DNA from: Obrimoposthia wandeli
Taxonomy: Eukaryota
Length of the DNA stretch: 64,000 nt
Direction: 5' to 3'
Assembly: GCA_977020255.1 (NCBI GenBank)
Contig: CDROCS010004773.1
Coordinates: 1-64,000, forward strand
Shown here: positions 1-64,000 of the stretch, one piece after another
How the letters are laid out: the number at the start of each line of letters is the position of its first letter
How positions within the stretch are numbered: position 1 is the first letter of the stretch
Position numbers and translations under genes: made by a program
Notes under the pieces: generated by a model
Seen by the model: the letters and a program-made list of their open reading frames with translations, nothing else
The model's database searches: none
Told to the model about the DNA's origin: nothing

Positions 1-299
1 TCTGTATAGAACTTACCAAAGTGCTTAGAATTTTATATATATTTTTAGAAATACGTACATAAACGTATTCGATATATTAGTCCACGTGAATTACAAAATG
101 TCACAACTAATTTCTACAGTAGAACAAGTTGTTTTTTTCTCGAATACAAAGAGGCATCAATCAAATACCTTCAGATGCGTGAGATTAGAAACTATATAAC
201 ACTAAGTAGGCCATTCGCTTACAGAACCGTTCTATCGAACTACGTTGGGGCCCTCCGCACATAAGAGGATCTGTACCAAGTTTCGTATGAAAACTAACA
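1..299 (+). repeat. 3' end of the 5' LTR of copy A
   Basis: Aligns with 21870-22173 and 62550-62857 (e.g. gttggggccctccgcacataagaggatctgtaccaagtttcgta), with many indels. Confidence 0.85.
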
Positions 300-339
300 T
301 ATAAGTGATTGCCGGAAGCAGGATGTCAATCCGGACACA

Positions 340-1440
340 GCGATTCCGTGGAATAGTTCAAGATATTGAGAATAAGTTTCAAAATTAAATAGAATAAGTT
401 CAGATAAGTTTCAGACAATTGAGAATAAGTTTGGGTAAATAAAGAATAGAGATTGATGTCAGAATAAGTTTACAGATATTAAGAATAAGTTTCAGATATT
501 GAAGACAAGTTTCAAGATAAATTAAGAATAAGTTTCAGATAAATTGAGAATCGTTTGTAGAAGAATATAGACGAGTGAATAAGTTTCAGAAGGAAGATAT
601 AAACAAATTTCACAGAATAGTTTCAGAAGAAGATGCAAGTAAATTGAGATGAAATTGGTAGTGTTGAGAAATCAGTAGATTTGTTCCTCGAAGTTAAAGA
701 ATTTGATAAGAGGTGTTGAGAAATCAAGTAGATTTGTTCTAAAGTTAAGAATTCTGATGATGTTGAGAAATCGAGTAGATTGTTCCGCCGAGTTAAGAAT
801 TTGATGAGGTGTTGAGAAATCGAGTAGATTTGTTCCTCGAAGTTAAGAATTTGATGATGTTGAGAAATCGAGTAGATTTGTTCCTCAATTAAGAATTTGA
901 TAAGGGTGTTGAGAAATCAGTGATTTGTTCCTCAAGTTAATTTAGTAAGTGTTGAGAAATCGAGTAGATTTGTTCCTCGAAGTTAAGAATTTGATAAGTG
1001 TTGAGAAATCAGAATTTGTTCCTCAGAAGTTAAGAATTTGATGATGGTGAAAATCGGTAGATTTGTTCCTCGAAGTTAAGAATTTGATAGAGTGTTGAGA
1101 AATCAAGTCGTTTGTTCCTCGGAAGTTCTAAAAAATTTGATAAGTGTTTGAAATCGGTAGATTTGTTCCTCAAGTTAGAATTTATTGAAATGTTGAGAAA
1201 TCAAGTAGATTTGTTCTCGAAGTTAAAATTTTGATAAAGATATTTGAAATCAGTGCGATTTGTTCCTCGAAAGTTAAGACATCAGTGTTGAGAAAATCAA
1301 ATGGTGTTCCTCGAAGTTAAGAATTTGATACTAAGTGTTGAGAAATCGAAGACTAGATTTGTTCTCAGTTAAGAATTTGATAAGTTTTGAGAAAGTCGAG
1401 TGGATTTGTTCCTCAAAAAGAATTCAGTAAATTCTATAAG
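340..1440 (+). repeat. 5' leader tandem arrays (~20-bp unit, then ~49-bp unit), degenerate
   Basis: Noisy copies of gagaataagtttcagatatt and gaatttgataagtgttgagaaatcgagtagatttgttcctcgaagttaa. Clean versions at 62913-63960. Confidence 0.85.
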
Positions 1441-1891
1441 TGAGAATCGAGTGGATTGATACTCGAAGTAATTAATTGAATAAGTTAAGTCGGGAGACTA
1501 TTGTCATAAAACTAATTAAAAAGATAAAAATCATCGCTGAGTGATAAGTGAAGAGAGATCAGGTGGATTGATACTCGAAGTAATTAATTGAATAGGTTAA
1601 ATTAGGAGACTCTGTCCTCAGGCTAATTAAAGAGATAAAAAATCGTAAAATAAATTGTGAAATAAGATAAAAATAATAAGTAAATCGTAAACGAATACAT
1701 AAGTGAACAGACAACGAATAAATAAGACCACGTACTAATACTGAAGACAAAGTCAAATTCTGAGGAAGAGATAAATAATAATAAAGTTAACCGAATTGAA
1801 CAGGTTCCCAAACAGATAACAAAGTAACCAGAAAAGACTAGGAGTCGAAACGTATCAGAAAGAGACGTAAATCAATCAGCAGTTTCAACCG

Positions 1892-3260
1892 ATGGACAAT
1901 AGTTTTGATCTGACTGAGTTATTTCAGTGACATAAACCCAGAAGAAATTGATGATCTTGAGTTCAAACCAGAAGAAGTGAAATTGCCAATCAGTAGTGAT
2001 TGAAGAAGTTCAAGTAAATAATATTGAAGAATAGTTGAAGAAGAAATAGCTGAAAATATGGCTCACCCACAGGAGCTCAAGTAGATAATAATGCAGAAAG
2101 AAATAATGTGGTGACATGAATGCCGAGCAGTTGGCACAAGCTTTAAACGTCGTTGAGACCCAATTTTTCAGGATCATTGCAGATTACAAAGTTTTAAAGG
2201 AGATGAGGAGAGTATTTGTGACTTCCTCGCAGAATATTCGAGTTGTGCAGATGTTCAAGGATGGAGCACGATAAAAGAAAAATGTGTCGAGTACAGGCAT
2301 TTAACCGAGGGATTTAACGCAGGGAAGTGTATAAACATTTGACAGAAGCAGGAACGTTTAGACTGACAACGTTGGAAAATGCTTTTTATTGGAAATTGAG
2401 TAGTAGGAGACTTAGCCAAAATAAATAAGCGACTCATATGAGAGAACGGAAACAGAAACATGATGAGGCGTGAATGAATACATATGTTTTGAAACCTTTA
2501 CCAAGAGCGTACCCAAGAAGAATAATGAGAACTCCAGAAGGAATTACCAATAGCTCAAAAAGCACAAAATGACCGGAACCAAAATGAAATAGAGGTTTTG
2601 TTAGATATATTTGGGAGGATTGAGATATTAAAGTGTTATAGTATCAGTTACAAATGATTTTTACATTAATAAGTGCGAGGCGAGGAGATTGAAAAATATC
2701 AAATAGTGGCAATCTACTGTGGCTGCGGTGACGACGATAAAAGCAAGGTATTTGTGGGCAAAACAAGAACCGGTAATTTTCAGAATCAGTATGGACAAAA
2801 TAAGTTCGAAAAGTAGGTGGTCAGTAACTTGGAAATAGAGATAATTTCCCAGTAGAAGATCTGAATGATTCGAGGTAAATAATGGTGAGTCGTGGAACAG
2901 AATCGAGATGATTCAGAGGTAGAAATAATGATTCGTGGAATAGAAATGAAGAGATGATTTCAGGAATAGATTTAATGAGATAATTCAGATAACCGCTTGG
3001 AGAGACGATAGGAATTATAACCAACAGAGGGAGAGCAGTGACTCTCGATTTGGAAATAGCCTTTTCCCGGAAATAGTGACGGAAGATTCAGCCAATCGAG
3101 AAGCGGTTTTCCGAAATGATTTTCAGGGACGCTATGATAATGAACGAATGATCGTCAGTACAGTTCGAAGATGAACAAAATAGATAAGATATTCGAAGGA
3201 GAATAATGGTACACGTGTAGAAGCGAAGTGGGGTCACTATTCAGAATTGGGAACTAACAG
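1892..3260 (+). pseudogene. gag: gag-like region (frameshifted as read)
   Basis: Manual translation gives FKGDEESICDFLAEYSSCADVQGWST (~2190-2270), a Gypsy capsid-type motif, and a broken CCHC knuckle (YTC..E.GHYSR) at ~3205-3250. Confidence 0.6.
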
Positions 3261-5499
3261 ATTGGTAATTTCAGTAATAATAATTTTGAAATATTTATAG
3301 AGGATATATTCACACTACTTGGCAGGAATGAGGTGAGTGAGATATACTCCACAATAATGGAGACCAGCGATAATCCAGTATACAGATAGACAACAGTCAC
3401 CAGGTAGATACAATAACTATGCAGACCAGAAGACAGCAAGGAGCTGAGAGATACAATAATTACGTAGGACAGCAAGGAGCTGAGAGATATAATAATTCCG
3501 GTAAGATATAATAATAATAATGTCGACAAGACGACGATGATCGAGAGTTCACTTCGAAATAAAGAAAGGAAATTTTTAGTTATGTAAGCGATGACAGTGA
3601 TAAAGATCGAGACCAACTCGACGCGAAATAGATTTTGAAGAAGATAGTGATGATAAATTTAGGAACGAATGTTTAAGAATAATCAAAAAGATTCACCACA
3701 CAAAGATGGCTTGTGAGTCATCTACGTTGTCAGGAAACAAGAGAATCACACTCGAGAGATGAATGATTGTGAATAAAATACTGAGGAAGCGTATGAGACA
3801 CTTATTTAAACGTGTAACGCAGCCTATGACTGATCCGTAAGAAATGCTACGAGGTGTAAACATCATGGTGTTAAAGCTAAAGGAAACGATTGAATCAACT
3901 TAGTGAATGAAACAAAATTTGAAGCTCAAGAGTTTGGCCAAATTGCAAACAATTAAGTACCGATTGGAAGAAGTGCAGGCAGAATTAGTGGTTAAACATA
4001 GTCATGATAACTTGGGGTTACAGAAACAACCGGACGCTATTGAAGAGTTATGGTCGTTATGTGCAGAATCAAAACCAAAGGAACGATGAAAATTTCATAC
4101 AGTTAATTTCGGACAGATAATACATGAAAAGAAACTTAACGTGTATCAAAAACCGTTGAAACGATTCGAAAAAATTAGCCGAGAAACTTGAGGTGATGGA
4201 ATCAGATATGTTGTTCCATTATAGGGGAGATCACTAGACGATGAGGACGTACCAGTCAGTGTGGATATCCGATGAGGAAATGGTTGATGTCATCACTGTG
4301 GGACGGCGTCAAGAGTTAATGGGTAATGAAGAAGGGGATTAACCGAGATATTGAATTCTGCGTTAGAAATGATAAAAAACGCCTATAGAAATTTTACTAG
4401 ACAGTTCAAGCGAAAGCGGAGATAATGATGTGGCTACAGGCTTGGAATTAGAACATCACACAGAACCAGTACGGCGTAGCTGAATTACAGACATCTGGTT
4501 GAAAATGGGTTGACAACTCCGGTGGTCGAGGAACACAGAACCAGATATAATTCAATCCAGACAAGATGAAGTCACGGATACAGCTAATCAAGCGAGACAA
4601 AAAACCTTGTGGCAACTAGTAGGAAGACAGAAATCTCCGAATTATATTTAGATTCTGAATTTGGCATGCCGCATACAAAAGATGAACAAAGCAGAGCCAG
4701 ATGATGCGACAAAATGAAGAAGAGATTGGCCATGAAGAAGGACCAAGTCACGGAGATACAGTATGGCCAGTGAAACATGATCCAGGAAGAGAGATGAAAC
4801 TGAGTATCAGTATTTTCAGAAGAGGACCTGGAAGACCTAGAAAGAAGGCAAGTATATTACAGAGAGAAAATGTTCAACTGCACCCTGCAAACTGATGAAA
4901 GAGACATCTGATTGGACAGTTGGCACGTCATTGAAACGAAACATAGTGCAGAGAATGAAGATGATATCAGAGGTGATATGAATTCGGAAACTCAGTATTG
5001 TAAAGAATATACTTACGGGGAATTCTGCTCGGAAACAACAAGTGAAGCCGAAGTTGTTTAAAAACGCAGAGATGAAACAACCATTTGATATAACAGACAG
5101 TTATTCTAAAGCAGTCAGATGCAGATGTCTGCGGTAAAGAGATGACCGCGAGATCATGTGCCATTGCATCGATAGATAGATTTTATGACCTGGTGAGGGG
5201 TTTTAGCGAGACTATGTAAAACCAGACTAAATAAAGTTAATTACAGCGATGCATATCTATGATGACCAATTGACGGAACGAACAGCTAACCTCACGAAGT
5301 CAAACAAGGAATAAATGAAGCAAACCTGTATTTGATCGAGAATGTATTGAAAGACGAATCGACGAAAATGGAGGTTGGAAAAAATTAAGTGACTACGCTA
5401 AAACCATTGTGGAAATGAATGAAGACGATGACGAACAATGTCATGAGAATCGAAGATAAATCAAAGAGAAAATAAAACAATACCGTCAGAAAGAGAGAA

Positions 5500-7433
5500 A
5501 CAATCAACCCAAATATAATCACAACAATGATGATGATGAGTGTTAGTAATGTTCATGGGAATGCAACAGGCATCAGGATTGATAGCACTTTTAGCAGCAT
5601 ACCAAAGAAGATGGGACAAAAGTATTCACTGCTTGACAGCGAAGACTGCCATCCAGAATCACAACCGTCAAAATTAGAAGTTCAAGGTGTTGAAAACTTC
5701 TTTTGTATTATCAGGATGTTGGCCATAAAGTACAAGTAGAAGTGAAAGAATATGTTTCAATCCATTCAAGTTATCACGGAATTCTATTGTGGCCATAGAA
5801 GTTTTATGTCGGAAATCACACTACCACACCGTACAAAGCACATAAGGTTTTGCCGAGAGATTGCAAAGGCATTTCGAACGGGAACGATAGAAGTGAACAA
5901 GAATTACAAACCTGAAGTAAAATTGGGAGTGAGACGATACGAAACAGTCGAGAGTCAGTTAACCGATGGAGCTAGATGGATCTTGTGACGGAGAAACAAA
6001 AAACGTGCGTGGGACCAAAGTATCTGAGATAGTAAAGGATAAAACTTACAAAATCGAATTAAAAACTTGGACCGCCAATTTTGATAAAAGACACAACTAA
6101 TGATGAAGTATCCAGAATGTAAAATGACAATACATCTTGTTTTACGAGCGAATCCACAATTGTCATGAAGTGAATCGAAGCAATGCTCTTAGTATTTTGA
6201 AAGAGATTAATAGTTTAATAAAATAAAGGATTCCTGTATAATAGAGATGGAGAAGGGTTCTGTATAATAAAGTTGGAAAAGGATTGCTAAATGAAACAAG
6301 ACCAATTCCAATGACAAAGACACTTTTCTACACTGTTAATGGCAACATCAATAGAAGAAAGGATTGATATTTATTAAAAAAGAAAACAAAGCGCGATGCC
6401 AGGAATGCTATTTTATGCCTATCCAGGAATAGTTTTGTCCAAAGAAGCAATAGCACTTGGCAGAAACCAAGCTAGGCAAACCAAAAAATGCAGCTACACA
6501 CGTATTTTAATAATAAAATTGATTTCTATTATCATAAAGGATTGATGCAAATGGAACAGATTATATCGGATGATGATCGAAAGAGATTGCCAGCTAAACA
6601 AGAGATCGTAAGAACAAAGTTAGCATTAGCTATTACGAATCAGACATGGTAGCACCATTATTACCCTTGGATGAAGGAGTATTTGCTAAAACCATGGGAG
6701 AAGTATTGTATACTTACAAGTGTAATAAAGTAGAGGTACAGTTGAGAAAAACAGATCGATGTACGAGTGAATTGGCAGTAACGTATAATTTAAAAGATCT
6801 TTTTTGTTGAACCAATCACGAGAATGTTACTTCAAAAGACACTCAACTAAAGAAATCAGCTGCTCTAATATAATGGCACCTGAATATCAGATGACGAATG
6901 ATCTATGGATAACGTTACCTGATCGGAAGCCAACGAAACCCAGCATGATAAGAATGACGAATCTTAAGGTAAATGAAATTCAAGCAGCGGTGTGAAAATA
7001 TGGAGAACGCAGGATTGTACAATGAAAAGATTTAAAAGCGGCGTGGAACGAAATAATGTTTCCAGTAAGAAGAGCCAGAGTACTTACGGAGATGGTACAT
7101 CGAAACGCATTACCGCCAGGAGCTGGATATGCGAATTTCGATATGTTATTATCGCCAAGTCATTTCAAGGAAGCAGCATCAAGGCACTTAGAAAATGTGG
7201 AAATTCTTGTTTTTGGACAATTATTTTCGGGTATCATAGGTATATATATTATAATTAAATTTGTGCAGGTAATTATGGCCCAGGTGTTGTCTACGTATAG
7301 TTTATACAGGATAACAGGAATCACCCATGCAACTTATAATTGGATGTTTTCCATTTTATATCTAATGCACTATCATCACGAGAACGAGTTGCGAGCCCTC
7401 AAGAAGGAACAACACAAACGAGAACCATGGTGA
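5500..7433 (+). pseudogene. env: Env-like fusion glycoprotein resembling chuvirus-type G (frameshifted as read)
   Basis: Fragments SLLDSEDC, EFYCGHRS, LLPLDEGVFAKTMGEVLYTYKCNKVEVQLRKTDRCTSELAVTY, EPITRML..C..MAPEY..W, then a C-terminal hydrophobic block FGQLFSGIIGIYIIIKFVQVI. Family assignment is from motif recall, not a search. Confidence 0.7.
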
Positions 7434-7759
7434 TGCGAGAACCAAGAAACTATCTGAGACGACAACGACGACGATAATGATAGTCCAGGAGTATATGCAA
7501 AGATACCAGGAAAACCAAAGATTCGTTACCAGACAAGGAAGAAGTGGCGTTAAACCTATCCCATCAATGAAGGAACTAAGGAGGAGGAGAAGGAAAGAAG
7601 TTCAAGAGAGGAAAAGCATCGCAATACATAAAGATGATAGGAGAAGGCCTAAAAGAGTGAGCTACAGTGAAATTCCACAAGCAAGAGGAAAAAGACAAAA
7701 AAGATAATTCCAGAAGAATTCTGAAGTCTAGGATATCAAATGAGAATCAGGTAATGCTC

Positions 7760-8085
7760 CACCACAAGTAGCAGTAACATTGAACGGAAGAGAATACCTT
7801 GCCGAAGTTGATACCGGATCTGCAGTATCAGTACTGAGTAAAGAAATCTTCTCATCAAAAGAATTAAGAAGTATGTCTAGAAAACAGACATTTGTTAACG
7901 TGAATGGTACAGATGTAGTGTCGGAAGGAACACTGAAATGTTCATTGAATATCGATGGAAGAAACATTGCAGTTAAATGCTAGAATATTCACAGATTGCG
8001 GAAGTCAGTCATGATTGGGATGGACGTAATACGAATGTTTGAAGGAATAATTATACTACCAAACAACAAGAGTTATAAAGAATGA
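7760..8085 (+). pseudogene. Retropepsin-like aspartic protease 1
   Basis: VTLNGREYLAEVDTGSAVSVL...VNVNG. After one in-frame TAG (7981-7983) the frame continues NIHRLRKSVMIGMDVI (xIGxD motif). Confidence 0.8.
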
Positions 8086-8259
8086 CAGTTCAAAGTGAGA
8101 GAGATAAAAATGTTGAGAGGACCCATAGTCGAAAAAGGAAAAATGCACTACGTTCCGTATGGGAGGTTCAATACCCAGACAGAAAACAGGAAGCGCTAGT
8201 AAAGTCGATACTTCACTACAAAAATGTAAATTTCGGACCACAAGCTACGACGAGGAGAA

Positions 8260-9320
8260 AATAACATATGTGAATTTGTCAGAAAAAGATCCCATGAGAT
8301 TCGAGAGAAAGAGACGAAATATATTAGAACAGTACTATTCAAAGGAATGGCACGTAAAATGGCAAGATCAGGTTTAGAAATGTTAAACGCGACAAGTAGT
8401 TATGGTCATGAGGAAGTAGTACGATGCGTATGGTGTAGAGTAAAGTTCAGAGAATGGGAAAAGAATGAAAAAGCAATGAGACGTCATAAAAGAGATGCAC
8501 CAAATTGTCCATTTCTTTTGAAACTGAAAACGTCAAACGTACCAGAAATCCAAACAGGGAAAAGCACCCGATTTCGATTACAGTGACAGGGATTCCAAAG
8601 GAGAATCAGCTCTAATAACAGGAAGAGTAATAACGAATAGTCAATTGAAGATATATTCGAAGTTATGCGAGAAGTGAACGAATGTGACGAACAATATCGA
8701 GAAGTAACTTTCGAAGATCCAAGACTTAAAAAAATTGGCAAAAAGGGACTTTTTGCTATAAAAAAGGATGGTAAAGACGTAATTAAATGCCACAAGTGTA
8801 AAAAAGAACGAATTATCGACAGATATACTCTTGAGCTACCTAAATTTTACATCATGAATTTTTGCGAATTTTGTACTTTTTAAAAACAAAATAAAGCAAA
8901 AAAGAACAGAAAACAGAATGTATAATCGAATACCAAAATCACACGAAAAGAGATTTTGGCTCAACAAGACACACCGGTAGTGTCATTCGTGAGAAAAGGT
9001 TATATCCAAAAGAAGCAGAAAGAATCAGAGAATTGGTAGAATTAAAAAATAAAAACTACGCGAAACGGATACGGATCGATTTTTGAATTACTGCGAGATA
9101 AAGATGACAGTACAATTGAAACAAAAGAGAAGAGTACATAAATGAATTAGAATACGTACTAGAAAAGATCCGGAATGCGCAGTTTGCATGGTCAACAAAA
9201 TAGAAGTTGCCTTTCTACCATGCGGACATGTAAGAACATGTCGGAGATGTGCGAAATGAAATGGTATCATGTCCAATTTGTCGAAGAATAATAGATCGAC
9301 AAGTGAGAAACATTAGATTT
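8260..9320 (+). pseudogene. Inhibitor of apoptosis (BIR + degenerate BIR + C3HC4 RING)
   Basis: ORF 8347-8586 has the canonical BIR spacing C-x2-C-x16-H-x6-C (CVWC...H KRDAPN C). 8665-8883 has R.VTF...GLF..D.IKCHKC. 9175-9290 gives CAVCMVNKIEVAFLPCGHVRTCRRCA//CPICRRII. Confidence 0.85.
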
Positions 9321-9384
9321 CACTATCCAAACAAAGGGAAGTGGACTGACAGAGTGTAATAATTCGATAAATACAATATACCAT

Positions 9385-10176
9385 ATGGGAAACATAAATG
9401 GAGCACAGCGACCAGCAGCTATCATTAGAGTAAATAATTTAAGAGTAAAAGCCTTAATTGATACAGGTGCTGTAGCTTCGATAGTAAGTGAAGACTGTTT
9501 GACAGAGGAACAGAAACGAACAATGGCAGAACCAGATGAATTCTTGGTATCGGTCAATGGAGACCCTGTAAAAGTGACGGGAATATTACCATGTACATTT
9601 ATAATTGGACGTAATACGATCACTATACCAGTTAGAATCATGAAAGAATGTCCTGAACCTACAATTTTAGGAATGGATGTATTATCACAACTCAAAGGGA
9701 TAAGTATTGATTTACAAGATCCAAGATTGAAGGATAGCACATCAAACAGACAAATAAACCAAATTGATGTAATTATAGAGAATCCTATAAAAATCGGTAA
9801 AAGATCACAATTTCTCATTCAAGGTCACACATTATCAGAAGATAAAGGACCAGTTGTGTTCGAACCATCACGAGATTTCATAGAGAAATACGAATTACCA
9901 GTTGTGAGTACAGTATGCCTGATCGAAAACCACAAAATACCAGTTAGACTGATGAATACAACCAACAATGACATCCTATTATACAGAGGAATGAGGTTGG
10001 GAAAGATAGTACAAATGGAGAATCCCACCGTGTGTGCTATGAAACTCGATAAAGATACGAATGATTACGAAGAAATAGTAATCCAATCAGAAAGACTGAC
10101 AACTAGAGAAAAGAAACAATTACTTGATCTAATACATAAATTTCCGAAAGTAATTGCAAAAATCCATATGACATAG
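9385..10176 (+). CDS. pol: Pol N-terminus: retropepsin 2 plus spacer
   Basis: ALIDTGAVASIV and PTILGMDVL motifs. Confidence 0.9.
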   Translation: MGNINGAQRPAAIIRVNNLRVKALIDTGAVASIVSEDCLTEEQKRTMAEPDEFLVSVNGDPVKVTGILPCTFIIGRNTITIPVRIMKECPEPTILGMDVLSQLKGISIDLQDPRLKDSTSNRQINQIDVIIENPIKIGKRSQFLIQGHTLSEDKGPVVFEPSRDFIEKYELPVVSTVCLIENHKIPVRLMNTTNNDILLYRGMRLGKIVQMENPTVCAMKLDKDTNDYEEIVIQSERLTTREKKQLLDLIHKFPKVIAKIHMT

Positions 10177-10199
10177 GAGAAACACCTGTCATAAAACAT

Positions 10200-10970
10200 A
10201 CAATACCACTGACAGAAGACAAAGTAGTCAGAAGAAGACCATATCGAGTACCATTACAATTACAAGATGAAGTAAAAGTCAGATCGAAGATATGTCTAAA
10301 ACAGAGTAATTAGACCGAGTTTTCGCCATTCTCAGCACCTGTGGTGTTGGTAAAAAAGAAGGATGGGAAAATGAGATTCTGTATAGATTTCAGAGAACTG
10401 AACAAGATCACAAGAAAAGATGTGTATCCATTACTAGAATCGAAGAGATGCTCGATAAATTGGGTAATTCAGATTATTTACGACATTGGATTTGCAGAGT
10501 GGATACTGGCAAATCGAGATAGAGGAAGAGGATAAACACAAAACAGCCTTTTCCTGCGGAGATGGATTGTACGAATGCGAAAAGATGCCATTCGGACTGA
10601 CAGGAGCTCCAGCAACATTTCAGCGTTGCATGAATTTTGTACTCGCATCGTGTGCAAACACGATGGTTTATATTGATGACATAATAATATTTTCGAAAAC
10701 GTTCGAAGAACATTTAAAAAATCTTGAAGTTGTATTTAAAAAAGACTGGAAAACGCTAAATTAAAAGTTAAACCTACAAAATGCGAATGGGCTAAAGAGC
10801 GAGTAACATTTTTAGGACATATAGTATCGAAAGAAGGCATTCGACCTGATCCAGCAAAGATCGAGAAGTAAAAGCATTTAGCGCCAAAGACTGTTAAGGA
10901 GATACAGAGTTTTTGAGGTCTTGCGAATTATTATAGACGATTTGTTGAACATTTTTCAGATATAGCAACA
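10200..10970 (+). pseudogene. pol: Reverse transcriptase (frameshifted as read)
   Basis: [55 protein letters not shown]. Confidence 0.95.
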
Positions 10971-10973
10971 CCA

Positions 10974-11711
10974 TTGAGAAAGTTGACGAGAAAAGATGAG
11001 AAGTTCATATGGGGAGAAGAAGCCCAACAAGCGTTCGAGCATTTAAAAGAAAGACTGATAAAAGCACCAATATTAGCGTTTCCAGATATAAACCGACAAT
11101 TCATACTCATGACAGATGCAAGTAACTATGCTGTAGGAGCAGTATTGGGACAAGAGGATGACGAAGGAAGAGAACACGTCATCGCGTATGCGAGTAGAGG
11201 ATTAAACAGAGCCGAAAGAGGATACTCTGTTATCGAAAAGGAATGTCTAGCCATAGTGTATTCATGTAGACAGTACAGACACTACTTGCTAGGACAAAAA
11301 GTATTCCTATATACAGATCACAAACCACTACAGTTCTTGTATAAACATAGAGATGAGATGAGTAGATTAAACAGATGGTTCCTAAAATTAGCCGAATTCG
11401 ATCTAGAAATCCGTTATAGAACCGGAAAGTCGAACGGCAACGCAGATTGTTTATCGAGATTGACAAATGTAGACGAAAAAGGAAACATAATTCCAGAAGA
11501 AGATGAAACCAATGACCAAAAAGGAGAAGCAAATCTACTGACGATTTTGCTAAAGACGGGTAAAATAGACAAAGAGATCATCAAAGAACAGAAAGAAGAT
11601 GAAGAACTGAGTCTAATCAAAGAATTGTTGGTGAAAGGAGATCTAAACGATGAAATGACGAAAAAATACTCGATAAAAGAAGGAATCTTGTATATAATGT
11701 CGGAAAGATAG
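10974..11711 (+). CDS. pol: RT connection + Ty3/Gypsy RNase H
   Basis: LMTDASNYAVGAVL, YSVIEKECLAIV, YTDHKPL, NGNADCLSR. Confidence 0.95.
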   Translation: MRKLTRKDEKFIWGEEAQQAFEHLKERLIKAPILAFPDINRQFILMTDASNYAVGAVLGQEDDEGREHVIAYASRGLNRAERGYSVIEKECLAIVYSCRQYRHYLLGQKVFLYTDHKPLQFLYKHRDEMSRLNRWFLKLAEFDLEIRYRTGKSNGNADCLSRLTNVDEKGNIIPEEDETNDQKGEANLLTILLKTGKIDKEIIKEQKEDEELSLIKELLVKGDLNDEMTKKYSIKEGILYIMSER

Positions 11712-11731
11712 TAGTAGTAATTCCGAAGTCA

Positions 11732-13264
11732 TTGAAAACAGCAGTGATGATCCAGTATCACGACGGAACACTAGGAGGACATCTGTCAGGGCGAAAGACA
11801 ATAGCCAGAATCAAAGAGAAGTACCATTGGGATGGTATGGAAGACGACATAAAACAATGGTGTAAACAATGTAAAGTATGTTTAACCAGAAAAGACACCG
11901 GAACTCGTACTAAAGTTCCACTGAAACCAATGCCAGTTCCCTTGGCACCAATGGAATTCACAGCGATGGATATATTGGGACCATTGAGAGAATCAAGTAA
12001 AGGAAACAAGTACGTCATAGTATTTACGGATTACATGACGAGATGGGTAGAAGCATATCCCATGCAGAACCAGAAAGCTGAAACAATAGCGCAAATCTTA
12101 GTGGAAGAGATAATATTTCGATACGGAGTGCCCAGAAAGTTATTAACGGATCAAGGTAAGAACTTCACTGGAGAAGTCATAAAAGCAGTATCGAAGATAT
12201 TCGGAATCATGAAGTTACAAACTTCACCATATCACCCACAGACAGATGGTCTGGTAGAAAGGTTTAATAAAACTTTATGTATGATGGTACAATCCTATTG
12301 CTCAGACAAGCAAGAGGATTGGGATAAATATTTACCTTCATGTCTATATGCTTACAGGAATTCAGTTCGAGAGGCGACGGGTCACACACCATTCTATCTG
12401 ATGTATCTCAGACAGAACAATATGCCGATGGATCTGGAGTGGACCGAGCCAACATCTCAGTATCTAGAAACTGAACAATACATTGTCGTCATGAAGGAAA
12501 GATTACAAGATGCTTGGACCAAAGCCGGATTGAAGTTGAAATTCAATCAAGAAGGTTACAAGGAACAATACGACAAAAAAGCAAAACCACATGAATTTAG
12601 AGTCGGAGATCAAGTGATGATATTTTATCCAGTCATCGAACCAGGTCTATCGTTTAAACTTCATAGACCATACAAAGGACCATACAAGGTGATCCAGACA
12701 ACTTCAACAAATTTGAAAGTAATCAACGAAGAGAATCGGAACAAGGAACCGATGATTGTACATGCAAATCGATGCAAATTAGTACCAAATAAAGATAATG
12801 CGTCACGATATGAGTTAAGATCACAGAAATCGAAATCGAATACCAATACCATTAAACTTACACGAATGGTAAGTGATCGGAACTACATAAACATGATGAC
12901 GAGTGGTAGCGAGGAAAAACCAGCAAGAATTGGTATGCTCAGAATGAAGTACCAAGAGGAAAAGGAAGTAATCCGACACATCGCACCACAAGAGATATTA
13001 GAAGAAGACGAAGAGATAATAGTCGTTTTCGAAAAAACACAACCAACAGATGTAGCTAAAGAAGTCATTGTGAAAGATGCACTAACAAACGAATTTCTGT
13101 GCGAACTTAGAGTGTCATACTATGACGGGAATACACTAGTCGCAGCGCTTTATCAAAATTCCAATGTGTTTACGACTGAGAAAGTGATAATCGAAATCAC
13201 ATTGACACCAAACATAGTTGCATGGCAGAACTATGACAGTACTGAAGCAGGACTAGCCAGTTAG
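11732..13264 (+). CDS. pol: Integrase (HHCC, DDE core, GPY) with C-terminal extension
   Basis: YHDGTLGGH...CKQC, AMDILGPL, LLTDQGKNF, TDGLVERFN, PYKGPYKV. Confidence 0.95.
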   Translation: MKTAVMIQYHDGTLGGHLSGRKTIARIKEKYHWDGMEDDIKQWCKQCKVCLTRKDTGTRTKVPLKPMPVPLAPMEFTAMDILGPLRESSKGNKYVIVFTDYMTRWVEAYPMQNQKAETIAQILVEEIIFRYGVPRKLLTDQGKNFTGEVIKAVSKIFGIMKLQTSPYHPQTDGLVERFNKTLCMMVQSYCSDKQEDWDKYLPSCLYAYRNSVREATGHTPFYLMYLRQNNMPMDLEWTEPTSQYLETEQYIVVMKERLQDAWTKAGLKLKFNQEGYKEQYDKKAKPHEFRVGDQVMIFYPVIEPGLSFKLHRPYKGPYKVIQTTSTNLKVINEENRNKEPMIVHANRCKLVPNKDNASRYELRSQKSKSNTNTIKLTRMVSDRNYINMMTSGSEEKPARIGMLRMKYQEEKEVIRHIAPQEILEEDEEIIVVFEKTQPTDVAKEVIVKDALTNEFLCELRVSYYDGNTLVAALYQNSNVFTTEKVIIEITLTPNIVAWQNYDSTEAGLAS

Positions 13265-13342
13265 GAAGAGAAGGAACCGGCCGGTGGTCACATACTGCAT
13301 GGTACACCAAAAAGACTCAAACAAGAATACCACGATGTAATA

Positions 13343-15211
13343 ATGGTATTACGTAATTCACATGGGAAAAGAGATATCATGAGAGTCCATTTAATCGACG
13401 CTGACACTGAAAAGATAATTTGTCAGATGGACACCAAATACTTTGATGGAAAGACAATTGTATGTTGTATACCAGAATCTCACCGGTTAGACACAGATCA
13501 AACGGAAGTATCTGTAAGGTTGAGCGTAATAGAAGGATTTCATTCGCTAAACCATCCGGAAGTGACTAACAATAAAATCATCAAAGCAACGGCAGAGTTA
13601 CGCATTGACAGCGGATACCGGAAGTGGGAAGCTAAAAATAAAAAACCACAAAGAATCAATATGATCCGAGAACAAGTGACCAACTCAATCCAGCCAAAAT
13701 ATCATGCTGAAATAGTATCATCCGCGCCAAGTGTAATTACATCGATAAACGACGAAATTATAATTTTACTAAAAAATCGATGGCCGTCATCAACTGAGAT
13801 ACGAGTAAACTTAATTAATTATGCGAAGACACCGATATCTAAGCTGAATGTTACCTATTTCGATGGATTGTCCATCATGGGTAAATTAGAAACAATTGTC
13901 ATGTGCTATGGAGCACAGTTCCAAGTTGAGATACTTAAAGACAGTGTAATACCGTATCCAATTCACAAATACGAAGGGGAAATCAATCCAATTATTCTAA
14001 CCCCTTCATTAATTTCAGTTCAGACAGACATACCAGAATACCCTTCGAGCGAGTCTAGTGAAGACAGCGAACCGGAAAGTAACGATACAGAATCAACAGA
14101 ATCCGAAGATAACATAATAGAGCGATTCGGAAGAACCATGGAGGTTGAATTCGCTAAAGAGAACAGAAAAAGACAAAACATAGAATTCGTGAAACAGAAT
14201 ATACAAGAAAGACGAATTAAATCTGCAGAAGAGACCGAGTCGGAAGAAGACTCAACAAAGGAACAGACATCAGAGACAAAGATGAATATCTCTCCAGCAA
14301 TACGAATGCTGAGAGGAAAGAAACTGGCAAAACTATCTAACATCGACGAACAGATAGAGAAGAGATTAGAAAGACTAAAACTTGAAGAGTCAGAATTAAT
14401 GCCACCAATGAGTGAGATCATTCCAGGTAAGTTATACCTCGGAAATGTGGAGGATGCAACAGATGAAAAGAAACTGTTGGAACAAGGGATAACATACGTG
14501 ATCAACGTTACAATGAATCACAAATCACAATATCAGACGATCAGAGCCATGACATTAAGAGTAAAAGACTCAATGGATGCTAATCTTCTCGAATGGTTCG
14601 TAGAAACAAACGAAATACTTCACAGAGAACTCCGGAACCAAGGAAAAGTGTTGGTACATTGTCAGAAAGGAATTTCTCGATCAGCAACTCTAGTATTAGC
14701 ATACCTAATAAAGACTAGACGAATGCAGGTACTAGAAGCGCTAAAATACCTACAGGAGAGAAGAAGTATTGCAAACCCAAATCTTAATTTTTTGGGACAG
14801 TTGGCAAATTACCAACTTCTGTTGCAAGAACAAAGACGGATGGACGACATTCCTGAGGATCCAAAGGAAAAGAATTTCCTCCAAGCATTATCATTGACCG
14901 GGTTATTCTTAGCCGGAGTCGACAAAATTACACAGATAATGCCAAAGGTATTTTTATGTCATCCAGGAGATATAGATACTGCTGGATTAAAGTTCCACAG
15001 TATCAACCGAGTAATCAACATTGTTGAAGTCGGAAACGAAATAATCAGTCTGTGTCAAAATACTGAAGATGACACCACTCGATACATACACGCTTCCAAT
15101 CGAGAAATAAACGATGCACAACAACATCTGACGAAATTGACTCAAACCATCCAAGCTGAAGTCACAGAAGGAAACGGCGTTCTGATATATCAGAAAAAGG
15201 TACGATGTTAG
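13343..15211 (+). CDS. Accessory polyprotein: repeated ~90-aa domains, acidic linker, dual-specificity phosphatase, start of a pseudophosphatase
   Basis: SEIIPGKLYLGN...GITYVINVT...VLVHCQKGISRSATLVLAYL...PNLNFLGQL (CX5R intact, Cys at 14660). A second DUSP-like unit starts ITQIMPKVFL. Same frame as the integrase ORF, separated by one TAG. Confidence 0.9.
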   Translation: MVLRNSHGKRDIMRVHLIDADTEKIICQMDTKYFDGKTIVCCIPESHRLDTDQTEVSVRLSVIEGFHSLNHPEVTNNKIIKATAELRIDSGYRKWEAKNKKPQRINMIREQVTNSIQPKYHAEIVSSAPSVITSINDEIIILLKNRWPSSTEIRVNLINYAKTPISKLNVTYFDGLSIMGKLETIVMCYGAQFQVEILKDSVIPYPIHKYEGEINPIILTPSLISVQTDIPEYPSSESSEDSEPESNDTESTESEDNIIERFGRTMEVEFAKENRKRQNIEFVKQNIQERRIKSAEETESEEDSTKEQTSETKMNISPAIRMLRGKKLAKLSNIDEQIEKRLERLKLEESELMPPMSEIIPGKLYLGNVEDATDEKKLLEQGITYVINVTMNHKSQYQTIRAMTLRVKDSMDANLLEWFVETNEILHRELRNQGKVLVHCQKGISRSATLVLAYLIKTRRMQVLEALKYLQERRSIANPNLNFLGQLANYQLLLQEQRRMDDIPEDPKEKNFLQALSLTGLFLAGVDKITQIMPKVFLCHPGDIDTAGLKFHSINRVINIVEVGNEIISLCQNTEDDTTRYIHASNREINDAQQHLTKLTQTIQAEVTEGNGVLIYQKKVRC

Positions 15212-15378
15212 CGCCTACCATAGGTGTATCCTTGTTGGTAGAGTACCATGGTCACACGCCAGAAGAAGCGATGGTCTACATCAAACAGAATAGACCAAAT
15301 ACGGAATTCAAACCGTTACTCGTTCGAGAAATAGAAAAAATACACCGAAAAGAGGAAGCAACAACGAGAAACAAATGA
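14920..15378 (+). pseudogene. Second, catalytically dead DUSP-like domain
   Basis: After a 1-nt shift at ~15198 it reads GVLIYQK-GTMLAPTIGVSLLVEYHGHTPEEAMVYIKQNRPN, with no Cys or Arg in the P-loop position. Confidence 0.65.
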
Positions 15379-15391
15379 AGCTACAACAACA

Positions 15392-16021
15392 GTGCCCAGC
15401 TTTCAATACCAAAGATTGTTAGCGATAGGCTTGTTAAGTTGTCTAATGCCAATAACGGGAGCACAAGAAATAGGCTCCAACCACGGAAATAGTTCCTGGT
15501 TCAACGAAATCCACAACTACACCATACAGTACCATACGCCGGCACTGATGATGCTATTAGTGTTGTTAGGACTAATTGATGTGTGGATCATCCGAAAATG
15601 TCTTCGATCTATGAGAACCGACAGTAAAAGATTTCAGTTTGTAAAGATGAAAAGACCAAATGGACCAACGAACAAAGTGCTTGTGTATCTAGACGAAAGG
15701 ATCGAGGACAACATAGTAAATGAAGCGATATTTTACCCACAAAACAGAATACTGAATCAATTTCGAATAGATTACGAAGCTGACCGACAGCGCACACTTG
15801 ACCGAATATCAACAACATTCGCCGGATGCAAGCGAAGAAAACGAGTTGTAAAGGAAATACAAAAAGATGCTGATACAAAAGGACCAACGTATATATTCGA
15901 CGGCGATGTCATCAAAACACGTGAGTATGGAAGTAAGAGAGTAATAATTGAAACGATGGAAGGACATAAAACATGCTTGTCCGCCAAAAATGGATTCGGA
16001 AAGTTGACGATACAAAGGTAA
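15392..16021 (+). CDS. Putative membrane protein of unknown function (no ATG; possibly part of the polyprotein)
   Basis: 209-codon open frame with a signal-like segment LLAIGLLSCLMPITGA and a TM-like segment ALMMLLVLLGLIDVWII. Confidence 0.5.
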   Translation: MPSFQYQRLLAIGLLSCLMPITGAQEIGSNHGNSSWFNEIHNYTIQYHTPALMMLLVLLGLIDVWIIRKCLRSMRTDSKRFQFVKMKRPNGPTNKVLVYLDERIEDNIVNEAIFYPQNRILNQFRIDYEADRQRTLDRISTTFAGCKRRKRVVKEIQKDADTKGPTYIFDGDVIKTREYGSKRVIIETMEGHKTCLSAKNGFGKLTIQR

Positions 16022-16061
16022 CCCGGTACAGTTAATTATCGGAAGAAATGGAATCGAGGAG

Positions 16062-18080
16062 ATGTCAAAACAACGACAGACAACAAAACGATCCAATCAG
16101 AAACAGATATCTCTCAAACGATTGATAATTAAAACCCTTTGCAAAAGGTCAGTCAAGGCCCTGTGCACCGTTGCACAAGGATTGATCTATGGAGTAGTAA
16201 TTGGATTGGTACTGCAAGCCATGCCAACCAGTAAAGCCGAATTGATGACACTATCTGAATATAATTTACATTTGAGAAATCTAGACAACACCCTAGAAAT
16301 AATCAAGACATCCCACAGTAAAGCCGTGATGATCATGTGTGTAAAAGGATGTCCAGGACGAATGTGTATAGTCCCAGCGACCGAAATGATAACACTTAAT
16401 GGACATTATGGAATTAGTGTTGTCACATGTGAAGACTACATATTTGGACAAACTAAAATAGTGCTTCTCAGTGACATGTCCAACCAAAGTGCACACAAAT
16501 TTAAAATATTAACCATCAAGAGTAAAGGAATACCAGCAGTACGTTACGGTATTCTAGAATTGGTTAATCCGATACTCGCACTGATCATTGGATTTATAAT
16601 ATTAATATTACTCATCTTGTTTTGTTGTACAAAGATAGAGTTGAGATCAAAAAAGAAACGTCATGATCTCGCAAGACGAACAGGTCAAATGAATTTACAA
16701 AAATTCAACACAAGTATACCAAGACCACCCTTCCTAGATGAACCAGCACCAGAGTACCAGCCAACGATATATGAACATATCGAGGAAAGACCGTACTATA
16801 TGAGTAATTTGAGTTGTTTCATTGAAGTTCCTGAGTTTAGGAATCGAACGATCATAGGAATCATGCTGATCATACAAATTACCACTACCAAGGCTAGTTA
16901 TGTGATCATGATCAGTAAATGGAGACAAGATGTAATACGGGCGTTATACATAGAAATCCCTTTATTAAAAACAAATCACGTAGTAGACATTCATCTACAG
17001 ACGTCAGCAACCGACAATATCGATCAGAAATTGTATGTCATCCGACAGGTCAGAATAAAGATCGACCAAAATACACCCGATTACAATTTAATATTATTGT
17101 ATCATGAAAAAGTGTTATACCTACGGATAACAATATCGAAGAGGAAGCGGATTATCCAAAGTATCCGAACAAAGTCATTAATATTGCCTAGAGATGAACG
17201 CATCTGGAAAATTGTCGACAGGATTATGATCACAGGTAGACGACGTAAAGCCGTATGGAATTCCGTTAGGATATTTTTCAGATTGCTAGAAACTGACAAA
17301 GTAACAGTAATGTGTCCCAACCCAGATGGCGGAATCAGATTCGAAATCCAAAGCCAAAAGTTAGTACCACATTTTAACACGGAATGTCTGTGTAATCGAA
17401 TTTCCAGTAATACTACAGAGACCTCGACCATAATCATGATAATAACAGGTGAAATATTCTACATAACTCTAAGATACCAGAACCGTCGATTTCGTAGATC
17501 CGGTATAAGTATCAAACCCAGGAAAATCATTCCCAAAAGGCCAATCCTAGTCAGAAAGAAGGCAAAAGTAAACGAAAGTAAACGCCATTCCAAAAAACCG
17601 ACAGTGATCAGAACAAAGACAGAAGCGAAAGAAAAAGAGCTCAATCCCAGAAACCAAAGTACAATTATTAAGAGGACAAGAGTGAGGGGAACGATCCCAC
17701 TAGATCCCAAACATCATTTCCAATCCAAAATAATAATACCTGTTCCATCAGAAACAAAACACCCAAATCCACGAATTTTTAGAAAATCGGACATAATACA
17801 TGGAAACCGATCAAAACCCATGGAAATGTCATTTGAACCGACAAACAACAAAATGAAGTATGATTATAAATCATCAGACAGCGGAATAACAACGGTCAAT
17901 GCCCTAATTGGAATGGCCGTAGTGTCAACAACAGTGGTTCTATTGACAGTCGTGTGCGTAAAAGGCAGTCAAGTATGCCCAAGAATACGACGAAAATGCG
18001 AAGGATTGCGATGCTGTGACACACCCATCATGGAGGAAGTGGAATTGCGACCCTTACCTCCGCCTTCCATCAAGATATGA
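16062..18080 (+). CDS. 672-aa multi-membrane-segment protein of unknown function
   Basis: Long intact ORF with four hydrophobic segments (GLIYGVVIGLVLQA, ILALIIGFIILILLILFCC, IIGIMLIIQITTTKA, ALIGMAVVSTTVVLLTVVCV). Confidence 0.7.
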   Translation: MSKQRQTTKRSNQKQISLKRLIIKTLCKRSVKALCTVAQGLIYGVVIGLVLQAMPTSKAELMTLSEYNLHLRNLDNTLEIIKTSHSKAVMIMCVKGCPGRMCIVPATEMITLNGHYGISVVTCEDYIFGQTKIVLLSDMSNQSAHKFKILTIKSKGIPAVRYGILELVNPILALIIGFIILILLILFCCTKIELRSKKKRHDLARRTGQMNLQKFNTSIPRPPFLDEPAPEYQPTIYEHIEERPYYMSNLSCFIEVPEFRNRTIIGIMLIIQITTTKASYVIMISKWRQDVIRALYIEIPLLKTNHVVDIHLQTSATDNIDQKLYVIRQVRIKIDQNTPDYNLILLYHEKVLYLRITISKRKRIIQSIRTKSLILPRDERIWKIVDRIMITGRRRKAVWNSVRIFFRLLETDKVTVMCPNPDGGIRFEIQSQKLVPHFNTECLCNRISSNTTETSTIIMIITGEIFYITLRYQNRRFRRSGISIKPRKIIPKRPILVRKKAKVNESKRHSKKPTVIRTKTEAKEKELNPRNQSTIIKRTRVRGTIPLDPKHHFQSKIIIPVPSETKHPNPRIFRKSDIIHGNRSKPMEMSFEPTNNKMKYDYKSSDSGITTVNALIGMAVVSTTVVLLTVVCVKGSQVCPRIRRKCEGLRCCDTPIMEEVELRPLPPPSIKI

Positions 18081-18203
18081 TGAGTCAGAGGAGGTTGTAG
18101 ATAAATTAGTGTGTGAAATATGTAGAAATATCTAGAAGCGATTGTACAAATAGTAGAAATATATAAAACTCATGTAGAAATTAATTCTCATCATGTATTT
18201 AGA

Positions 18204-18503
18204 ATGTCCGAAGAATGCCCAATATGTTTGGAAGATCTAACCGAACGAAGAACAAGACCCGAAACCTGCAACCATTTACACCACGAGGAATGTTTATCGA
18301 CATGGATCAGAACTTATGGACAGTTCGGACATCCAACATACCCTTGTTGCCCTGTATGCAGAAGACAATTCGCAAGATTCATCATGTTAGAACCCAACCA
18401 AGAGGATGTATATGTACAGGTGGTATTCTGTTGGAAGAATTTCGGAGAGTGTTGGTGTTATTACTGTTTGTCAGAACGACAAAATCCGACCACTTTTGTG
18501 TAA
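18204..18503 (+). CDS. RING-H2 protein 1
   Basis: CPIC...CNHLHHEEC...W...CPVCR. Confidence 0.85.
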   Translation: MSEECPICLEDLTERRTRPETCNHLHHEECLSTWIRTYGQFGHPTYPCCPVCRRQFARFIMLEPNQEDVYVQVVFCWKNFGECWCYYCLSERQNPTTFV

Positions 18504-18563
18504 ACATCACACAACCACCAGTCCTCAATCGAGCCCAAATTCAACATCAACCCTCTCACAGTA

Positions 18564-18869
18564 ATGTCTGGAGAATGTTCCATCTGCTACGAGAGCATCG
18601 TGGACTTCTACACCAAGCCCAACAACTGCGACCACCTCTTCCACGTCGAATGCCTCGAGACGTGGATCCCCATCGCAAACAGCAACAATCCCCTCGACTT
18701 CCCAACCTGCCCGATGTGCAGAGCGACCTTCTCAGTACACTACGTGTACAACCAGGACAGCCTCCAAGCAGTGATACCCATCGTACACTGCTGGAAAACC
18801 ATCTGCGATTGCTGGTGCTCGTTCTGCGTGGAGGAGCGAAGCACAGGCCAGCCCAATTCCCAACAATAA
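18564..18869 (+). CDS. RING-H2 protein 2
   Basis: CSIC...CDHLFHVECLETW...CPMCR. Confidence 0.85.
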   Translation: MSGECSICYESIVDFYTKPNNCDHLFHVECLETWIPIANSNNPLDFPTCPMCRATFSVHYVYNQDSLQAVIPIVHCWKTICDCWCSFCVEERSTGQPNSQQ

Positions 18870-19208
18870 TCGAAGGTAACTTTCTGACTTGAACGTGACA
18901 TCATGAACTACCCTGTGTATCGCATACCGCGATAAATTAGCTACCATAATTGTAATCATAATTATATAATCTTGTGAACTGTAAATTGACCATTACCATT
19001 TTTATGTATGATGTTTAACTGAAATTGTAATTATTATACTGAAATTCTAAAAAGACAATTTTTATGCTTAGTGTGAATGCGTAAACATGCCTAAAATCGG
19101 AACAAAACTCGGTAGGATTAAATAACTAAGGATTCGTTTTGAAATAAAATTTAAATTAACGATGAGAACGGTGAACCCCAAATTGAAAGGAGTTATTTTC
19201 TTGTGCAG

Positions 19209-19739
19209 ATGAAGTGTTCTGTATGCATGGAGAAAATTTGGGCGGCATCAGCATCCCCTGTCGGCTGCTGTCACAAATTTCACGAGGCGTGCCTCTATTT
19301 GTGGGCCAAGGCTCGACCCCCTGGCCAAATCACGTGCCCACTGTGCCGGACACCCTTTGGCAAATGGACGCTCCAGTGCCGTGGACGATCCAAGGGCACC
19401 CGATCACCTGCCAGCTGCATTGGTGGCATACACTGCCAGTGCTACGTGTGTCTCGCACGCCGGCGCGACACACAATTGGGCATCCGCGAGCGATGGCGGT
19501 CTAGCCGTGACTGCCATTCATGGTTCCAGGCCAGACGTCTATGGATGGAGAACCATGCGCTGAACGGGCAATATTTCGACCTGTTTGTCGAGAGCCCACA
19601 CCTAACCCGGAGCCAGCAACTACACCTCTACAACGGGGACAGTCCGTCCTTTCCCGATCTACCCCTGGAGCAGGTCCTGCGTTACCTGACCAGTCGGAAT
19701 CAGCCGACAATTACAATCGATCTAACTAACGACAATTGA
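19209..19739 (+). CDS. RING-H2 protein 3 with C-terminal SIM-like motif
   Basis: ATG at 19209. CSVC...CCHKFHEACLYLW...CPLCR, ending TITIDLTNDN. The C-terminal half is conserved in copy B. Confidence 0.88.
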   Translation: MKCSVCMEKIWAASASPVGCCHKFHEACLYLWAKARPPGQITCPLCRTPFGKWTLQCRGRSKGTRSPASCIGGIHCQCYVCLARRRDTQLGIRERWRSSRDCHSWFQARRLWMENHALNGQYFDLFVESPHLTRSQQLHLYNGDSPSFPDLPLEQVLRYLTSRNQPTITIDLTNDN

Positions 19740-20564
19740 TAACGTTAAATCCTTTCCTCCCTTCTTTCCTTCCTAATTCTTAATTTATTCATGTAGATTT
19801 TTTTGTGTATAAGTAATAATGTATGGTTTGAGACTTGCTCCAAATTATACATTATGATTCCCACTAAAAACTGGGGTTTTGAGAATTTTTTTTTGGGCAT
19901 GTTTGATGAGTTGAATGATTGATTTTGTAGGGATGAACCTAAAATCAACAGCCAGAGGCTTGTATAAGTAAAATCGATACGTTCCGGGGACGTAACTTTT
20001 TTGGAACCCCCGAGGTATGTTAGGTTTGAGAATTAAGAAATTAAAATATTTTAGTCGATTAAATACTAAAATAAAAATCCTTGAAAGCAAGGTTGAAAAT
20101 TAAATTAAATATTAATTTTAGATTCAAAATTGAAATTAGTGGAAGTTAGGGTAAAAATTAGGAGGACCACGAAGGTCGTGTATAGTGTAAGATATATATA
20201 AGTTAAATTAATTAACCCAAAAGTGCAACAAAACACATTAATAAAAGAAAAAGGAAACGTCAATTAAAGAACGTCAATTAAGGTAAGCACATTTTCGTGC
20301 AGTGAGTTAAAATTAATTTTCAGCTGTTCAATATTGCTGAATTCCTATAAGCCGGAAGAGCAGGAACACTCAAGAGTTGATTGACAACTCATAGCGAATA
20401 TAAAAGAGTCGCTGACGAAGTGAACACAAACCAGAACGAAAATTAGCTAGGAATCAATATCACCTGAAGTCTACGGAGCGGAATCTTGGTAAGTAGGAAT
20501 TTGGGTTGCATTTATAATCAATAATTTAGATTGCCGCATATAACTGATTAGAAGAAGCTAATTG

Positions 20565-21140
20565 TCAGTTTTAAAAGGAATAATCATCAATTGCCAGTTT
20601 AAAAGGAATAATCATCAATTGCCAGTTTAAAAGGAATAATCATCAATTTCCAGTTTAAAAGGAATAATCGTAAGTTGCCAGTTTTAAAGAATAATCGTTT
20701 ATTGTCAGTTTAAAAGGAATAATCGTAAATTTCCAGTTTTAAAGAATAATCGTTTATTGTCAGTTTAAAAAGAATAATCGTAAATTTCCAGTTTTAAAGA
20801 ATAATCGTTTATTGTCAGTTTAAAAAGAATAATCGTAAATTGCCAGTTTTAAAGAATAATCGTAAATTGACAGTTTTTAAAGAATAATCGTTTATTGTCA
20901 GTTTAAAAGGAATAATCGTAAATTGACAGTTTTTAAAGAATAATCGTTTATTGTCAGTTTAAAAGGAATAATCATCAATTGCCAGTTTAAAAGGAATAAT
21001 CGTAAATTGACAGTTTTTAAAGAATAATCGTTTATTGTCAGTTTAAAAGGAATAATCATAAATTGCCAGTTTTAAAGAATAATCGTTTATTTTCAGTTTA
21101 AAAAGAATAATCGTCAATTGCCAGTTTTAAAAGAATAATC
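20565..21140 (+). repeat. LTR-A minisatellite, ~28-bp unit
   Basis: gtttaaaaggaataatcatcaattgcca and variants. Confidence 0.9.
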
Positions 21141-21260
21141 GCCTATCGATAAACCTTCGAAGACGATCACACCAGTTCGTCAGAACTACATACGGATCCA
21201 GTACCGGATTGACGCAGTCGCAGCTAGTCGCAGCATATCGGTAAGAACACCGACTAGAGC

Positions 21261-21695
21261 ATTCATTGCCCCTAGTTGGCAATTAGGATACATTCATTAC
21301 CCCTTGTTGGTAATTCGAAATTTTAACATATTAACCAGATTCATTGTCCCTAGCTGACAATTAGGATTGCTGTCTCTTTAACCAAATCATTGTCCCTAGT
21401 TGGCAATTAGGATTGTCCATTTTATTCATTGTCCCCAGCGACAATTAGGAATTGTACCAGTTTTTCCCGTAAGATTCATTGTCCCTAGCTGACAATTCGG
21501 TTCACTCATTGTCCCTAGTTGACAATTCGGAACAAATACTCATTGTCCCTAGTTGACAATTCGGTCCACTCATTGTCCCTAGTTGACAATTCGAACCAAC
21601 ACTCATTGTCCTAGTTGACAATTCGGAGTAAGTTTTCATTGTCATCGTTGACAATTAGGTTTTTAGGAGAATCATTGTTCACAGTGGACAATTCG
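21261..21695 (+). repeat. LTR-A array of 12 palindromic ~27-nt cores with variable spacers
   Basis: tcATTGTCcctagytGACAATt(a/c)gg x12, counted by eye. Confidence 0.9.
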
Positions 21696-22249
21696 TGGTT
21701 AATATACAACAGATAGAGTTACGGATTCAAGAAGCTTTATCCACACATAAGAAGTAGAATCGAAGAAATTTAAGAGAGTTGCGTTATAGATTAACCAACC
21801 TAAGAAGAAGAATAACCCTAAAATCTCGATCACCCGAACGTAAAATCGATACGTGGTTCATCCCCACTTCTTGTAGAGACTTACAGAAGTCTTAGGAATT
21901 TTACCATACTTTTTAGAAATACGTACATAAACGTATTGTTGTGTTAGTTACGTGAATTACAAATAAACAATTTCCTACAGTAGAACAAGTTGTTTTTGCA
22001 CCCTTCAGAATAAGAGACATCAAATCAAATACCTTCAGATAGTACAAGAGATTAGGCAACCATAACACTAAGTAGGCCACGACCAACTTTAAGACCTGCT
22101 TCTAATCGAACTCACGTTGGGGCCCTCCGCACATAAGAGGATCTGTACCAAGTTTCGTAATGAAACCCCAACAGCTTAAATATTATTTTTTAGTTTGCCA
22201 AAAGACAAATATGACTCCAAAACAGTTTTCGCGGATAACTTAGCTGTTG

Positions 22250-22800
22250 ATAACGGGTGTATAATTGAAATCCGTACATGGGGTTAAAATATGACAGATG
22301 GATAGATCATCTTGAAATTTGAGACATACTTTAAAAGTTATTGATATTAAAAAAATATATTTTAATCAACTTATCGATTTATAGCGTAAAATGGAGAATT
22401 TAATTGTATAAACACGAAGAGATGTAATAATACATTATCCCCTATCTCATCCTGATGAATCATTCAATAAAGTCGTCGTCTACGCCAAAGAGCTCATGCT
22501 TGCAAAACAAACTTTCTATAATGTGCTTAACCGCTTCAAACGACGAATTTTATTTAAGAGGGTACAAAGCAAAGTAGGTGAGAAGATGAATGATAGAAAA
22601 GTCAAGAAAATGTTGAAATAGGAACAGTCAAGCTGTTCATCAATGCGCGAAGTAGCATCAAAGTATGAAGTTCATCATACTTATGTAGCAAATATTGGCA
22701 ATGAAGAATAGCGTCCTGGTACCACTGAAAAGCAGAGAGAAGTCCATAGGTAAGAACCTCTAAACGTTTTACGCAGCTCAGAAATGTTCCCTCCATTTAT
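22250..22800 (+). mobile_element. Tc1/mariner-like N-terminal relic
   Basis: Broken HTH-like translation SMREVASKYEVHHTYVANI. Confidence 0.3.
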
Positions 22801-22819
22801 CTGCCATATCAAAACGTAT

Positions 22820-23400
22820 ACTGTCTAACAAGATCTTGTTTTGAGCTGAGTTCTGCCCAAGAGTAACGGTGGAAATTCTCGAATAGGTTCTCTTTTATCA
22901 AGGTTGGTTAAATTTAACACCATATGTTACACTGATGATATCATTATCAACGACAGAGCCTTAAATCCTGTCCAAAAGTTTGGGATTAGAAGGAGCCCGA
23001 GTGGGAACTTGGATGGGGCTGTTGTATGGAAAATAAATAATAAGCTCCAAGAGGTCAACATTTCAGAACCTATCACAAAATGACAGCTGTTTTCCATGTG
23101 GAAGATAGATAAGGGTAGCTAACAATTCGGTAAAACGGCGTTTTATTTCTTGATCTTACGATATTGACACCAAAGACATGTTTTTAGAAAGGATTGAAAA
23201 AGGCAAGCCAAATGATCCTGTCGAAGGTTTATGGTCTGTGTCTTAAACCAAACACGAAGGAATGTTGTTTGCAAAGAGGTTGACGGTAATATAGTTGAAG
23301 ATGCCTTATAGTTAAGAAAGGAGTCCGATAGCAGCCATACAAATGTTGCGGAGCTTGTTGTCTTTATAAAAGGGTTAAACAAGAACTTTTGGAGAATGTC
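22820..23400 (+). mobile_element. Possible non-LTR RT relic
   Basis: QDLVLS (QGxxLS-like) followed ~100 nt later by CYTDDII (YADD-like); many stops. Confidence 0.3.
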
Positions 23401-23812
23401 CAAGATGAAAATCATTACAAATTCAGCAACAATTTTTCAGTGAACAACCTCTCATTTTGGAAGATGTGGACTCAGTATAAAGTGTATGTCTGCAATCCTG
23501 TTCAAGAATAAACTCAGGACTGTAAAACAGTTCCCTAATGAGCTGAGTCTAGACCTTCTGAGCTTAATAAATTCTGAGAGAAAAAAATATATGGTGTGCT
23601 TACTTTAAATACAAGGGAATGGATAAAATAATCTCTCATATCTGTTGTGATAATCTCTAGTATTCCTAAATTGTTTATTTCCTTCTGAAAATTAGATATA
23701 TATATATAATAGACTGCACTATATCACTGCATATCTATACTTATTATGAGACAGAAATGTAAATATTCCTTGTCATTATATCTGTAAGAGTAGAAAATGT
23801 ATATTATAACAT

Positions 23813-24800
23813 TTAACCCTTATAAAACTAACTCAAAATCCCATTTTATACTTATGGAGTCAAAAATAACCCTATATAATTCAAAATAAAATTAAAAAAA
23901 GGTAAAATATTGATACTCAAGTAAACATGTGTCACAACGATTCGGCTGAAGATTATACTACTGAAGATGCTTATATTAATAAAGGAGTAGAATGTTCCAG
24001 ATGCTCTTTAGAGATCCAATACTCCAGCGAGAATGAACCCCATCCTATAGTTACTTTTAATAAAGATGGTGATGAGAAATCTAACGAACCTTTCATAAAT
24101 AAAAATAAAAATTTTAAAGCAATGTGTTTCAATTTAATCAGATAAACTCTGGGCCCAACTAGGATTATATGTAGTTTTTCAACTCCAAAAGATCATTTTA
24201 GGCGTTTAGAATAAATACATATTGTGAAACTTAATGTTAAATACACAAAGGAAGAAGCACATCGTGTTGTTAAAAACTAGAAAAATAGAAAAATTTATTC
24301 ATATATAAGTAAAATTATTTTAACTTCTGTCTAACTCTGTTTAAGGCTTATCATTGTTTGCGGGACCATACATATACAGATTTGAAGTGCAATTAATTTG
24401 TGGATTAAAGAGTACTCATATTTAGTCAACCTATGGGTCGTGATTTCTAGTTGCATTTCGAGGATGTTGCCTGTTTAAAGTTATACCTGTGAATATGGCT
24501 TTAAATTATGGATACTGGTAGATGAAGCACATAGATATTGTTTAAATTTCTATGTATATACTGGGAAAGTTAGTAGAAGTCCCGAAATTAATCAAGGAAG
24601 TATGGTACTGCTGGTAGTAACTGGTCATTTAATAAAAACTAGCAAAAGCGTGACAGTTGACACTTTCTTTACACGTTTATCTGTATTGAAGTAATTGCTA
24701 GCTCGTAAAATGACTATCACTGGTAATGTAATGCAACACAAATGGTTTCTAGTGGAATCTATAACAAACGTAAGTGATAGATCATTATTATCAATAAAGT
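23813..24800 (+). mobile_element. piggyBac-like transposon relic
   Basis: TTAA|CCCT at 23813. 24440-24740 translates to FRGC.LFK..EYGFKLWILVD...YCLNFYVYTGK...VTVDTFFT...LL...TITG. Right end not found. Confidence 0.65.
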
Positions 24801-27800
24801 TTGCATATCAAAATAATACCACATTGGTTTCATATATGGCTACAGTTTGTACTAATTATATAGATCACGGTTCTCAAAGTATGGTACGCGTATTATCCGT
24901 TATATGTGAACTAGTGCTCAGTGGTATGCGGTCAGCAGCTAAAAATCAGAATCATATACAAATATAGTACTATATAATTATAAAATAACGCGGAGGAAAT
25001 CCGAAATCAAAAATTTATAAATTTCAAAAATGTTCTTTGAATTATTTTATTTAATAGTAATTGATTGGAGATAAACTCTCTTAAAAGCAAAAACAGCCAA
25101 GACAAAGAATCAAAGGCCAGTATTTCAATATATTATGTACAAAGACAAAAACGCAATGCTTATATAAGGAAATAGCAATTGGAATATTTTGTGTATGAAT
25201 TTATGAACATTTTAAAAACAAACCATTGGAGTTTTTCCACCGATTTTCACAGATTTGGCTTTAAATAGACGTAAAATAAACCAATTAACGATAATTAATA
25301 GGAAGGTGACAAAGCATCATACGAGGTACGTTTAAGAATTGCAAAAGACAAGTAAACCTCATACAACTGTGAGTCTTTAATACTACCAGCAGCTACAAAT
25401 ATGAAACATTAAATTTCAGGGGAAATGTCACAATACAACTGAAAGTTGTATCTTTATCATACGTATTTCAGGCATGGTAAATTAATTAATAAACAGTTAA
25501 TCGCAAATTAATATTACTTCATTCAAACATACGAAAATACTCATGTAGGTAACGGCCCATCTTCTTAGATATATAAGATTTGAAAAATGCTCAGTCAAAG
25601 ACGAATTCGTATTGTGCAAAGCCTCGCTGCAGCGAACACTTTCGAATCGCGTTTCTAAAAAGCTTGATCGATTTATCACACTGTTGGTACATATATTGAA
25701 CTTAGTAACCCGGAGTGGTATGTGCATGCAAAAGTTTGGGAACCGCTGATATAGATGAATAACAAATTAAACATACCGTCAATATACAATATTCTTACAT
25801 GTACGTTTTTGATATGGATTCTTAATTTAGTAAGTAATATTTGATTATAATATTTGAAACTGATTTCATTTAAGTGAAAGTTATATAGATAATTTATCAC
25901 ACAATATATAATGTTTAATAAGACCATATACAAACTAATTTCAATGAACTCACCATATCGTTTTTATTTGGAATTATATATTTTGACAATATACAAGTTT
26001 GACTCGTGGTTCTTTTATCCTTAAATGCAATAAAGAATGAAATGAATAAAGGTAAAATCAAAATTTAATGTGTAAACCATTAAAATATGATAATCAAAAA
26101 AGACACTGATGACTGCTGAAATATATTAGCGTTGATTTTTTTTAAAATCAGACCTCGTTAAAAAAGATAAAGTATTATTACAAAGCTCTGACGATAATTT
26201 GAAGAAAATATGGATTTGTGAAAAAATCTGAGAGTGTAACTAATACATTTTTAGAATCAAGCAATCGATTACTCTCGATTTAGTTTAGATATCTTTAAAA
26301 CGAAACAAAACTTCATATAAAAAGAAGGAAAATTTCGTGAACAAAGTTTAATTAATTTCCAAATAAGTTATTTTTCCATTTCTAAAAGGTTTGTTAAACT
26401 GATAGAAAATTAGCGACCAGAAAAAAATTGAAATACATTTAAACATTGGATTAAAAAATATTTAGCTTTTTTATAATTATTTTTTGAAAATTTTAGCATA
26501 CTGTATATATATAGTTAATATTATGACTCTATTCTCTCCTGTACTTTCTCTTTGTTATGAAAATTCTATTATGTGTTTCTGTCTTTTTTTTCAATTCTTG
26601 TGTGCGCATGTTATTATTTTATGCATTGTTTTTATGTATTATCGATCGTATATCGATCGGTGATTAGAAGCTTGGTTAAAGAAATCAAAAATGGAAAATC
26701 AAAAATATATAAATTTGTATTTTTTCTCCACCCCAATCCTAAACTTCCCCAACACCATCCCGACAACTTGGTGTCAGAAGGCAAACAACTAGATTCTAAA
26801 TCAACTACTATCGCCCAAGACCAACCTCAATTTCAACATGAGAATACAAGAAGACACAAAAAGCTCTCAGACAACTAATCCAACCAACGTATTTCTAAAC
26901 TCTCTAATAACTCCAAACTCTCCGAAATACCGCCAGACAACCCACAACCAACGTCTCACAGACCTTAACAACATTTAAAAAACATCACAATCTCCTGCTC
27001 TACGCTTTTCGCATTCAACTCTAGTTACTTATCACTAGCTTTCAAATAAACAAGACATTATCAGTTTAATTCAAAATCGGCACAGTCCCGCCACATCGAC
27101 TCACAAATCCTTTTTCCCAAACACACTCACAAACACAAACTGCAATAAAAAAATACAACAATCAATCCATCACAATTCCAACATATTTCACTTACCACAA
27201 CAACACACATAATTAATAGATAAACCTCACACATCGTACCGTGGAACAAAATTATAACCTACCAGAACATGACATTTTGCAAAAAATACTTTCAAAACTC
27301 CCTGCATAAACCTTAAAAGAAATAGTTGAGGAAATCAACAACATCCTGATAGAAGCACTCACAACACTCATCAACAAAAATATAACACACAACTGTTACA
27401 AAATATTATCAGCCCAAAAGTCACTGATTAAAGAAAATTAATAGATATATTGAAAAATACTCAAAAATACTTTTAAACAATTAGACCCTCATATAAATCA
27501 CGAAAGTACAAACATCATATTAGAAACATTCTTAAAACACTTACCAAAACACACCAGGGACATAATTATAACATCGACAAACAAAAACATCAACCATTTA
27601 GCCGACATGGCAGTTAAAATACATAATAACAACAAGACAGAATATGTAAACACAATACACAACCAGAAATGAAATTTAGACTCAGATAGACTCGCAAACA
27701 AAAATACTGGAAAATCTGAACAACATAGTAGAAAACAATAAACTGCTACAATTACTTATATCTATTGATATCTTAAATCTATAAATAACAATTTCGCCAC

Positions 27801-30699
27801 CAAATCACTATTCGACTACCACTGCAATTCAAGAAACAACTCATCACATTTCAGACCAAACAATGCTTACAACACAAGAACTTACTCCACAAACAACTCA
27901 CCTCTTCCCAGATACAAACATACATACAACCAAGCAAAACATTTCAGAAATATTTCACCACACTTTAACACACATAACAAGGACACACGTAACCCATACA
28001 AAATGAACCGCCTGTTACTACTACAAAACATACGGTTCTCGAGTATACAAATGCGAGAGTCCATGTTTATATTCAAAAAACGCATAATACCAGGTATTTC
28101 AGTGCCACATTACACTGGGTTAAACGCTATTTTCAAAGTGCATCCTTCAAACACACTATATAACTTCCTTAATGATTATGGTGCTGCCATTTCCTTAAAA
28201 CCCAAATCAATCTGCACTCAACACAAATACACAACAAAAAGCACTATACTCATAGCCACAATCAACACAAAAATTAACACAAAAAATTAACACTTATGGT
28301 GAAACAAAGTTGAATCTCATTATATAGAACATATCATATCACTGGAATTTCAAAGTCGCAGACATTATACAATCCATATAGGGATCAGATTTTTCGGGAC
28401 ACTTCCACTTATTAATATTATGCCACGACAAAACAAAAATACCACAACACAACTTTTCCGAATCTACACAAAATAGACCACGTTATCACAAAACTCCTAC
28501 CACAATTATTTAAACAAATCCAAACACTTACAAAGACATATTCATACACAACTTACAAATCAACAACCACAACACAATCAGAAACTAACACATTTACACA
28601 CAAAATAATAACATCAAGATATCAATGTCATGCAAAAGTCAGACCACTACCACTGTACAAATTTATGGCCGCAAAAACAATTTTTGACACGATCCTCAAA
28701 AAAAACCCATCAAAATCTCCTTCATTGATTTATTATAATATAATTAACATCTGTTGATTAAGTAACTCAATTAGTAACTTCGTTATTGCAATTAAATTTT
28801 GATGCAGATAATATAATTTGAAATTTAAAAATAAATCGTTTCGACTCTCGTTTCAATTACGACTCTTCAATTCAACAACTACCTTACCGACAATATATAT
28901 AAGCGCTATAAAAAACTCTTTAATGATTAAAAAATTAGAATTATGCTTGTAAAATGTATTATCTTTTTTAAATTATCTATGTATTTTAAAAAGTTTAGGA
29001 ATATTTTGGGAATTTTCCCAAATATTTAAGTGTTAAGTTAAAAAACAGAACAAAATCCAAATTTTATTTAGATATTTTTGATATTTAACATATGAAAGAA
29101 TAGATGTCACTAAAAACAATCCAACTGTATCATATTACCTTCAAACATGTTTACCGTTAACTTTTTCTCTTAAGAATCGCAAAGTTGTGGTTTAGTAAAA
29201 ACCATTTGTTTAAAAATATTTCTGTTATGCTTTAAAGTACGTTATTCAACATTTGATGAATCACAAATAGAAAGTTTGAATAGTCAATTTTTAAAATTAA
29301 CAAAATTAATTGGTTTTGATTTGTTCGGCGTATATGTGTATGTATTTTGCTGGAATTTGTACAAAGAACAAAAGTAAAATATAAAAATTATTTGCAAATT
29401 TATATACAAAAAAAGTTGTAAAGAAAAGGTTTTTTATTTATGCAAATAAGCATCCACGCTCTGTCTACCAATAATACATGCAATAACAGTTATGAGAGCC
29501 CTTGACATGCCCTGAATATTGCTGGAGTCTGGTGAGTCCGTTGTACGTCTTGCAGCATTCACATGAATCATTCCAAACACAGGCTACCACTTGGCATCTC
29601 ATTTCATCATCACCAGCAACATAAATTTCGTGGACACCTACAATTTCTTCCACAGAAACAAGATAAAACAATCTTCAACTTTTTTTATTTAACTATCACG
29701 GCATCAACTATTCATTAAAGAATTACTTTTAAAACTCTCATTACATCGACAACTCAAATATCATTCAAGCCTAAACACACCACATACGCATCACTTAGAA
29801 GTGCAGAATAAATTTCACGACCCGATTGCCTAAAAACAAATCTAATTTGAATTTATTACAGTGTTTCATTGAATTAGGATCACTTATACATAGTATAATT
29901 TCACGTTATTTTTTTTAGTATATTAATGCAATGGAGTATTACCTAACATAAATCAGTTTATTAAATATAGTAAATGTTCATTTACTTTAAATAATAAAAT
30001 AGATTTTAGAGATATTGGTAAGTTTAGATTGTTTTATTCGATTTTCATAATATATTTGAGCTATTATATGTTTCTTATAGTTACTAAATATTAGATAGAT
30101 TTGAAGTTATTATAAAACTTAACTGTATTATAAATAAAAGCTAATGTTCTTAATTCAATGAAATGAATTGTAATTGCTAATTAAGCAACAATTGGTTAAT
30201 CAACAATTAGTCATCAACAATAACCTATCCTTAAACAATCCTTTAAATGAAAGTTTATTTTGAATTTTTAACTTATACACAACCCTCCATCTATTTAAAA
30301 TAAACATTTGTTTCCGATGGCGGTTATATTCAGATAAATATGTATAATGCATTCTTGAAATAACAGTATATATTTGAATAAATGTCACACTCGATTAATG
30401 AAAGTTATGATATAACGGGTGTTCACTAAAAATGTGACAGTAAAATATATATAATTTCTGTATTTGTATTAAAGACGTGCATGTATTTTTAAAATATTAT
30501 CCGGAAACAGCATTTACCACATAAGAAGAACAATCAATAAATATGTAATTGAATCTTTCATTTACTCAATAACGTATATCGATGATAAAGAAGGCAAATT
30601 GCTCATTCTCAAATATTTTGAGGCCCCTTTTGTAAGACCTGATATTATATTGTGCAGAACTAGAAAAGCTAAATGCTTCTAAGATTACAAAGTAAATTA

Positions 30700-31450
30700 C
30701 AAAATATTGAAACGTTACGATGAAGAGGGCATCATTGATCGTATTGAAGGGTTTAGATGAACAAAAAATACTTAGAAGCTGGTTTCCGACGCTCTTGGAG
30801 AAAACCCCCTTTTTAACGAGTTTTGATCATGAAATATGACATTTCACTGCCTTATGTGAATAAGATATTGCTTGAAAATGAGGTTATGGCATTTAGAAAG
30901 CAGAAATTTCTAGACTATATAGAACATTAAAAAATTAACAAAGAATTTGTATTGCGATACTGTACAGATCATTGTTCATTACAGAAGTATGTTCTCCAGA
31001 GATCATTATGGATGAAAAATCATATTTCACATTAAAAATCTTCCAGGTAAAAGTTTCTATTATATGTATACGAATGAGGGTGAAATTCGAAGCCAATGTT
31101 TTGGTTTGTTTAACAATTAGTCTATCTATAATCTCATCTTCTTTACGCCACCATCATTCACTGTTATCAATAGGAAAATATGCCAAAGAATGTGTCACAC
31201 CGAGATTCGTCCAATGCATTCAAAAGTATCACAGTGGCAATAATTATTTCTTATGATCAGATTTAGTTTAGTCTCATTATGCAAACTTCTAGTGTATTGA
31301 TTAGTAACAAAACACTCCATCTGTCCCACACTTAAGACCTATTGAGGATTTCTAAGGTCTCATGAAACGGAGGCTTATCCAAACAAATAGCAGGCGCAAA
31401 TCTTGAAACAGCTTGAAAAATCGAATTCAATATTGTGTTAAAAGGTTCAG
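30700..31450 (+). mobile_element. Tc1-like DDE transposase relic
   Basis: IMDEKSYFTL, KFEANVLVCLTIS, D...SHYA, NTPSVPHLRPIEDF.GLMKRRL, with stops. Confidence 0.7.
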
Positions 31451-32599
31451 CCTCTCGTTTCCATTAAATAATAAACTATTTCATATAATAATTCATATTT
31501 GGGTTAAAAAATAGTCTATTGATCTTGATATTTTAAAATATAATTGTTGTCGATTTTTTATAATCATCTGTTAGTGGTTTATGTGAAATAATTTTATGTT
31601 TGGTACAAGGTTTGTCTTAAAGTCGCAGTATTTTGTTTACATTCTTTTAAAGACTATTATTTAAAATAATAAGTGCATGATTACAATTAGAAATAAATGG
31701 CTTACAAGTTGCACTAAAACTTCATTACCAGAGTTTTCATCACAGTCTGACGACGACTCCTGTAAAAAATATTTAAGTTAGATTTGAATATAAGTAGTAA
31801 AAATATATACATGAACTAGAACAAGTTGTTGGTTTAATTCAAATTAATGTTACCGATGAAAATGGATTTTTTTAATATAATTATCTTTATTATTTAATTT
31901 TGTTATACATAATTTAATAAATTTTTACAAATCGAATATCAAGATTCTCTGTTTTTTAATTCATACCGGTTATTGTCTATACGATAGTTAAAAAGCTATG
32001 GCACAGTATTATTTTCGGAATTGATAAACTTTAAATTCTTATGTTTTTTACTAAAATAATAAATTGTTTTTAAACAAAATGTATACGAATCTAAATTGTA
32101 TGAGTTTATTTTGTACATGTAAATTTGTGTTAGTTTACTAGTTTAATTATTAACAAGTAATTATGAATTTATCTGACAAATTGTTAGTATTTTAATTAAA
32201 TTATTGAAACAATAAATCACTGTCAATGAAATTGTTGGTACAATGTTGTATTTAAATAAATTATGAAAATTAAGAAAAAAATCAAATGCATCTATTCATT
32301 ACAAGACACTCCTAAAAGTGGTAAACCCTGTAAAATAATTAAGTAATTAGTAGATTTTCACATATTTATTAATTTTATTTATAATGTAATTTCTGTGCAT
32401 ATGTATTTTTCAAGTTGACTAACAAAAGACAGAATAAGATATTAAAAATAAATTTAACAAAGTTTAATCGTAAATTTAAAATAAAAACTATTTAATATTA
32501 TAATTAGAAAGTAATAGAAAAATATTTAAAACTAACAACTGAATTTTCTGGTGCATCAAGTCTATCTGGAGTCCATCCAGTCTGAAAAATTAATATTCA

Positions 32600-34250
32600 T
32601 TAACATTGGTTATTTTAATTGTCGACTCTATTAAATATTAAATAATAAAAAGCTGAAGTACGACATGCATAAAACTATACACTTTTTCTCTTAAACATTT
32701 TTTAAACATTAAAGATATGTTTTAAATTCGTATATATTGTTTCATATATGCTAGACGTGGACCTTAATATACAACAATTGAAAATAACAAGATTATTTAC
32801 CATTACTCTACGCACTTTTTCACATGACAATTTTTAAAATTTTCGACTTCAACTTCTGAACATACCAAATACTTATGGATATGTATAGCCTGTTCACACA
32901 AAACTGCACTCACACATTCATGCATAATCATCAAAACAATGGCTTAATTAAACAATCCAAAATAATCATCAAAACAATGGCTTAATTAAACAATCCAAAA
33001 TAATCATCAAAACAATGGCTTAATTAAACAATCCAAAACATGAAATTCAATATGCATTTTTATAATGAGCTCTTATTAGTTGATTCAAATTCAAATTATA
33101 ATAATTATCACATCTAATAATGTTAAATGGGTTATAATTGGTCATATCTGTTGGGGAAATTCAAATATGCCACAGTTTGAAAAATATAAAATTCGCTTTA
33201 AAATAGTATAGTTGTAATTTGTACTTTGATAGTTTAATCATTGTCAATTGAAAAACAAAGGTTATTTAAACAACATAAATTAATTTACCGGTGCAATTTG
33301 ATGAGTGCGGACTGTCTGAGACTCAGATGAGGGTTCGGTATCTGATGTTGTTAATACTGATGTGCGTATAGCCTGTATCGAATATTCATTAATCTCATAA
33401 GCTGGGAAATTAGTGGTCAGTAGGATTACACGAACTTCAGTGTATCAGCATAAGTTGATGCGTTAATTAATTTTATTAAAAATAGCGCATTTATTTATTT
33501 GCAAGTATACTGTATTTATTTGGCCATTTTAATGCAAGGCTATTGAGATCAGCCATGTGTCAATAGCTTTACAAAACCAGCATTACGTAATATTATTTTT
33601 TAAAAATAAAAAATTAGTTTTAAACCAAGGTTTAAAATATTTTTAACAAATTTATCCCATATTACTAGTTTTCCTGTTCAAAGATGGTCCACTATATATT
33701 CGTATTAAAATCTTATTAAATTTGTTAAAATATATTTTTATACAACAAGGATCAAGTAGAGCAGCTAGATATAAGTCAGTTTTCTTTAGAGACTCAGTTT
33801 TTAAATTGATTTAGGATTTTTTTTATTCTTTAAAAATTATCAATTCATCGATAGTTTGATTTTAAAAATTTAAAGGCGACATCGATTGACATTTACGAGA
33901 ATGTATATATATATAAATAATTTTTTTAGCTTAACTAAAATCCTTTCCAAAATGTTTTGCTTATGTTTCGTATGACATTATTTAAAACATTTGAATGATG
34001 AAATTTTCATTGCGTCGCTTAAAAATTTGTCAATGCTAAATTACTACCGTATATATTATTTGAAATTACAAAAATAAACAAAATTAAATCAAAATTTAAA
34101 TATGCAATCAAAGTTTTAATGAAAATTCTTATTTTGAAAACATGTATTACTTTAACATATTAAAACTCCAAAAACAAGCATAATTTATCGTTCAATCATT
34201 CAAATTTAATTGTAATATATTCCAGTTAAACCTAAGCTTTTTTTTTAAAT
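32600..34250. repeat. Diverged segmental duplication, paralog at ~47330-49500
   Basis: Collinear shared blocks, e.g. ggatatgtatagcctg(t/g)tcacacaaaactgcac, attcaaattcaaat, the ccggt(g/a)caattt exon block and gatcaag..gcagctag. Confidence 0.75.
33288..33400 (-). pseudogene. Paralogous exon-like module (also ~37945-38050, ~47890-48000, partial 51163-51236)
   Basis: Minus-strand frames YSIQAIRTSVLTTSDTEPSSESQTVRTHQIAP, YSILAIRTSTSTTSETASPSELPAIPTNQNIP and YFIQVTRTSVLTTSETEPPSEPQTVPTHKIVP each end at a GTAA(A/G)T donor. Upstream frames are broken. Confidence 0.45.
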
Positions 34251-34699
34251 TTACAATGGTTTTATTGCTAATAAAGAATACATTGGATATATCATAAAAT
34301 ATTTCAATTTTCAAAAGTATCCTATATTATATATAAACGATAATACAGTATACATTATGTTTATTTCAATTATAATATGTCATAAAAATAAACCTGTAAA
34401 TGCTCTTCTACGGGAAGTGGTGGAATTTCTGTCAATTTTGAAGAATCGTCGAAAAGCGGTCCATCCTAAGAAATGTTATAAATAATCTTTTTTCGTTATA
34501 TAGAAAAAAAAATTTTTTGTTCTTTTGTTTTTAAAGAAAATTAACAATTTGCATTTTTTACACTAAAAAGGAGACACCAAAACTCAACTTTATTAAACTT
34601 ATTTTAATACAGTTAAGACAATAAATATTGGAGGGGTTTTTCATGTATCCTGTTGTAATCATATTTTTTCTAATATATGCCCACAAAAATCGAAAGAAA

Positions 34700-34960
34700 A
34701 AAATTATATATTTGTTATGTTAAAGGATAAATAATTCATACGATTTTTTATTATACGATGTAAAGTTAAACGTGGTATGTCAAATTCATTAGATCTTCTT
34801 CTCACTGTAAGTGTAGTAATGTTTTCAATTGATTCTGTAATTTTATCATGTTGACTGTCTTTCATTATGTCTCCCTCTTTGTTTCTGATTGGCAATACTT
34901 CCAGTTCTGAACAGTTTCTCTTCCCAGGCTTGAATAACACAAGCGTGCAGAGGCTCATCA
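34700..34960 (-). mobile_element. Tc1/mariner HTH fragment
   Basis: TLTVRRRSNEFDIPRLTLHRIIKNRM. Confidence 0.45.
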
Positions 34961-36849
34961 ATAATAAATCTTACTCTTTATATCTTCTTTAACAGCCTAA
35001 TTGTCGAAATACTTCTGTCACATTCGTTATATCAAGAAGCTGCTAAAATTCTACAGTTTATTTATTGTGGTCAGCCATTTTTAATTATTTGTTCAATAAA
35101 TGCGAATTTATAATTGAAATTTTATAGAATAACGAAAAATAGTATATGTATATAGAATAAGTTTAAAAGCCAATGTAATCACAAATATTACTAATATTTT
35201 TTTCCAATTTCCATTGGAGTGACTTATAGTGACTTTATCTAATGCTTTACGGTATTCTTATGGGTTGGACAATCAGCTTGGTTGTGTGATTAAATCAAAA
35301 TCCAGAATAAATCAAATATTGACCTAAATTATTATTGTTTTAATATCATCATCTTCATAAAATTTTACTATAATTTCAAAACTCAACACAATTTTGAATT
35401 CGTCGTAAATATATTATTTCAATTTCATTTCAACTATACAGTAAAATCCAATACTTTAAGCTCACATAATAATTTACTTTATTTGGGTTTATAGTTTCTG
35501 ACAGTTCTCCTTCTTCAATCACGTTTTCTGTATCCTAAAGTACAATAGAAAAAATAACTATTGGTTAAACAAAATTCAGTTGAAAAATAAGTTTCAAATG
35601 AATTAAAATTGATATGCATGAGTAAAATTTCTAAGTTGGTAAAAAAAATATATATATATTTTTAATAAAATTTTACTTGAAGAAACTCCACGTATTTAGT
35701 ATCATTATTACTATGAATATGCATATTATGTTCTAAATATTTGTCTACATACAGTTTACCATTATCTTTTTCATTATACTTTAATGATTTGAAATTTAAA
35801 TGTATTATAAATCGATGAATTTGGTGTATTTTAGTTAAGTTTTTCTTCGTAGACATAATTCAAAAGAATGAGATCCTACAAACAGAAGATTTTTTCATTT
35901 CTATACGAATTGATAAACAAATGATCTCGGTTTGATATTTCTGGATTCTGATTTGTATAATAGTTACTTATATTCATTAAATAAAACAAAATAATTACTA
36001 TGCAAATTAATAAATATTTCATAAATTAGATTTAAATAGTTTATTAATCTCGATGTTAAGCTTAAACTCAAAAGATGAATAAATTAATCAAGACACAAAA
36101 TCGAGCTGCACTGCTGAATACATTCTAAGTGGATTTCTTCAGGGATTGCTTAAACATGTCGGTATTTATGCAAGATTCCAGAACATTGTAAATCACACAA
36201 ATTATTATCCTATGGGTGAAACTATGAAGACAATATCGTTTCTACGAACTCTGCAAATAAAAACAGATATCTTAAATTGATAATCAACGTTTGAAGTTTT
36301 TTTTTAATTCTTGAATTGGTATTTGAAATAAAAAATTGGTGTTTTCTTCTGCTTTTTTCTTGATAAAGCAATAAATTTGTAAAGCCCAATGATAGAGGAA
36401 ATCCCAAATGATTATGTTTAATATATGTTGTGATGGTGTATTTCTCAAATTATACAATCTTCAGTTAGTCCGAAATTTTTTAAGTTACAAAATACAGGAA
36501 TTGAAATAAAGCCGTGTATGCTCAATATCCCATACTACGCTTTGCTAATATGATAGATAATTTCAAATTAAAAATAAGTAGAGATGCAGCAATATTTGAA
36601 TAGTGGAGCTACTTATGTAATTGATAACCATTTAAAGATGATAGTGAAAACGGTGGGATAAATAAAAACCTTGTCTCGGGAAGAAATACATGGTGATTTT
36701 TAGGTATAGAACAACTCTAAATTATTGCTAGTGAAGTGATTCAACGACATTCATAAAATAAGATTTAACCCAAGGGGTAAAAACTAACATAAACTTACTA
36801 TAAATAACTATAAATAACTATAGAAAAGAAAATTTTAATATAACAAATA

Positions 36850-37350
36850 AACTAAACATCAATTTAATTTGCTTTCCATCAAATTCTTTCTAACGTTTCT
36901 AATCTATCTATTCAACTGCACAATTTAAGGTGGAATCATTTATTTTGGACACTCTCATTTCAATAATATTCTTTAATTCATAAAGATTATCGATCTTATG
37001 ACGATACACTCTCCTTTTAACATATCCCAATTCAAGAACAACGTGTTTTTCTAATTATTTCAATGTAGCTTTTGTAACTTTACGAATTGAAGAATTTTAA
37101 GAAGGTTTTTCTGAGATTTTTCTGAGATTTTTCCATAAGCTTACTTTGACATACTTCGTGTTTTTAAAACTGTTTTATAGGGTCTACCATTCTTAGGAGT
37201 TTCTTGCAATGAATTGGTGAGTTTATATTGTTTTCATAATTTTCTAAATTTGGGATAACATCATTGGTGATTGTGAATTTTCTTAATTAATTTAAATGCT
37301 CGCCTTTAGTTTTTACTATAATTTATCATCTAAATGCATTATTATTGATC
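36850..37350 (-). mobile_element. Internally deleted Tc1/mariner relic
   Basis: N-terminal TPKNGRP and C-terminal WGYVKRRVYRHKIDNLYELKNII...RL motifs joined directly. Confidence 0.55.
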
Positions 37351-40300
37351 AATTATTGAACAAATTTACTGGTATAAATTAAAATGTAAATAAAGATCAC
37401 ATAAAATATAGACTCCATTTCATATTTATTATAACCACATATTACTTCACTATGCAGTTATAAGTATTTTAAAGTTGATACATATTTAAAAGTCAACATT
37501 TTTAAATCACAAAATTTTGCTAATATTATATTCAGGTCATGTAGACGAACAATTTTTTGGCAATTCGTTTCTTCAAAATCCGAGTATGAGACTAATTGAC
37601 TTTTTACTAGCTTTTGATTTCACAATAAACCAATTCAAATCTTTGGCTCTTCATTATAAGTATGAGCATTTATATATCACACAGTTAAGCAAGAACATTT
37701 TGAAGTGGATTTATAAATCTAGCTGTACCAATTCATTATAAATGCACTACGTAAGAGCGTTTGCAACGATACTAATCAATCTAGCATATGTTGCAAGTAG
37801 CATTCCATTAAAGATTATAATCGTGTGAAATGAGTATATTCTGTCATATTTGTTCAATTAGATCCAAAGTTTAAAAATTATGTAATTCCATTCAAAATTT
37901 GTGATTTGAAAATCTAAATTATTTATTAACATCAGAATTTAACTTACCGGTATGTTTTGATTTGTTGGAATTGCCGGAAGCTCAGACGGGGATGCAGTTT
38001 CTGATGTTGTTGAAGTTGATGTGCGTATGGCCAGTATGGAATACGCATCAATCTTAATTAGGGAAATTTATGAGGAAATATCCCGACACATCAACTTGAT
38101 ACAATATCCCGGGCATAGTTCGGTGTTTTTCTATAATCCTAATAAAACTAGGTTTTAGAGAATCCAACTGAATTTTTCTGGTATTCACATTTAAACATGC
38201 CTTACAATTATCAATGACTGAAATAAACATTGTTTAACATGCCAAATTTAATCCTCATTTATGCAGCACACTCATTCTTTAGTTTGGTGTTTTTTTTATA
38301 ATTATATCACGGTACCCTAATATTAATATACAAAAAGATTTTTTCACTGTTCTTCCCATGTCTTCTTCATTTTGTCATGTTGGATTCATATTTTCTCTTC
38401 AGTATGATTGAAACAGGTATGTAACTACACATATCCACATCAGGAAAATATCAACATAGCTCGTAATGGATAATAATGCTGGCTCCCGCTAGAATCCATT
38501 ATTAAATCAGTAGACACCCTAACTGCCAGGTTGGTTAGCGATAATCTCATTATAATGCATGTTAACCAGTGTTATACGTTTAATACTGCGGTCTAACTGA
38601 TGTTTAGTAATAAACTTGCAAAAAAGCAGTATTTTTCAATGGGTTTTTCCTTGCATGTTTTTTTTTATTCTCAGATATTCTCGTTTTTTCCACAGGCTGA
38701 CTTCTCCATTCTTATTATTTTCCTTATCAAATGCAGTTTATTTCTGTAGATTTCCTCAGCTTCTTCACAATCAGTCTCTGTTGAAACACTAAACTTCTAA
38801 ACTTTTTTCTTAACTCCCAAATCATAAAAAATGACTCAAAATCATCCAATGAGTTATGTGGCAATTTGTTAATTTATCCTAAGTTTTATATTTTATTTCA
38901 ATATATCAGGACTAATTAACCAAAGTATTTTCATTCATTTTTTCCGAATGTTTTAATATAAAATTGTCAAATAAAATATTTGATTCAAATAATAAAGAAC
39001 AAATTACAAACAATTGGATATAAATAGATTCAACAAATAATTGGAATCAAACAAGAAAGATCATTTTTGAATAATTTTATGTGGTTTTAGTCATTCATTC
39101 ACATGTTATGGAAAAGCTAAGCATTTATAAGACAGATACAATTATTTTTCACTATTTATGTGAATATAAAAAATAACGATTTATACAAGAAGCCTCAAAT
39201 TTGAAACCTCAGAATTGAATGATATTTTCCTTTAGATAAATAATTGTAAAATTTTAAATTCCCTCAAAGCACTTCCTTGTGAGCTCCAAACAAATGGACA
39301 AAAATTATGTCTTTAATATATTTATTGAAAATAATATTATTAATACATTACTTTCAGTTATTTTCTTTCTAAATATCTTAACTTATCTTATTTATTTTGT
39401 AGAAGAAGAAAAAATATTGATGTTTTATTATTATTTAATTTTTTGTTTTAAATTTTCCCTAGGTACAACATAATTAAATAAATTTAGAACATATTTTTGT
39501 AAGAATTTTAAGATTCCTGAAATATTTATAATTTTTAATTTAAATTTACCATTTTAAATTTTTAAAGAATTTATCTTCAAAGAATCTTTTTTCAATATAG
39601 TTTAATTAAACTTTAAATTCTTATAAATTTATAATAGTTTAAAAAACATTTTTAAAACAGAAATTTTAGAGAAAAGTATACAAAACTTATCGAGTACAAT
39701 TTAGAATTAAACAAATCTAGCAAAATGCCTGTAATACGAATTTAAGTGTTGTATTTCATTTTTTAAAATATGACATAAATATAAGTGAATCTTTGATTTA
39801 ATAAGAAATATAATATTCATTTCACCCTTTATTCTAATGATACGCAACTTTATGTGGATTTTGATTTTAATGACTATGAAATCACCTTTTTTATATGAAA
39901 AATCTTATTAATCAAATAGCTATTTAATATATTGATGAAATGAGAGACATTTAGAGAATAATGAAAATAAAACCCATAGCATATTATTTAGAACAAAGAA
40001 TAACATAACTCGTATTACAATAAAAATAGTTTTATACATGTTGTTGAAAATGTTATTCATTTAAAAAACAAAATTAAAGAACATTGGCTGGAGCCTCAAG
40101 GAAAACATCACAAGGAATTGTGAAATAAAGAAATGATCAGAACATAAACAGTAACATTTTGGGGTTTCTAACAAACTAGATCCTCGAGAGTTCTTTAGAG
40201 ATAGGGCTTACATATGGATGTTACAGATGATATTCTCAGTTTACTGAAGTTTTGTCTCACGTATCTGAAGGTTTTTATTTTTTGTGTATAGCGAATTGTG

Positions 40301-42304
40301 TTTAGGATAACTAAAGGGACGCTACAACTTTTGTGATGTGATGTGGACCTAATGTATTGAACCGGTTAAGCCGATTATGATTTTATTTCAAATAGGGTTA
40401 GAAAATCAACCTTAGAAATTCAACAAAGTTAAGCTGGAACCAATCGACGCTAATGATGCTCCTCTGAATATATCAGGACTTAAAAATCCTCTGAGAATTC
40501 CAGGGTTTGAAACACCGTAACGTGCGTTAACTTTCATCTGACCTATAGGTTAGTGAGTACGACTGCTATACAAGGATGATTTCATCAAAATTAAACTTGT
40601 AGGGCTATCTTAAAAACTATTTTTATTTTAAACAAAAGTATGGAAACTGCTAAACAAATTATGTTTCCAAAGAAATCTCTAGGGAAGTAGGGAGACACTC
40701 TATCAGGTACGAATCAGTTCAATTAATACATAATATTCCAATCTATTTCGTTTATTATATTTCCTTACTCCATTTCTAAAGTCAATGTAACTTTAAAAAG
40801 ACTTTTACACAACTCTTTACTTTTTTATCAATATCAATGAAGTTTATTACAATAATTCAATATAGTTTTCAACAGCTTTTACTAATACACAATAAAGTTT
40901 AACTTTTATGTCTCACTACGACTCACCCTCACCGATTGTTGTAAATCCCTATCTCGCTTATCAGTGATTACTCTGTGCCCTTCCTAATTTTTTTTTATCT
41001 TAAATTTATTTTTATCTTAAATTTATTTTAAACATATTTTTATTTAATTAATTTATTTTACCCTTAACTATTTAAGGTTATATTCTTACTATAAATAAGT
41101 ATATTATTTATTTACATTTTACTAATTTTCCTAATCTAATAATTTCAAAAATATATCTAGTAAGAAAATAACTTTCTACAGAGATAATTACGTTGCTAAC
41201 GCATGCAAATATTACATCAATACTAGATTTTCAATTTTTCAATTTTAAAGAAGGCGGTCAGAATTTATATTCATGAAAGGTGCTAGTATAAGTACACATT
41301 TAATGAAGCTCATTACATACCGATAAATGGCAGAATTGAATTCAAGATCCTACTTATTATCAAAAGTTGTATACTGTCACTGAGGCCTCAAATACTTCTT
41401 TGCCCATCTCGAGCCTAGTCAAGACACTATGAATATACATGTTAAAAGCATCAATGTTGACTACAGATTAGTTTACAAAATTCTTAAATAACATACAGTA
41501 AAGGAATATTTGAAATTTATGCTCTAAATCTTTATATCAGATCAACAATTTCAGTAATAAATCATATATTTATTAGATATTAGAAGTATTTTAAATATAT
41601 TATTGTATTTAGTGTAATATACATATATATATATATATTAAAACGTTTTTTACACTATTAACTATTAAAATTGTTACCTATTTACACCAAAGTTTTCTTA
41701 TTTTGTGAAAAAACTATAATTATAATCTTTAATTATTAAAACAAGACACGTCCTTACTTCTGAACAGCATACTTAGATTATTCTATTTTACTTAAGCATT
41801 AAACTTTTTATAATTTACATATAATATTAAGAAAAATTTCAGAAAATAATATTTTAATTTGTATTAATTTCATTTAAACATATATAATAAATAATTTATT
41901 TGGCGTAAATACAGACTTATCTTGAGCTCAAGTGGAAAGCCCTGTATAAAATTTTGACTTCAAATATATATAATTATGCAAAGTTTCATAAAGTAGAAAT
42001 ATTATTAAAATAAACAACTTTGTTGTTTAGCATTTAAATTAACTGAATTAAATTTTCTAAACATATATTTAAAAAAAATAACATCATTAACAAACCTCTA
42101 AATCTTTTTCTTCGGGAGAGAAGGGATGTTCAGGGGATTTTGGAGAACTGTCCAGAAATGATCTATCCTGTGATGTGTTACGAATACTTATTTTAAAGAA
42201 TAAAAGCATAAAATGAAAATTTTTAACATGGAGAAATATGATTGATAATTATATATACATTTTACTATTAAAATTTTACAAAATCATACACCTATGACTT
42301 CAAA

Positions 42305-42520
42305 TTTAGCCAAATGAGATGGAGCAATAACAGGTCTGTGATGCCCTTAGATGTCCGGGGCCGCACGCGCGCTACAATGGCAGTATCAGCGAGTATTCAA
42401 TCCTAGCTAGAAATGGCCGGGTAACCTGCTGAAACACTGTCGTATCAGGAATTGTGGATTGCAATTTTTCCACATGAACGAGGAATCCCTAGTAAGTGCA
42501 AGTCATTAGCTTGCGCTGAT

Positions 42521-42565
<45 letters not shown>
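42305..42565 (+). rRNA. 18S rRNA fragment (non-functional)
   Basis: GAGCAATAACAGGTCTGTGATGCCCTTAGATGTCCGGGGCCGCACGCGCGCTACAATG...GTACACACCGCCCGTCGCTACTACCGATT. The variable positions resemble platyhelminth 18S from recall. Confidence 0.95.
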
Positions 42566-42572
42566 TACTAGC

Positions 42573-42769
42573 AGTGTGTAATAACTGACCTACCGAATCT
42601 ACTAGCCCTGAAAATGGATGGCGCTGTAGCGAAGAACCTATACTGGATCGATACCGCAAGCCCTGTGGAGAAAGTGGTATCGTGTAGGAGGGTGCCGTGG
42701 TTGCATTGAAGCTACTGGCGTAAGTCAGAGTGGAGCGGCCACGGGTACAGATCTTGGTAGTAGTAGCAA
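42573..42769 (+). rRNA. 28S rRNA fragment (non-functional, divergent)
   Basis: AGTGTGTAATAACT..CCGAATC.ACTAGCCCTGAAAATGGATGGCGCT...CAGATCTTGGTAGTAGTAGCAA. Confidence 0.92.
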
Positions 42770-44511
42770 CCGGATTGCTCGCTAAAGAAAATATGGGCAA
42801 ATCCAAATTTCAGCGGCGCGGAAATTCAAGTCATCTTCGTCAAGCCCCGGTTACCCTCCGCGATGGTTAACCGTCAGTCACCCGGCGCGAGACGCCTCTC
42901 AAATGAACCCCCTACCTGGAAAAGACACAGTCCAATTCTCGCCTCGGCAAACTTATGCTATGGATTCTCACCTGGCAAACTTATGCTAAGGTCCGAAATA
43001 AAACTGAACTTCTCTCTGTTCAAATTCTCTTCTTTTTTTAAGCAGTGAAGATTAGCAGCAACACGCCGTACGGCAAGAGACCCCCTCACCTTTAGGCCCC
43101 CACCTGCGTACCATAGCCATCGCCCAGCGTGGCGGGTGAGCTGCACATATTCATACAGTCGGCAGAAGTAATAACGCAAAGGGGTTTACCGGAAATATCT
43201 CAAACCTATACTTCCCCATTGCTTTTACCCTTGTAGAACCACCCGGCTCCGGTGTTCCGCACCGTGGCGCTAACATCGCGGGGGTCTCTTCTTAGCATCG
43301 AATCTACCTCTTATTCCAGTGTTACGACGATCTCGACGATGTCCTTCGAATCCAGTGCATTTTTGATGTAACCGAACCATCGAGCTTGTACCCGCAAAAC
43401 ATCTTGCTGTGGCGATCTTAATTTCCGCTAGCGAGACGCCCAGTTGCCTTAGAATATCATAACTCTCAATCAACCAGTTTCCTCGCCATGTAATCGAGAC
43501 CGCTTGCGAGACAAACTTCAAAGTCTTTTCAACTAACGAATCTTTCTCATTTGGACTTACGTCTGTAGCTAATGTCTCGTTTCCAGTGACCTGCCCTAGT
43601 GGGATAACATCAATCACTTTCGTTTCCACGACTTTTCCAAGGCCGACCAAAGCCTTATCTCGAACTTCACTTGCGTCACCTCCACTAACGGTGCCCTCGT
43701 TAGTTTCATTGGCCTTCGTTGTCTTTGCCGAACCCTTGAGAGTTGTATTCAAACGTACTGTATTTTCACTATCGCTGAAATGGGGTCTCGAGAGACACCA
43801 ATCTTTGATACATTTCGTGTTATACTTTTGACGTTTTGCCTCGTGAGCCTTATCCACGTCGATCTCCTTTGCATCACTGCAAACTTGAAAGTCGATAACA
43901 AGGGCACCTTTACCTCTTTCGAGTAGTACCAGATCAGGCTTACGTACACCATCTATCGTATTGATAGAAGGTTCCACAATAACTTTCATTTGGGGATTTC
44001 GGATTCGAATTCTGTCGGTGAGATACTTCGCGATGTTGTCGTGACGTTTAACCCTAGCTCCATGGACTCTAGGGCACCCCTGGGAGATGTGTGATAGCGA
44101 ATGGATACCATTTAAACACTTGTCACAATCAATTTTAGTTCGAGGACGACCACGACTTTGTCTAGCCTTCGTAGAGACGAGATTCCCCCGGATTTTAATG
44201 TAGTTGATGTAGTGGTAGGAATTCAGGAAGCGAGTTCCATCATCCACCCAGCTATGTGCCGCTTTACAATCCGCCGCACCCATCAACCCCTTGCCATCCA
44301 ACGTTGAATATAATTCTTCTCTAATCATGTCTAAGCCATCACTTGTAGTCGTAACTATATTGCCATTGAATAAGATCCCATCAATGATGGGGGCCAGTTC
44401 CTTGCGGATTAACTTACCTTCGGCCAGTTCCCGAATACGCGCGTCTTCCGAGTCTGATAATTTCATTAGCCGCGCACGTCGTGCAACAGAGAGAATGAGT
44501 TCCAAAATCAA
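42770..44511 (-). mobile_element. 5'-truncated R2/R4/NeSL-type non-LTR retrotransposon (CCHC + restriction-like endonuclease + 3' UTR)
   Basis: ORF 43270-44511: CDKC...SLSHISQGC, RHDNIA, EP...RKPDLV..VIDFQV..K.QKY..SITWRGNW. The RT domain is missing. Confidence 0.9.
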
Positions 44512-46696
44512 GGTCTAGCCGCGACTGCCATTCATGGTTCCAGGCCAGACGCTTATGGATGGAGAACCATGCGCTGAACGGGCAATATTTTGACCTATTT
44601 GTCGAGAGCCCGCACCTGACCCGGAGCCAGCAACTACACCTCTACAACGGGGACAGTCCGTCCTTTCCAGACCTACCCCTGGAGCAGGTCATGCGTTACC
44701 TAACTAGTCGGAACCAGCCGACAATTACAATCGATCTTACTAACGACAATTGATAACATTACATTCTTTCCTCCCTTCTTTCCTTCCTAATTCCTTACTT
44801 ATCTATGTAGCCATTTTGTGTATAAGTAATAAATTAGTGAATATTTGAGACTCTGTCCAAATGTTCACTTTTTTAGAAAAAACCGAGTTTCTTTTAAAAG
44901 TTTTGGGCATGTTTGATGAATTGAATGACTGATTTTGTAGGGATGGACCTAAAATCAACAGCCAGAGGCTTATAAGAGTAAAATCGATACGTTCCGGGGA
45001 CGTAACTTTTTTGGAACCCCCGAGATATGTTAGATTTAGGAATTGAGAAATTATTAAAAAATTAAATAATTTATACTAAAATAAAATCCTTGAAAGCAAG
45101 GTTGAAAATTAAATATTTAAAATTAAGTTAAAAAATTAGAGGATAAAATCAGGGATAAATATTAATAGGACCACGAAGGTCGTGTGTGATGTGTAGGTAT
45201 ATATAGAAATTTATATCTAACAAAAGGGACCAAAAAAGATATAGCTCTGAAAGTCATTGCAAGAAAAGAAGATTCTAAAATTAAGAGACAATTAAAGTAC
45301 AAGAAACCAAGCCCAAGGGAAAGCAGTCGTTGTGAGTCATTGTGACCTCAGTTTGATATCGATCCAGCAAACACAAATTACGGCAGAAGGTAGATTTGGT
45401 GAAAATATCTGAAATAAGACATTTCCCTAGGATTTGCTGAGAAGGCAATATCGATTTCTCGAACAAACACCTGGACCGCTCCACGGAACTGCCAAGAAGA
45501 CAATAGTGACCCGGCCTTAGTGGACTGCAGTCAAGTAGCGACAACAGGAAAGGTAAACCTATAAATACGGTTGTGAATCTAAAAACAAAAACCAACGGCA
45601 AAAATAATAATTAAATTCAATCCAGTGCAACTCAGTCGGTCGGAAAGCGACATTGTCCAGATTCCAAGTCAAGTTTCCAGTGACTTCGCCATTACAATTA
45701 TCTCAACTCAGTCGGTCGGAAAGTGACATTGTCCAGATTCCAAGTCAAGTTTCCAGTGACTTCACCATTACAAATATCCCGATCTCAGCAGCGGACGTCA
45801 TAAACAGCAGATTAAATAGGTGAGAACGCCGCGAAAAGAAGTAAAGTTGCGTTTTCGAATAATTTCCAAATAATTGTTATTGTTTTAGCAACAAGTAAAG
45901 TTGCGTTTTCAAGTAATTGTTTAGCAACAAGTAAGTTGCGTTTTCAAATAGTTTTCAAATAATTGTTATTGTTTTAGCAACAAGTAAGTTGCGTTTTCAA
46001 ATAGTTTTCAAAGAATTATTATTGTTTTAGCAACAAGTAAGTTGCGTTTTCAAATAGTTTGCAAATAATTGTTATTGTTTTAGCAACAAGTAAGTTGCGT
46101 TTTCAAATAGTTTTCAAATAATTGTTATTGTTTTAGCAACAAGTAAAGTTGCGTTTTCAAATAATTGTTTTAGCAACAAGTAAAAGTTGAGTTTTCAATA
46201 ACTGTCTTGCCTCATTTAGTAGAGTTTTATTATTGGTATAAAATTTCAATTTCCCTCTAAAAGTAAAAGTCTGACAGTAAGGTTAAATTGATTTGGAAGT
46301 ATATAACTTGAGTTTATTTGCGAGTTAGAGGAACAACTCTAAAAACTCGATCACCCTGAACATAAAATCGATACGTGGTTCATCCCCACTTGCGTAGAGA
46401 CTTACAGAAGTCTTAGGAAGTTTTACTATACTTTTTAGAAATACGTACGTAAACGTATTGTTGTGTTTTAGTTTCGTGAGTTACCAATAAACGATTTCCT
46501 ACATTAGAACACGTTGTTTTTGAACCCTTCAGATTAAGAGACGACAAACCAAACACCTTCAGAGAAGCAATAGAGATAGGCAAACATAACACTAAGTAGG
46601 CCACGACCAACTTTAAGACCTGCTTCTATTCGAACTCACGTTGGGGCCCTCCGTACATAAGAGGATCTGTACAAGTTTCGTATAGAAACCCCAACA
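44512..46696 (+). mobile_element. Copy B: 3' fragment of the Gypsy family (RING3 C-terminus, 3' UTR, LTR 45028-46696)
   Basis: 44512-45030 is homologous to 19499-20020. LTR TGTTAGA...CCCAACA, with a different interior. Confidence 0.92.
45840..46200 (+). repeat. LTR-B 53-bp minisatellite (plus a 76-bp duplication at 45628-45775)
   Basis: agcaacaag recurs at 45976, 46029 and 46082. Confidence 0.9.
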
Positions 46697-49600
46697 ATAT
46701 CATATTTATAAAAGATACATCAGATTCTTATAAAACAATTAATAAATAAAAACTTATTAAATTAATCCTATCATGCTTATGATCCAAAGAGCCTAAGTAA
46801 TTAAGGTCAATATTATTTTTAATATGCAAATAAATATCTGAAGGAATAATGAAGAGTTCATAAACACACATAGTAAGATAGTTTGCAACAATTTGTAGAT
46901 CAAACTAATATACGTTACAAGTACTAATTTCACAAAAATTTATAATAATGTTACATGAGTCATCTGTCAAATATGCTGCGAAAGTTCAAATAGACCAGAG
47001 TTAAGAAAATATACATTTTGTGTTGTGTGCAGAAAAATAACAGTTTCTATTTACACTTAACAACCGACAAGTCGAGCAGTCAAGTGAATATTATTATTAA
47101 CAATACTTAAAAATAATACTTACGATACTTAGTAAACTTCAATTGTTAAACTAATGAGAATGTATTTCTACTTAACTGTAAGCCATAGAAAAAAAATTAA
47201 AATCATCCTCAAAACACATGACGTTTCTGATACATACAATTGATTTTGAGTCCATTTCGACCTTCATAATTGTGATCAGTAAAAAACTAACATTCATTTA
47301 GATTAGTTATTTTAATTCACAAAATATTAAATAATAAAAAGCCGAAGTATTAATTGCATAAACGATAAACTTTTTTTAAATGAACATTTCACTTAAACAG
47401 TATAAATACATTAAAGTTCTGTTTTACATTTGTACATATTGTATCATATATGCTGACTCGGACCTTAATATAAAACAATTGAAAATATCATTATACAGTT
47501 TTTCTCATTACAGTTTCTTAATTATTTTCGACTTAAACAATACTGACCACAAAAACCTACATCACATACCAAATACCAATGGATATGTATAGCCTGGTCA
47601 CACAAAACTGCACACACACATTCATGCATAATCATCAAAACAATGGCTTAATTAATCAATTCAAACCTTGAAGTACAATATTCACTTTTATGATGAGCTC
47701 TTATTAGCTGATTCAAATTCAAATCAATTTAATTATCACATATAATAATGTTAAATTGGTTGGGGAAATTCAAATATGCCAGTTTGAAAAATATAAATTT
47801 ACTTTAAAATAGTATAGTTGTAATTTTTACTTTGGTACTTTAATCATTGTGAATTTAAAAAAAGTTCTTTATAACACCATAAATTAACTTACCGGTACAA
47901 TTTTATGAGTGGGGACTGTCTGAGGCTCAGATGGGGGTTCGGTTTCTGATGTTGTTAAAACGGATGTGCGTGTAACCTGGATGAAATATTCATTAATCTC
48001 AATAGCCGGCAATTAAACTCAATACACTAAACCCTGAAAAGGTGGTCAGTAAGATTACACGAACTTTAGTGTATCAGTGTGAGTTGGTGTGTTAATTCAA
48101 TTTTGTAAAAATAGTGGATTTATGTTTTTGCAAGATATACTGTATTATTTGCAAATTTAATGTTAGGCTATTGATATCAGATTCATTTGCCGATATCTTT
48201 ATGACACTAATGTTGCGTAATAATTATAAAAATAATAATAAAAGCAGTTTTATGTTAAGGTAAATTTTTTTTAACAATGTCATCCAACATTGTCAGTTCT
48301 GCTTACCAAAGATGGCCCACTAGACATCAGTATTAAAATTATAGCAAAATGGTATTGAATTTGTTTAAAAGGTTAAAATATGATTTTTGGTAGAAAAAAA
48401 AAGAAACCTATTTATTTAAATGCAAATTATTACAAGCTCTTGTCAAATATTTTTCTTCACGAAATCATATTTTCAAACAACATACATTGACAGAGATCAA
48501 GATATGCAGCTAGTTATGAGTCAATTTTTTTACAAGGAAACGTACTTTAGGTGTCATAAAAATTAGGAGTTCGCAATTTGTAAAAAAAATATGAAATGAA
48601 TTCTACATATAAAAGTAATTTCATTATCTGCTAGTTTTCAGTATAAAAAAAGTTATCGAAAGAAATATTTATGTGATAAATTTATAAATGTGTTTAAATA
48701 TATTAATTTGTAGAAACACTAACGTGATTATATGAATAAATACTAAATAAAAATTAATTACCTAAAATATTAAAATAAAACCTTACCAAATTTCTATTGG
48801 ATTTTAAAATTCGCAACACTATTTCAACTAGTGCGCTTAAATTTTTGGATTTAAATTATTTCAATTAAACCAAATCATAAAATGTATTTTATAAAAAATT
48901 TAATACATATAACATTTTTATTATAAATAAATAGCAGCTAAAAATACATTTTTAATATTGCAATATATTATGTTTATCATAGACTAAAATTTCAGTGAGT
49001 TCTTTTTATGACCGTGCGAAACGTTTCCTTGTTAGATATATTTTATAATATCTAAATTGATTTTTTAGGAATTTTTGTATTTTCGCTTAAAAATTTATTA
49101 ACGTTGGAGATTTGTTGATTACAATTTTGTAGGAGACAACAAGTGACATATTCAGATAATTTTAAAAAGAACTCAATAAATGTCATTAGTTTCAACAAAA
49201 TCTTTTCAAAAACGTTTTAATAAGCAGATGACATTATTTGGAACTGTTAAATTATTTTAAACTTTCATTGGATTGCTTACAAATCTGTGAATAACAAATT
49301 AGTACAGATGATACTTTTTAAGATATCAGAAATATAAAAAATTAAATACCAAATTATTTAAATATGCAGTCCAAGTTTTACTATGTTATCTAGTTTTTGT
49401 AAAAAAACTTTATTTTGAGAATATTTGTACTTAAGCGTTTTTAAAACCAAGCAAATTTTCTTCTTCAATCATTCAAATTAAATTTTGCATGCATAAAGAA
49501 AATAATTTGCTTTTTTTACTTATGCAATTTTTTTATACTCATGTGTCAGAAAACTTAATTAATTTACGGATCAATTTCAGCTATAAACATCAATAGAAAC

Positions 49601-52453
49601 CGTCCTGATTCATTTTGTCACATTTGTGGGAAATTTATAATAGAAACGAGTAAAAGAAAAGGATTCTTTTATAACACTTCATGTATGTTCCATATCTATT
49701 TTGCAGTATTTTTGGCGCCTTGAAAAAACTCTTAATCGTGCAGCTAAGGTCCTCCACTAATCACCACGGTTACATATCACAATACTAACATGTTTCTTTA
49801 AAAATGTAATTTCACATCCTACAACCTTTTCAAGCTAAAATATAATTTCACACCCAAGCACATTTTCAAACCAAAATATAACCTTTACAATTGAGTTAAG
49901 AAAATTTTATTTTACATAAGAAGTATTTTGATGCTTTTAATTTAACAGTTAGTCATCGGTCAGGGAGTTGATACTCAAAATTCAACCGACAACAATGCTG
50001 TCCTACTAGAATCTTAATTTTTTTAAAATTATTTTCGACTTTTATAATCAATACATCAACGCTTACATTATTTAGCATTTCTTAAAACTTATCATAACAC
50101 ATAATGCAATTAGCTAACCGTGACCAAACAGTTTCACAAACATCGGCTAGTCATATCAAATATTGAAAGAAAAGGTAATGCTTCAGTGTGGCTGTAGATA
50201 AGTAGGTCTCAACATCAAAGCAAGATATTTATATATGTAGATTGTTTTGAAATTGTATTGCTTTGTTATGTGATAAGATTTCCTCTTTCAAATAATTATC
50301 TTACAGTTTCAAATGATGCTGAGTTCCTCTCCTTTATTTTTGTTATTTTAATGTTATTATTGTTTTAATGATAAACTGCAGATTACATTAAACAAGAATT
50401 TTCAACTTACAATTATGTTCTGATTTTTCAAGGTTCTCAGATGTAGTTGTTTTCCGCTGATCACGAATCTGATATTTATATTCTCAGATGTCATTTAGTT
50501 TTCTTCTTTATGATATTTATTATTATCTATCCCTATCTATATAGGCTCGTAATTTAATTTAACTTTACTTTTGAATTCATAGGAAATATGCATCTTCACC
50601 ATCACGATTTAAAGTTTGTACAACGTTTTTTAATAACTCCTCCAAGAAAAGAGGAATATTTTCCCATTGAACAGTTTGTACACTTTCCGATTTTCTTGCT
50701 GTGTATTTTTAAAAAAAATAACTGTAGTGGAGACAAGAAGAAGAGGAGGTACAACATTTTAGAAACTATTTTAAACGTCAAACATTGTAAATAAACAAGT
50801 GTGATTATGTTAATACGTAGCCACACTCTGTCCTGATATATATATATCACTTAAAGCAGTAGTACCACTTAATGCCAACAGTTCTACCAAGCGACTGTTT
50901 AGGTGTCAGCTTCTTGGTTCCTGACCGTGCAGCCTCTAGGCTCTTTTATTTTCATCTTATCGGAACTCGTCCTTCTTTTTCTCATTCCTTTTATAGCCTT
51001 CTACTCATTCTTCTCATTCATCTTCTTTTCTTTCACTTATCATGCAGTACCACAATAGCTTGTGATGAAGACAAGAAGAAGAAAGTTAATTTTAGGAACT
51101 TGAAGAACTAATAAGCATAATTATGTTAATGCGTAATCACAATAACATCAGAAATGAACTTACTTGTATATTTTGATTTGTGGAAGTTTCTGGAAGTTTC
51201 GAAGGTTTTTCAGTCAACTCGATACACCAAGCCTTGAAATTAAAACATATTCAATCTCTTTAAAACTCTTTTAGAACTCTCAATTGAACTTTTTTTAATT
51301 CTATAACTATGTCAGCCAGTAACTTGACAATTCATTGAATTAATTCATGGTAAACATTTAATTGTACTCTCTTATTAACTAAAATATTTTCATTCATATT
51401 TTTTTAAATGTTTTAATTTTAAATTTTCAAATACAATATTTAATTCAAAGGAAAGAAAATAAATACAAATTCAATTCAGAACTATGGGTTTAAAGAGAAT
51501 TGCGGAAATTGGATTCAAATAGGAACACTATCCTTAGCTAATTTCAATTTTCCTAAAACATTTATTGGTTTTAGTCTAACATTTGTATATTAAGTGAGAA
51601 TTAATATTGGAATGACAACAATATTCCAATATACAAAGATTCCACTAAACTTATTAATACATTTTATCCAGCGATATTTTTACAAAGATTTTACCGTTTT
51701 AAACTACATGAATTAATTTTAACTTTATATTTTTATTTGAGAAATTTTTAATATTTAATTGTTAAAATGCAGATTTTTCATCGTATAAAAGACGGACTAA
51801 TTTACAATGTTTTATTTACTTTTTGTTACATCAAATATAATATTCATATAAAAAAGATTTAGTTAGTTTTTATTCTCAATGACATGAAAATATTTAAGAT
51901 GGCATTTATGATGGAAGCTAAAGATGAGGACTATTTGAATATGAGGCCTACTATTATCCTGTTGAAGTATCCCATCTGAATCAGTTTCACTTTTTTCTAG
52001 TTGCACAATTTCATATTTCCGCAAAGAAAAATATTTTCAACTTCTAAGTTTTCCATCTATCATTCTGATAAAAAAAACACTACTCAGCAATAATTAATCA
52101 GCCGTGGACATTACAGACTGACTTTTCTGTAACATTTATATTAAAATCGCTGAAGTCGGTACTTTTATTTTTTACTTTTCGAAGTTTATGATTGCTTTAT
52201 CAAATATTTTTCTTTATATTTCCTTTTTGGGACCTCTGTCCATTAAAAAAAATATTATTAACTTTTGTAGCCTTTCAATATAATATTCTGAATGTTCTGC
52301 GTCAATAAAAATGTTAAAATGTTTTACTTAAATAATGACTTATAGTGAAGTTATTATAAAAATAAATAACAACACAAATATTAAATATGACGCTAAAGTT
52401 TTAATTACCAATATTCTTTTATAATAAGATTTCCTATGCTAAAGTGTTATGCC

Positions 52454-52456
<3 letters not shown>

Positions 52457-52533
<77 letters not shown>
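52457..52533. repeat. (TA)n microsatellite, ~38 units
   Basis: Directly visible. Confidence 0.99.
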
Positions 52534-52536
<3 letters not shown>

Positions 52537-53824
52537 AATTAACTATATATAAAAATATGTAAATGTCATAAAAATATACTTCTAATTCTTCTTCTACAGG
52601 AATCGAGGGAAGTTCCAGCAATTTTTGAGAATTGTCTATTAATGATCCATTCTAAAAAATGTAACTCATAATAATTTAGATTAAAAATGGTTAAAAAAGA
52701 TGTTGTCAAAAAGATCTGAATTTTCAAATATTTTACTTAAATTTTACTATGTAAAAATTGTATTTTTAATTTCAATATAAATATAACTGCTTTAGGAAAA
52801 ATGCACTGAATCTATTTAAAGCCAAATTTACTTAATTGATTACAATACTTTTACAAAACTTATTTTAATTGTATTAGAATTGTATTATTATCACTAGATT
52901 TTAGCATATGTTAGCCATTTGTTAATTTTCAACCATTTGATAAAATAAGAACACAAATTTATAATTATTTTATAATTATTGTTCCTTTAAAAAAATTATT
53001 TTAAAATGTGACGTGTAGTAATTGTTGTACGAATAAAATTCCGTTATTAAATTTATTAAGGCTTGATTAATTTTTTCTCTAAATAATATTATAAATATTC
53101 TAAAAATATATTTTAAAATATGAATTCTAAGAGAAATAGTTCATCTGCATGTGAAAGTAATAAAAAAACATAAGATTATTCGTGTATAATAAAAATTAAC
53201 CGTACTTTTGAAATTAATGATTTTAAAATCAAATTTTTGATATGAAGAATCTTATTGATTAAATACTTATATGGCTGAAATCAAAACTATTGAATAGGAA
53301 TGAAAATAAAACTAGAGCTTTATAATTTGGATATAAAAATAATATAAACCATTCATGTCAGTGAAAAAGTTTTAATTTAAAAAGTAAAAATAAATCATTT
53401 ATTTTATAAATACATATAGTAAAAGTTTTTTTGTATAATAAACCATCATCAGTACTGTAGTAAATTACCAAGAGTTGGTGAAGAGTTAAAACATTACAAA
53501 AAAATTAATTATTTGAATAAGAGGCTCTAATTGGACAATAAAAGAGGGTTAGTAAGATGTTTGTGTATATAAAGACACCTCCGTTCATTATTTTTCATAA
53601 ATCAACAATGCCATTCTACAAAAACGTTGACCTAGACGAAGATACGGAGGTTCAACTGTATAGGTATATCTCTCCAGTATAGCAGCGAACACCACCACCC
53701 TCGCAATATATTGACTTACTTAGTCAGAACTCATCAGTGGTGAGCGAAGGAGAAGCAGCAACAAGAGTTGACCTGTTGAAAGAAGAAGCCCCATTGGCCA
53801 GGCTCAACTCCAAAAGAAGAACCA

Positions 53825-54325
53825 ATGGACGTGAGAGGTGCGGTACAGAGATCCCAATACATTGACCTGACAAGTCAGGATTCGATTGAGAATTGGGAAG
53901 ACTGTACTCCCAGGCAAAACATAGAACCCTCTCGTCCAGCAACTTCGGCAGTAGCAGCAAGGAGATCATGGCCCTGGAAATTGATCTCGCTGTCTCAGCC
54001 GGAGAAAGTACTCGCACCAGACTCAGACGAGGAGCTGTTCACCGATGACGTACCGTCGGATTGGGAGGAGAACTTGACTCCATTCATCGACGAATGGATA
54101 CAGCCAAGTATCGGAGCCCCAGGAGCCAACAATTCGATGGTGGTAGAATTGGACGAGGACGAGTGGTACCTGTTCACCGACGATTGGGATGGTCTCACTC
54201 CCTCTGCTACTCCAACTCCGAAAGCGGATAATACAACGCCTAAACCATTCAAAAGGCCGAAATCTCCGATACGTGCTGTTAGGAGAATAAAAGCGACGAA
54301 TGAGGTTAGACATCATTTATTTTAA
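53825..54325 (+). CDS. Acidic low-complexity protein with SIM-like motif (Polinton accessory)
   Basis: SQYIDLTSQDS and two LFTDD motifs. TATA at ~53565 and ATG at 53607 in another frame. Confidence 0.5.
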   Translation: MDVRGAVQRSQYIDLTSQDSIENWEDCTPRQNIEPSRPATSAVAARRSWPWKLISLSQPEKVLAPDSDEELFTDDVPSDWEENLTPFIDEWIQPSIGAPGANNSMVVELDEDEWYLFTDDWDGLTPSATPTPKADNTTPKPFKRPKSPIRAVRRIKATNEVRHHLF

Positions 54326-55840
54326 ATGTTTTTTAAATTCATTTTCAGAAACTTCAACTGGATTTGGCACCGTCAGTGACCATGGCGGAGAGGCTCATAG
54401 AACCGCAGTACTTGGCGAGTCAATGCAGCCAGGAGCTGCCAAGGAGTCAGCTCCGATACCTAGCGTCTCCAGATAATTTTAAGGTAAATTATTTAGATAT
54501 TAAATTTAATAATTCACATAGATGGAGAACATTCTCGAAGAGGCGACGCCTATTTAACCAGTGGATAGGAAGCAAGCGGCGGTTAAGAAACGGCAACGCC
54601 ATCGGGTCAAAACCCACAAGGTCCATCGGAAGAAAGCCAAGTTGGTAAAACAGACTAACCTGCCCGTCATTGAGGTAAATTATTTGTATGTTTAAATTTT
54701 ATTAATATTTTGCAGGAACCCGTCCAGATATTTGAGAAGACATGAGGAGAAATTAATCCTTTCCCCAAGAAACGGACGAAGCGAGCAGAGGTGAAGAAGA
54801 CGAAGCGCTCGAGAAAATGTTCCACCTCAATTTGACATTCTTCTGAGGCGGTGATTGGACGTCAGGAGGTTTTCCCATCTCCGGTGGACGACGGGCCAAT
54901 TCTATACGAGAGGATCCAGTCTCACCGATTGAGATTAGTCCGCCATCGAGTCAACGACGCCTACAGGAGACATTGAGTATAAACCAAAATTTGGCAAGGG
55001 GTTGGGAGACTGTATCTTCTCGTCCAACAACCAGCCAGAACTTGAAGAGGGCCTGGGATGAAGCAGGATTGGACGAATTCCTGGCGGAACTGGATACACC
55101 GGCAATGCTTCCAGATTCATGAGGGCAACAAGATGCCGTCTCACGCCAGCTTCAGCGTGAGAAGGAGGAGAAACAGAAGAAAGCCCCACGGAAGAGGAAG
55201 AGGGCTTCTATGTCGAAGCCATCAACATCGGCTGCATCATTCTAAAAAGTAGCGGCAACTATTGCCAAAACCTGAGGGAAGGGTACTTGCTGCAAAACAA
55301 CCGGTTAAGCCGAATAAGAAACCGGGCCGGCCAAAGAAGAAGGAGCCAGTACCGCTTTCTCTAATAATACTCAGTCGGATGGATTTCGATGAAAATGATC
55401 CCAATGATGACTTTGTAAAGATTTTAAAAAATATAATTTATAAAAATGAATTTCATGTGTTTTCTTCTTAATATTTTTTTTTAAATTTTAATTTAGAAAT
55501 ATTAAAATACAATCTTTAAGTTTATTAGGTTTAAATATAAATGCAATGATAAGTTATAGATTTATTTAACTCTCATTTGATAAATATATCATTTAATTGG
55601 ATTAAAAAATATCTTAAATTTATATATAAAGGTTCAAATTTATTAATCTCTTCATAATTAAAAAATGGAATTCATTAAAATGAAGAGTCTGGTAACGCAG
55701 ATTGAAGAAAACATTCGGAGAAATAAGAAGAAAGGAGACTTAAGAAAGAGACTTAATCAGAATCTGTACGCTGCTGTACGGAATCGTCGGGTGGAGATTT
55801 TCGTTATAAACAATGAGATTTGCTACAAATTTGGCTAATT

Positions 55841-56295
55841 ATGCAGGAATATATCATAGATTTTGAGGCTTTTATTAACAAAAATGGGGATTATGTTATA
55901 AAAGAATTATGTATTATGGATGTATGCAACGTTTTTTATCCATTGCATTTCATATTTCAAATATCTATCCCGTTTAGGAGTTGAGATTATAAGAAAAAAT
56001 TTACTAATTTATATCTACTAATTACTTTCATTTATTAAAATGGAAAGAAGGACATAAGGCTTTTTGTGAAATATGTATTTTCGATACAATAAAATCTAAT
56101 TTTGATATAGAAAATGGAATTTTTTATGTTTTAGATGAAATGGATAGCAAAAAGTATAAGACTTTAAAAAAATATTTTCCCAAATTAAGGTTGAATACTT
56201 TAAATATTTTACGTGATCATATATTAAAAATTCCACGAAATATTTGCTGTCCATATCGTAATCATGGTGACCATTGCGCATATAAAAATGTTTAA
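55841..56295 (+). pseudogene. Small Polinton-type DEDD/exonuclease-like ORF, disrupted
   Basis: MQEYIIDFEAF...YVIKELCI..HFIF, then after a shift FHLLKWKEG...CPYRNHGDHCAYKNV*. Confidence 0.55.
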
Positions 56296-56536
56296 GTTTA
56301 TCTTATTATTACTTGACATGTAGATAAACAATTCTTCTAATTCATAATTTTCATCCAATTACAAATAATTCTTTTGATTGGAGGAATAAAAAATATTTTT
56401 TTCGACCATTTAACAGATAAACAATCCTTCTCAATAAAATTCAATTTTTTAATCCAATAGGAAAAGAGCATGTGTGCATAAATTTTAGTATATAAGCAAA
56501 CACTTTCTTTATTAAAATCCCCGACTATTTGAAATA

Positions 56537-57135
56537 ATGACTATGGTAAGAATCTATATTTATTATTTCTTTATTAATATTTATTATTTCAGATTACGTG
56601 TATCCTGTTTTCAGCATATTGTGGTGCTTCGACTCCACATGGAGGAGAGTCCTGCATGGAGATAATGTCCGCCTACTATCGGACAAAGTCTTGCGGGTTT
56701 CAATTATTCGTCTGCCCCTTCTGCAGAACAATGGATGAGAAGGAGTTTCGAGACTTCTTCGGTGAACATCGAGCTCACCTATCCTGTTTCATGGACAACA
56801 ACAAGAAGAGGGATATCGTGCATTTGGTGCTCGATTCACAAGTCGCCCCAGCTCCTGCTCCAATTCCAGTTGCAGTCGATCAACCCTTTTACGATTCTGC
56901 GATTGGTCTCCCGTCTCTTGATTCTGCCCCATCCCCTCAAATGAATAACAATGAGTGGATGAACGACATCTCCCAAGAAGATTTTGAGATGGAGCAGTGG
57001 AGCGACAACGGCTGGTTGGAGACCACCGAGGAATCCGATTTCGTCGAGTTCACGGATGACAGCTGGATGGATTCCGTCAATGAAAAGGATTTCCAACCAG
57101 CTACAGTTGGATTGACTTCATTAGGTCATTTTTAA
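56537..57135 (+). CDS. Spliced degenerate RING-like protein with acidic tail
   Basis: TATA ~56490. ATG ACT ATG|GTAAG, a 47-nt intron (56546-56592), then an in-frame exon ITCILFSAYCG..H..SCMEI...CPFCR joining ORF 56656-57135. Confidence 0.55.
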
Positions 57136-57360
57136 TTATTATTTTTTAAAATTGTAATTATATATATTTTATTTTTATTTTTTATTCAGGAAATACCGTG
57201 GTACAGCCATTTTCCGCTACAACAGCTATGCCTCCACCATCGCGAGTGTCTACATTGATGTTTGCACGCCTTAGAGGTAATAATTGTTAAAAATATATTT
57301 ACTTTTAATATATTTATTTCAGCAGCATAATCCTCTACAACAGCCGCTCCTTCATCGGCA

Positions 57361-58191
57361 ATGCCAACGAATACCTCAGCTACTCCAACTTCAAATGCAG
57401 CATCTATAACTGCCATTGTATCATCATCTGCGGCAACACCACCAACAGCAGCCCCTTCCACATCAGCTGCGATTGCCTCAACATCGGCAGCATCACCAAT
57501 AGCAGCACCTTCAACCTCAGCTGCGATTGTCTCAACTATTAATATAAATAGTTGTCTTCCCGTTCAATTAGGGGGAGGTTTGTCAGCAACAAACGGAAGA
57601 AAGAGGCGAGGCCAATTTCTTAATAAGGTCTCACCAAAAAAACGTAGAGAAAACGGTGCTACTATAGAGTATCACCTAAATAATAAATATGTTATAGTTA
57701 AGGTGCTATTAGGAAATGAAATTTTATTAAACGTAGGTGTAGATTCAAATATTGAAAATCTTTTAAAATCAGAAGTAACTAAATTAGGACAGGCTAAGGT
57801 TCAATTTTGCGCAACAGTGCAGTTTAAAAATGTCAATGAGAAAACTAAAACTTGGGTAATTTCACATAAAGCAACTGTTTTCTATGATAATTTTGTAACT
57901 GAAATTGGAAGGAACCTAGATGAAAAAATTGCTAATTATAGCGAGTTAAGTAGTGGATGGACTCTAGTTAGAATTCACGATGTTAGCTTTGTTCTAACAA
58001 AGTTAACTGACATGATATATCTTTCGGGGAGTTCATACATTCCTTCACCTAGATCTCTTCAACTTTCACGTTCCATTGTTAACATACAAAAAAGTGATAA
58101 CTTTTGCTTTCTGTATAGCGTGTTGGCCATCCTCAAAAGAGATGTAATTACTGAGCATAGAGAGCGTGTTTTGGAATACGGAAAACGCTAG
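57361..58191 (+). pseudogene. Polinton PolB-associated N-terminal region, truncated
   Basis: SSGWTLVRI..GSSYIPSP...IVNIQKSDNFCFLYSVLAIL. The polymerase body is absent. Confidence 0.7.
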
Positions 58192-58199
58192 GTTTATTT

Positions 58200-59099
58200 G
58201 ATATTACTTGTAGTTCTTGCTTGGAAAATTTACTGTGAACGATATTATTGTCAGCATCTTTAATAGTATACATTATTGGATTACTCTTTTGATGAATTTT
58301 ACTTTTACAAAATATTTCATCGCTCCAATTCTGACCAAAGTTCTAAATAAATGGAGTAGAGCTAATTTTCAAAATTCGAACATATTCGTTTTTCTTATAT
58401 TTAGCTTTTTTAATTTTTTAATTTTTTATTCCTGTCCATCCTAATATCCAAAGAGTTTTTATTAGTAACATCAACAGGTCTCATTTCCTTGAGACCTCTA
58501 TGTTCAGAGTGATTATAAGCATGTATTATTTTAGGTAAAACTTGGATCCATTTTTTATTTAATTCTTTTGTGAAATACTTTTTTATTCGATCTCTTAAAG
58601 TATGATTAAATCTTTATACTACTGCTGCTATGTACTGTGAAAACACTGAGTAGTGATTTATATTATTTTGTTTAAATAATGATTGAACTTGCTTATTATA
58701 AAATTCTTTTCCTAAATCAGTTTGCACATTTTGTGGAATGTCCTCTTTTAATATTTCTTTAATGGCTTCAAGCATAGCTATTGAAGACTTTGCTTTAACT
58801 GGAATTGCACGAGCAAACCTGCTAAATACATCAAAACATGTTAAAATATATCGATATCCCTTATTAATGGAAGAATATGTGATCATCTCCATCAAATCCA
58901 TTTGCCATAAATTATTAGGACCGCTGATTTTGTAAGCTCTAGTTGGAAACCTTCTTCTCATCGGCTTGTTCAGACTGTAGGCTAACTGGTCGCTCAGCCA
59001 TTTCTGCGTTTTCTTGTAATTTTGTTTTGTTCTTTTTGCTAATTTTGAAACTCCTGTGTAACCAATTGGATCATTTGGACTGATCCATATCTTCTCCAT
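58200..59099 (-). pseudogene. Polinton retroviral-like integrase, disrupted
   Basis: MEKIWISPNDPIGYTG, PNNLWQMDL, DVFSRFARAIP, QTDLGKEF; downstream fragments AYNHSEH..MRPVDV, EYVRI, NWSDEIF, ELQVI. Confidence 0.9.
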
Positions 59100-59185
59100 T
59101 ACAACAATTTGAATAGAAAGAAAATTTAAATTTAGGTAAAGAAGGCTTAGCACCCATATCTTTAGCTGATTTTTGAAATAATTGT

Positions 59186-59515
59186 TTATGAACGTGTCGC
59201 AGCTATAATACTACTGATAATTGAAGCAACAACTGGAATAACAGCCCATATGAAACCACCATTCTGTTTAAGAATAATATTTCGTTTCCTTTTTTTACTT
59301 TTTACATTAGCAATATCTAGAAGAGTTTTTCTATATTTCTTTAATATATTTTTCCGATTTCCAACTTTTACTCGACCCAAAACTATATTATACAAAACTT
59401 CCAATAAATCATCTACAACAAAGGATGGAAATGCTTTAAGAATAATCATTCTCTTATGAGAAGAGGCTTTGACTAAAGCTTTAAAATAGGGTATGCTTCT
59501 TTGTATTTTCTTCAT
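59186..59515 (-). CDS. Small basic virion-core-like protein (pVII/pX-like)
   Basis: Basic, ending KQNGG|FIWAVIPVVASIIS, an adenain-type cleavage motif plus hydrophobic tail. Confidence 0.7.
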   Translation of the reverse strand: MKKIQRSIPYFKALVKASSHKRMIILKAFPSFVVDDLLEVLYNIVLGRVKVGNRKNILKKYRKTLLDIANVKSKKRKRNIILKQNGGFIWAVIPVVASIISSIIAATRS

Positions 59516-59693
59516 TTTAAAATAAGTTCAATTTGAATATTGTTTATATTCGAAGCCATTTAAGTTTTTATTATTTCTAACTACAAATTTGATTAATTTT
59601 TTTCACTTCCTTTTTTTTAATGATTATTTTTTTTTGATTTCTTAGATTTTTACTTTACGTTTTACTATCAACTTCGTAAAAGGCATTGCAAAT

Positions 59694-60341
59694 TTATCTT
59701 TTGTAATTGTTCTCTATTTGTTTATAAACAGTTACTCCCTTAGAATTAAATATGTCTGTTAAAACACGTAAATCATCTGGGCAAGCTTGTGTAAAGTCAA
59801 TAAATATATACCCATGTGCTTTTTTAGTAGCATCGTGGAATGAATCAACTAGAAAGTTCTTATTTAGGGGAAATGCCTGTCTAGCCACGAAATCAACAAC
59901 TGTTTGATCTCTAGGATTTTTAAATAAAACTAAGTAATGTACATTAAGACTTCTTGTTCTATGGTGACCTCCTTGGTGAAAAAGATTTTGAGTGATAAAT
60001 ATAACTGTTACTTCACGATGTCTTGCAATCTTCGTAAATAAATTATTAAAGTCCGATTCCTTGTTAGCTTCCTTATACAAATCATCAATTATTATTACAT
60101 CTTATTTTTTCAATCTTTCACACCAATTTGCATCAAATCCTTTAATAAATTGTATTCCCTTCAACTTGCAAACTTCTGTTTTGGTTAATCCGCTTTCCCC
60201 TCTTCCACCATGGTGCCAATAAATATTTCTGAAACTAGATTTGAAAAGAGATTCATTTTGCAACAATTTACATACGAAATGTGTCTTTCCACTTCCACTG
60301 GGACCACTTATTTGAAATACAGCATTAATATTTAGCTTCAT
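59694..60341 (-). pseudogene. A32/FtsK-like packaging ATPase with one in-frame stop
   Basis: Walker A GPSGSGKT, Walker B VIIIDD and RH..VTVIFITQ. The two track ORFs are in the same frame, separated by TAA at 60102-60104. Confidence 0.9.
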
Positions 60342-61254
60342 TGCATATACTCTTTCATTTTTAATATTGTTTATATTATCATAGAAGTTTTCTTATTGAA
60401 ATGTACAATGTTAGAGCGATTGTTGATGAAATACAAAAATTAATTAATGCATATTTGGCTATAATTTTATTTATTTATGTACGATTTCTAAATTCTCGAA
60501 TAACGTGTGATCTAACCAATATTTCAATGTTATCTCTTGTTATATCATTATTTTTTAATTCTGATAAAATTTCTTTACCCCTGATTTTTCCAGAAAATAT
60601 TTCGTCGGCAAGACGATCCACTCCATTGTCTCTATTTATAGTATTGTTAGGATTGAGAATTAAGAAATTTAAATATTTTAGTCGATTAAATACTAAAATA
60701 AAAATCCTTGAAAGCAAGGTTGAAAATTAAATTAAAATATTAATTTTAGTTTTAGAATTAAAATTAGTGGAATTTAGGGTAAAAATTAGGAGGACCACGA
60801 AGGTCGTGTATTATGCGAAAATGTATAAAAGTTAAATTAATTAACCCAAAAGGGACAATTTAGAAGTAATTAAGAAAAAACGGTTAATTAAAAACGTCAA
60901 TCAAGAGACGTCAAGGTAAGCACATTGTAAGTGCAATAAGATTTATTGATTTTAGATATCAATCAAGAAACCATTCCCAACGTTATTCTCAGCTGTCCAT
61001 TGAGTGACAGATCCCCGTTCTCAGCAGTAAGCACATTTGTAAGTGAAGTGAGTTTAGTCCAATTTTCAGACTATAAGATCAGCTGTCATTGATTGACAGG
61101 ACTGCCCCTATATAAGGCAGAGTAAACTACAGAGGAAACAACAACGAAATCGACTACGAGAAATCAACTGGGCGGAGGACCAAGGTGAATTTTGGTGGTT
61201 TGGGTCAGTGTTAAAGTAATTTGTTTTTAGATCAATTGAATTAATTGAAAGTCC

Positions 61255-61800
61255 AAAAAGTCAAAATATATCTAAGTTAAAGTATATTCAAGTCAACGTA
61301 TATCCAAGTCAAAGTATATCCAAGTCAAAGTATATCCGAGTTAAAATATATCTAAGTTAAAGTATATTCAAGTCAACGTATATCCAGTCAACGTATATCC
61401 AAGTCAAAGTATATCCAAGTCAAAGTATATCCGAGTTAAAATATATTTAAGTTAAAGTATATTCAAGTCAACGTATATCCAGTCAAAATATATCTAAGTT
61501 AAAGTATATTCAAGTCAACGTATATCAAGTCAACGTATATCCAAGTCAAAGTATATCCAAGTCAAAGTATATCCAAGTCAAAATATATCTAAGTTAAAGT
61601 ATATTCAAGTCAACGTATATCCAGTCAAAATATATCTAAGTCAAAGTATATTCAAGCCAACGTATATCCAAGTCAAAGTATATCCAAGTCAAAGTATATC
61701 CGAGTCAAAATATATCTAAGTTAAAGTATATTCAAGTCAACGTATATCCAAGTCAAAGTATATCCAAGTCAAAATATATTCAAGTCAAAGTGTACTCAAG
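61255..61800 (+). repeat. LTR-C 16-bp minisatellite
   Basis: ccaagtcaaagtatat units with higher-order variants. Confidence 0.9.
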
Positions 61801-61940
61801 CGTCCAAAGAGTCAAGTCCAAGCGTATTCAAACGAAATCAAACCTCACACCAGGGATAATCTTCAGATTCCGAAAGACCTACGGATCCGCATCGGAAGTC
61901 CCACTAGTTGCCGTAACTGGTAAGAACACCCACTAAACTA

Positions 61941-62378
61941 TTCATTGCCCCTAGTTGGCAATTAGGATACTGTCATTACCCCTTGTTGGTAATTCTAAAT
62001 TTTAAACTAATACACAGATTCATTGCCCCTAGCCGGCAATTAGGACAATCCGACTCTTTAACAAAATCATTGCCCCTAGTTGGTAATTAAGATCTGACAT
62101 TTATTCATTGTCCCCAGCGACAATTAGGAATCCTACCCAGACGCTTTACCCGTAAGATTCATTGTCCCTAGCTGACAATTAGGTTCATTCATTGTCCCTA
62201 GTTGACAATTCGGATAAATACTCATTGTCCCTAGTAGACAATTCGGTAAGACTCATTGTCCCTAGCTGACAATTCGGTTCGCTCATTGTCCATAGTTGAC
62301 AATTAGGAGTAAGTTTTTCATTGTCATCTTGACAATTAGGTTTTTAGGAAACCCATTGTTTACAGTAGACAATTCGGG
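61941..62378 (+). repeat. LTR-C 12-copy palindromic array
   Basis: Collinear with 21261-21695. Confidence 0.9.
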
Positions 62379-62865
62379 TCAAACACACACAGATAGATTT
62401 AAGGAACCAAGAAACTTTATCTAGAGATAAGAAGTAGGAGCGAAGAAATTTAAGAGAGTTGCGTTATAGATTAACCAACCTGAGTAAGAAGACTAAACCT
62501 AAAAAACTTAATCACCTGAACGTAAAATCGATACGTGGTTCATCCCCACTTCTTGTAGAGACTTACAGAAGTCCTTTAGGAATTTTATCATACTTTTTAG
62601 AAATACGTACATAAACGTATTGTTGTGTTAGTTACGTGAATTACGAATAAACAATTTCCTACATTAGAACAAGTTGTTTTTACACCCTTCAGACTAAGAG
62701 ACATCAAATCAAATACCTTCAGATAGTACAAGAGATTAGGCAACCATAAAACTAAGTAGGCCACGACCAACTTTAAGACCTGCTTCTAATCGAACTCACA
62801 TTGGGGCCCTCCGCACTCAAGAGGCTCTATACCAAGTTTCGTATAGAAACCCCAACATATTAAAG

Positions 62866-62884
62866 TGGTGCCCCGAGTGAGGAT
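62866..62884 (+). promoter_or_regulatory. Primer binding site, elongator tRNA-Met type
   Basis: TGGTGCCCCGAGTGAGGAT matches 18/19 to the recalled reverse complement of vertebrate elongator tRNA-Met (TGGTGCCCCGTGTGAGGAT). Confidence 0.75.
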
Positions 62885-62912
62885 AGCTCGTCGGACACAG
62901 CGAATTCACGTA

Positions 62913-63960
62913 GAATAAGTTCAGATAAGTTTTGGAAAATTGAGAATAAGTTTCAGGTGAATAGAATAAGTTCAGATAAGTTGCAGATAATTGAGAATAA
63001 GTTTCAGGTAAATAGAATAAGTACAGATATTAAGAATAAGTTTCAGATATTGAGAATAAGTTTCAGATATTAAGAATAAGTTTCAGATATTAAGAATAAG
63101 TTTCAGATATTGAGAATAAGTTTCAGATAAATTGAGAATAAGTTTCAGATAAATTGAGAATAAGTTTCAGCAGAAGAATATAGACAATTGAGAATAAGTT
63201 TCAGAAGAAGATATAAGTAAATTGAGATAAGAATTTGATAAGTGTTGAGAAATCGGGTAGATTTGTTCCTCGAAGTTAAGAATTTGATAAGTGTTGAGAA
63301 ATCGAGTAGATTTGTTCCTCGAAGTTAAGAATTTGATAAGTGTTGAGAAATCGAGTAGATTTGTTCCTCGAAGTTAAGAATTTGATAAGTGTTGAGAAAT
63401 CGGGTAGATTTGTTCCTCGAAGTTAAGAATTTGATCGGATTTTGAGAAATCGGGTAGATTTGTTCCTCGAAGTTAAGAATTTGATAAGTGTTGAGAAATC
63501 GGGTAGATTTGTTCCTCGAAGTTAAGAATTTGATAAGTGTTGAGAAATCGAGTAGATTTGTTCCTCGAAGTTAAGAATTTGATAAGTTTTGAGAAATCGA
63601 GTAGATTTGTTCCTCGAAGTTAAGAATTTGATAAGTGTTGAGAAATCGGGTAGATTTGTTCCTCGAAGTTAAGAATTTGATAAGTGTTGAGAAATCGGGT
63701 AGATTTGTTCCTCGAAGTTAAGAATTTGATAAGTTTTGAGAAATCGAGTAGATTTGTTCCTCGAAGTTAAGAATTTGATAAGTGTTGAGAAATCGGGTAG
63801 ATTTGTTCCTCGAAGTTAAGAATTTGATAAGTTTTGAGAAATCGAGTAGATTTGTTCCTCGAAGTTAAGAATTTGATAAGTGTTGAGAAATCGGGTAGAT
63901 TTGTTCCTCGAAGTAAGAATTCGATAAGTTTTGAGAAGTCGAGTGGATTTGTTCCTCGAG
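62913..63960 (+). repeat. Leader arrays: 20-bp units (62913-63230), then ~15 x 49-bp units
   Basis: gaatttgata recurs at 63231, 63280 and onward. Confidence 0.95.
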
Positions 63961-64000
63961 TCAGTAAATTTTATAAGTGAGAATCGAGTGGATTGATACT

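Follow-up and report, generated by a model that had tools for sequence, protein, structure and literature searches.

A chuvirus-type envelope gene in frame between Gag and Pol of a giant Burro-like Gypsy element from Obrimoposthia wandeli, with a predicted passage of the polyprotein through the ER membrane

Introduction

An env gene located in frame between gag and pol has been published for the planarian Burro/GYPSM1 elements (Arkhipova and Yushenova 2019, PMC6431247). As described there, Burro exceeds 30 kb and possesses one ORF of ~5,000 aa, which encodes Gag, CCHC, ubiquitin-like and BCL2-like domains, the in-frame env, protease, RT, RNase H and integrase; it carries BIR and RING cargo, its env matches mononegavirus glycoproteins, and it exists in very many copies, with MATH and ankyrin domains varying between elements. 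Burro1 is transcribed and PIWI-silenced (PMC8532177), and its BIR-RING module is treated by Lee et al. 2026, cited in PMC13465017. Chary and Hayashi (2026, PMC13524379) also reported GAG-ENV-POL elements with a gB-type env, termed 'ancient errantiviruses', from Platyhelminthes (including six from Schmidtea), Nematoda and Bryozoa; the main text of that article contains neither 'polyprotein' nor 'in-frame', and no treatment of topology or cargo. In addition, a chuvirus glycoprotein is carried by the Anakin BEL/Pao elements (Dezordi 2020, PMC7642597). The parts of these accounts that describe the layout do not address how env could function when it is locked between Gag and Pol.

Here we analyzed the first 64 kb (the window) of contig CDROCS010004773.1 (C4773) from the 1.35-Gb assembly of Obrimoposthia wandeli, the first 22 kb of which is one Gypsy LTR element of a ~22–24-kb family. 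The Burro features given above, from the single ORF and its domains to the BIR and RING cargo, the mononegavirus-type env matches and the very high copy number, are shared by this element, with strong matches for BIR and RING and weak ones, backed by relatives, for the ubiquitin-like and Bcl-2-like domains. It differs from Burro in its smaller size, which falls short of the >30 kb given for the latter, and in its single zinc knuckle, compared to three in Burro and two in the D. tigrina element (PMC6431247). Beyond the published Burro description, it has two proteases, a phosphatase and several C-terminal membrane modules. Pfam found no MATH or ankyrin domain in the O. wandeli element, and ankyrin is present in its relatives P0003 and P0273. 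We filed it as a Burro-like GAG-ENV-POL Gypsy element, likened to Burro by description, with no named Burro among the sequence matches.

With the elements of PMC13524379, it shares the gene order, gB-type env, Gypsy pol and many near-identical copies; moreover, by eye, the O. wandeli env agrees in cysteine spacing and motifs with the six Schmidtea env rows in the supplement of that article. Anakin carries the same glycoprotein family on an LTR retroelement, but of BEL/Pao backbone (PMC7642597), whereas the RT, RNase H and integrase of our element are of Gypsy type and its env precedes pol, to which it is fused. Canonical insect errantiviruses, in contrast, have an F-type env in a separate ORF after pol, unlike the gB-type env found here before pol and in the same frame. 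Position and type of env are already published, so the locus is a new example of a known layout, and the preliminary description, which regarded the position as non-canonical, is not supported on this point (PMC6431247, section 7; PMC13524379). A literature search, which did not extend to Lee et al. 2026 (Dev Cell, Burro1) and Grohme et al. 2018, found no published threading model. What the present work appears to add is support for threading of the chain through the membrane via signal-plus-anchor pairs, also around an extra cassette in mid-pol.

Results

The giant ORF encodes, in order, Gag, one CCHC knuckle, ubiquitin-like and Bcl-2-like domains, the signal, env, its anchor, a protease, a BIR–BIR-like–RING module, a second protease, RT, RNase H, integrase, a phosphatase and further membrane modules. 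The features of the window copy are listed below.

1–300 (+): 3' remnant of the 5' LTR and degraded primer-binding site; 3–294 aligns with the LTR end of copy C454; truncated by the contig start, end approximate
651–1486 (+): 49-bp tandem repeat of the 5' leader
2061–18080 (+): single giant ORF, ~5,350–5,490 codons, broken in this copy
2180–2699 (+): Gag capsid region (Retrotrans_gag, E 0.0068, below cut-off)
3210–3250 (+): one CCHC zinc knuckle (PF00098, E 1.3e-5)
4086–4297 (+): ubiquitin-like domain (PF00240, E 0.0021, below cut-off)
4987–5405 (+): weak Bcl-2-like domain (PF00452, best E 0.045, below cut-off; the same profile stretch reaches E 0.001 in relatives P0001 and P0003)
5515–5578 (+): internal signal sequence, with a predicted signal-peptidase site just upstream of a conserved AYDC motif (rough scale rather than SignalP; a hydrophobic segment lies at the same place in relatives)
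5579–7198 (+): Env ectodomain, class III (gB-like) fusogen, 14 cysteines
7206–7289 (+): predicted Env transmembrane anchor (rough dG 0.2)
7314–7379 (+): second, weaker hydrophobic stretch with a His patch, predicted non-crossing (rough dG 2.0 versus 0.2 for the anchor); the stretch also occurs in stand-alone G proteins
7765–8034 (+): aspartic protease 1 (Pfam scan of the window)
8344–9299 (+): BIR, second BIR-like stretch and RING, an IAP-like module (PF00653, E 1e-10, two stretches; PF13920, E 2e-11)
9412–9699 (+): aspartic protease 2 (Pfam scan of the window)
10350–12769 (+): reverse transcriptase, RNase H and integrase, in Gypsy order
14417–15346 (+): dual-specificity phosphatase and a degenerate second phosphatase-like repeat (PF00782, E 8.7e-41, two stretches)
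15416–17960 (+): predicted C-terminal membrane modules, about three further signal-plus-anchor pairs (no Pfam match at E 0.01)
18126–19739 (+): three small accessory RING-finger ORFs
20018–22173 (+): 3' LTR (TG...CA)

The PR–RT–RNase H–IN order is of the Ty3/Gypsy type, and the best RT matches, among the 120 listed, are Gypsy-type proteins. PDB sequence searches with the Bcl-2-like domain found no Bcl-2 protein. A dUTPase-like region is assigned by position only, and the Pfam scan near it gave no match. The phosphatase, in frame behind the integrase, is absent from the Burro domain list of PMC6431247. The approximately three predicted surface proteins at 15416–17960 gave a weak match to orthoreovirus p10 (E 0.028, below cut-off).

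The five copies measured are 21.7–23.9 kb long with TG...CA ends, and a 4-bp target-site duplication is clear in four of them and ambiguous in one (window copy excluded). Recent movement of the family is indicated by its LTR pairs, which differ by 0–12 substitutions over the stretches compared. A protein search of the genome returned 18,909 first-look candidates, a figure not to be equated with the copy number, and the 144 scored candidates are 97%–100% identical.

Within 5,500–7,433, no long frame is open in the window copy. Compared to two natural copies, this stretch contains 66 and 63 indels, respectively, of which 57 and 56 are not multiples of three, whereas the two natural copies differ from each other by almost no indels inside the ORF. 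Against the same two copies, the indel density drops from 67–70 per kb at 2–5.5 kb to 33–34 in env, 14–15 at 7.4–11 kb, and less than 1 beyond 11 kb. Given that the indels fade with distance from the contig edge, they are likely uncorrected read errors rather than decay. In all six copies chosen for long frames, env, both proteases, BIR, RT, RNase H and integrase lie in a single frame of 4,017–5,220 aa, which runs from the Gag start in two of them. Thus, the single Gag-Env-Pol polyprotein frame put forward in the preliminary description is open in natural copies. Among 40 copies chosen by protein match, env is stop-free in 27, with the Bcl-2 and protease motifs also in frame in 17, counts that are biased upward by the choice on protein score. 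Contigs from four sequencing runs of one sample covered the region that extends from the LTR to the protease and includes env (30 of 30 bins), with only short skips among the joints listed; this has no bearing on splicing or expression.

The env of the giant family spans 5,515–7,379 and comprises ~620 aa, of which the ectodomain (5579–7198) accounts for ~540 aa. A glycoprotein with a cysteine pattern, a signal-like start and a hydrophobic end, upstream of both proteases, had been proposed for this place and is indeed found there; the proposed ectodomain of ~640 aa was too long, and the signal-like stretch is present, with the tail of the stretch originally quoted lying off-frame. The suggested kinship with chuvirus G and class III fusogens was borne out by both sequence and modeled fold. 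An unbroken natural env matches PF24664 (Monjiviricetes_fusion) at E 1.5e-93 (314 bits versus a cut-off of 27), and the window fragment 7026–7430 also scores above the cut-off (E 1.4e-11, 43.6 bits). The AlphaFold2 model of the ectodomain from 121 sequences has a pLDDT of 92.5 and a pTM of 0.75. The comparison with class III fusogens by Foldseek, which the preliminary description had advised, yielded a gB-like fold: all matches listed from the PDB are herpes gB, with a best E of 2.1e-12 and TM of 0.38–0.46 for post-fusion forms. In VIA, class III fusogens fill the best 12 rows, with gB, rabies G, thogotovirus and baculovirus GP64 among them and Z falling from 9.9 to 4.5; the superpositions gave an rmsd of 10.9 over 425 positions at Z 9.9 and 3.8 over 156 at Z 9.6, the full-length rmsd being large. 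A first env fold from five sequences was poor (pLDDT 41) and its Foldseek matches are leads only; in the viral library search with this poor model, chu-like G proteins already rank top. A single-env sequence search of the PDB returned nothing below E 0.2, and a 121-sequence env profile found only weak gB matches there, at E 0.08 and up. Env is a Monjiviricetes/chuvirus-type glycoprotein with, as modeled, a herpes-gB-like class III fold, and a predicted fusogen.

All 14 ectodomain cysteines are invariant in seven of seven relatives, and 13 are kept in at least 90% of the 121 sequences. They are likewise invariant in the 44 of 60 sequences that align as giant-family copies, the 16 left out being ten loci of a second family and stretches with too little env. 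In these 44 copies, shared variants have a pN/pS of 0.10, and private variants 0.32 with 10 stops; the values point to purifying selection on env in the giant family, with a bias towards conservation, as the copies were chosen by protein score, which lowers pN/pS. Env has one N-glycosylation sequon only, a point against the threading proposed below.

A search for env relatives gave 1,361 at E 0.001 or better. The top tier is mostly embedded in longer proteins, with a protease or RT behind env in 10 of 14 scanned (E 0.001), and the lower tier consists of G proteins that stand alone, with lengths near 650 aa and roughly 25% identity. At 28%–43% identity, env sits at the same place in a compact second family of the same genome, in a metagenome contig and in database proteins. 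In quick trees, the same nine Gag-Env-Pol elements fall on one side of a branch, both for RT-RNase H (support 92; 14 Gypsy outgroups of the 120 matches) and for Env (support 100; six stand-alone G proteins). Both trees contain the P0136/P0137 split and the group L101–P0273–P0126; inner positions of the giant family differ between them or lack resolution. None of the 453 pattern matches among viral contigs is a relative, and the RT search among long proteins returned generic Gypsy only, with PF24664 in none of the 120 matches listed. Env shares its ancestry with RT, the two trees having their main branches in common, and a single old env acquisition followed by gain of cargo would fit these data best.

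It is extremely improbable that the env segment represents a nested insertion or a chuvirus G that was captured recently and independently, a reading to which the likeness with stand-alone chu-like G proteins at about 25% identity lends some color. The preliminary description inferred an independent capture and named a nested insertion with its own ends as the observation that would speak against its account. The former is at odds with an env common to the whole clade at the same position and with the grouping of the nine elements in both trees. The latter is contradicted by the position in relatives, by a segment in frame at both ends, and by a GC content of 36.7% in env versus 37%–38% in the rest of the ORF; furthermore, no repeats flank env among the 20 largest direct-repeat families listed. 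That env lies between gag and pol was correctly seen; directly behind gag, however, it does not lie, as the ubiquitin-like and Bcl-2-like domains intervene (weak Pfam matches, as listed above).

Three relatives are as follows. The compact second family (C430:309319–323773, L112–L114; also on C1708, C325 and C2381) has 1.28-kb LTRs that are 99.8% alike and one 2,911-aa ORF of the order Gag–signal–env–anchor–PR–RT–RH–IN–signal–ectodomain–anchor. Its env is 41% identical to that of the giant family, and no Bcl-2 or BIR cargo was seen in it. L101 (2–10282, 10617–12107), on the metagenome contig, encodes a 3,426-aa protein with three proteases and an extra signal–ectodomain–anchor cassette in mid-pol; a downstream ORF is an exonuclease (PF00929, E 1.4e-5). 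P0273, of 4,844 aa, has seven protease stretches, ankyrin and a tiny signal-plus-anchor cassette ahead of the last pre-RT protease.

Topology was assigned on a rough hydrophobicity scale rather than by SignalP or DeepTMHMM. In the giant family, the compact family and L101, the strong hydrophobic segments are paired, signal-like with anchor-like, and an even number of them precedes the enzymes. Across 13 polyproteins, all enzyme motifs are behind an even segment count in 12 at one threshold and 11 at another, a result that in most of the 13 reflects the signal and anchor of env itself, so that the informative cases are L101 and P0273 only. The even count of P0137 is accidental, as the anchor of its env was missed, and P0004 and P0133 are odd. 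In both L101 and P0273, RT still follows an even number of crossings despite the extra cassette. The second hydrophobic stretch after the env anchor could also cross the membrane. Upstream of the signal, no pyrimidine-rich splice acceptor was found in any of the three families, and a Met just before the signal core is lacking in 9 of 16 relatives. Because of the paired segments, the even counts, the missing acceptor tract and these nine relatives, we propose co-translational threading, release of Env by signal peptidase, release of Pol by the proteases, and budding at ER membranes. The passage through the ER membrane suggested in the preliminary description thereby gains support as a prediction, from signal-plus-anchor pairs and enzymes behind even crossings on this rough scale.

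The frame could be continuous and Env nevertheless be mostly a separate product, made from a spliced or internally started transcript at the Met-rich signal, as in insect errantiviruses; we give this only a small chance. The signal of the giant family starts with several Met residues, which makes separate translation of env possible, a Met lies near the signal in 7 of the 16 relatives, and a 1:1 ratio of Env to Gag would be unusual among retroviruses. On the other hand, the absent acceptor-like tract and the nine relatives without Met argue against it, as does a frame open on both sides of env across the clade.

Discussion

We consider it likely that env is inherited and conserved in this giant Burro-type Gypsy retroelement, where it shares one frame with Gag and Pol, and that the polyprotein is threaded through the ER membrane during translation, which would yield membrane-wrapped particles. 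Initially, Gag-Ubl-Bcl-2 would be made in the cytosol. The internal signal would then open translocation and signal peptidase would cut just upstream of the AYDC motif, so that the Gag-side precursor would keep the signal as its tail anchor. Afterwards, the ectodomain would fold in the lumen as a class III trimer, the anchor would return the chain to the cytosol, and the proteases of the element would free BIR-RING, RT, RNase H and integrase. Finally, Gag, Env and Pol, produced in equal number (1:1:1) and held on the same membrane, would bud into the secretory path, and Env would fuse the particle with a new cell or endosome.

This putative route is reminiscent of the flavivirus and hepatitis C polyproteins, in which capsid, internal signal, glycoprotein, anchor and cytosolic enzymes form one chain that is cut by signal peptidase and a viral protease. 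The analogy is a working one, without homology: the fusogen there is of class II, whereas here it is of class III and belongs to a retroelement. With more doubt than confidence, we also entertain a flavivirus-like build for a whole clade of animal retroelements. Signal peptidase and the elements' own proteases would cut a multi-pass polyprotein of up to 5,500 aa into Gag, a gB-like fusogen, Pol and further surface proteins at 1:1, ER budding would produce an enveloped infectious particle, and new membrane modules would be gained only as signal-plus-anchor pairs. The giant family, with thousands of candidate loci, near-identical LTRs and Bcl-2, IAP and phosphatase cargo, would then be a currently active example.

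A threaded and conserved Env might instead act in or on the producing cell, as an assembly scaffold, in cell-to-cell fusion or in receptor blocking, rather than on free infectious particles. We regard this as unlikely, while granting it some weight: purifying selection is silent on purpose, the Bcl-2-like, BIR-RING and phosphatase modules are aimed at host cell survival, and Burro1 is said, second-hand via PMC13465017, to aid stem-cell survival. However, the complete class III fold retains all its cysteines, and the fold is also kept in the compact family, which has no such cargo.

For the threading through the ER that we favor, the paired signal/anchor pattern provides a concrete model with a predicted cleavage site and sidedness. 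It also constrains the topology of chuvirus-type G proteins, since, wherever Pol follows, the tail behind the anchor must end on the cytosolic side. With a young and very abundant family alongside a compact 13-kb sister family in the same genome, the question can be addressed in host tissue.

Several minor observations concern the relatives and the surroundings of the element. The Gag-Env-Pol relative P0128, which NCBI lists under a Flavobacteriaceae metagenome bin, is likely eukaryotic contamination; P0143, a stand-alone-type match with DUF5641 ahead of G, falls outside the Gag-Env-Pol branch. The tRNA scan found no tRNA gene in the 64-kb window. An ORF at 43270–44514 on the reverse strand resembles, by eye, the C-terminal nuclease part of a non-LTR element, with no Pfam match; 44512–46696 holds a more diverged 3' end and LTR of a related copy, and 56578–60101 an integrase fragment (PF00665, E 2.9e-12) whose neighbors appear Polinton-like by eye. 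At 60645–64000, a second copy of the giant element begins, with an LTR to 62857, primer site and 49-bp repeat, and continues past the window.

What the first reader, a model, noticed from the sequence alone, without database searches (positions are those of the whole stretch)
8260..9320. BIR-BIR-RING inhibitor of apoptosis embedded upstream of RT
The canonical BIR zinc spacing C-x2-C-x16-H-x6-C, a second degenerate BIR and an IAP-type C3HC4 RING appear to run into PR2 without a non-coding spacer. An IAP made together with Pol could keep transposing cells alive. I recall IAP content being discussed for planarian giant elements, so novelty is uncertain.
Basis: partly seen in the sequence, partly recalled or inferred. 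Interest (0 to 1): 0.75.

Follow-up and report, generated by a model that had tools for sequence, protein, structure and literature searches.

The report
Host anti-death gene inside giant retrotransposon
A giant flatworm-type retrotransposon carries an intron-free copy of a host cell-death-blocking gene inside its one long protein, an arrangement already described for planarian Burro elements, though here a second, unrelated kind of mobile element carries a relative of the same gene.

Summary
Window 8,193-9,330 encodes BIR - atypical BIR - UBA-like - RING, between two aspartic proteases of a ~23-kb Burro-like gypsy element. The window copy is broken by frameshifts that look like assembly noise. 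All 18 Cys/His positions checked are intact, 9 of 30 sibling loci are open from PR1 to RT, and sibling frames reach 4,985 aa. The cassette is under purifying selection (pN/pS 0.10-0.32), and its RING-to-PR2 junction occurs 6,361 times.

This kind is in print: BIR in Burro/GYPSM1, and a functional Burro1 B-IAP (Lee 2026, seen second-hand only).

Added here: (1) the likely donor, an intron-bearing host IAP, lies elsewhere in the genome; (2) the 'degenerate' second BIR (C-x2-C-x18-H-x3-C) is inherited from that lineage, not decay; (3) two Maverick/Polinton families carry stand-alone IAPs of the same clade (3,423 pattern matches). Separate captures versus exchange between elements is unresolved. 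Anti-apoptotic action, protease release and expression of this family are inferred, not shown; BIR1 lacks some canonical peptide-groove residues.

The parts
1..292 (+). end of the 5' LTR (cut by the contig start)
   Evidence: 79% match to 21,872-22,165
6598..7430 (+). C-terminal part of the Monjiviricetes-type fusion glycoprotein (env), broken in this copy; in frame with PR1 in siblings
   Evidence: PF24664 E 6e-12 and 1e-11; 1e-95 in a sibling frame
7756..8074 (+). aspartic protease 1 (VDTGS, Asp at 7810)
   Evidence: PF13975/PF13650
8193..8275 (+). pre-BIR segment homologous to the start of the stand-alone host and Maverick IAPs
8276..8530 (+). BIR1, C-x2-C-x16-H-x6-C
8680..8890 (+). BIR2, atypical C-x2-C-x18-H-x3-C, shared with the host gene and one Maverick family
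   Evidence: spacing counted by eye from those sequences
8956..9106 (+). UBA-derived segment, diverged
   Evidence: collinear match to cIAP1 3T6P; UBA profile 7.8 bits vs best shuffle 5.2, host exon 22.8
9160..9330 (+). IAP-type C3HC4 RING and the tail that ends the stand-alone genes
9391..9703 (+). aspartic protease 2 (IDTGA, Asp at 9460)
10170..13264 (+). RT (YIDD near 10,669), RNase H, integrase
14342..14815 (+). dual-specificity phosphatase domain, same polyprotein in a sibling
   Evidence: PF00782 E 2e-34
18126..19739 (+). three RING-H2 ORFs downstream of the polyprotein
20018..22180 (+). 3' LTR (approximate ends)

Best explanation
The element captured a processed copy of a host IAP gene and fused it in frame between two aspartic proteases of its single Gag-Env-Pol polyprotein. 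SHOWN: the domain order, one open frame in siblings, purifying selection, thousands of copies, and an intron-bearing host gene of the same clade while the element form has no introns. INFERRED: each round of translation yields one IAP per Gag and Pol; the element's proteases cut it out at the flanking linkers as a protein of about 420 aa; it then works as a BIR-targeted RING E3 ligase that damps caspase activity, so the cell expressing the element survives. The functional step rests on IAP biology and on the reported Burro1 B-IAP result, not on any test of this family.
For: One frame from the Gag zinc knuckle through RT in one copy, and from before BIR1 through IN and DSP in another. Open frames around the IAP reach 4,985 aa (88 scored of 20,171 candidates). 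9 of 30 loci are open PR1-to-RT. Ligands: 536 of 540 cells intact. pN/pS among 13 copies with at most 3 frameshifts: BIR1 0.32, BIR2 0.19, RING 0.10, against RT 0.06. Variants shared by two or more copies in the IAP: 43 synonymous, 23 non-synonymous, ratio 0.14. Host gene at G000:C369: six exon-like pieces over about 13 kb, GT donors after three and AG acceptors before two. It is the best match of the element IAP (211 bits; Maverick A 150; best other IAP in that comparison 96). Host + gypsy + Maverick clade 96/95, and with P0007 100/100 against 8 other IAPs. Closest solved relatives are cIAP1/XIAP. [quoted passage not shown]
Against: BIR1 keeps Trp and an acidic residue of the IBM pocket but has Arg and Asp where the last BIR of an XIAP has Gln and Trp (alignment; roles of these residues recalled). 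The UBA is diverged (7.8 bits). After cleavage the RING would keep a 15-25 aa C-terminal extension, whereas the host and Maverick genes stop 3-5 residues after the last Phe; IAP RING dimerisation is recalled to be sensitive to this tail. BIR1 is the least constrained of the three zinc-binding domains. The selection figures come from the 30 best DNA hits of 6,038 candidates (40 scored), so they lean towards similar copies, and pairs are not independent. The proposed cut motifs were defined after seeing them, so their enrichment is circular.
Confidence: 0.68

Rival explanations
1. It is an active E3 ligase, but its job is to blunt innate or stress signalling or to remove a restriction factor, not to block caspases.
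For: The element also carries a phosphatase with an intact HCxxGxSRS motif, a weak ubiquitin-like segment and RING-H2 ORFs. The RING is more constrained than BIR1. BIR1 resembles the first BIR of XIAP at the R-H and post-His positions.
Against: The reported function of Burro1 B-IAP is anti-apoptotic (second-hand). The two roles are not exclusive.
Confidence: 0.17
2. The working IAP is made from a separate spliced or internally started RNA or from a few host-co-opted copies, not by cleavage of the polyprotein.
For: The cassette corresponds to a whole gene, and Mavericks keep it as a stand-alone ORF with its own stop.
Against: There is no stop after the RING in siblings, so a separate RNA would still read on into PR2. 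Proteases flank it on both sides.
Confidence: 0.1
3. It is a passenger, kept only because the frame between Env and Pol must stay open.
For: Any stop here would cut off Pol, which explains the open frame without IAP function. BIR1 pN/pS (0.32) is close to that of the upstream linker (0.35).
Against: An open frame does not require Zn ligands or low pN. RING: 4 synonymous and 0 non-synonymous shared variants; UBA segment 6 and 2. All four domains persist at about 32% identity to the host gene.
Confidence: 0.05

Closest known systems
Burro1/GYPSM1 of Schmidtea mediterranea and its B-IAP (Jurka 2007 and Grohme 2018 as cited in PMC6431247; Lee et al. Dev Cell 2026 as cited in PMC13465017)
   Same: Giant gypsy-type LTR element in thousands of copies; one ~5,000-aa ORF; Gag, then a mononegavirus-like env in frame, then Pol; BIR and RING cargo.
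   Different: About 23 kb rather than over 30 kb. No Pfam hit to MATH, BCL2 or ankyrin; one CCHC knuckle detected. A DSP domain, RING-H2 ORFs and a second protease bracketing the IAP are not mentioned in the passages I read. No direct sequence comparison with Burro1 was possible.
Cellular IAPs cIAP1/2, XIAP, DIAP1 (BIR-UBA-RING)
   Same: BIR, UBA-like segment and C-terminal C3HC4 RING in the same order.
   Different: Two BIRs, the second with H-x3-C spacing; no CARD-sized insert; diverged UBA; embedded in a polyprotein; no introns.
Maverick/Polinton (adintovirus) accessory IAP genes (PMC8502044)
   Same: IAP homologs in these elements are mentioned there; two such families here carry an IAP of the same clade.
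   Different: They are stand-alone ORFs of 341 and 301 aa. A shared host source with a retroelement was not found in my searches.
Baculoviral BIR-BIR-RING IAPs (recalled)
   Same: Two BIRs plus RING carried by a mobile genome, presumably to block host cell death.
   Different: This IAP groups with the host's own gene. No row labelled baculoviral was in my trees, so that comparison was not tested directly.

Membership tests
IAP (BIR-RING) | BIR with C-x2-C-x16-H-x6-C above the Pfam cut-off | tested here: met
   40.1 bits vs 22.9; ligands intact in 29 of 30 copies
IAP (BIR-RING) | second canonical BIR | tested here: not met
   17.1 bits, below cut-off; spacing C-x2-C-x18-H-x3-C, shared with the host gene
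IAP (BIR-RING) | C3HC4 RING of IAP type after the BIRs | tested here: met
   44.5 bits; best solved matches cIAP1/cIAP2/XIAP RINGs
IAP (BIR-RING) | UBA domain | tested here: inconclusive
   7.8 bits vs best of 200 shuffles 5.2; host exon 22.8; P0007 35.6; no Pfam UBA hit
IAP (BIR-RING) | IBM-binding (type II) groove | tested here: inconclusive
   some positions kept, others replaced, against XIAP-like P0060; residue roles recalled; no usable structure model
IAP (BIR-RING) | caspase inhibition or E3 activity | not testable with these tools
   needs bench work
Burro-type giant gypsy elements | LTRs | tested here: met
   three siblings with paired LTRs; main matched segments 94.6-99.7% identical, one further segment 88.7%
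Burro-type giant gypsy elements | single ORF of about 5,000 aa | tested here: met
   open frames of 4,985 and 4,722 aa
Burro-type giant gypsy elements | env in frame between gag and pol; PR-RT-RH-IN order | tested here: met
Burro-type giant gypsy elements | BIR cargo and thousands of copies | tested here: met
   6,361 exact pattern matches, reversed control 0; may include haplotype duplicates
Burro1 itself | MATH, BCL2-like and ankyrin motifs | tested here: not met
   no Pfam hit at E <= 0.1 in sibling frames; profile-profile search not run, so weak forms could be missed
Burro1 itself | total length over 30 kb | tested here: not met
   23.0, 23.3 and 23.5 kb between the outer matched LTR ends in three siblings
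Burro1 itself | sequence identity to Burro1/GYPSM1 | not testable with these tools
   no named Burro sequence was available
Maverick/Polinton (carriers of the related stand-alone IAP) | A32 ATPase, rve integrase, protein-primed PolB, double jelly-roll capsid, matching ends | tested here: met
   across four extended loci: PF04665, PF00665+PF00385 and PF03175 at or above cut-off in at least one locus each; DJR only weak (E 0.0097); the same hairpin sequence at both ends of a ~15-kb unit; no one locus showed all features

The most novel reading that the evidence does not exclude
One host IAP lineage has been taken up by two unrelated classes of mobile element in the same genome, a retroelement and DNA virus-like Mavericks, and passed from one to the other; a phosphatase may have travelled the same way. 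About 9,800 element-borne IAP copies would then face one detected host gene of this clade and could together set the cell-death threshold of the animal's stem cells. Carriage by both classes is well supported; the probability given is for direct exchange between them.
Probability: 0.3. Interest if true: 0.65.

Novelty: new member of a known kind. Interest (0 to 1): 0.36.

Why it matters
The headline, an IAP inside a planarian giant retrotransposon, is known and reportedly tested for Burro1, so it is not a surprise. What this genome adds is a natural comparison: an intron-bearing host IAP, a polyprotein-embedded retroelement copy and two stand-alone Maverick copies of one clade. That makes it testable whether mobile elements repeatedly take the same survival gene, how a RING ligase works when it must be cut out of a polyprotein, and whether the anti-death benefit reported for Burro1 is shared by other elements.

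Tried and rejected
Expression: no RNA holder listed; this is no evidence either way. Contigs of four runs (one sample, kind unknown) laid on a sibling covered all 30 bins and listed one indel at the 20% threshold over 2.2 kb; this cannot test indels private to the window copy, and the joints were low-depth and uninformative.

Structure: the single-sequence model was unusable (mean pLDDT 34.9); an alignment-based job had not finished, so no fold search was run. The ESM Atlas gave no usable hit for the UBA segment.

Homolog and locus searches: the word-index protein searches found only 1 and 2 distant IAPs. No related loci in viral or metagenome contigs or phage records, so the context of P0007, P0047 and P0050 stays unknown. 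A whole-protein search for a host ortholog was swamped by element copies; an N-terminal query found it. Three look-ups of earlier scan findings returned nothing.

Analyses set aside: a tblastn-based ligand count was confounded by frameshifts and replaced by DNA-level alignment. The protease-site motif count is circular and kept as a lead only.

Rejected: chance motif; BIR2 as decay; the window copy as an old decayed insertion, because its pS 0.047 and pN 0.007 match copies without indels; the IAP as a separate ORF in this family.

Full report
1. Observation. Three-frame translation of 7,600-10,300 shows BIR1 with the spacing C-x2-C-x16-H-x6-C at 8425-8508, a second Cys/His cluster at 8788-8874 and a RING split over frames at 9176-9290, between two DTG proteases. 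Pfam gives BIR 40.1 bits (cut-off 22.9) and zf-C3HC4_3 29.2 bits for a 23-aa fragment (cut-off 27). The BIR motif occurs once in the window and never in 40 shuffles.

The window copy is broken. Against a sibling it has 70 indels in about 4 kb, 62 of them frameshifting and 17 of these in the BIR1-RING span. Yet no aligned codon is a stop and all 18 Cys/His positions checked are intact. Its substitution distances (pS 0.047, pN 0.007) equal those of copies with no indels. Over all copies, 159 of 256 one-base indels lie by a homopolymer, against 29% of background positions. I infer assembly noise rather than decay; this was not tested with reads of this locus.

2. Context. A DNA search of the own genome had 6,038 candidates, of which 40 were scored (93-96% identical apart from the window itself) and 30 fetched, the window included. 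Of the 30, 15 are open from BIR1 to PR2 and 9 from PR1 to the YIDD of RT. One copy keeps one frame from the Gag knuckle to RT and another from before BIR1 through integrase and phosphatase; frames around the IAP reach 4,985 aa. The order is Gag CCHC, weak ubiquitin-like, Monjiviricetes-type fusion protein, PR1, IAP, PR2, RT, RNase H, integrase, DSP phosphatase, unknown tail, then RING-H2 ORFs. Three siblings have paired LTRs and span 23.0-23.5 kb. A pattern for the in-frame RING tail matches 6,361 times, control 0; haplotype duplicates may be counted. That the host is a planarian is my inference from the element type.

3. Selection. Of 540 ligand cells (18 positions x 30 copies) 4 are changed. 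Pairwise pN/pS among the 13 copies with at most 3 frameshifts (17 dropped) is BIR1 0.32, BIR2 0.19, the BIR2-RING linker with the UBA 0.12 and RING 0.10, against RT 0.06, PR2 0.03 and env 0.14. The 23-codon RING-PR2 linker gives 4.6 on very few sites, and the linker before BIR1 0.35. Variants shared by two or more copies in the IAP are 43 synonymous and 23 non-synonymous (0.14); singletons are 47 and 67 (0.37). The copies were chosen by similarity and pairs are not independent.

4. Domain detail. Solved-structure searches return cIAP1, cIAP2, XIAP, NAIP and DIAP1; cIAP1 3T6P also aligns weakly in its UBA, in the right order. A UBA profile built from 103 library segments scores P0007 35.6 bits, the host exon 22.8, the Mavericks 17.5 and 8.0, and the element 7.8 against a best shuffle of 5.2: descended from a UBA, but diverged. 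BIR2 is below the Pfam cut-off (17.1 bits). Counted by eye, its C-x2-C-x18-H-x3-C spacing recurs in the host gene, P0007, P0047 and Maverick A, so it marks the lineage. Against the three BIRs of a named XIAP (P0060), BIR1 keeps some groove positions and differs at others, looking more like XIAP's first BIR after the His (the roles of these residues are recalled).

5. Origin. A BIR family search scored 150 of 12,110 candidates and fetched 30 loci. Of these, 28 fell in two repeat clusters, 0 of 30 had PR1 or PR2 beside the BIR, and 14 of 30 had an A32-type ATPase within the flank. Four extended loci hold rve-chromo integrase, A32 ATPase, protein-primed PolB and a weak double jelly-roll hit, though none showed all of them; one unit has the same hairpin at both ends. 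These are Mavericks. Their stand-alone 341- and 301-aa IAPs align end to end with the element IAP (33-37% in the alignment), and their stop-terminated tail matches 3,423 times (not every match was checked for context).

A profile search of 1.84 billion representatives gave 11,879 hits; 3 of the best 150 matched in one end-to-end stretch (P0007, P0047, P0050), none with an organism name. The start of P0007 picked out one outlier among 150 scored places (E 1.2e-7, next 6.6e-4). It is part of a gene with six exon-like pieces over about 13 kb; GT donors were seen after three pieces and AG acceptors before two, and the other ends were not fixed. Its last exon ends in the same tail as the Maverick genes. 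It is the element IAP's best match (211 bits vs 150 for Maverick A).

Trees: a 45-row tree put gypsy, Maverick and the three library proteins in one clade against 35 other IAPs (100/100, bootstrap not settled). Nine of the 35 were named, all animal cellular IAPs, none baculoviral. The outgroups were gathered with a profile of the ingroup. With the host gene added, and P0047/P0050 dropped as long branches, host + gypsy + Maverick has 96/95 and Maverick + host 80/80 (25-row version). AU tests reject neither gypsy + Maverick (p 0.26) nor gypsy + host (p 0.12); host + P0007 is rejected (p 0.026). So host origin and intron loss are well supported, and the route is open. My odds: parallel capture about 0.55, exchange between elements about 0.3, other 0.15.

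6. Mechanism. Shown: in-frame position between two proteases, constraint, host origin. Inferred: one IAP per polyprotein, release by the element's proteases (look-alike motifs lie at both linkers, but the motif was chosen after the fact), and action as a RING E3 that damps caspases so the expressing cell survives (0.68). Rivals: an E3 aimed at signalling or restriction factors (0.17), expression from a separate RNA (0.10), passenger (0.05). Expression was not established.

7. What is known. PMC6431247 (section 7 read whole; passages) reports BIR in GYPSM1/Burro1 and Burro-2 to -4, ORFs of 4,873-5,140 aa and env in frame between gag and pol, citing Jurka 2007 and Grohme 2018, which I did not see. 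PMC13465017 (passages) says Burro1 acquired a RING-BIR 'B-IAP' that protects stem cells from caspase-mediated apoptosis, citing Lee et al., Dev Cell 2026; that paper is not held, and I saw neither it nor its supplements. PMC8502044 (passages) mentions IAP and Bcl2 homologs in adintoviruses/Polintons; its supplementary figures were not seen. bioRxiv 10.64898/2025.12.11.693146 (passages) reports Maverick expansion in Dugesia. PMC8532177 and PMC10680173 (passages) cover BURRO1 silencing and Maverick cargo. The listings of nine searches showed no paper on a shared IAP between planarian Mavericks and Burro, but the key paper is outside the library.

8. Verdict. It works like an IAP and meets the BIR and RING criteria; the second BIR is non-canonical. 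The element is Burro-like but fails two Burro1 features (length; MATH, BCL2 and ankyrin by Pfam), so I file it as a new member of a known kind. Interest 0.36. The most novel open reading, exchange of the gene between a retroelement and Mavericks, has probability about 0.3 and would merit 0.65.

Noticed in passing
G000:C760, C463, C3067, C3621 (L070-L083); L042-L069: Two Maverick/Polinton families carry stand-alone IAP ORFs of 341 and 301 aa, collinear with the element IAP; the stop-terminated tail pattern matches 3,423 times.
   Followed up: yes
G000:C369 about 346,100-359,300, minus strand (L116, L117): Intron-bearing host IAP gene of the same clade, the likely donor. A Maverick polymerase fragment lies about 9 kb upstream on the other strand.
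   Followed up: yes
window 14,342-14,815 and L072:2547-3257: The element's dual-specificity phosphatase (intact catalytic motif) has a 31%-identical homolog next to the IAP in Maverick family A, where the motif is altered; a possible second shared cargo.
   Followed up: partly
window 5,400-7,430: Monjiviricetes-type fusion glycoprotein in frame between Gag and PR1, as described for Burro.
   Followed up: partly
window 18,126-19,739: Three short RING-H2 ORFs between the polyprotein and the 3' LTR.
   Followed up: no
window 15,300-18,080: About 900 aa at the end of the polyprotein with several hydrophobic stretches and no convincing Pfam hit.
   Followed up: no
window 56,600-60,340: Maverick fragments (ATPase, integrase, polymerase-region pieces).
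   Followed up: partly
window 60,600-64,000 and 44,500-46,700: A second LTR of the same family followed by the 49-bp tandem repeat also seen at 695-1,417, and a partial copy of the 3' region and LTR.
   Followed up: no
L017, inside BIR2: A one-base deletion is carried by 15-22% of contig depth in four runs of one sample, hinting at a frameshifted subfamily; it was not seen at that place in the other 29 loci aligned.
   Followed up: no
L084:5315-5806 and L087:5146-5382: Two other BIR-bearing host exons, resembling survivin and BIRC6 (labels recalled).
   Followed up: no
L031, just after the 5' LTR: A primer-binding-site-like sequence that resembles the complement of an elongator tRNA-Met end (recalled); the matching place in the window is garbled.
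   Followed up: no
G000:C3084 (L054-L056): Three identical-scoring BIR remnants spaced about 7.15 kb apart, a tandem array of a Maverick-related fragment.
   Followed up: no
library proteins P0047, P0050: Unnamed stand-alone, fast-evolving IAPs of the same clade; they group with the gypsy IAP (93/92) but on long branches.
   Followed up: partly

Follow-up and report, generated by a model that had tools for sequence, protein, structure and literature searches.

What are the three similar domains that lie between the integrase and the phosphatase domains of a giant retroelement in Obrimoposthia wandeli, and what could they contribute to it? The window, i.e., the whole stretch of 64,000 nucleotides analysed (GenBank assembly GCA_977020255.1, contig CDROCS010004773.1, positions 1 to 64,000), carries one copy of the element (Table 1). 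The element is a Burro-like giant Gypsy of about 24 kb whose 3' LTR ends at 22173, and the repeats lie within one family polyprotein of ~5,480 amino acids. Pfam matches in the window begin with env (Monjiviricetes fusion) and continue with BIR, protease, RNase H, and integrase, after which come a dual-specificity phosphatase and RING fingers; from siblings, an IAP-type RING, a second protease, and a CCHC knuckle can be added, as well as a ubiquitin-like domain that is weakly matched. In particular, the env domain (PF24664, E 9e-95) is located upstream of the protease in a frame shared with the CCHC knuckle, BIR (PF00653, E 2e-8) and RING (PF13920, E 6e-12) precede pol in a sibling stretch, and the ubiquitin-like domain between gag and env is weakly matched (PF00240, E 0.019; PDB ubiquitin variants, E 0.004). 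Five sibling copies are broken, each at a different place, and 3 of 150 copies among the matches listed are stop-free for 5,478-5,497 amino acids; the family product is therefore a single polyprotein spanning about 1640 to 18077.

Burro/GYPSM1 elements of planarians encode a polyprotein of ~5,000 amino acids (about 4,900-5,100) and occur in thousands of copies (PMC6431247). The present element has in common with them the single polyprotein, the CCHC-knuckle Gag, the ubiquitin-like domain, the in-frame mononegavirus-type env between gag and pol, BIR, the PR-RT-RH-IN module, and a copy number in the thousands (PMC6431247). However, Burro exceeds 30 kb, whereas the element described here measures about 24 kb with 2.15-kb LTRs, and because of this length it is called Burro-like and is not assigned to Burro1-4 proper. 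Ankyrin, MATH, BCL2-like, and dUTPase-like parts are named in the Burro description of PMC6431247, whereas Ig/IPT repeats and a phosphatase are not, the latter word being absent from that paper; in the present element, none of the four parts has a Pfam or PDB-sequence match, and the published Burro calls used HHpred. The type of element is thus already known, but in the literature covered we found no description of Ig/IPT-like repeats or of a phosphatase in it. The word "phosphatase" is also absent from the available part of PMC13524379, and the accessible part of PMC8532177 concerns Burro1 expression only; the primary Burro descriptions (Grohme 2018; Lee 2026) fall outside the literature covered and may annotate these domains.

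Table 1. Features of the element copy in the window (all positions refer to the window).
Feature	Position	Strand	Remarks
End of 5' LTR, cut by contig start	1..293	+	
Upstream polyprotein, fragmented in window copy	1640..11710	+	gag zinc knuckle, ubiquitin-like, env (Monjiviricetes fusion), protease 1, BIR, RING, protease 2, RT, RNase H; gag, ubiquitin-like, and IAP RING read from sibling stretches
Integrase (H2C2, rve, C-terminal domain)	11720..12823	+	ends in R-Y-x-L-R-S motif at 12806-12823
I-N-M-M, candidate protease junction after integrase (weak)	12887..12898	+	
Repeat 1	12965..13255	+	acidic; YYDG at 13118; Ig/IPT-like predicted via homology to repeat 2
In-frame stop, private to window copy	13262..13264	+	TAG; mutation or base-call error
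Repeat 2	13286..13618	+	YFDG at 13439; AlphaFold model, seven strands, pLDDT 61.5
I-N-M-I, similar to I-N-M-M, between repeats 2 and 3	13655	+	
Repeat 3	13706..14011	+	YFDG at 13856; repeat status by self-comparison and hhalign
Acidic, charged linker, repeat 3 to phosphatase 1	14012..14398	+	
Dual-specificity phosphatase 1	14432..14815	+	HCQKGISR loop intact; best solved matches MAP-kinase phosphatases
Phosphatase-like domain 2	14900..15330	+	catalytic cysteine loop missing in sibling; frameshift near 15190 in window copy
Polyprotein C-terminal part	15335..18077	+	four hydrophobic (membrane or signal) segments, without family match
Three separate RING-finger ORFs	18126-18500, 18504-18866, 19155-19736	+	
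3' LTR, TG...CA	20018..22173	+	about 2.15 kb

The initial annotation described three tandem copies of a ~90-aa domain fused after the integrase and sharing a Y(Y/F)DG motif. The copies are found where it placed them, self-similar well above shuffles, and all three motifs are present in a single plus-strand frame. Local scores for the repeat pairs are 86, 56, and 56, values reached by 0, 1, and 1 of 5,000 shuffles, respectively, and when everything downstream of the integrase was aligned with itself, left against right and unguided, the best score was 90, compared with a shuffle maximum of 64 (0/300). In hhalign comparisons between copy sets, repeats 1 and 2 are matched with a probability of 88% (E 3e-6), repeats 2 and 3 with 64% (E 6e-5), and repeats 1 and 3 with 11% (E 0.003); all three repeats are thereby connected. 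Similarity peaks in the first ~60 residues. The word "tandem" applies insofar as the copies stand in series, but they are not strictly head to tail, with ~30 residues between repeats 2 and 3. Identity between repeats is 19-25%, so the triplication appears to be old; of 41 DNA-level repeat families, the 20 largest, which were listed, include none from this region. Repeat 1 is acidic, with 6 basic and 18 acidic residues.

The reported fusion to the integrase holds family-wide, though not fully for the window copy, in which the TAG separates repeat 1 from repeats 2 and 3; only repeat 1 shares the integrase frame, and the other two form a 648-codon frame with the phosphatase after the stop. The site is open in 29 of the 29 closest sibling loci, 10 of which are without any stop over the whole 4.1 kb compared, and in 88 of the 90 other loci compared, the remaining 2 being unreadable (some overlap the same copy), which makes all 117 readable sibling loci. 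Because siblings are open at this position, the integrase-repeat fusion is true for the family. Moreover, more than 99.8% of the contig depth (two runs, one sample) differs from the window at the base concerned, and together with the sibling counts this rules out programmed read-through. The window copy also carries frameshifts near 11690, 15190, and 15335.

A motif pattern that fits repeats 1 and 2 has 10,162 matches in the genome compared with 2 for a control pattern, and the family numbers at least ~5,080 copies. When 30 of the pattern loci were aligned, 29 and one short locus all proved to belong to the same family, at 86-98% identity. Likewise, when DSPc, env, a foreign integrase, and the motif pattern were used to look for more distant subfamilies in the genome, every one of the loci checked (30 for each query) belonged to this family, with a DNA identity of 85-98%, and the repeat alignment is shallow because the loci checked represent this one family.

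Selection was assessed in 59 siblings plus the window, which were picked for their similarity either to the window or to the phosphatase model and not at random; variants present in 4 or more of the 60 sequences were counted as shared. The pN/pS of shared variants is 0.06 in repeat 1 (4 nonsynonymous, 21 synonymous), 0.14 in repeat 2 (11 and 20), and 0.08 in repeat 3 (5 and 19), while singletons in the repeats give 0.45-0.58. Thus, purifying selection has kept all three repeats as protein in the replicating lineage. Phosphatase 1 has a corresponding value of 0.08 and the acidic linker one of 0.15; because the linker is constrained too, selection here shows coding and not a special role. That the amino-acid constraint on the repeats equals that on the phosphatase speaks against their being a generic spacer or stalk without a specific partner.

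No homologue of the repeats was found outside this genome by the sequence searches applied. None was detected among 377 candidates of 1,135-3,240 amino acids or in the best 120 of 884 integrase relatives, and a comparison with 1.84 billion representatives gave no match at E 0.001; the PDB sequences gave nothing beyond PUF60, at E 0.02, which dropped to E 0.23 with a larger alignment. Full-length NFAT5 relatives were searched for as well, and none was found.

The initial annotation suggested integration targeting as a possibility, in which case the repeats would remain on the integrase and steer insertion in the way of chromovirus chromodomains. Chromovirus Gypsy integrases also carry an extra domain directly at their C-terminus (PMC13524379, available part), the repeats follow the integrase in frame throughout the family, and IPT domains are present in chromatin-bound factors (PMC7128310, in the portion at hand). 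Unlike in chromoviruses, however, the domain here has another fold and three copies, and about 1,350 residues still lie downstream. Furthermore, metagenomic relatives with 50-62% integrase identity end the integrase in a similar motif and then continue with different cargo: the five relatives in this range hold other or no recognisable cargo after it, in one case an aspartic protease. The element shares the R-Y-x-L-R motif that closes its integrase with relatives P0001, P0002, and P0004. Because the nearest integrase relatives hold unrelated cargo at this place, the comparison shows what is probably a variable cargo slot in this lineage and not a targeting module. Foamy virus Gag is anchored to nucleosomes by Tyr/Arg (PMC12125541, accessible section); the R-Y-x-L-R end is, in our view, similar to this anchor and would be a simpler tether candidate than the repeats. 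An uncleaved product would, in addition, drag the phosphatases and membrane segments along, and the repeats run directly into phosphatase domains. Integration targeting is therefore the weakest of the options considered and is improbable.

In P0002 and P0003, the same slot contains a beta-rich stretch and a membrane anchor, with a faint fn3_2 match (E 0.69). This layout is in line with a second reading, in which the repeats are Ig domains of a non-IPT kind (resembling FN3, filamin, or carbohydrate modules) or act as a generic spacer or stalk; however, hhalign links the repeats to that stretch with a probability of only 0.06%. From the integrase to phosphatase 2, the maximum 19-residue hydropathy is 1.32 and no membrane segment is found, and therefore the repeats are placed on the cytosolic side together with the enzymes. 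As to their release, sequences similar to the sites flanking protease 2 are found behind the integrase and again between repeats 2 and 3, as candidate junctions. A motif trained on the two flanking sites finds 2 further matches when about 1 is expected, which is not significant; an earlier junction pattern (0/2,000) was circular, having been chosen after the sites were seen, and linker conservation does not discriminate.

The fold is very probably an Ig sandwich, as judged from the model of repeat 2; for repeats 1 and 3, it is predicted only via homology to repeat 2. AlphaFold, given 42 natural rows, builds repeat 2 with seven strands (pLDDT 61.5, pTM 0.56), a model of moderate confidence, while single-sequence folding of repeats 2-3 gives a pLDDT of 34. 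With the repeat 2 model, Foldseek returns Ig-like chains only (best E 0.001), in which the BCAP DBB domain ranks sixth (E 0.003, 17% identity); in the redundant structural comparison, this domain scores Z 6.0. Among 48,161 representatives, the top structural match is the bacterial S-layer protein SbsC (Z 7.3, rmsd 3.8, 96 residues aligned). IPT carriers (plexins, Met, EBF, NF-kB, RBPJ) make up 14 of the 50 top non-redundant rows at Z 5.8-6.9, a share that is not an enrichment estimate, as the IPT content of the library is uncounted; in particular, EBF1 scores Z 6.5 (rmsd 3.1, 81 aligned), plexin A1 IPT 6.5, and p52/RelB 6.3. Three of the 14 rows say IPT in their titles, and we take the others to be IPT carriers as well. 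In the redundant comparison, IPT-carrier chains account for 23 of 50 rows. A viral fold library yields no match at E 0.001, and what it contributes is limited to Ig-like phage proteins without a name.

The resemblance to IPT/TIG domains that had been proposed from the residue pattern survives in part: Ig-like neighbours are clear, but the IPT subtype is favoured, with somewhat better than even chances, rather than established. In the ESM Atlas, repeat 2 is assigned TIG in 29 of 30 hits (up to 0.92) at a recognition of 2087, under the 2300 mark, and repeat 1 has no usable hit. Like IPT/TIG domains (PF01833; RHD_dimer PF16179; NF-kB, NFAT, EBF, CSL, plexin/Met), the repeats have ~95 residues, a predicted seven-stranded sandwich, and an I-x-x-x-x-P start, and they are arrayed in tandem as in plexins; they differ in lacking a sequence or profile match and an adjacent DNA-binding domain, and in being borne by a retroelement. 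No Pfam family matches them, and genome searches with the PF01833, PF16179, and PF14545 profiles do not pick them up, the last of these (DBB) giving zero matches with its control silent as well. Against 13 TIG/IPT stretches of the same assembly, hhalign with shallow profiles gives them a probability of 0.2%, and 10 of 100 column shuffles attain the score. The Y(Y/F)DG turn is, to our knowledge, not an IPT signature.

On the side of a non-IPT Ig domain, structural Z scores are tied between IPT and unrelated Ig sandwiches, all being below 8; yet two methods, the ESM Atlas and the structural search, lean towards TIG. A filamin or laforin/CBM relationship, which was considered as well, may still hold, although neither is named among the top Foldseek and structural rows. 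Taken with the constraint and slot data above, a non-IPT Ig or a mere spacer comes second among the readings and is on balance unlikely.

The initial annotation had further likened the pattern to the IPT/TIG domains of Rel/NFAT factors and suggested a possible decoy. In such a case, the repeats would be stand-alone IPT dimerisation mimics, NFAT5-like or divergent NF-kB-like, that poison host dimers. NF-kB and NFAT dimerisation domains are indeed common among the structural neighbours; however, their rows are level with those of EBF, plexins, BCAP, and bacterial Ig domains (within about 1 Z). The assembly carries an NFAT5-like IPT in two exons and another IPT that we take to be CSL-like; such IPT exons, split by introns, mark the host as an animal. 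The acidity of repeat 1 would fit a decoy that does not bind DNA. Planarian genomes have RHD factors, including a conserved NFAT5 (PMC13563047, available part). Against this, a sequence or profile link to any IPT is absent, and copies of ~20% identity would exceed the needs of simple one-interface mimicry. A decoy of this kind, ranked third, is doubtful, and so is the broader scenario in which a captured, triplicated Rel/NFAT-class IPT and an MKP-like phosphatase together shut down the host transcriptional stress or immune response; if true, a transposon would encode a decoy of transcription factors and carry it in thousands of copies.

Our first choice, held tentatively, is that the repeats are conserved domains of the Burro-like polyprotein, predicted IPT/TIG sandwiches, that act as a cytosolic protein-binding module for the phosphatase pair. 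TIG is described as a promiscuous dimerisation module, and BCAP, a signalling regulator, provides with its DBB (TIG) domain, named for BCAP, BANK1, and Dof, a cytosolic case that does not bind DNA (PMC7128310, portion at hand). BCAP differs in having dimer-stabilising C-terminal helices, whereas none are predicted after repeat 2, and homodimer prediction for repeat 2 scores 0.00, its fold being uncertain. According to PMC13465017 (citing another paper; available part), the BIR/RING cargo of Burro1 protects stem cells from apoptosis. Docking or dimerisation is therefore placed before the other readings. One host domain would have been captured long ago and then triplicated; the element protease would cut the polyprotein after the integrase, and the freed repeats could bring the MKP-like phosphatase to host signalling proteins by docking or dimerising it. 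Stress-kinase and cell-death responses might thereby be damped in the element-expressing cell, which would be in line with the BIR/RING and RING cargo of the element. Burro-type elements are among the few retrotransposons with cargo reported to alter host cell survival, and roughly half of their polyprotein lacks annotation. With an Ig/IPT-like triplet next to an MKP-like phosphatase, there would be a testable handle, in the form of three small soluble domains, on the host pathway manipulated by a 5,000-copy element.

The two phosphatase domains behind the repeats appear to be of different kinds. Phosphatase 1 aligns with DUSP10 (E 4e-25) at both HCQKGISRS and the general-acid aspartate, and by its HCxxGxxRS loop and this aspartate it is predicted to be of the MKP type. 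Phosphatase 2 is a putative pseudo dual-specificity phosphatase.

Among metagenome proteins related to the integrase of this Burro-like Gypsy family, the nearest are P0002 and P0003, at 59-62% identity. In both, the integrase is followed by a stretch that resembles a signal peptide by eye, then by a beta-rich region and a single transmembrane helix, so that an apparent cell-surface protein is joined behind the integrase. The continuation of a third relative, P0004, past its integrase is an aspartic protease. The family's own polyprotein contains two aspartic-protease domains, between which a BIR-BIR-RING block is placed, and its tail faintly matches the orthoreovirus p10 FAST fusogen (E 0.006).

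The R-Y-x-L-R-S motif at the end of the integrase is common to P0001, P0002, and P0004, and YxLR occurs within 90 aa of the integrase end in 6 of the 61 relatives in which that end could be located. We infer a likeness between this motif and the nucleosome anchor of foamy-virus Gag (PMC12125541); the motif could be the true chromatin tether of the element.

Features located in the window
Feature	Position	Strand	Remark
Aspartic-protease domain 1	7744-7980		DTG intact
Aspartic-protease domain 2	9424-9700		DTG intact
R-Y-x-L-R-S motif	12806-12823	+	C-terminal end of integrase
Polyprotein tail	15335-18077	+	~900 residues with no assigned family, four hydrophobic segments
414-aa ORF	within 43273-46696	minus	likeness to R2/NeSL-type endonuclease end, by eye
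Family 3' fragment (third RING tail + LTR)	within 43273-46696		adjoins 414-aa ORF
Polinton/Maverick-like integrase	58617-59210	minus
Adenovirus protein X-like ORF	59189-59527	minus
A32-like ATPase pieces	59697-60392	minus
Second family copy, 5' LTR + leader	60645-64000		cut off at window edge

Compared with sibling copies in the same assembly, the window copy has 115 gap openings per 2 kb close to where the contig begins, and this number drops to 0-3 per 2 kb past 12 kb; the 5' "decay" of this copy (1-8000) may be largely an assembly error at the contig end. Six TIG-carrying stretches of the assembly (L076, L080, L081, L085, L091, and L092) are long, intronless frames that read like bacterial proteins, which suggests that bacterial contigs are present in it.

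Behind the 5' LTR of the second family copy come a primer-site-like TGGTGCCCCG stretch and then a leader of tandem repeats of 20-22 and 49 bp. A Pfam search returned no match for the 414-aa ORF; by eye, it resembles the endonuclease-bearing end of a non-LTR element of the R2/NeSL type. Polinton/Maverick-like remnants span 53700-60400.

Follow-up and report, generated by a model that had tools for sequence, protein, structure and literature searches.

A giant Ty3/gypsy element of an animal, equipped with an env-like gene, carries as its last genes ahead of the 3' LTR three that encode small RING-H2 proteins (RING1, RING2 and RING3) and that, judging from their sequences, rather likely form an accessory E3-ligase cassette acting on host proteins. 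Each of them carries, past the RING, four additional cysteines at near-fixed spacing (the Cys4 motif), and RING3 ends in a tail whose last residues resemble a SUMO-interaction motif (SIM). The window referred to below is the whole stretch of DNA that was analysed, 64 kb in length, and all features lie on its forward strand.

Three RING-H2 genes with a shared Cys4 motif

RING1 (18204..18503, 99 aa), RING2 (18564..18869, 101 aa) and RING3 (19209..19739, 176 aa) are intact ORFs, each with its own ATG and stop, and follow the other cargo ORFs of the element. All three belong to the RING-H2 domain family, with Pfam zf-RING_2 scores of 37.5, 36.7 and 29.4 bits, respectively (cut-off, 27.3 bits), and with a C3H2C3 ligand set (C-x2-C-xn-C-x-H-x2-H-x2-C-xn-C-x2-C, eight ligands) that is complete in 3/3. 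The helix Trp, the CP pair and the Arg following the last Cys are also present in 3/3, the Trp and the Pro of CP lying at what we take to be E2-contact positions and the Arg at what presumably is the linchpin position. Furthermore, the three proteins have in common the spacing C-x2-C-x13-C with a Pro three residues ahead of the third Cys, and the sequence CPxCRxxF, followed by x19 and the first Cys of the Cys4 motif. This motif reads C-x6-C-x-C-x2-C in RING1 (18429..18467; C76, C83, C85 and C88) and in RING2 (18789..18827; C76, C83, C85 and C88, with an extra C81), and C-x5-C-x-C-x2-C in RING3 (19416..19451; C70, C76, C78 and C81, with H75 adjoining). A hairpin is predicted in RING1 as well, and RING3 has a tail of ~95 aa that belongs to no known family. 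A DNA pattern for the RING end plus the Cys4 motif matches exactly the three RING genes in the window, and nothing in 100 shuffles. Together with the ORFs, the Pfam scores and the ligands, this bears out the first-pass annotation in its description of three RING-H2 genes with a post-RING Cys motif.

The genes had also been called paralogous, which stands for RING1 and RING2 (36% identity, with alignable DNA), RING3 being tied to them by spacing and motif only. Identity among the three proteins is 30-36%, the residues beside the motif cysteines vary freely, and RING1 and RING2, which share only 37% of their third codon positions, yet keep all 12 Cys/His. In a RING-only BLAST, RING3 ranks 68th-95th among the matches of RING1 and RING2, and a RING-only tree of 229 stretches neither shows nor excludes a single clade of RING1-3. 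RING1 and RING2 are also poor in lysine, with 1 and 2 residues, respectively (3 in 200 aa); the corresponding share is 8.2% for the element (p=4e-5) and 5.8% for other RING stretches (p=0.002). Such a scarcity would suit ligases that avoid self-ubiquitination. A 225-aa ORF at 18215-18892 that overlaps RING1 and RING2 was rejected as a shadow frame, having no real Pfam match and variants that are 1 synonymous versus 5 non-synonymous.

A RING domain already binds two zinc ions and four cysteines are the usual number for one, so that an extra site at the Cys4 motif would be a third zinc site, which is plausible from the residues present. In the structural model of RING2, the only one of the three proteins modelled (mean pLDDT 84), aa 1-70 reach a pLDDT of 88-97, and the model has a RING fold and a beta-hairpin at aa 58-74, with a weak Cys4 part (pLDDT about 61-62). 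The top PDB matches of this model are RING/U-box domains (best Foldseek E 0.02, best Z 7.2), which are general RING domains, none of them a specific match, and the best viral fold matches are the baculovirus IE2/PE38, alphaherpesvirus ICP0-type and iridovirus RINGs. None of the fold matches of the whole model extends over the weakly modelled Cys4 part.

The carrier element

The element measures ~22 kb (an internal region of about 19.7 kb plus two LTRs of 2.16 kb), and both its LTRs and the order protease, RT, RNase H and integrase of its pol place it within Ty3/gypsy. Of the 5' LTR, whose start lies before the window, only the end is present (1..299); it is gap-rich, with 41 gap columns against the 3' LTR (20018..22173; TGTT...AACA ends and internal tandem repeats) versus 2-9 in the other three LTR pairs. 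The region ahead of env is probably gag-like, and the stop-free fragments of its broken 2.1-5.5 kb part gave no Pfam match for gag. The env-like gene (5963..7433), located upstream of pol, is in pieces and belongs to the Monjiviricetes (chuvirus/gB-type) fusion family, with matches to PF24664 in three distinct fragments free of stops (E down to 6e-12). It is followed, within 7744..9359, by a first aspartic-protease fragment, a BIR domain (8230-8586) and a broken IAP-type RING-HC (9163-9359) that was recognised by eye, its Pfam match being weak, and that shows no similarity to RING1-3 (hhalign probability 0.4, for a 42-aa fragment). The pol gene, also in pieces, occupies 9307..13264 according to Pfam. 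Downstream of it, the segment 13343..15378 comprises an ORF that combines a dual-specificity phosphatase (PF00782, E 2e-34) with a repeated domain of no known family, and after this ORF a second stretch resembling a phosphatase, recognised by eye, which a frame change near 15205-15211 interrupts. Two accessory ORFs of 191 aa and 672 aa (15446..18080), with hydrophobic segments and no Pfam family, precede the RING genes. The first 11 kb of the element are in pieces, possibly owing to poor local sequence or to an older, decayed or chimeric 5' half.

Further LTRs start at 45028 and 60645. The former belongs to a second, 5'-truncated copy (44512..46696) consisting of the RING3 tail (aa 98-176), a spacer and the LTR, and the latter to a third copy (60645..64000) with its 5' LTR (60645-62857) and leader repeats, which extends past the end of the window. 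A primer-binding-site-like sequence starts at 62866 in this third copy and, in our view, resembles an elongator tRNA-Met site; it was sought in the 7 supplements of one paper, with no match there. Three sequencing runs from one sample, which may be the one that this DNA came from, with ~59,000-64,000 variant contigs each, cover all 30 bins of 17400-20010, and therefore the cassette belongs to a many-copy family; the Burro-like element is high-copy in its host. Part of the RING cassette was found in a marine metagenome as well, whereas no RNA data set was among those listed as containing it, which says nothing about expression. The summed contig depth, which cannot rank genes, is lower over RING3 than over RING1 and RING2, and run X5 has no cover past 19159. 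The closest integrases, at 62-63%, lie on contigs of 2.5-3.7 kb, and the integrase query returned no related viral locus.

Relatives and composition of the RING genes

Homologue searches yielded no candidate for RING2, 8 candidates for RING3 (none at E<=0.01) and no usable match in the Atlas for aa 52-176 of RING3. The profile search that had been proposed as a check on the first-pass annotation retrieved 4354 proteins at E<=0.001, the best 150 of which are generic RINGs; none of these 150 has C-x-C-x2-C within 50 residues past the RING, i.e., the search revealed no second case of RING plus motif. Likewise, the Cys4 motif matched no Pfam family and none of the other RINGs examined. A DNA-pattern scan of viral sequences gave 33 loci, 0 of them in frame without a stop, and a scan of metagenomes gave at least 118 loci, 17 of which are in frame but, among the matches listed, lack a RING upstream; this latter scan covered only the TGC start codon and the listed matches, so that absence is not established by it. 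Taken over all searches, the RING+Cys4 combination occurs elsewhere in 0/150 of the best HMM matches and in 0/151 pattern loci (for the metagenome part, among the matches listed).

The RING itself is less isolated. Its x13 spacing, Pro and Phe, found in 3/3 of RING1-3, occur together in 8/209 RING stretches among the matches, including cestode RING-RING proteins, one of them with a PHD finger and thus PHRF1-like. The nearest Atlas clusters among those displayed are mostly small viral RINGs. The RING core resembles both PHRF1-like host RINGs and small viral RINGs. No PHD finger was called in the C-terminal parts of the RING proteins (RING1 and RING2 being too short for one), and RING1-3, lacking the PHD, are not members of PHRF1.

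This resemblance bears on the origin of the genes, as does their composition. Whole-gene GC is 0.42 in RING1, 0.54 in RING2 and 0.57 in RING3, with GC3 values of 0.40, 0.78 and 0.63, respectively, and the 300-nt windows of the element have a mean GC of 0.377 (sd 0.025, max 0.443). The 60-nt samples on which three GC-rich genes had been postulated (55% at 18601 and 62% at 19321, versus 37% in the integrase at 12181) are correct, but only RING2 and RING3 are GC-rich; RING1 is not, because its value falls within the range of the element's windows. The further claim of a separate acquisition holds only in part: composition varies from gene to gene, and the RING+hairpin core resembles that of a host family, the PHRF1-like proteins. 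The differing GC3 values suggest that a staggered gain or exchange of genes would fit better than a single capture.

Selection and polymorphism

Over the 80 codons in which RING3 (aa 98-176) can be compared with the second copy at 44512, synonymous changes number 13, against a single non-synonymous one (dS 0.30, dN 0.005, omega 0.018, p=3e-8), and the other five frames contain stops. Purifying selection on the RING3 tail is strong, as measured in one copy pair and for the tail only, the RINGs and the Cys4 motif lying outside the compared region; with such an excess of synonymous changes, a neutral passenger is ruled out for this tail. Variants among sister copies, counted in 40 of 212 variant rows, give synonymous/non-synonymous ratios of 0/3 in RING1 (p=1), 1/2 in RING2 (p=0.47) and 5/5 in RING3 (p=0.06), with no selection signal on RING1 or RING2 in these rows; the 16 changes leave the zinc ligands and the motif cysteines all unaltered. 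Single-base indels are found in a minority of copies in all three genes. The first-pass annotation had named as its counter-case a motif shared with a common host RING family in genes that are recent neutral captures; the motif searches and the omega of the RING3 tail both point away from it.

Splice-acceptor-like sites and the RING3 tail

Each RING gene is preceded by a splice-acceptor-like site, a sequence pattern that ends 1 nt before the ATG in RING1 (18188..18202), 2 nt before it in RING2 (18547..18561) and directly before it in RING3 (19194..19208). A pyrimidine-rich YAG located 0-2 nt ahead of the ATG is found at 3/3 RING starts versus 3/442 other ATGs on the plus strand of the element, under thresholds chosen after the sites had been seen; by a loose rule (YAG alone), 51/445 ATGs qualify. 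A donor-like AAG/GTAAG is present in 2/3 LTRs, namely that at 60645 and the 3' LTR at 20018, where it lies about 260 nt in (20280-20289). These patterns suggest a separate spliced mRNA per RING gene or, in a host capable of it, the trans-splicing of a leader.

RING3 ends in ITIDLTNDN, with the SIM-like core IDLT (19716..19727, aa 170-173) three residues ahead of the stop. In the second copy its residues are the same and the Leu codon has a synonymous change. IDLT arises in 0.3% of RING3 shuffles, although the motif was spotted by eye and this figure ignores other motifs that might have been noticed; among the best 150 of the 4354 profile matches it occurs in 0/150. A scan for [IV]DLT cores, with other SIM types outside it, found one in RING3 and none in RING1 or RING2. 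PIAS1 and RNF4 have (I/V)DLT as the core of their SIMs (PMC4907222, PMC3901395, PMC9071424), single RNF4 SIMs bind SUMO weakly (PMC3901395), and what characterises a SUMO-targeted ligase, RNF4 or the herpesvirus ICP0 for instance, is the union of a RING with a SIM (PMC4907222, PMC3901395). The SIM-like motif of RING3 is a single one, has few acidic neighbours and is preceded by a threonine where PIAS has valine. RING3 is built like a SUMO-targeted ligase, for which it is a candidate, with putative SUMO binding. Neither the SIM-like tail nor the acceptor-like sites had been noticed in the first reading of this DNA.

Proposed function and alternative explanations

The expanded E3-ligase cassette that had been proposed fits the sequence, given the eight ligands, Trp and Arg kept in 3/3 and the RING fold of the RING2 model; the ligase activity itself is a predicted one. 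As a mechanism, each RING gene would be expressed from its own spliced mRNA, in which the donor of the LTR leader (or a trans-spliced leader) is joined to the acceptor before the ATG; the RING would then bind host E2~ubiquitin, and a surface for substrates or partners would be provided by the hairpin together with the Cys4 motif, at which a third zinc ion is probably bound. These three steps are, taken together, likely. Which would the substrates be? Host proteins that restrain the element are the favoured, if less assured, candidates, in line with the BIR and phosphatase cargo. More tentatively, RING3 might pick SUMO-modified targets via its C-terminal IDLT, as ICP0 or RNF4 do, and may strip SUMO-dependent silencing factors off the element's chromatin, a proposal made because, in Drosophila, the piRNA-guided silencing of transposons depends on SUMO (bioRxiv 10.1101/533091). 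The most ambitious version of this idea, i.e., RING3 as a transposon-encoded SUMO-targeted ligase, accompanied by two sister enzymes that share with it a new RING-H2+Cys4 family, each made from a spliced subgenomic mRNA as in complex retroviruses and removing SUMO-dependent silencing in an ICP0-like, independently evolved manner, is doubtful as a whole.

An alternative that leaves the genes functional would have them serve the element's own cycle or act as decoys: they may tune the turnover or sorting of Gag, Env or other cargo, or bind E2 or SUMO without destroying defence proteins. Both the selection on the RING3 tail and the acceptor-like sites indicate that the genes are used but not on what they act, no substrate domain can be recognised in RING1 or RING2, and membrane-type ORFs lie just upstream of the RING genes, all of which this alternative accommodates. 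It is nonetheless unlikely, since the tail of RING3, being SIM-like, speaks for targets that are SUMOylated and mostly nuclear, and BIR and phosphatase cargo is host-directed in known viruses.

A second alternative concerns the Cys4 motif, which could be what is left, in collapsed form, of a PHD finger or second RING located past the hairpin in PHRF1-like ancestors, serving for packing or being dispensable, in proteins that may still be ligases. In the cestode relatives the second Cys-rich domain starts ~24 residues past the conserved Phe, versus 19 in RING1-3, and the low confidence of the model over the Cys4 region would agree with a remnant. This is improbable in view of the fact that four cysteines, the usual set for one zinc ion, have been retained at near-fixed spacing by three so dissimilar proteins whose neighbouring residues are free to differ.

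Finally, a recent neutral capture, in which pieces of a host (PHRF1-like) RING gene would be passengers and the acceptor-like sites left-over host intron ends, could draw on the sharply deviating composition of RING2 and RING3, on the x13/Pro/Phe signature of the cestode RING-RING(-PHD) proteins and on the mostly non-synonymous polymorphisms of RING1 and RING2 (40 of 212 variant rows), but is very improbable given the omega of the RING3 tail among element copies, the three frames that stay intact in a copy whose 5' half is broken, the retention of all Cys/His by RING1 and RING2 despite their divergence at third codon positions, and a Cys4 motif that is missing from the host-like relatives examined.

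With the Cys4 extension, RING1-3 would represent a new sub-architecture among RING proteins. Should RING3 prove to be a SUMO-targeted ligase, the transposon would have in it a direct means of countering piRNA/heterochromatin silencing that depends on SUMO; without ligase or SUMO activity, the three genes would be nothing more than the usual cargo of a Burro-like element. In giant LTR elements of invertebrates, apoptosis- and ubiquitin-related cargo is already known and its role is open, its function being called "worthy of experimental confirmation" in PMC6431247. RING1-3 are small, intact and easy to express, which makes that question testable. The literature searched contains no report of stand-alone RING genes or of a SUMO-targeted ligase in an LTR retrotransposon, with subscription papers mostly outside the search and annotations in Repbase or in bioRxiv supplements that may list them.

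Comparison with known systems

With the PHRF1-like RING(-RING)-PHD proteins (cestode P0114, P0004 and P0025), RING1-3 share C-x2-C-x13-C with Pro at -3, the Phe past the last Cys pair and the hairpin that follows it, and in the cestode proteins, too, the RING that comes first is of the H2 type. However, those proteins continue into a PHD finger or second RING, whereas RING1-3 have neither and carry C-x5/6-C-x-C-x2-C instead, in tiny, element-borne genes with no evident intron within the ORF. Nearest by features and fold are the small stand-alone RINGs of large DNA viruses (Nucleocytoviricota, baculovirus IE2/PE38 and iridovirus), similar in size and with an N-terminal RING plus hairpin; unlike in RING1-3, the Cys4 motif is present in none of those examined.

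The RINGs of ICP0 and RNF4 are C3HC4, whereas RING3 is a RING-H2 protein of 176 aa encoded by a retrotransposon. What RING3 has in common with them, as a match of sequence only, is the presence of a RING and an (I/V)DLT-type SIM in one protein (PMC4907222 and PMC3901395), and the best viral fold matches of the RING2 model include RINGs of the ICP0 type. RNF4 has several SIMs for SUMO-chain avidity, and RING3 differs from it in having one.

As for the element, the GAG-ENV-POL errantiviruses, an order reported with an HSV/gB-type env from Nematoda, Bryozoa and Platyhelminthes, have the same Ty3/gypsy pol, chuvirus/gB-type env upstream of pol and LTRs (PMC13524379); the present element differs by ~6.5 kb of cargo after the integrase, and the main text of that source makes no mention of BIR, ubiquitin, phosphatase, zinc or RING. 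Nor are RING, ubiquitin or BIR mentioned for the rotifer extra ORFs (PMC5408684). In the planarian Burro/GYPSM1, env lies between gag and pol and a BIR domain is present, Burro elements carrying apoptosis and ubiquitin/SUMO-like cargo (PMC6431247). The BCL2, MATH, ankyrin, AAA and SUMO-like domains of the Burro cargo were not detected in the scanned fragments of the present element, whose 5' half is in pieces. Burro exceeds 30 kb, and the phosphatase and three stand-alone RING-H2 genes downstream of the integrase have no equivalent in the part of that source available. Being likewise a giant Ty3/gypsy element with a BIR, an env related to mononegavirus fusion proteins and cargo tied to apoptosis and ubiquitin, the present element would resemble a shorter Burro, with 2.2-kb LTRs, the likeness residing in gene layout and cargo.

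Sequence surroundings of the RING-H2 genes

The stretch between the second and third RING-H2 genes of the element (RING2 and RING3) carries a splice-donor-like site (18874-18882), 7 nt past the RING2 stop codon, and an AATAAA (19143-19148) about 60 nt upstream of the acceptor-like site of RING3; judging from the sequence, this stretch may possibly contain an intron, or else an operon-like 3' end. The first gene, RING1, encodes a protein whose C-terminal residues are T-T-F-V (18489-18503), an end that is compatible with class I PDZ binding and that could easily have arisen by chance.

Throughout all six frames of the window, the pattern [IV]DLT, to which the SUMO-interaction-motif-like core IDLT of RING3 belongs, occurs three times, i.e., in the two RING3 copies and in an acidic, low-complexity ORF (53780-54325, +; core at 53861) to which no Pfam family was assigned. 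This ORF belongs to a group of short ORFs with higher GC content (53.8-55.5 kb), which lies beside a Polinton/adintovirus-like remnant (56000-60730). The remnant is recognised by an rve integrase (58614-59210, E 3e-12) together with A32-like ATPase and protein-X-like matches, both of them weak, and the third LTR copy begins (60645) at its edge. There is also a 398-aa ORF (43270-44514, -) with no Pfam match, which by eye looks like the C-terminal zinc-knuckle/restriction-like endonuclease part of an R2-type non-LTR element, and which directly adjoins the truncated RING3 copy at 44512.

Variation among copies and cargo behind the integrase

The three LTRs (20018-22173, 45028-46696 and 60645-62857) have their ends in common and differ in their central tandem arrays, built of 28/55-nt, 53/37-nt and 16-nt units, which points to the existence of subfamilies; a 49-nt tandem array is also present in the leaders of two element copies. 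CpG is hardly depleted (observed/expected 0.94 in the whole window, 0.96 in the element and 0.79 in 23-42 kb), and this suggests that the elements carry little DNA methylation.

Within the element, two aspartic-protease domains (7744-7983 and 9307-10176) lie on either side of the BIR/IAP-type RING region. Further downstream, the integrase ORF and the following ORF share the same frame, with a single stop (13262-13264) between them, and both contain an unnamed domain (12899-14059; 27-30% identity among its copies), of which the former has one copy at its end and the latter has two copies. The proteins with the nearest integrases (P0151-P0154 and P0157; 50-63% identity) have long C-terminal extensions as well, and in P0153 a protease domain is found downstream of the integrase, which indicates that relatives likewise append cargo behind this enzyme.

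Follow-up and report, generated by a model that had tools for sequence, protein, structure and literature searches.

RING3, a small open reading frame at the 3' end of a giant Gypsy element (element A), is by its sequence a real accessory gene under selection, and at least 150 near-identical copies of it were found in the genome. It exists in two deeply diverged versions of roughly equal frequency, one with a SIM-like C-terminal tail (SIM+) and one lacking it (SIM-); their backbones are near-identical, and recent insertions include both. We give about even chances to the reading that RING3 is a ubiquitin ligase which removes a host defence protein and in which the TIDLT of the tail would act as an optional SUMO hook, comparable to that of VZV ORF61. 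The features considered here are listed in the table below; the window is the whole stretch of DNA analysed, 64,000 nucleotides in length.

Table. Positions of element A, its 3' genes and the second RING3 copy in the window.
Feature	Position	Strand	Remarks
Body of element A	7026..15211	+	Monjiviricetes-type fusion glycoprotein, BIR, protease, RT/RNase H, integrase, dual-specificity phosphatase
RING1	18204..18503	+	RING3 paralogue; RING-H2 and Cys cluster, no helical domain, no SIM
RING2	18564..18869	+	RING3 paralogue; RING-H2 and Cys cluster, no helical domain, no SIM
Predicted splice donor AAG/GTAAC	18872..18881	+	cut after AAG; 6 nt past RING2 stop; at least 48/60 copies
Predicted splice acceptor	19195..19208	+	pyrimidine tract and CAG abutting RING3 ATG
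RING3 ORF (copy A)	19209..19739	+	176 aa and stop
RING-H2 domain	19215..19349	+	Pfam zf-RING_2, E=1e-6; RING fold in model
Second Cys/His cluster, C70...H75-C-x-C-x-x-C81	19416..19451	+	common to RING1 and RING2
Four-helix domain, aa 82-164	19452..19700	+	RING3-specific; AF2 mean pLDDT 78.7
SIM-like core T-I-D-L-T, aa 169-173	19713..19727	+	stop three residues downstream; in half of family
Conserved motif just before 3' LTR	19976..19996	+	sampling anchor
3' LTR of element A (TG...CA)	20018..22173	+	hypervariable interior, 28-bp tandem array
Copy B	44512..46696	+	5'-truncated; RING3 codons 98-176 (44514-44753), 3' UTR, 3' LTR (from 45028)

Element A starts before the window and ends at 22173, and its body is broken by stops and frameshifts in this copy. 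The ORFs of other natural copies gave the domain order gag-CCHC, env, PR, BIR, RING, PR, RT, RH, IN, DSP for an element of ~24 kb, after which come the three small 3' RING-H2 genes. On its sequence the element is a Burro-like, envelope-bearing Gypsy, as it displays the PR-RT-RH-IN order, an env-like domain upstream of the protease, and a BIR. Planarian Burro (GYPSM1) has been described as a giant Gypsy-like element having env between gag and pol (PMC6431247); in the descriptions available to us the likeness comprises the giant size, an env-like fusion glycoprotein between gag and protease, a BIR and RING cargo, and thousands of copies. The element studied here differs from Burro in its size of ~24 kb and in that the ORFs scanned had no Pfam matches to MATH, ankyrin, BCL2 or SUMO-like domains at E<=0.01; its additional modules, namely a dual-specificity phosphatase and the three stand-alone 3' RING genes, find no mention in the partial Burro descriptions compared. 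Two aspartic-protease domains flank the BIR-RING module (L170:3-3203, window 7700-10176), and the DSP domains come after the integrase.

The RING-H2 domain of RING3 contains the residues C3, C6, C20, H22, H25, C28, C43 and C46 together with W32, P44 and R47, each one conserved in 53-54 of 54 open frames; we take W32, P44 and R47 to be E2-contact and linchpin residues. The second Cys/His cluster is likely a further zinc site. Alignment of RING3 with RING2 by hhalign gave 97.8% over 82 columns, and from sequence and predicted model RING3 appears to be a RING2 paralogue across its first 89 residues that has gained the four-helix domain and the tail. This helical domain is basic, Trp-rich and the most allele-variable part of RING3 (49-98% identity among copies); it is predicted to be a substrate-binding module, and a search for its family yielded no significant match. 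An F-box reading of LPLEQVLRYL was discarded, having Pfam E values of 0.05-0.1 in 6 of 40 members, one helix only, and a Pro that is not invariant. Outside this genome no RING3 homologues were obtained from the single protein (8 candidates) or from the alignment (222 candidates). A phmmer search of 1.84 billion representatives returned 102 matches, mostly via the RING, the top one (P0001) being a repeat artefact; in the ESM Atlas RING3 matched generic clusters of small viral RINGs, and aa 51-176 matched nothing.

Copy B is 5'-truncated and has no RING, thus its comparison with copy A covers residues 98-176 only. Over these 79 codons (A 19500-19736, B 44514-44750) we recounted 13 synonymous and 1 nonsynonymous (L/M) changes, in agreement with the initial annotation; given 56 synonymous and 181 nonsynonymous sites, the silent excess has p = 8e-8 under neutrality and 4e-6 with a transition bias of 8, and simple arithmetic from the site counts sets dN/dS at ~0.02. 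The two LTRs align near their ends only, as had also been noted; as almost every copy has an LTR interior of its own (37 clusters among 40 copies), unalignable interiors are no sign of age. Moreover, dN/dS over residues 1-165 was 0.12-0.36 in 20 of 20 pairs, and no credible pairwise value above 1 was seen in any region, the single value of 1.25 representing 5 changes. The purifying selection claimed at the outset therefore holds for RING3 but does not count as evidence for the SIM, because SIM-less copies, which retain the RING residues, are equally constrained (dN/dS 0.13-0.20 in six pairs among them).

Similarity searches gave close copies only, with IDLT in 57 of 60 loci and IDLS, IYLT and IDLI once each; therefore we sampled copies by the conserved 3' motif. 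This 21-nt motif has 6,197 matches with at most one mismatch in the 1.35-Gb assembly (0 for the reversed control), and the sample, which covers families with this motif and places more diverged motifs outside, comprises 90 of the first 100 exact matches in contig order, after removing one already in the set, one at a contig end and the last eight. A RING3 match was present in 89 of the 90 loci and a frame open for at least 160 aa in 56, two of which were dropped for frameshifted tails (n=54). Twenty-seven of these frames are 176-179 aa long and terminate three residues after [IV]DLT, 22 measure 161-165 aa and 5 measure 170 aa; the SIM share is thus 27/54 (95% interval 36-64%), SIM+ being assigned by the motif itself and every un-frameshifted long frame having it. 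When any frame was accepted and broken or truncated loci were counted, the tail was found in 40 of 90 loci and was absent from 50. The initial annotation had made its reading depend on conservation of the SIM in more distant subfamilies, and this came out half and half: 27 of the 54 open frames carry it and 27 do not, so the SIM is not a property of the whole RING3 family. In the SIM-less copies the last helix runs to the stop with no motif, and no substitute SIM-like motif was detected in SIM-less RING3 outside that last, amphipathic helix.

Where the tail is present, its core is strongly constrained. The ORF ends in TITIDLTNDN, one residue longer than the TITIDLTND first quoted. In residue shuffles [VI]DLT appeared in 288 of 100,000 anywhere and in 33 of 100,000 within the last 20 residues; it is found in 0 of 101 unrelated RING proteins, and the long ORFs of two complete elements contain it a single time. 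Each of the 27 long frames keeps D, L and T, although these are written with 2, 5 and 3 codons, while flanking positions vary among 3-5 residues, and the motif is retained across a 3-residue upstream insertion and in lineages that stand at dS 0.9-2 relative to copy A. Such a core, invariant through synonymous codons, across an insertion and in diverged lineages, indicates that the constraint on the SIM acts on the protein. The predicted model places the tail in coil, outside the helices. Motif patterns of CtBP, PDZ and HP1 were also compared; CtBP calls for P or G two positions ahead of D, and the variants fit none of the three. Assignment to the [VI]-D-L-T SIM class stands for the core but not for the strict high-affinity class, V/I/L/F/Y-V/I-D-L-T, which as given in the accessible part of PMC3991395 requires a hydrophobic first residue: this position is T in 26 of 27 SIM copies and I in 1. 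Modelling of residues 137-176 together with a stand-in SUMO, which is 79% identical to the host SUMO exon, gave a score of 0.43, the best control reaching 0.01; this is a weak hint of binding, with runs sharing at least 58% of contacts and a partner pLDDT of at least 52. Among 78 solved complexes 51 pass the mark applied, as do 2 of the 108 mismatched pairs, but scores of 0.60 or less account for only 5 of the 78 and for all 4 mismatches that passed; SIM-SUMO is moreover a textbook pair type, which may pass simply because the predictor has seen it before.

LTR pairs were located for 8 of 12 SIM- elements (91-99.7% identical, four of them at least 99.3%) and for 7 of 8 SIM+ elements (87-99.3%), so both versions have been recently mobile; as the SIM-less pairs reach 99.7%, the hook is dispensable, unless it is supplied in trans. 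Among 37 aligned copies, the majority of the 165-aa SIM- ones match copy A at 95-100% through RING1, RING2 and the intron, and several do so at 93-95% in the first 180 bp of the LTR; all of them are only 61-65% identical to it in RING3 codons 51-165. The median dS between SIM+ and 165-aa copies (342 pairs) is 0.155 in RING2 versus 1.06 in RING3, and 42 pairs have a RING2 dS <0.05 while their RING3 dS is 0.69-1.30; indels in five of the RING2 rows inflate the extreme values. At the level of these alignments the divergence forms an island with sharp borders at RING3, a new observation. Since its versions lie about 1 dS apart on 95-100% identical backbones, RING3 behaves as a swappable cassette, and a high dS together with dN/dS <1 argues for old alleles that have persisted and been traded through recombination, not for fast protein evolution. 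A single SIM-less clade was rejected (p-AU 0.016) on a tree built without outgroup and with evident recombination; once copy L076 is removed, the SIM-less copies fall on one side of a branch, with weak support. The more diverged backbones bear SIM or 170-aa tails, not the 165-aa form.

The CAG before the RING3 start is present in 80 of the 89 copies with a match and in 56 of 56 open frames. Together with the predicted donor it would delimit a 333-nt intron, whose predicted removal would set the RING3 ATG in frame two codons past the RING2 stop. Each of RING1, RING2 and RING3 has an AG 0-2 nt before its ATG, and RING1 and RING2 share one reading frame, interrupted by a conserved TAA (window 18197-19211). 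Spliced-leader trans-splicing is known in flatworms, and either this or alternative cis-splicing could resolve the three-gene cassette.

In the reading that we prefer, expression of RING3 would rely on a subgenomic RNA spliced at the conserved acceptor that precedes its ATG, the RING, whose anatomy is intact, would recruit a host E2, and the variable four-helix domain, found in all alleles, would pick the substrate. The SIM+ tail may add avidity for a SUMOylated substrate or for SUMO-rich nuclear sites, the target being most plausibly SUMO-scaffolded silencing complexes, and the SIM+ and SIM- versions would be swapped by recombination and both kept by conflict with the host. A more specific version, in which the ligase dismantles SUMO-scaffolded piRNA silencing complexes and its balanced, swappable alleles reflect an ongoing arms race, is possible but somewhat doubtful; as no credible pairwise dN/dS exceeds 1, the arms race is deduced from deep allele divergence only. 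KAP1-type silencing, invoked in the initial annotation, is vertebrate-specific, and the host here looks like a flatworm: a SUMO exon from its genome has flatworm SUMOs as its nearest matches (3 matches, two of them named). SUMO links Piwi to H3K9 methylation in Drosophila according to the accessible text of PMC8490990, and in planarians Burro elements are kept down by nuclear PIWI, with accompanying changes in H3K9me3, according to that of PMC8532177; our literature search, based on partial texts, found no report of a SUMO role in flatworm silencing.

Of the alternatives, RING3 could be a SUMO-independent ligase whose helical domain alone picks the substrate (e.g. apoptosis, stress or immune signalling proteins) and whose DLT tail has a different role, in binding another partner, in localisation or in stability. 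We hold this to be unlikely, yet it agrees with several results: the SIM-less alleles are equally conserved and recently mobile, the tail-SUMO prediction is weak, and the neighbouring cargo (BIR-RING, phosphatase) is related to apoptosis and signalling, the Burro1 BIR-RING having been reported, in a second-hand mention seen in part, as anti-apoptotic (PMC13465017). Against it, the constrained residues are exactly [IV]-D-L-T, C-terminal and outside the helices, and the CtBP, PDZ and HP1 motifs do not fit. It is improbable that RING3 is a general, RNF4-like poly-SUMO STUbL on which the element depends for stripping silencing complexes; this would account for the RING and SIM occurring together and for the selected core in SIM+ lineages, but RING3 has one SIM where RNF4, RNF111 and Dgrn have several in tandem, and half of the family is without it, with no replacement apart from the amphipathic helix. 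The initial statement that RING plus SIM defines STUbLs, with RNF4 as an example, thus does not carry over, as the RNF4 type has several SIMs: RING3 is not a poly-SIM STUbL of this kind. What remains of the STUbL reading is the RING-H2 anatomy, the selection on DLT and the ORF61 analogue.

The helical domain might instead be a lambda-repressor-like DNA reader taking the ligase to the LTR of its own element in the manner of VANC, for which we see an equally small probability. The domain is basic and allele-variable, and in a structure search with the isolated domain the top 9 matches were all of POU-specific, CUT, XRE or MuB type, the best having Z 5.1 and an rmsd of 3.0 A over 63 residues; Z values of 5.1 or less are, however, in a range common in small helical bundles, Foldseek returned no matches, and hhalign against host CUT and POU profiles, which are shallow, gave 0.3% and 0.1%, so that the fold is a weak, model-derived lead only. 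Furthermore, LTR interiors do not follow the RING3 allele: copies that are near-identical in RING3 are unrelated in their interiors, one interior is common to a SIM+ and a SIM- copy, and no RING3-LTR co-evolution was seen among 40 copies. That RING3 is a passenger, conserved through DNA or RNA constraint or by chance, is hardly credible, as the differences lie in silent sites (p at most 4e-6), third positions in the DLT codons are free to change, and frame, start context and zinc ligands are retained across dS >1.

Returning to the proposed ligase with an optional hook, the closest known counterpart is VZV ORF61, with which SIM+ RING3 shares an N-terminal RING, a C-terminal TIDL, an origin in a genetic parasite and a predicted counter-defence role; by analogy it plausibly works like ORF61/ICP0. 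In the parts of PMC3161977 and 10.64898/2026.03.11.710994 available, the C-terminal (L)TIDL of ORF61 is its strongest SIM (SIM-C), with a Kd of 15 uM, and its mutation costs ~60% of STUbL activity; ORF61 reads LTIDL and RING3 reads ITIDL in 20 of 27 SIM copies. As described there, ORF61 has 467 aa and three SIMs and targets PML bodies, whereas RING3 has 176 aa, a RING-H2, one SIM, an extra Cys cluster, the four-helix domain and a SIM-less allele, and no sequence homology joins the two beyond the RING. Cellular STUbLs use several SIMs (PMC8616421, in the text available): RNF4, RNF111 and Degringolade resemble RING3 in combining a RING with a DLT-type SIM, but their SIMs are several and in tandem and the RING of RNF4 is C-terminal and dimerising, so RING3 displays the reverse domain order from RNF4 and a single SIM. 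The VANCs of Arabidopsis VANDAL elements, in the accounts seen in part, are likewise accessory factors encoded by a transposable element (TE) against host silencing and associated with fast-changing non-coding tandem repeats; VANCs bind DNA sequence-specifically, whereas RING3 is a predicted RING ligase with no coupling of allele to repeat.

We found no report of a retrotransposon-encoded SUMO-targeted ligase in a literature search of partial texts whose scope lay outside the primary Burro papers, and TE-encoded anti-silencing proteins are established mainly from plant DNA transposons. If RING3 binds SUMO, a retrotransposon would have converged on the herpesvirus ICP0/ORF61 strategy, and, given the two versions, the hook would serve against host defences as an option, not as an essential part. 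SIM+ and SIM- alleles on near-identical backbones offer a natural comparison for the part of SUMO in TE silencing in flatworm stem cells, and such deep divergence between alleles of a single accessory gene is an uncommon indication of balancing-type conflict within a TE family.

Most LTR interiors have their own tandem array, with periods of 16-113 bp (window 20250-21200; L172-L211), and the 5' and 3' LTRs of one element match through the interior; this looks like very fast diversification of the promoter region. The 5' LTR and the start of a third family member occupy window 60645-64000, with a 49-bp tandem array also seen at window 660-1414. In window 42376-44511 an 18S rRNA fragment (Rfam) adjoins the 3' end of a minus-strand non-LTR ORF that abuts copy B; this ORF has zinc-knuckle and PD-(D/E)xK-like motifs by eye and no Pfam match, and the element is possibly an rDNA-targeted R element. 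Elsewhere in the genome, locus L164 (G000:C2592:107800-110800) contains ubiquitin-like tandem units with a 270-bp period and a stop codon between them, a similar spacing being seen on several other contigs, and a gag-like ORF (DUF1759, zinc knuckle) at L165:2379-4631, presumably of BEL/Pao type, carries an N-terminal ubiquitin domain.

Follow-up and report, generated by a model that had tools for sequence, protein, structure and literature searches.

A twelve-unit hairpin array in the LTR of a Burro-like Ty3/gypsy element of Obrimoposthia wandeli is apparently a selected RNA module

In a 64,000-nucleotide stretch of the Obrimoposthia wandeli genome (contig CDROCS010004773.1, positions 1 to 64,000; hereafter the window), the LTR of a giant env-bearing Ty3/gypsy element carries twelve consecutive copies of a short hairpin, and this array is apparently a real, selected RNA hairpin module that was previously undescribed. 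We consider it very probable that the array is a secondary structure selected in the plus-strand RNA. The array, its counterpart in a second LTR and a pair of units with a possible second fold are located as follows.

21264..21693, plus strand: twelve-unit RNA hairpin array of LTR A, with a 6-bp stem, a 6-7-nt loop and conserved flanks in each unit
21342..21409, plus strand: units 3 and 4 of that array, able to pair with themselves or with each other (from cross-compatibility and an RNAalifold cross fold)
61943-62374, plus strand: array of LTR C, twelve units collinear with those of LTR A

A preliminary description, made from the letters of this DNA, had reported twelve hairpin copies in LTR A that are collinear in LTR C, and both arrays were found with twelve units each, the one in LTR A running from the first C of unit 1 at 21264 to the end of the last unit at 21693. 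The variants named there are present as well (GCC/GGC in copy 1, ACC/GGT in copy 2, GTT/GAC in copy 12 and the copy 4 wobbles, GTC/GGC in LTR A and GCC/GGT in LTR C), and copy 3 of LTR C holds a further double change beyond them. The proposed core, ATTGTC-CCTAGYT-GACAAT, stands as a repeated stem core, but the loop varies from 5 to 7 nt (mostly 7 nt, 991/1224) and is not always CCTAGYT; likewise, the proposed spacers of 3-25 nt hold only if about 8 conserved flanking nucleotides are counted as part of the unit, the core-to-core distance in LTR A being 11-32 nt. LTR B was correctly said to be without the array, and a 53-nt tandem occupies the corresponding slot. Stem pairs 1-3 (ATT/AAT) are invariant, with 2/3672 cells deviating, and among the distinct 7-nt loops collected across lineages C1 is fixed in 106/108 and G5 in 108/108; these two loop bases never covary. 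Matches to the commonest stem class (U-A, 7-nt loop) are far above chance, with 35,127 exact matches genome-wide versus 0 for the reversed control.

The two arms of the stem change together. Stem cells were tallied in 102 arrays with 1224 units in all, 60 of these arrays having been chosen by similarity to those of LTR A or LTR C; 7156 cells are Watson-Crick, 176 are G·U, 5 are A·C and 7 fall into other classes. The states of orthologous units form a path from GTC/GAC through GTC/GGC, GCC/GGC and GCC/GGT to ACC/GGT, each step passing by way of a plus-strand wobble, and such stepwise paths were observed at orthologous units 1-4 and 7. In a set of 22 arrays, 99.8% of 1482 cells are paired; against a shuffle control that ignores kinship, the number of double-change cells is 24 versus 8.2 (0/500), while the number of pairs with a double change, 5 versus 3.8, is not significant under the same control (57/500). 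When left arms are set against their own right arms A·C occurs in 3/560, as opposed to 18-39 of about 470-520 when they are set against the right arms of neighbors, and at pair 5 a left C is found in 319/357 units with a right G and in 4/867 with a right A. Since the arms covary through plus-strand G·U states, the array units are likely selected RNA stem-loops, which is what the preliminary description had proposed for the sense transcript; within-unit covariation, the excess of G·U over A·C against a background near 1:1 and a loss of AUG confined to the plus strand (see below) all bear this out.

The asymmetry between the two kinds of single-sided change carries much of this conclusion. A·C mismatches are far from being as common as G·U: genome-wide, in counts that are inflated by lineage expansion, U·G versus C·A is 1945 to 32 at pair 5 and G·U versus A·C is 4531 to 70 at pair 4 (both in 7-nt-loop units), and left-first U·G versus right-first C·A is 123 to 32 at pair 6, that is, a ratio of about 60:1 for pairs 4-5 and of 4:1 for pair 6. 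The null expectation is 1:1, because in duplex DNA the two are mirror-image mutations in a mirror-image context, and background transitions of both kinds in non-stem columns are indeed close to it (15:18 in spacers and 24:16 downstream). Counted as independent events, there are roughly a dozen shared G·U states and one shared A·C mismatch (in a terminal unit, at 4 loci). At pairs 4-5 the wobble state is also the one in which the right arm has changed first; at pair 6 a wobble needs a left-arm change. Inheritance follows the same division: the pair 5 U·G state occurs in both LTRs of one insertion in 42/100 among the matches listed, versus 2/102 for the A·C states of pairs 4-5 (Fisher p 2e-13). 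The pair 5 C·A state, looked at in 20 of 32 loci, occurs as one such unit per locus at scattered positions. For pair 6, inspection by eye of the 100 matches listed found three LTR-like pairs sharing U·G and none sharing C·A, and the C·A cases lie on 32 different contigs, a count level with those of other mismatch classes. The presence of G·U rather than A·C states, together with their sharing between both LTRs, lies outside the predictions of paired DNA sites or of directional repair. G·U ridges have been reported for HIV RNA in the available part of a published study, and the pattern here agrees with them (PMC4161434).

The position of the array within the transcript can be approached from the distribution of AUG triplets. 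The landmarks in LTR A are these.

20195..20202, plus strand: TATA box at about LTR +185, at which the AUG-free zone starts (same position in 45 LTRs, by eye)
21240..21246, plus strand: 5'-splice-site-like G|GTRAG, a candidate donor 24 nt upstream of unit 1
21962..21967, plus strand: polyadenylation-signal-like AATAAA hexamer downstream of the array

From +190 onward, the 45 of 60 LTRs that have a recognizable start hold 20 ATG where about 1454 are expected (2 versus 168 at +190-400 and 18 versus 1286 beyond). CAT beyond +400 numbers 1246 versus 1286 expected, so that it is not depleted over most of the AUG-poor span, and the flanks of the zone hold 239 ATG versus 220. Up to the polyprotein start, one copy is free of ATG over 3397 nt, where 72 are expected, and a second over 2976 nt, where 63 are expected; 24/26 post-LTR leader stretches are likewise without ATG. 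A leader of about 3.5 kb has thus been purged of AUG, and this on the plus strand alone, and the array therefore likely lies in scanned 5' leader RNA. The start of R is predicted about 30 nt downstream of the +185 TATA; a TATA at LTR +380-470 was rejected as the transcription start, AUG loss already beginning at the +185 TATA. We infer an R of about 1.75 kb inside the leader of about 3.5 kb, which would be scanned largely unspliced, the donor-like motifs perhaps serving U1-mediated poly(A) suppression as in foamy viruses (PMC3694450). The purge (20200-22173 in the window) occurs in array and non-array LTR types, fast-changing tandem repeats included, and a leader of this length is an unusually long candidate for a scanned 5' UTR. 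The G|GTRAG motif lies 23-26 nt before unit 1 in 97/102 arrays and before the slot in 14/25 non-array LTRs, and further donor-like motifs have their GT at 20283 and 20489 in LTR A; in 2/2 copies, the interval from the LTR to the start codon shows no pyrimidine-rich acceptor. AATAAA follows the anchor motif by 110-120 nt in 57/60 LTRs. Contig cover from four runs ends at the LTR edge.

The local stems are weak (typically -3.6 kcal/mol), as would suit a leader that is scanned, and in the predicted unconstrained ensemble cross-unit pairing dominates over them. Relative to shuffled sequences, the whole array has a folding z of -2.6 on the plus strand and -4.4 on the minus strand, so the minus strand folds better, and the local median is -0.9. 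RNAalifold returned local stems for units 2, 5, 6, 7 and 11 and paired unit 3 with unit 4. The state combinations seen in 100 arrays are cross-compatible in 9/9 cases for units 3-4 versus 44/116 for other unit pairs; this hints at a possible second fold, but the ladder-like history of these units keeps it short of proof. The idea that folded arrays fill the slot in all lineages was rejected, z falling below -2 in only 4/46; arrays of other kinds in the slot show no folding (median z 0.05).

The array belongs to an env-bearing Ty3/gypsy element of about 24 kb that encodes gag, env and pol as one polyprotein and that, judged from its domains, appears to be a Burro-like giant Ty3/gypsy. Window positions 1-22173 are the element body with its 3' LTR, the coding region being broken in this copy. 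The parts of the element and the other LTRs in the window are as follows.

7026..19739, plus strand: coding region in pieces, with env-like fusion, BIR, PR, RH, IN, dual-specificity phosphatase and three RING ORFs
20018..22173, plus strand: LTR A, the 3' LTR of the element at 1-22173, bounded by TG...CA and laid out as in natural full copies
20560..21141, plus strand: 28-nt tandem in the upstream variable slot, not folded
21800..21830, plus strand: decayed remnant of an AGAG/CTCT hairpin
45028..46696, plus strand: LTR B, with AG|GTGAG at 45820 and then the 53-nt tandem (45830-46205) in the array slot
60645..62857, plus strand: LTR C, a 5' LTR with a donor-like motif at 61919
62866..62884, plus strand: primer-binding-site-like stretch after LTR C, presumably resembling tRNA-Ile

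Two natural full copies elsewhere are about 24 kb long, and both have target duplications of 4 bp as well as a primer-site-like stretch; in the window, a conserved 8-nt spacer parts the LTR end from this stretch (62858-62884). One of these two copies holds a single frame of 5487 codons in which env follows gag and precedes pol, with the domains Gag-CCHC, ubiquitin-like (a weak match, E 0.046), Monjiviricetes fusion (E 4e-94 by Pfam scan), PR, BIR, RING, PR, RT, RH and IN. Two protease domains thus flank BIR-RING in the polyprotein, and a dual-specificity phosphatase follows the integrase, and the 3' LTR is preceded by three RING ORFs in tandem (13265-15211, 18126-19739). Pfam scans over most of the element ORF found no MATH, BCL2 or ankyrin domain, and the N-terminal 421 aa have no PDB sequence match. 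Integrase relatives were found at 50-62%, with no named Burro sequence among the matches. A 28-nt LTR motif has 13,378 matches in the 1.35-Gb genome. The upstream variable slot holds a 16-nt tandem in LTR C (61258-61791) and tandems with periods of 13-76 and more in other lineages. The window also contains a eukaryotic SSU rRNA fragment (42376-42479; Rfam RF01960, 68 bits), an unrelated integrase-core fragment on the minus strand (58614-59210) and, between the LTR elements, another dispersed repeat (32585-34211 versus 47282-49484, 68-74% identity; also 37899-38068).

Only part of this family carries the array. In a sample of 90 LTRs, taken in contig order among the first 100 matches listed, 42/90 (47%) have it, with 7-19 units each, and 48/90 do not; four more of the 90 hold related units in longer tandems, and unrelated tandems fill the slot in the remainder. 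The related units keep a C-N-N-N-G-T loop and include a compensatory pair of 5-bp stems, ATTAT/ATAAT versus ATTGT/ACAAT; the sequences suggest that a single ancestral unit may have been amplified more than once. The tandem just upstream of the array differs in period from lineage to lineage, and the array stays collinear. Dozens of LTR types, with two hypervariable tandem slots that each follow a donor-like motif, share one protein set, and the proteins behind them are mostly 92-100% identical. NC is 92-99% identical to that of an array element in 15/17 non-array elements (two partial matches, 83-88%); in this comparison of proteins from array and non-array elements, four stretches had no matching element and three covered only part. 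Because only 42/90 LTRs have the array and the remainder are accompanied by near-identical Gag/Pol, the array is not an obligatory packaging signal (psi). A tree of the conserved 3' part of the LTR needs three changes for the array, two of them forced, and gag and RT trees show about six array-label changes with poor support; coevolution of Gag with the array was thus not seen. In 13 LTR pairs, with the array or without it, the two LTRs differ by 0-2 substitutions in 520 nt, and both kinds of element have therefore moved recently.

A second hairpin family, AGAG(T/C)-loop-(A/G)CTCT, occurs in 1-4 copies 260 nt upstream of the anchor motif and also shows compensatory change. It is nearly mutually exclusive with the array, being present in 36/48 non-array versus 2/42 array LTRs; in array lineages a remnant decays with mismatches (median energy -1.1, versus -5.7 in non-array LTRs). 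This suggests that the array replaced the AGAG/CTCT signal, although linkage could contribute. The loops of the two kinds of hairpin differ, and a common ligand is a guess.

The invariant stem base, loop C and G and flanks, combined with a free loop center, suggest a protein that reads each unit. We tentatively favor a multivalent docking site whose ligand is most probably the element's own Gag and which would block scanning and pass full-length RNA to packaging. Transcription would start at the +185 TATA and the leader would then be scanned, ribosomes melting the weak stems unless these are protein bound; the protein, presumably Gag, would read the stem base, loop C1 and G5 and the flanks of each unit, twelve times, and Gag, once bound, would halt scanning and direct the RNA into particles. 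The array would thereby take the place of the 1-4 AGAG/CTCT hairpins of other lineages. It could spread if there is competition in cis among LTR variants that draw on the same proteins, a multiplied Gag site conferring a cis advantage, and the 47% array share of sampled LTRs would fit this. NC prefers unpaired G, and the invariant unpaired loop G, along with the CCHC knuckle in Gag, speaks for Gag as the reader; against it, Gag does not track the array across elements. R is present at both RNA ends, and the array alone therefore cannot mark unspliced RNA. A fuller and rather doubtful version is an MS2-like natural array acting as a translation-to-packaging switch, in which a Gag hairpin has been multiplied twelvefold, the older hairpin is decaying and units 3-4 are two-state; dozens of LTR variants on one near-identical gag-env-pol machine would compete, the array lineage now making up about half of the LTRs.

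The same structural evidence also fits if the hairpins bind a host RNA-binding protein for export, stability or translation of a long intron-retaining RNA, as a swappable host-adaptation module like CTE or RxRE, which we regard as possible but less probable than docking of Gag. The proteins of the element hardly vary as the slot turns over, a position in R places the array in every transcript, and the invariant bases are sequence specific, all of which a host factor would accommodate. No host motif was identified, however, and Rfam gave no match; the other arrays of the slot are unfolded, and the mutual exclusion with the second hairpin is left unexplained. The loop motifs of U1A, Smaug, Roquin, nucleolin and Musashi were also considered and rejected, as the free loop positions do not fit them.

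It is unlikely that the array controls how U1 binds the donor-like site 24 nt upstream, and through it polyadenylation at the 5' versus the 3' LTR or splicing, perhaps with units 3-4 as the switch. The constant spacing in 97/102 arrays, the lack of an acceptor in the two copies and the two folds kept by units 3-4 would agree with such control, as would the donor upstream of AATAAA within R, an arrangement like that of foamy viruses in the available part of the published account (PMC3694450). On the other hand, about 720 nt separate the donor-like site from AATAAA, no predicted pairing links the array to the donor and other lineages have unfolded repeats in that slot.

A neutral origin, by tandem amplification plus templated quasi-palindrome repair or RNA editing in reverse transcription and with no structural selection, is largely refuted and in our estimate very improbable. 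Arrays do arise easily in the slot, and at pairs 4-5 directional template switching would also give a right-arm-first "G·U," but the left-first excess at pair 6 breaks this confound; the near invariance of pairs 1-3, C-to-U steps that are not ADAR products and the retention of the array while the adjoining tandem turns over likewise stand against it. Stems of 6 bp fall short of the length that Dicer-type processing needs, and we give still less weight to hairpins that serve as small-RNA substrates or decoys. Such a role has been proposed for the palindromes of Sirevirus LTRs, where a palindrome-rich variable region is described in the available part of the source (PMC4728375). The sequence here is conserved, unlike that of Sireviruses. 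Least probable is the alternative offered in the preliminary description, paired Sox-like CATTGT sites or sites of another dimeric DNA-binding factor in an enhancer or a gypsy-like insulator: the CATTGT half-site presumably resembles a Sox-like site, the gypsy leader has multiple Su(Hw) sites comparable to the twelve copies here and ATT/AAT is invariant, but paired DNA sites are disfavored because G·U- and A·C-type changes, mirror images in duplex DNA, are about 60-fold apart, so that strand-symmetric tolerance is not found; moreover, at pair 5 a change in the left arm comes only once the right arm has changed, and spacings of 5-8 nt are tolerated.

Retroviral psi, RxRE/RcRE and CTE are cis-acting LTR or leader stem-loops, and CsrB and the Xist A-repeat are multivalent hairpin arrays; the array differs from all of these in being without sequence likeness to them and in occurring in only about half of its family. 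Rfam returned nothing at gathering level for the array (two chance-level matches, E 0.28 and 5.5), and its two-unit pattern was found at 0 loci in metagenome and viral contigs. Among known elements the closest likeness is to Burro (GYPSM1, of dugesiid planarians), which, in the available part of its description, also has a polyprotein of about 5000 aa with Gag-CCHC, ubiquitin-like, BIR, RING and PR-RT-RH-IN, an in-frame env of mononegavirus type between gag and pol, thousands of copies and tandem repeats (PMC6431247). Burro exceeds 30 kb according to the same source, whereas the element here is about 24 kb with LTRs of 2.2-2.4 kb, has a single CCHC and a second protease domain, carries a DSP phosphatase downstream of IN as well as three RING ORFs, and gave no match to the MATH, BCL2 or ankyrin domains; the available portions of the Burro accounts mention no hairpin array (PMC6431247), and an available excerpt of another study treats Burro only as a piRNA target (PMC8532177). 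The gB-type GAG-ENV-POL errantiviruses likewise place a class III env before pol, but in separate ORFs rather than a single frame, and the part of that report available to us mentions neither stem-loops nor Burro (PMC13524379). Sirevirus LTRs contain a swappable segment that evolves fast and holds repeated palindromes, but these, as far as the available text describes them, belong to plant copia elements and are cis-regulatory DNA of nonconserved sequence, with long hairpins and siRNA hotspots (PMC4728375), whereas the units of the array are short and conserved, covary through plus-strand wobbles and lie downstream of a TATA box. An unpaired C under a short stem, fixed loop C1 and G5 and a leader position where binding could block scanning recall the IRE and the pseudotriloop hairpins of HBV epsilon, TAR and foamy viruses, as presented in the available parts of two sources (PMC8466369, PMC3884659). 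Both identities were rejected: by the same partial accounts, the IRE needs a 5-bp upper helix above C8 and an AGU triad, where the array has a 6-bp stem and free loop positions 2-4 (PMC8466369), and a pseudotriloop needs a hexaloop, a C-G cross-loop pair and G-C closing, where the array has C-G closing and 7-nt loops in 991/1224 (PMC3884659). In the literature compared, no such array is described for Burro-like or other Ty3/gypsy LTRs; the original Burro paper and its supplements lie outside this comparison and may describe LTR repeats.

The cis-acting RNA signals of Ty3/gypsy elements beyond yeast and flies are largely unknown, and the array, being short, repeated and available in thousands of natural variants, is one whose ligand can be sought directly. 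It also provides clean data on compensatory evolution, in that one genome shows complete G·U-bridged paths from Watson-Crick to Watson-Crick at orthologous hairpins (compare the available part of PMC4161434). For the element itself, the array suggests how a giant, single-ORF, env-bearing retrotransposon may handle a multi-kilobase leader, with an AUG purge and weak stems, and it suggests that in such families it is the LTR modules, not the proteins, that evolve.
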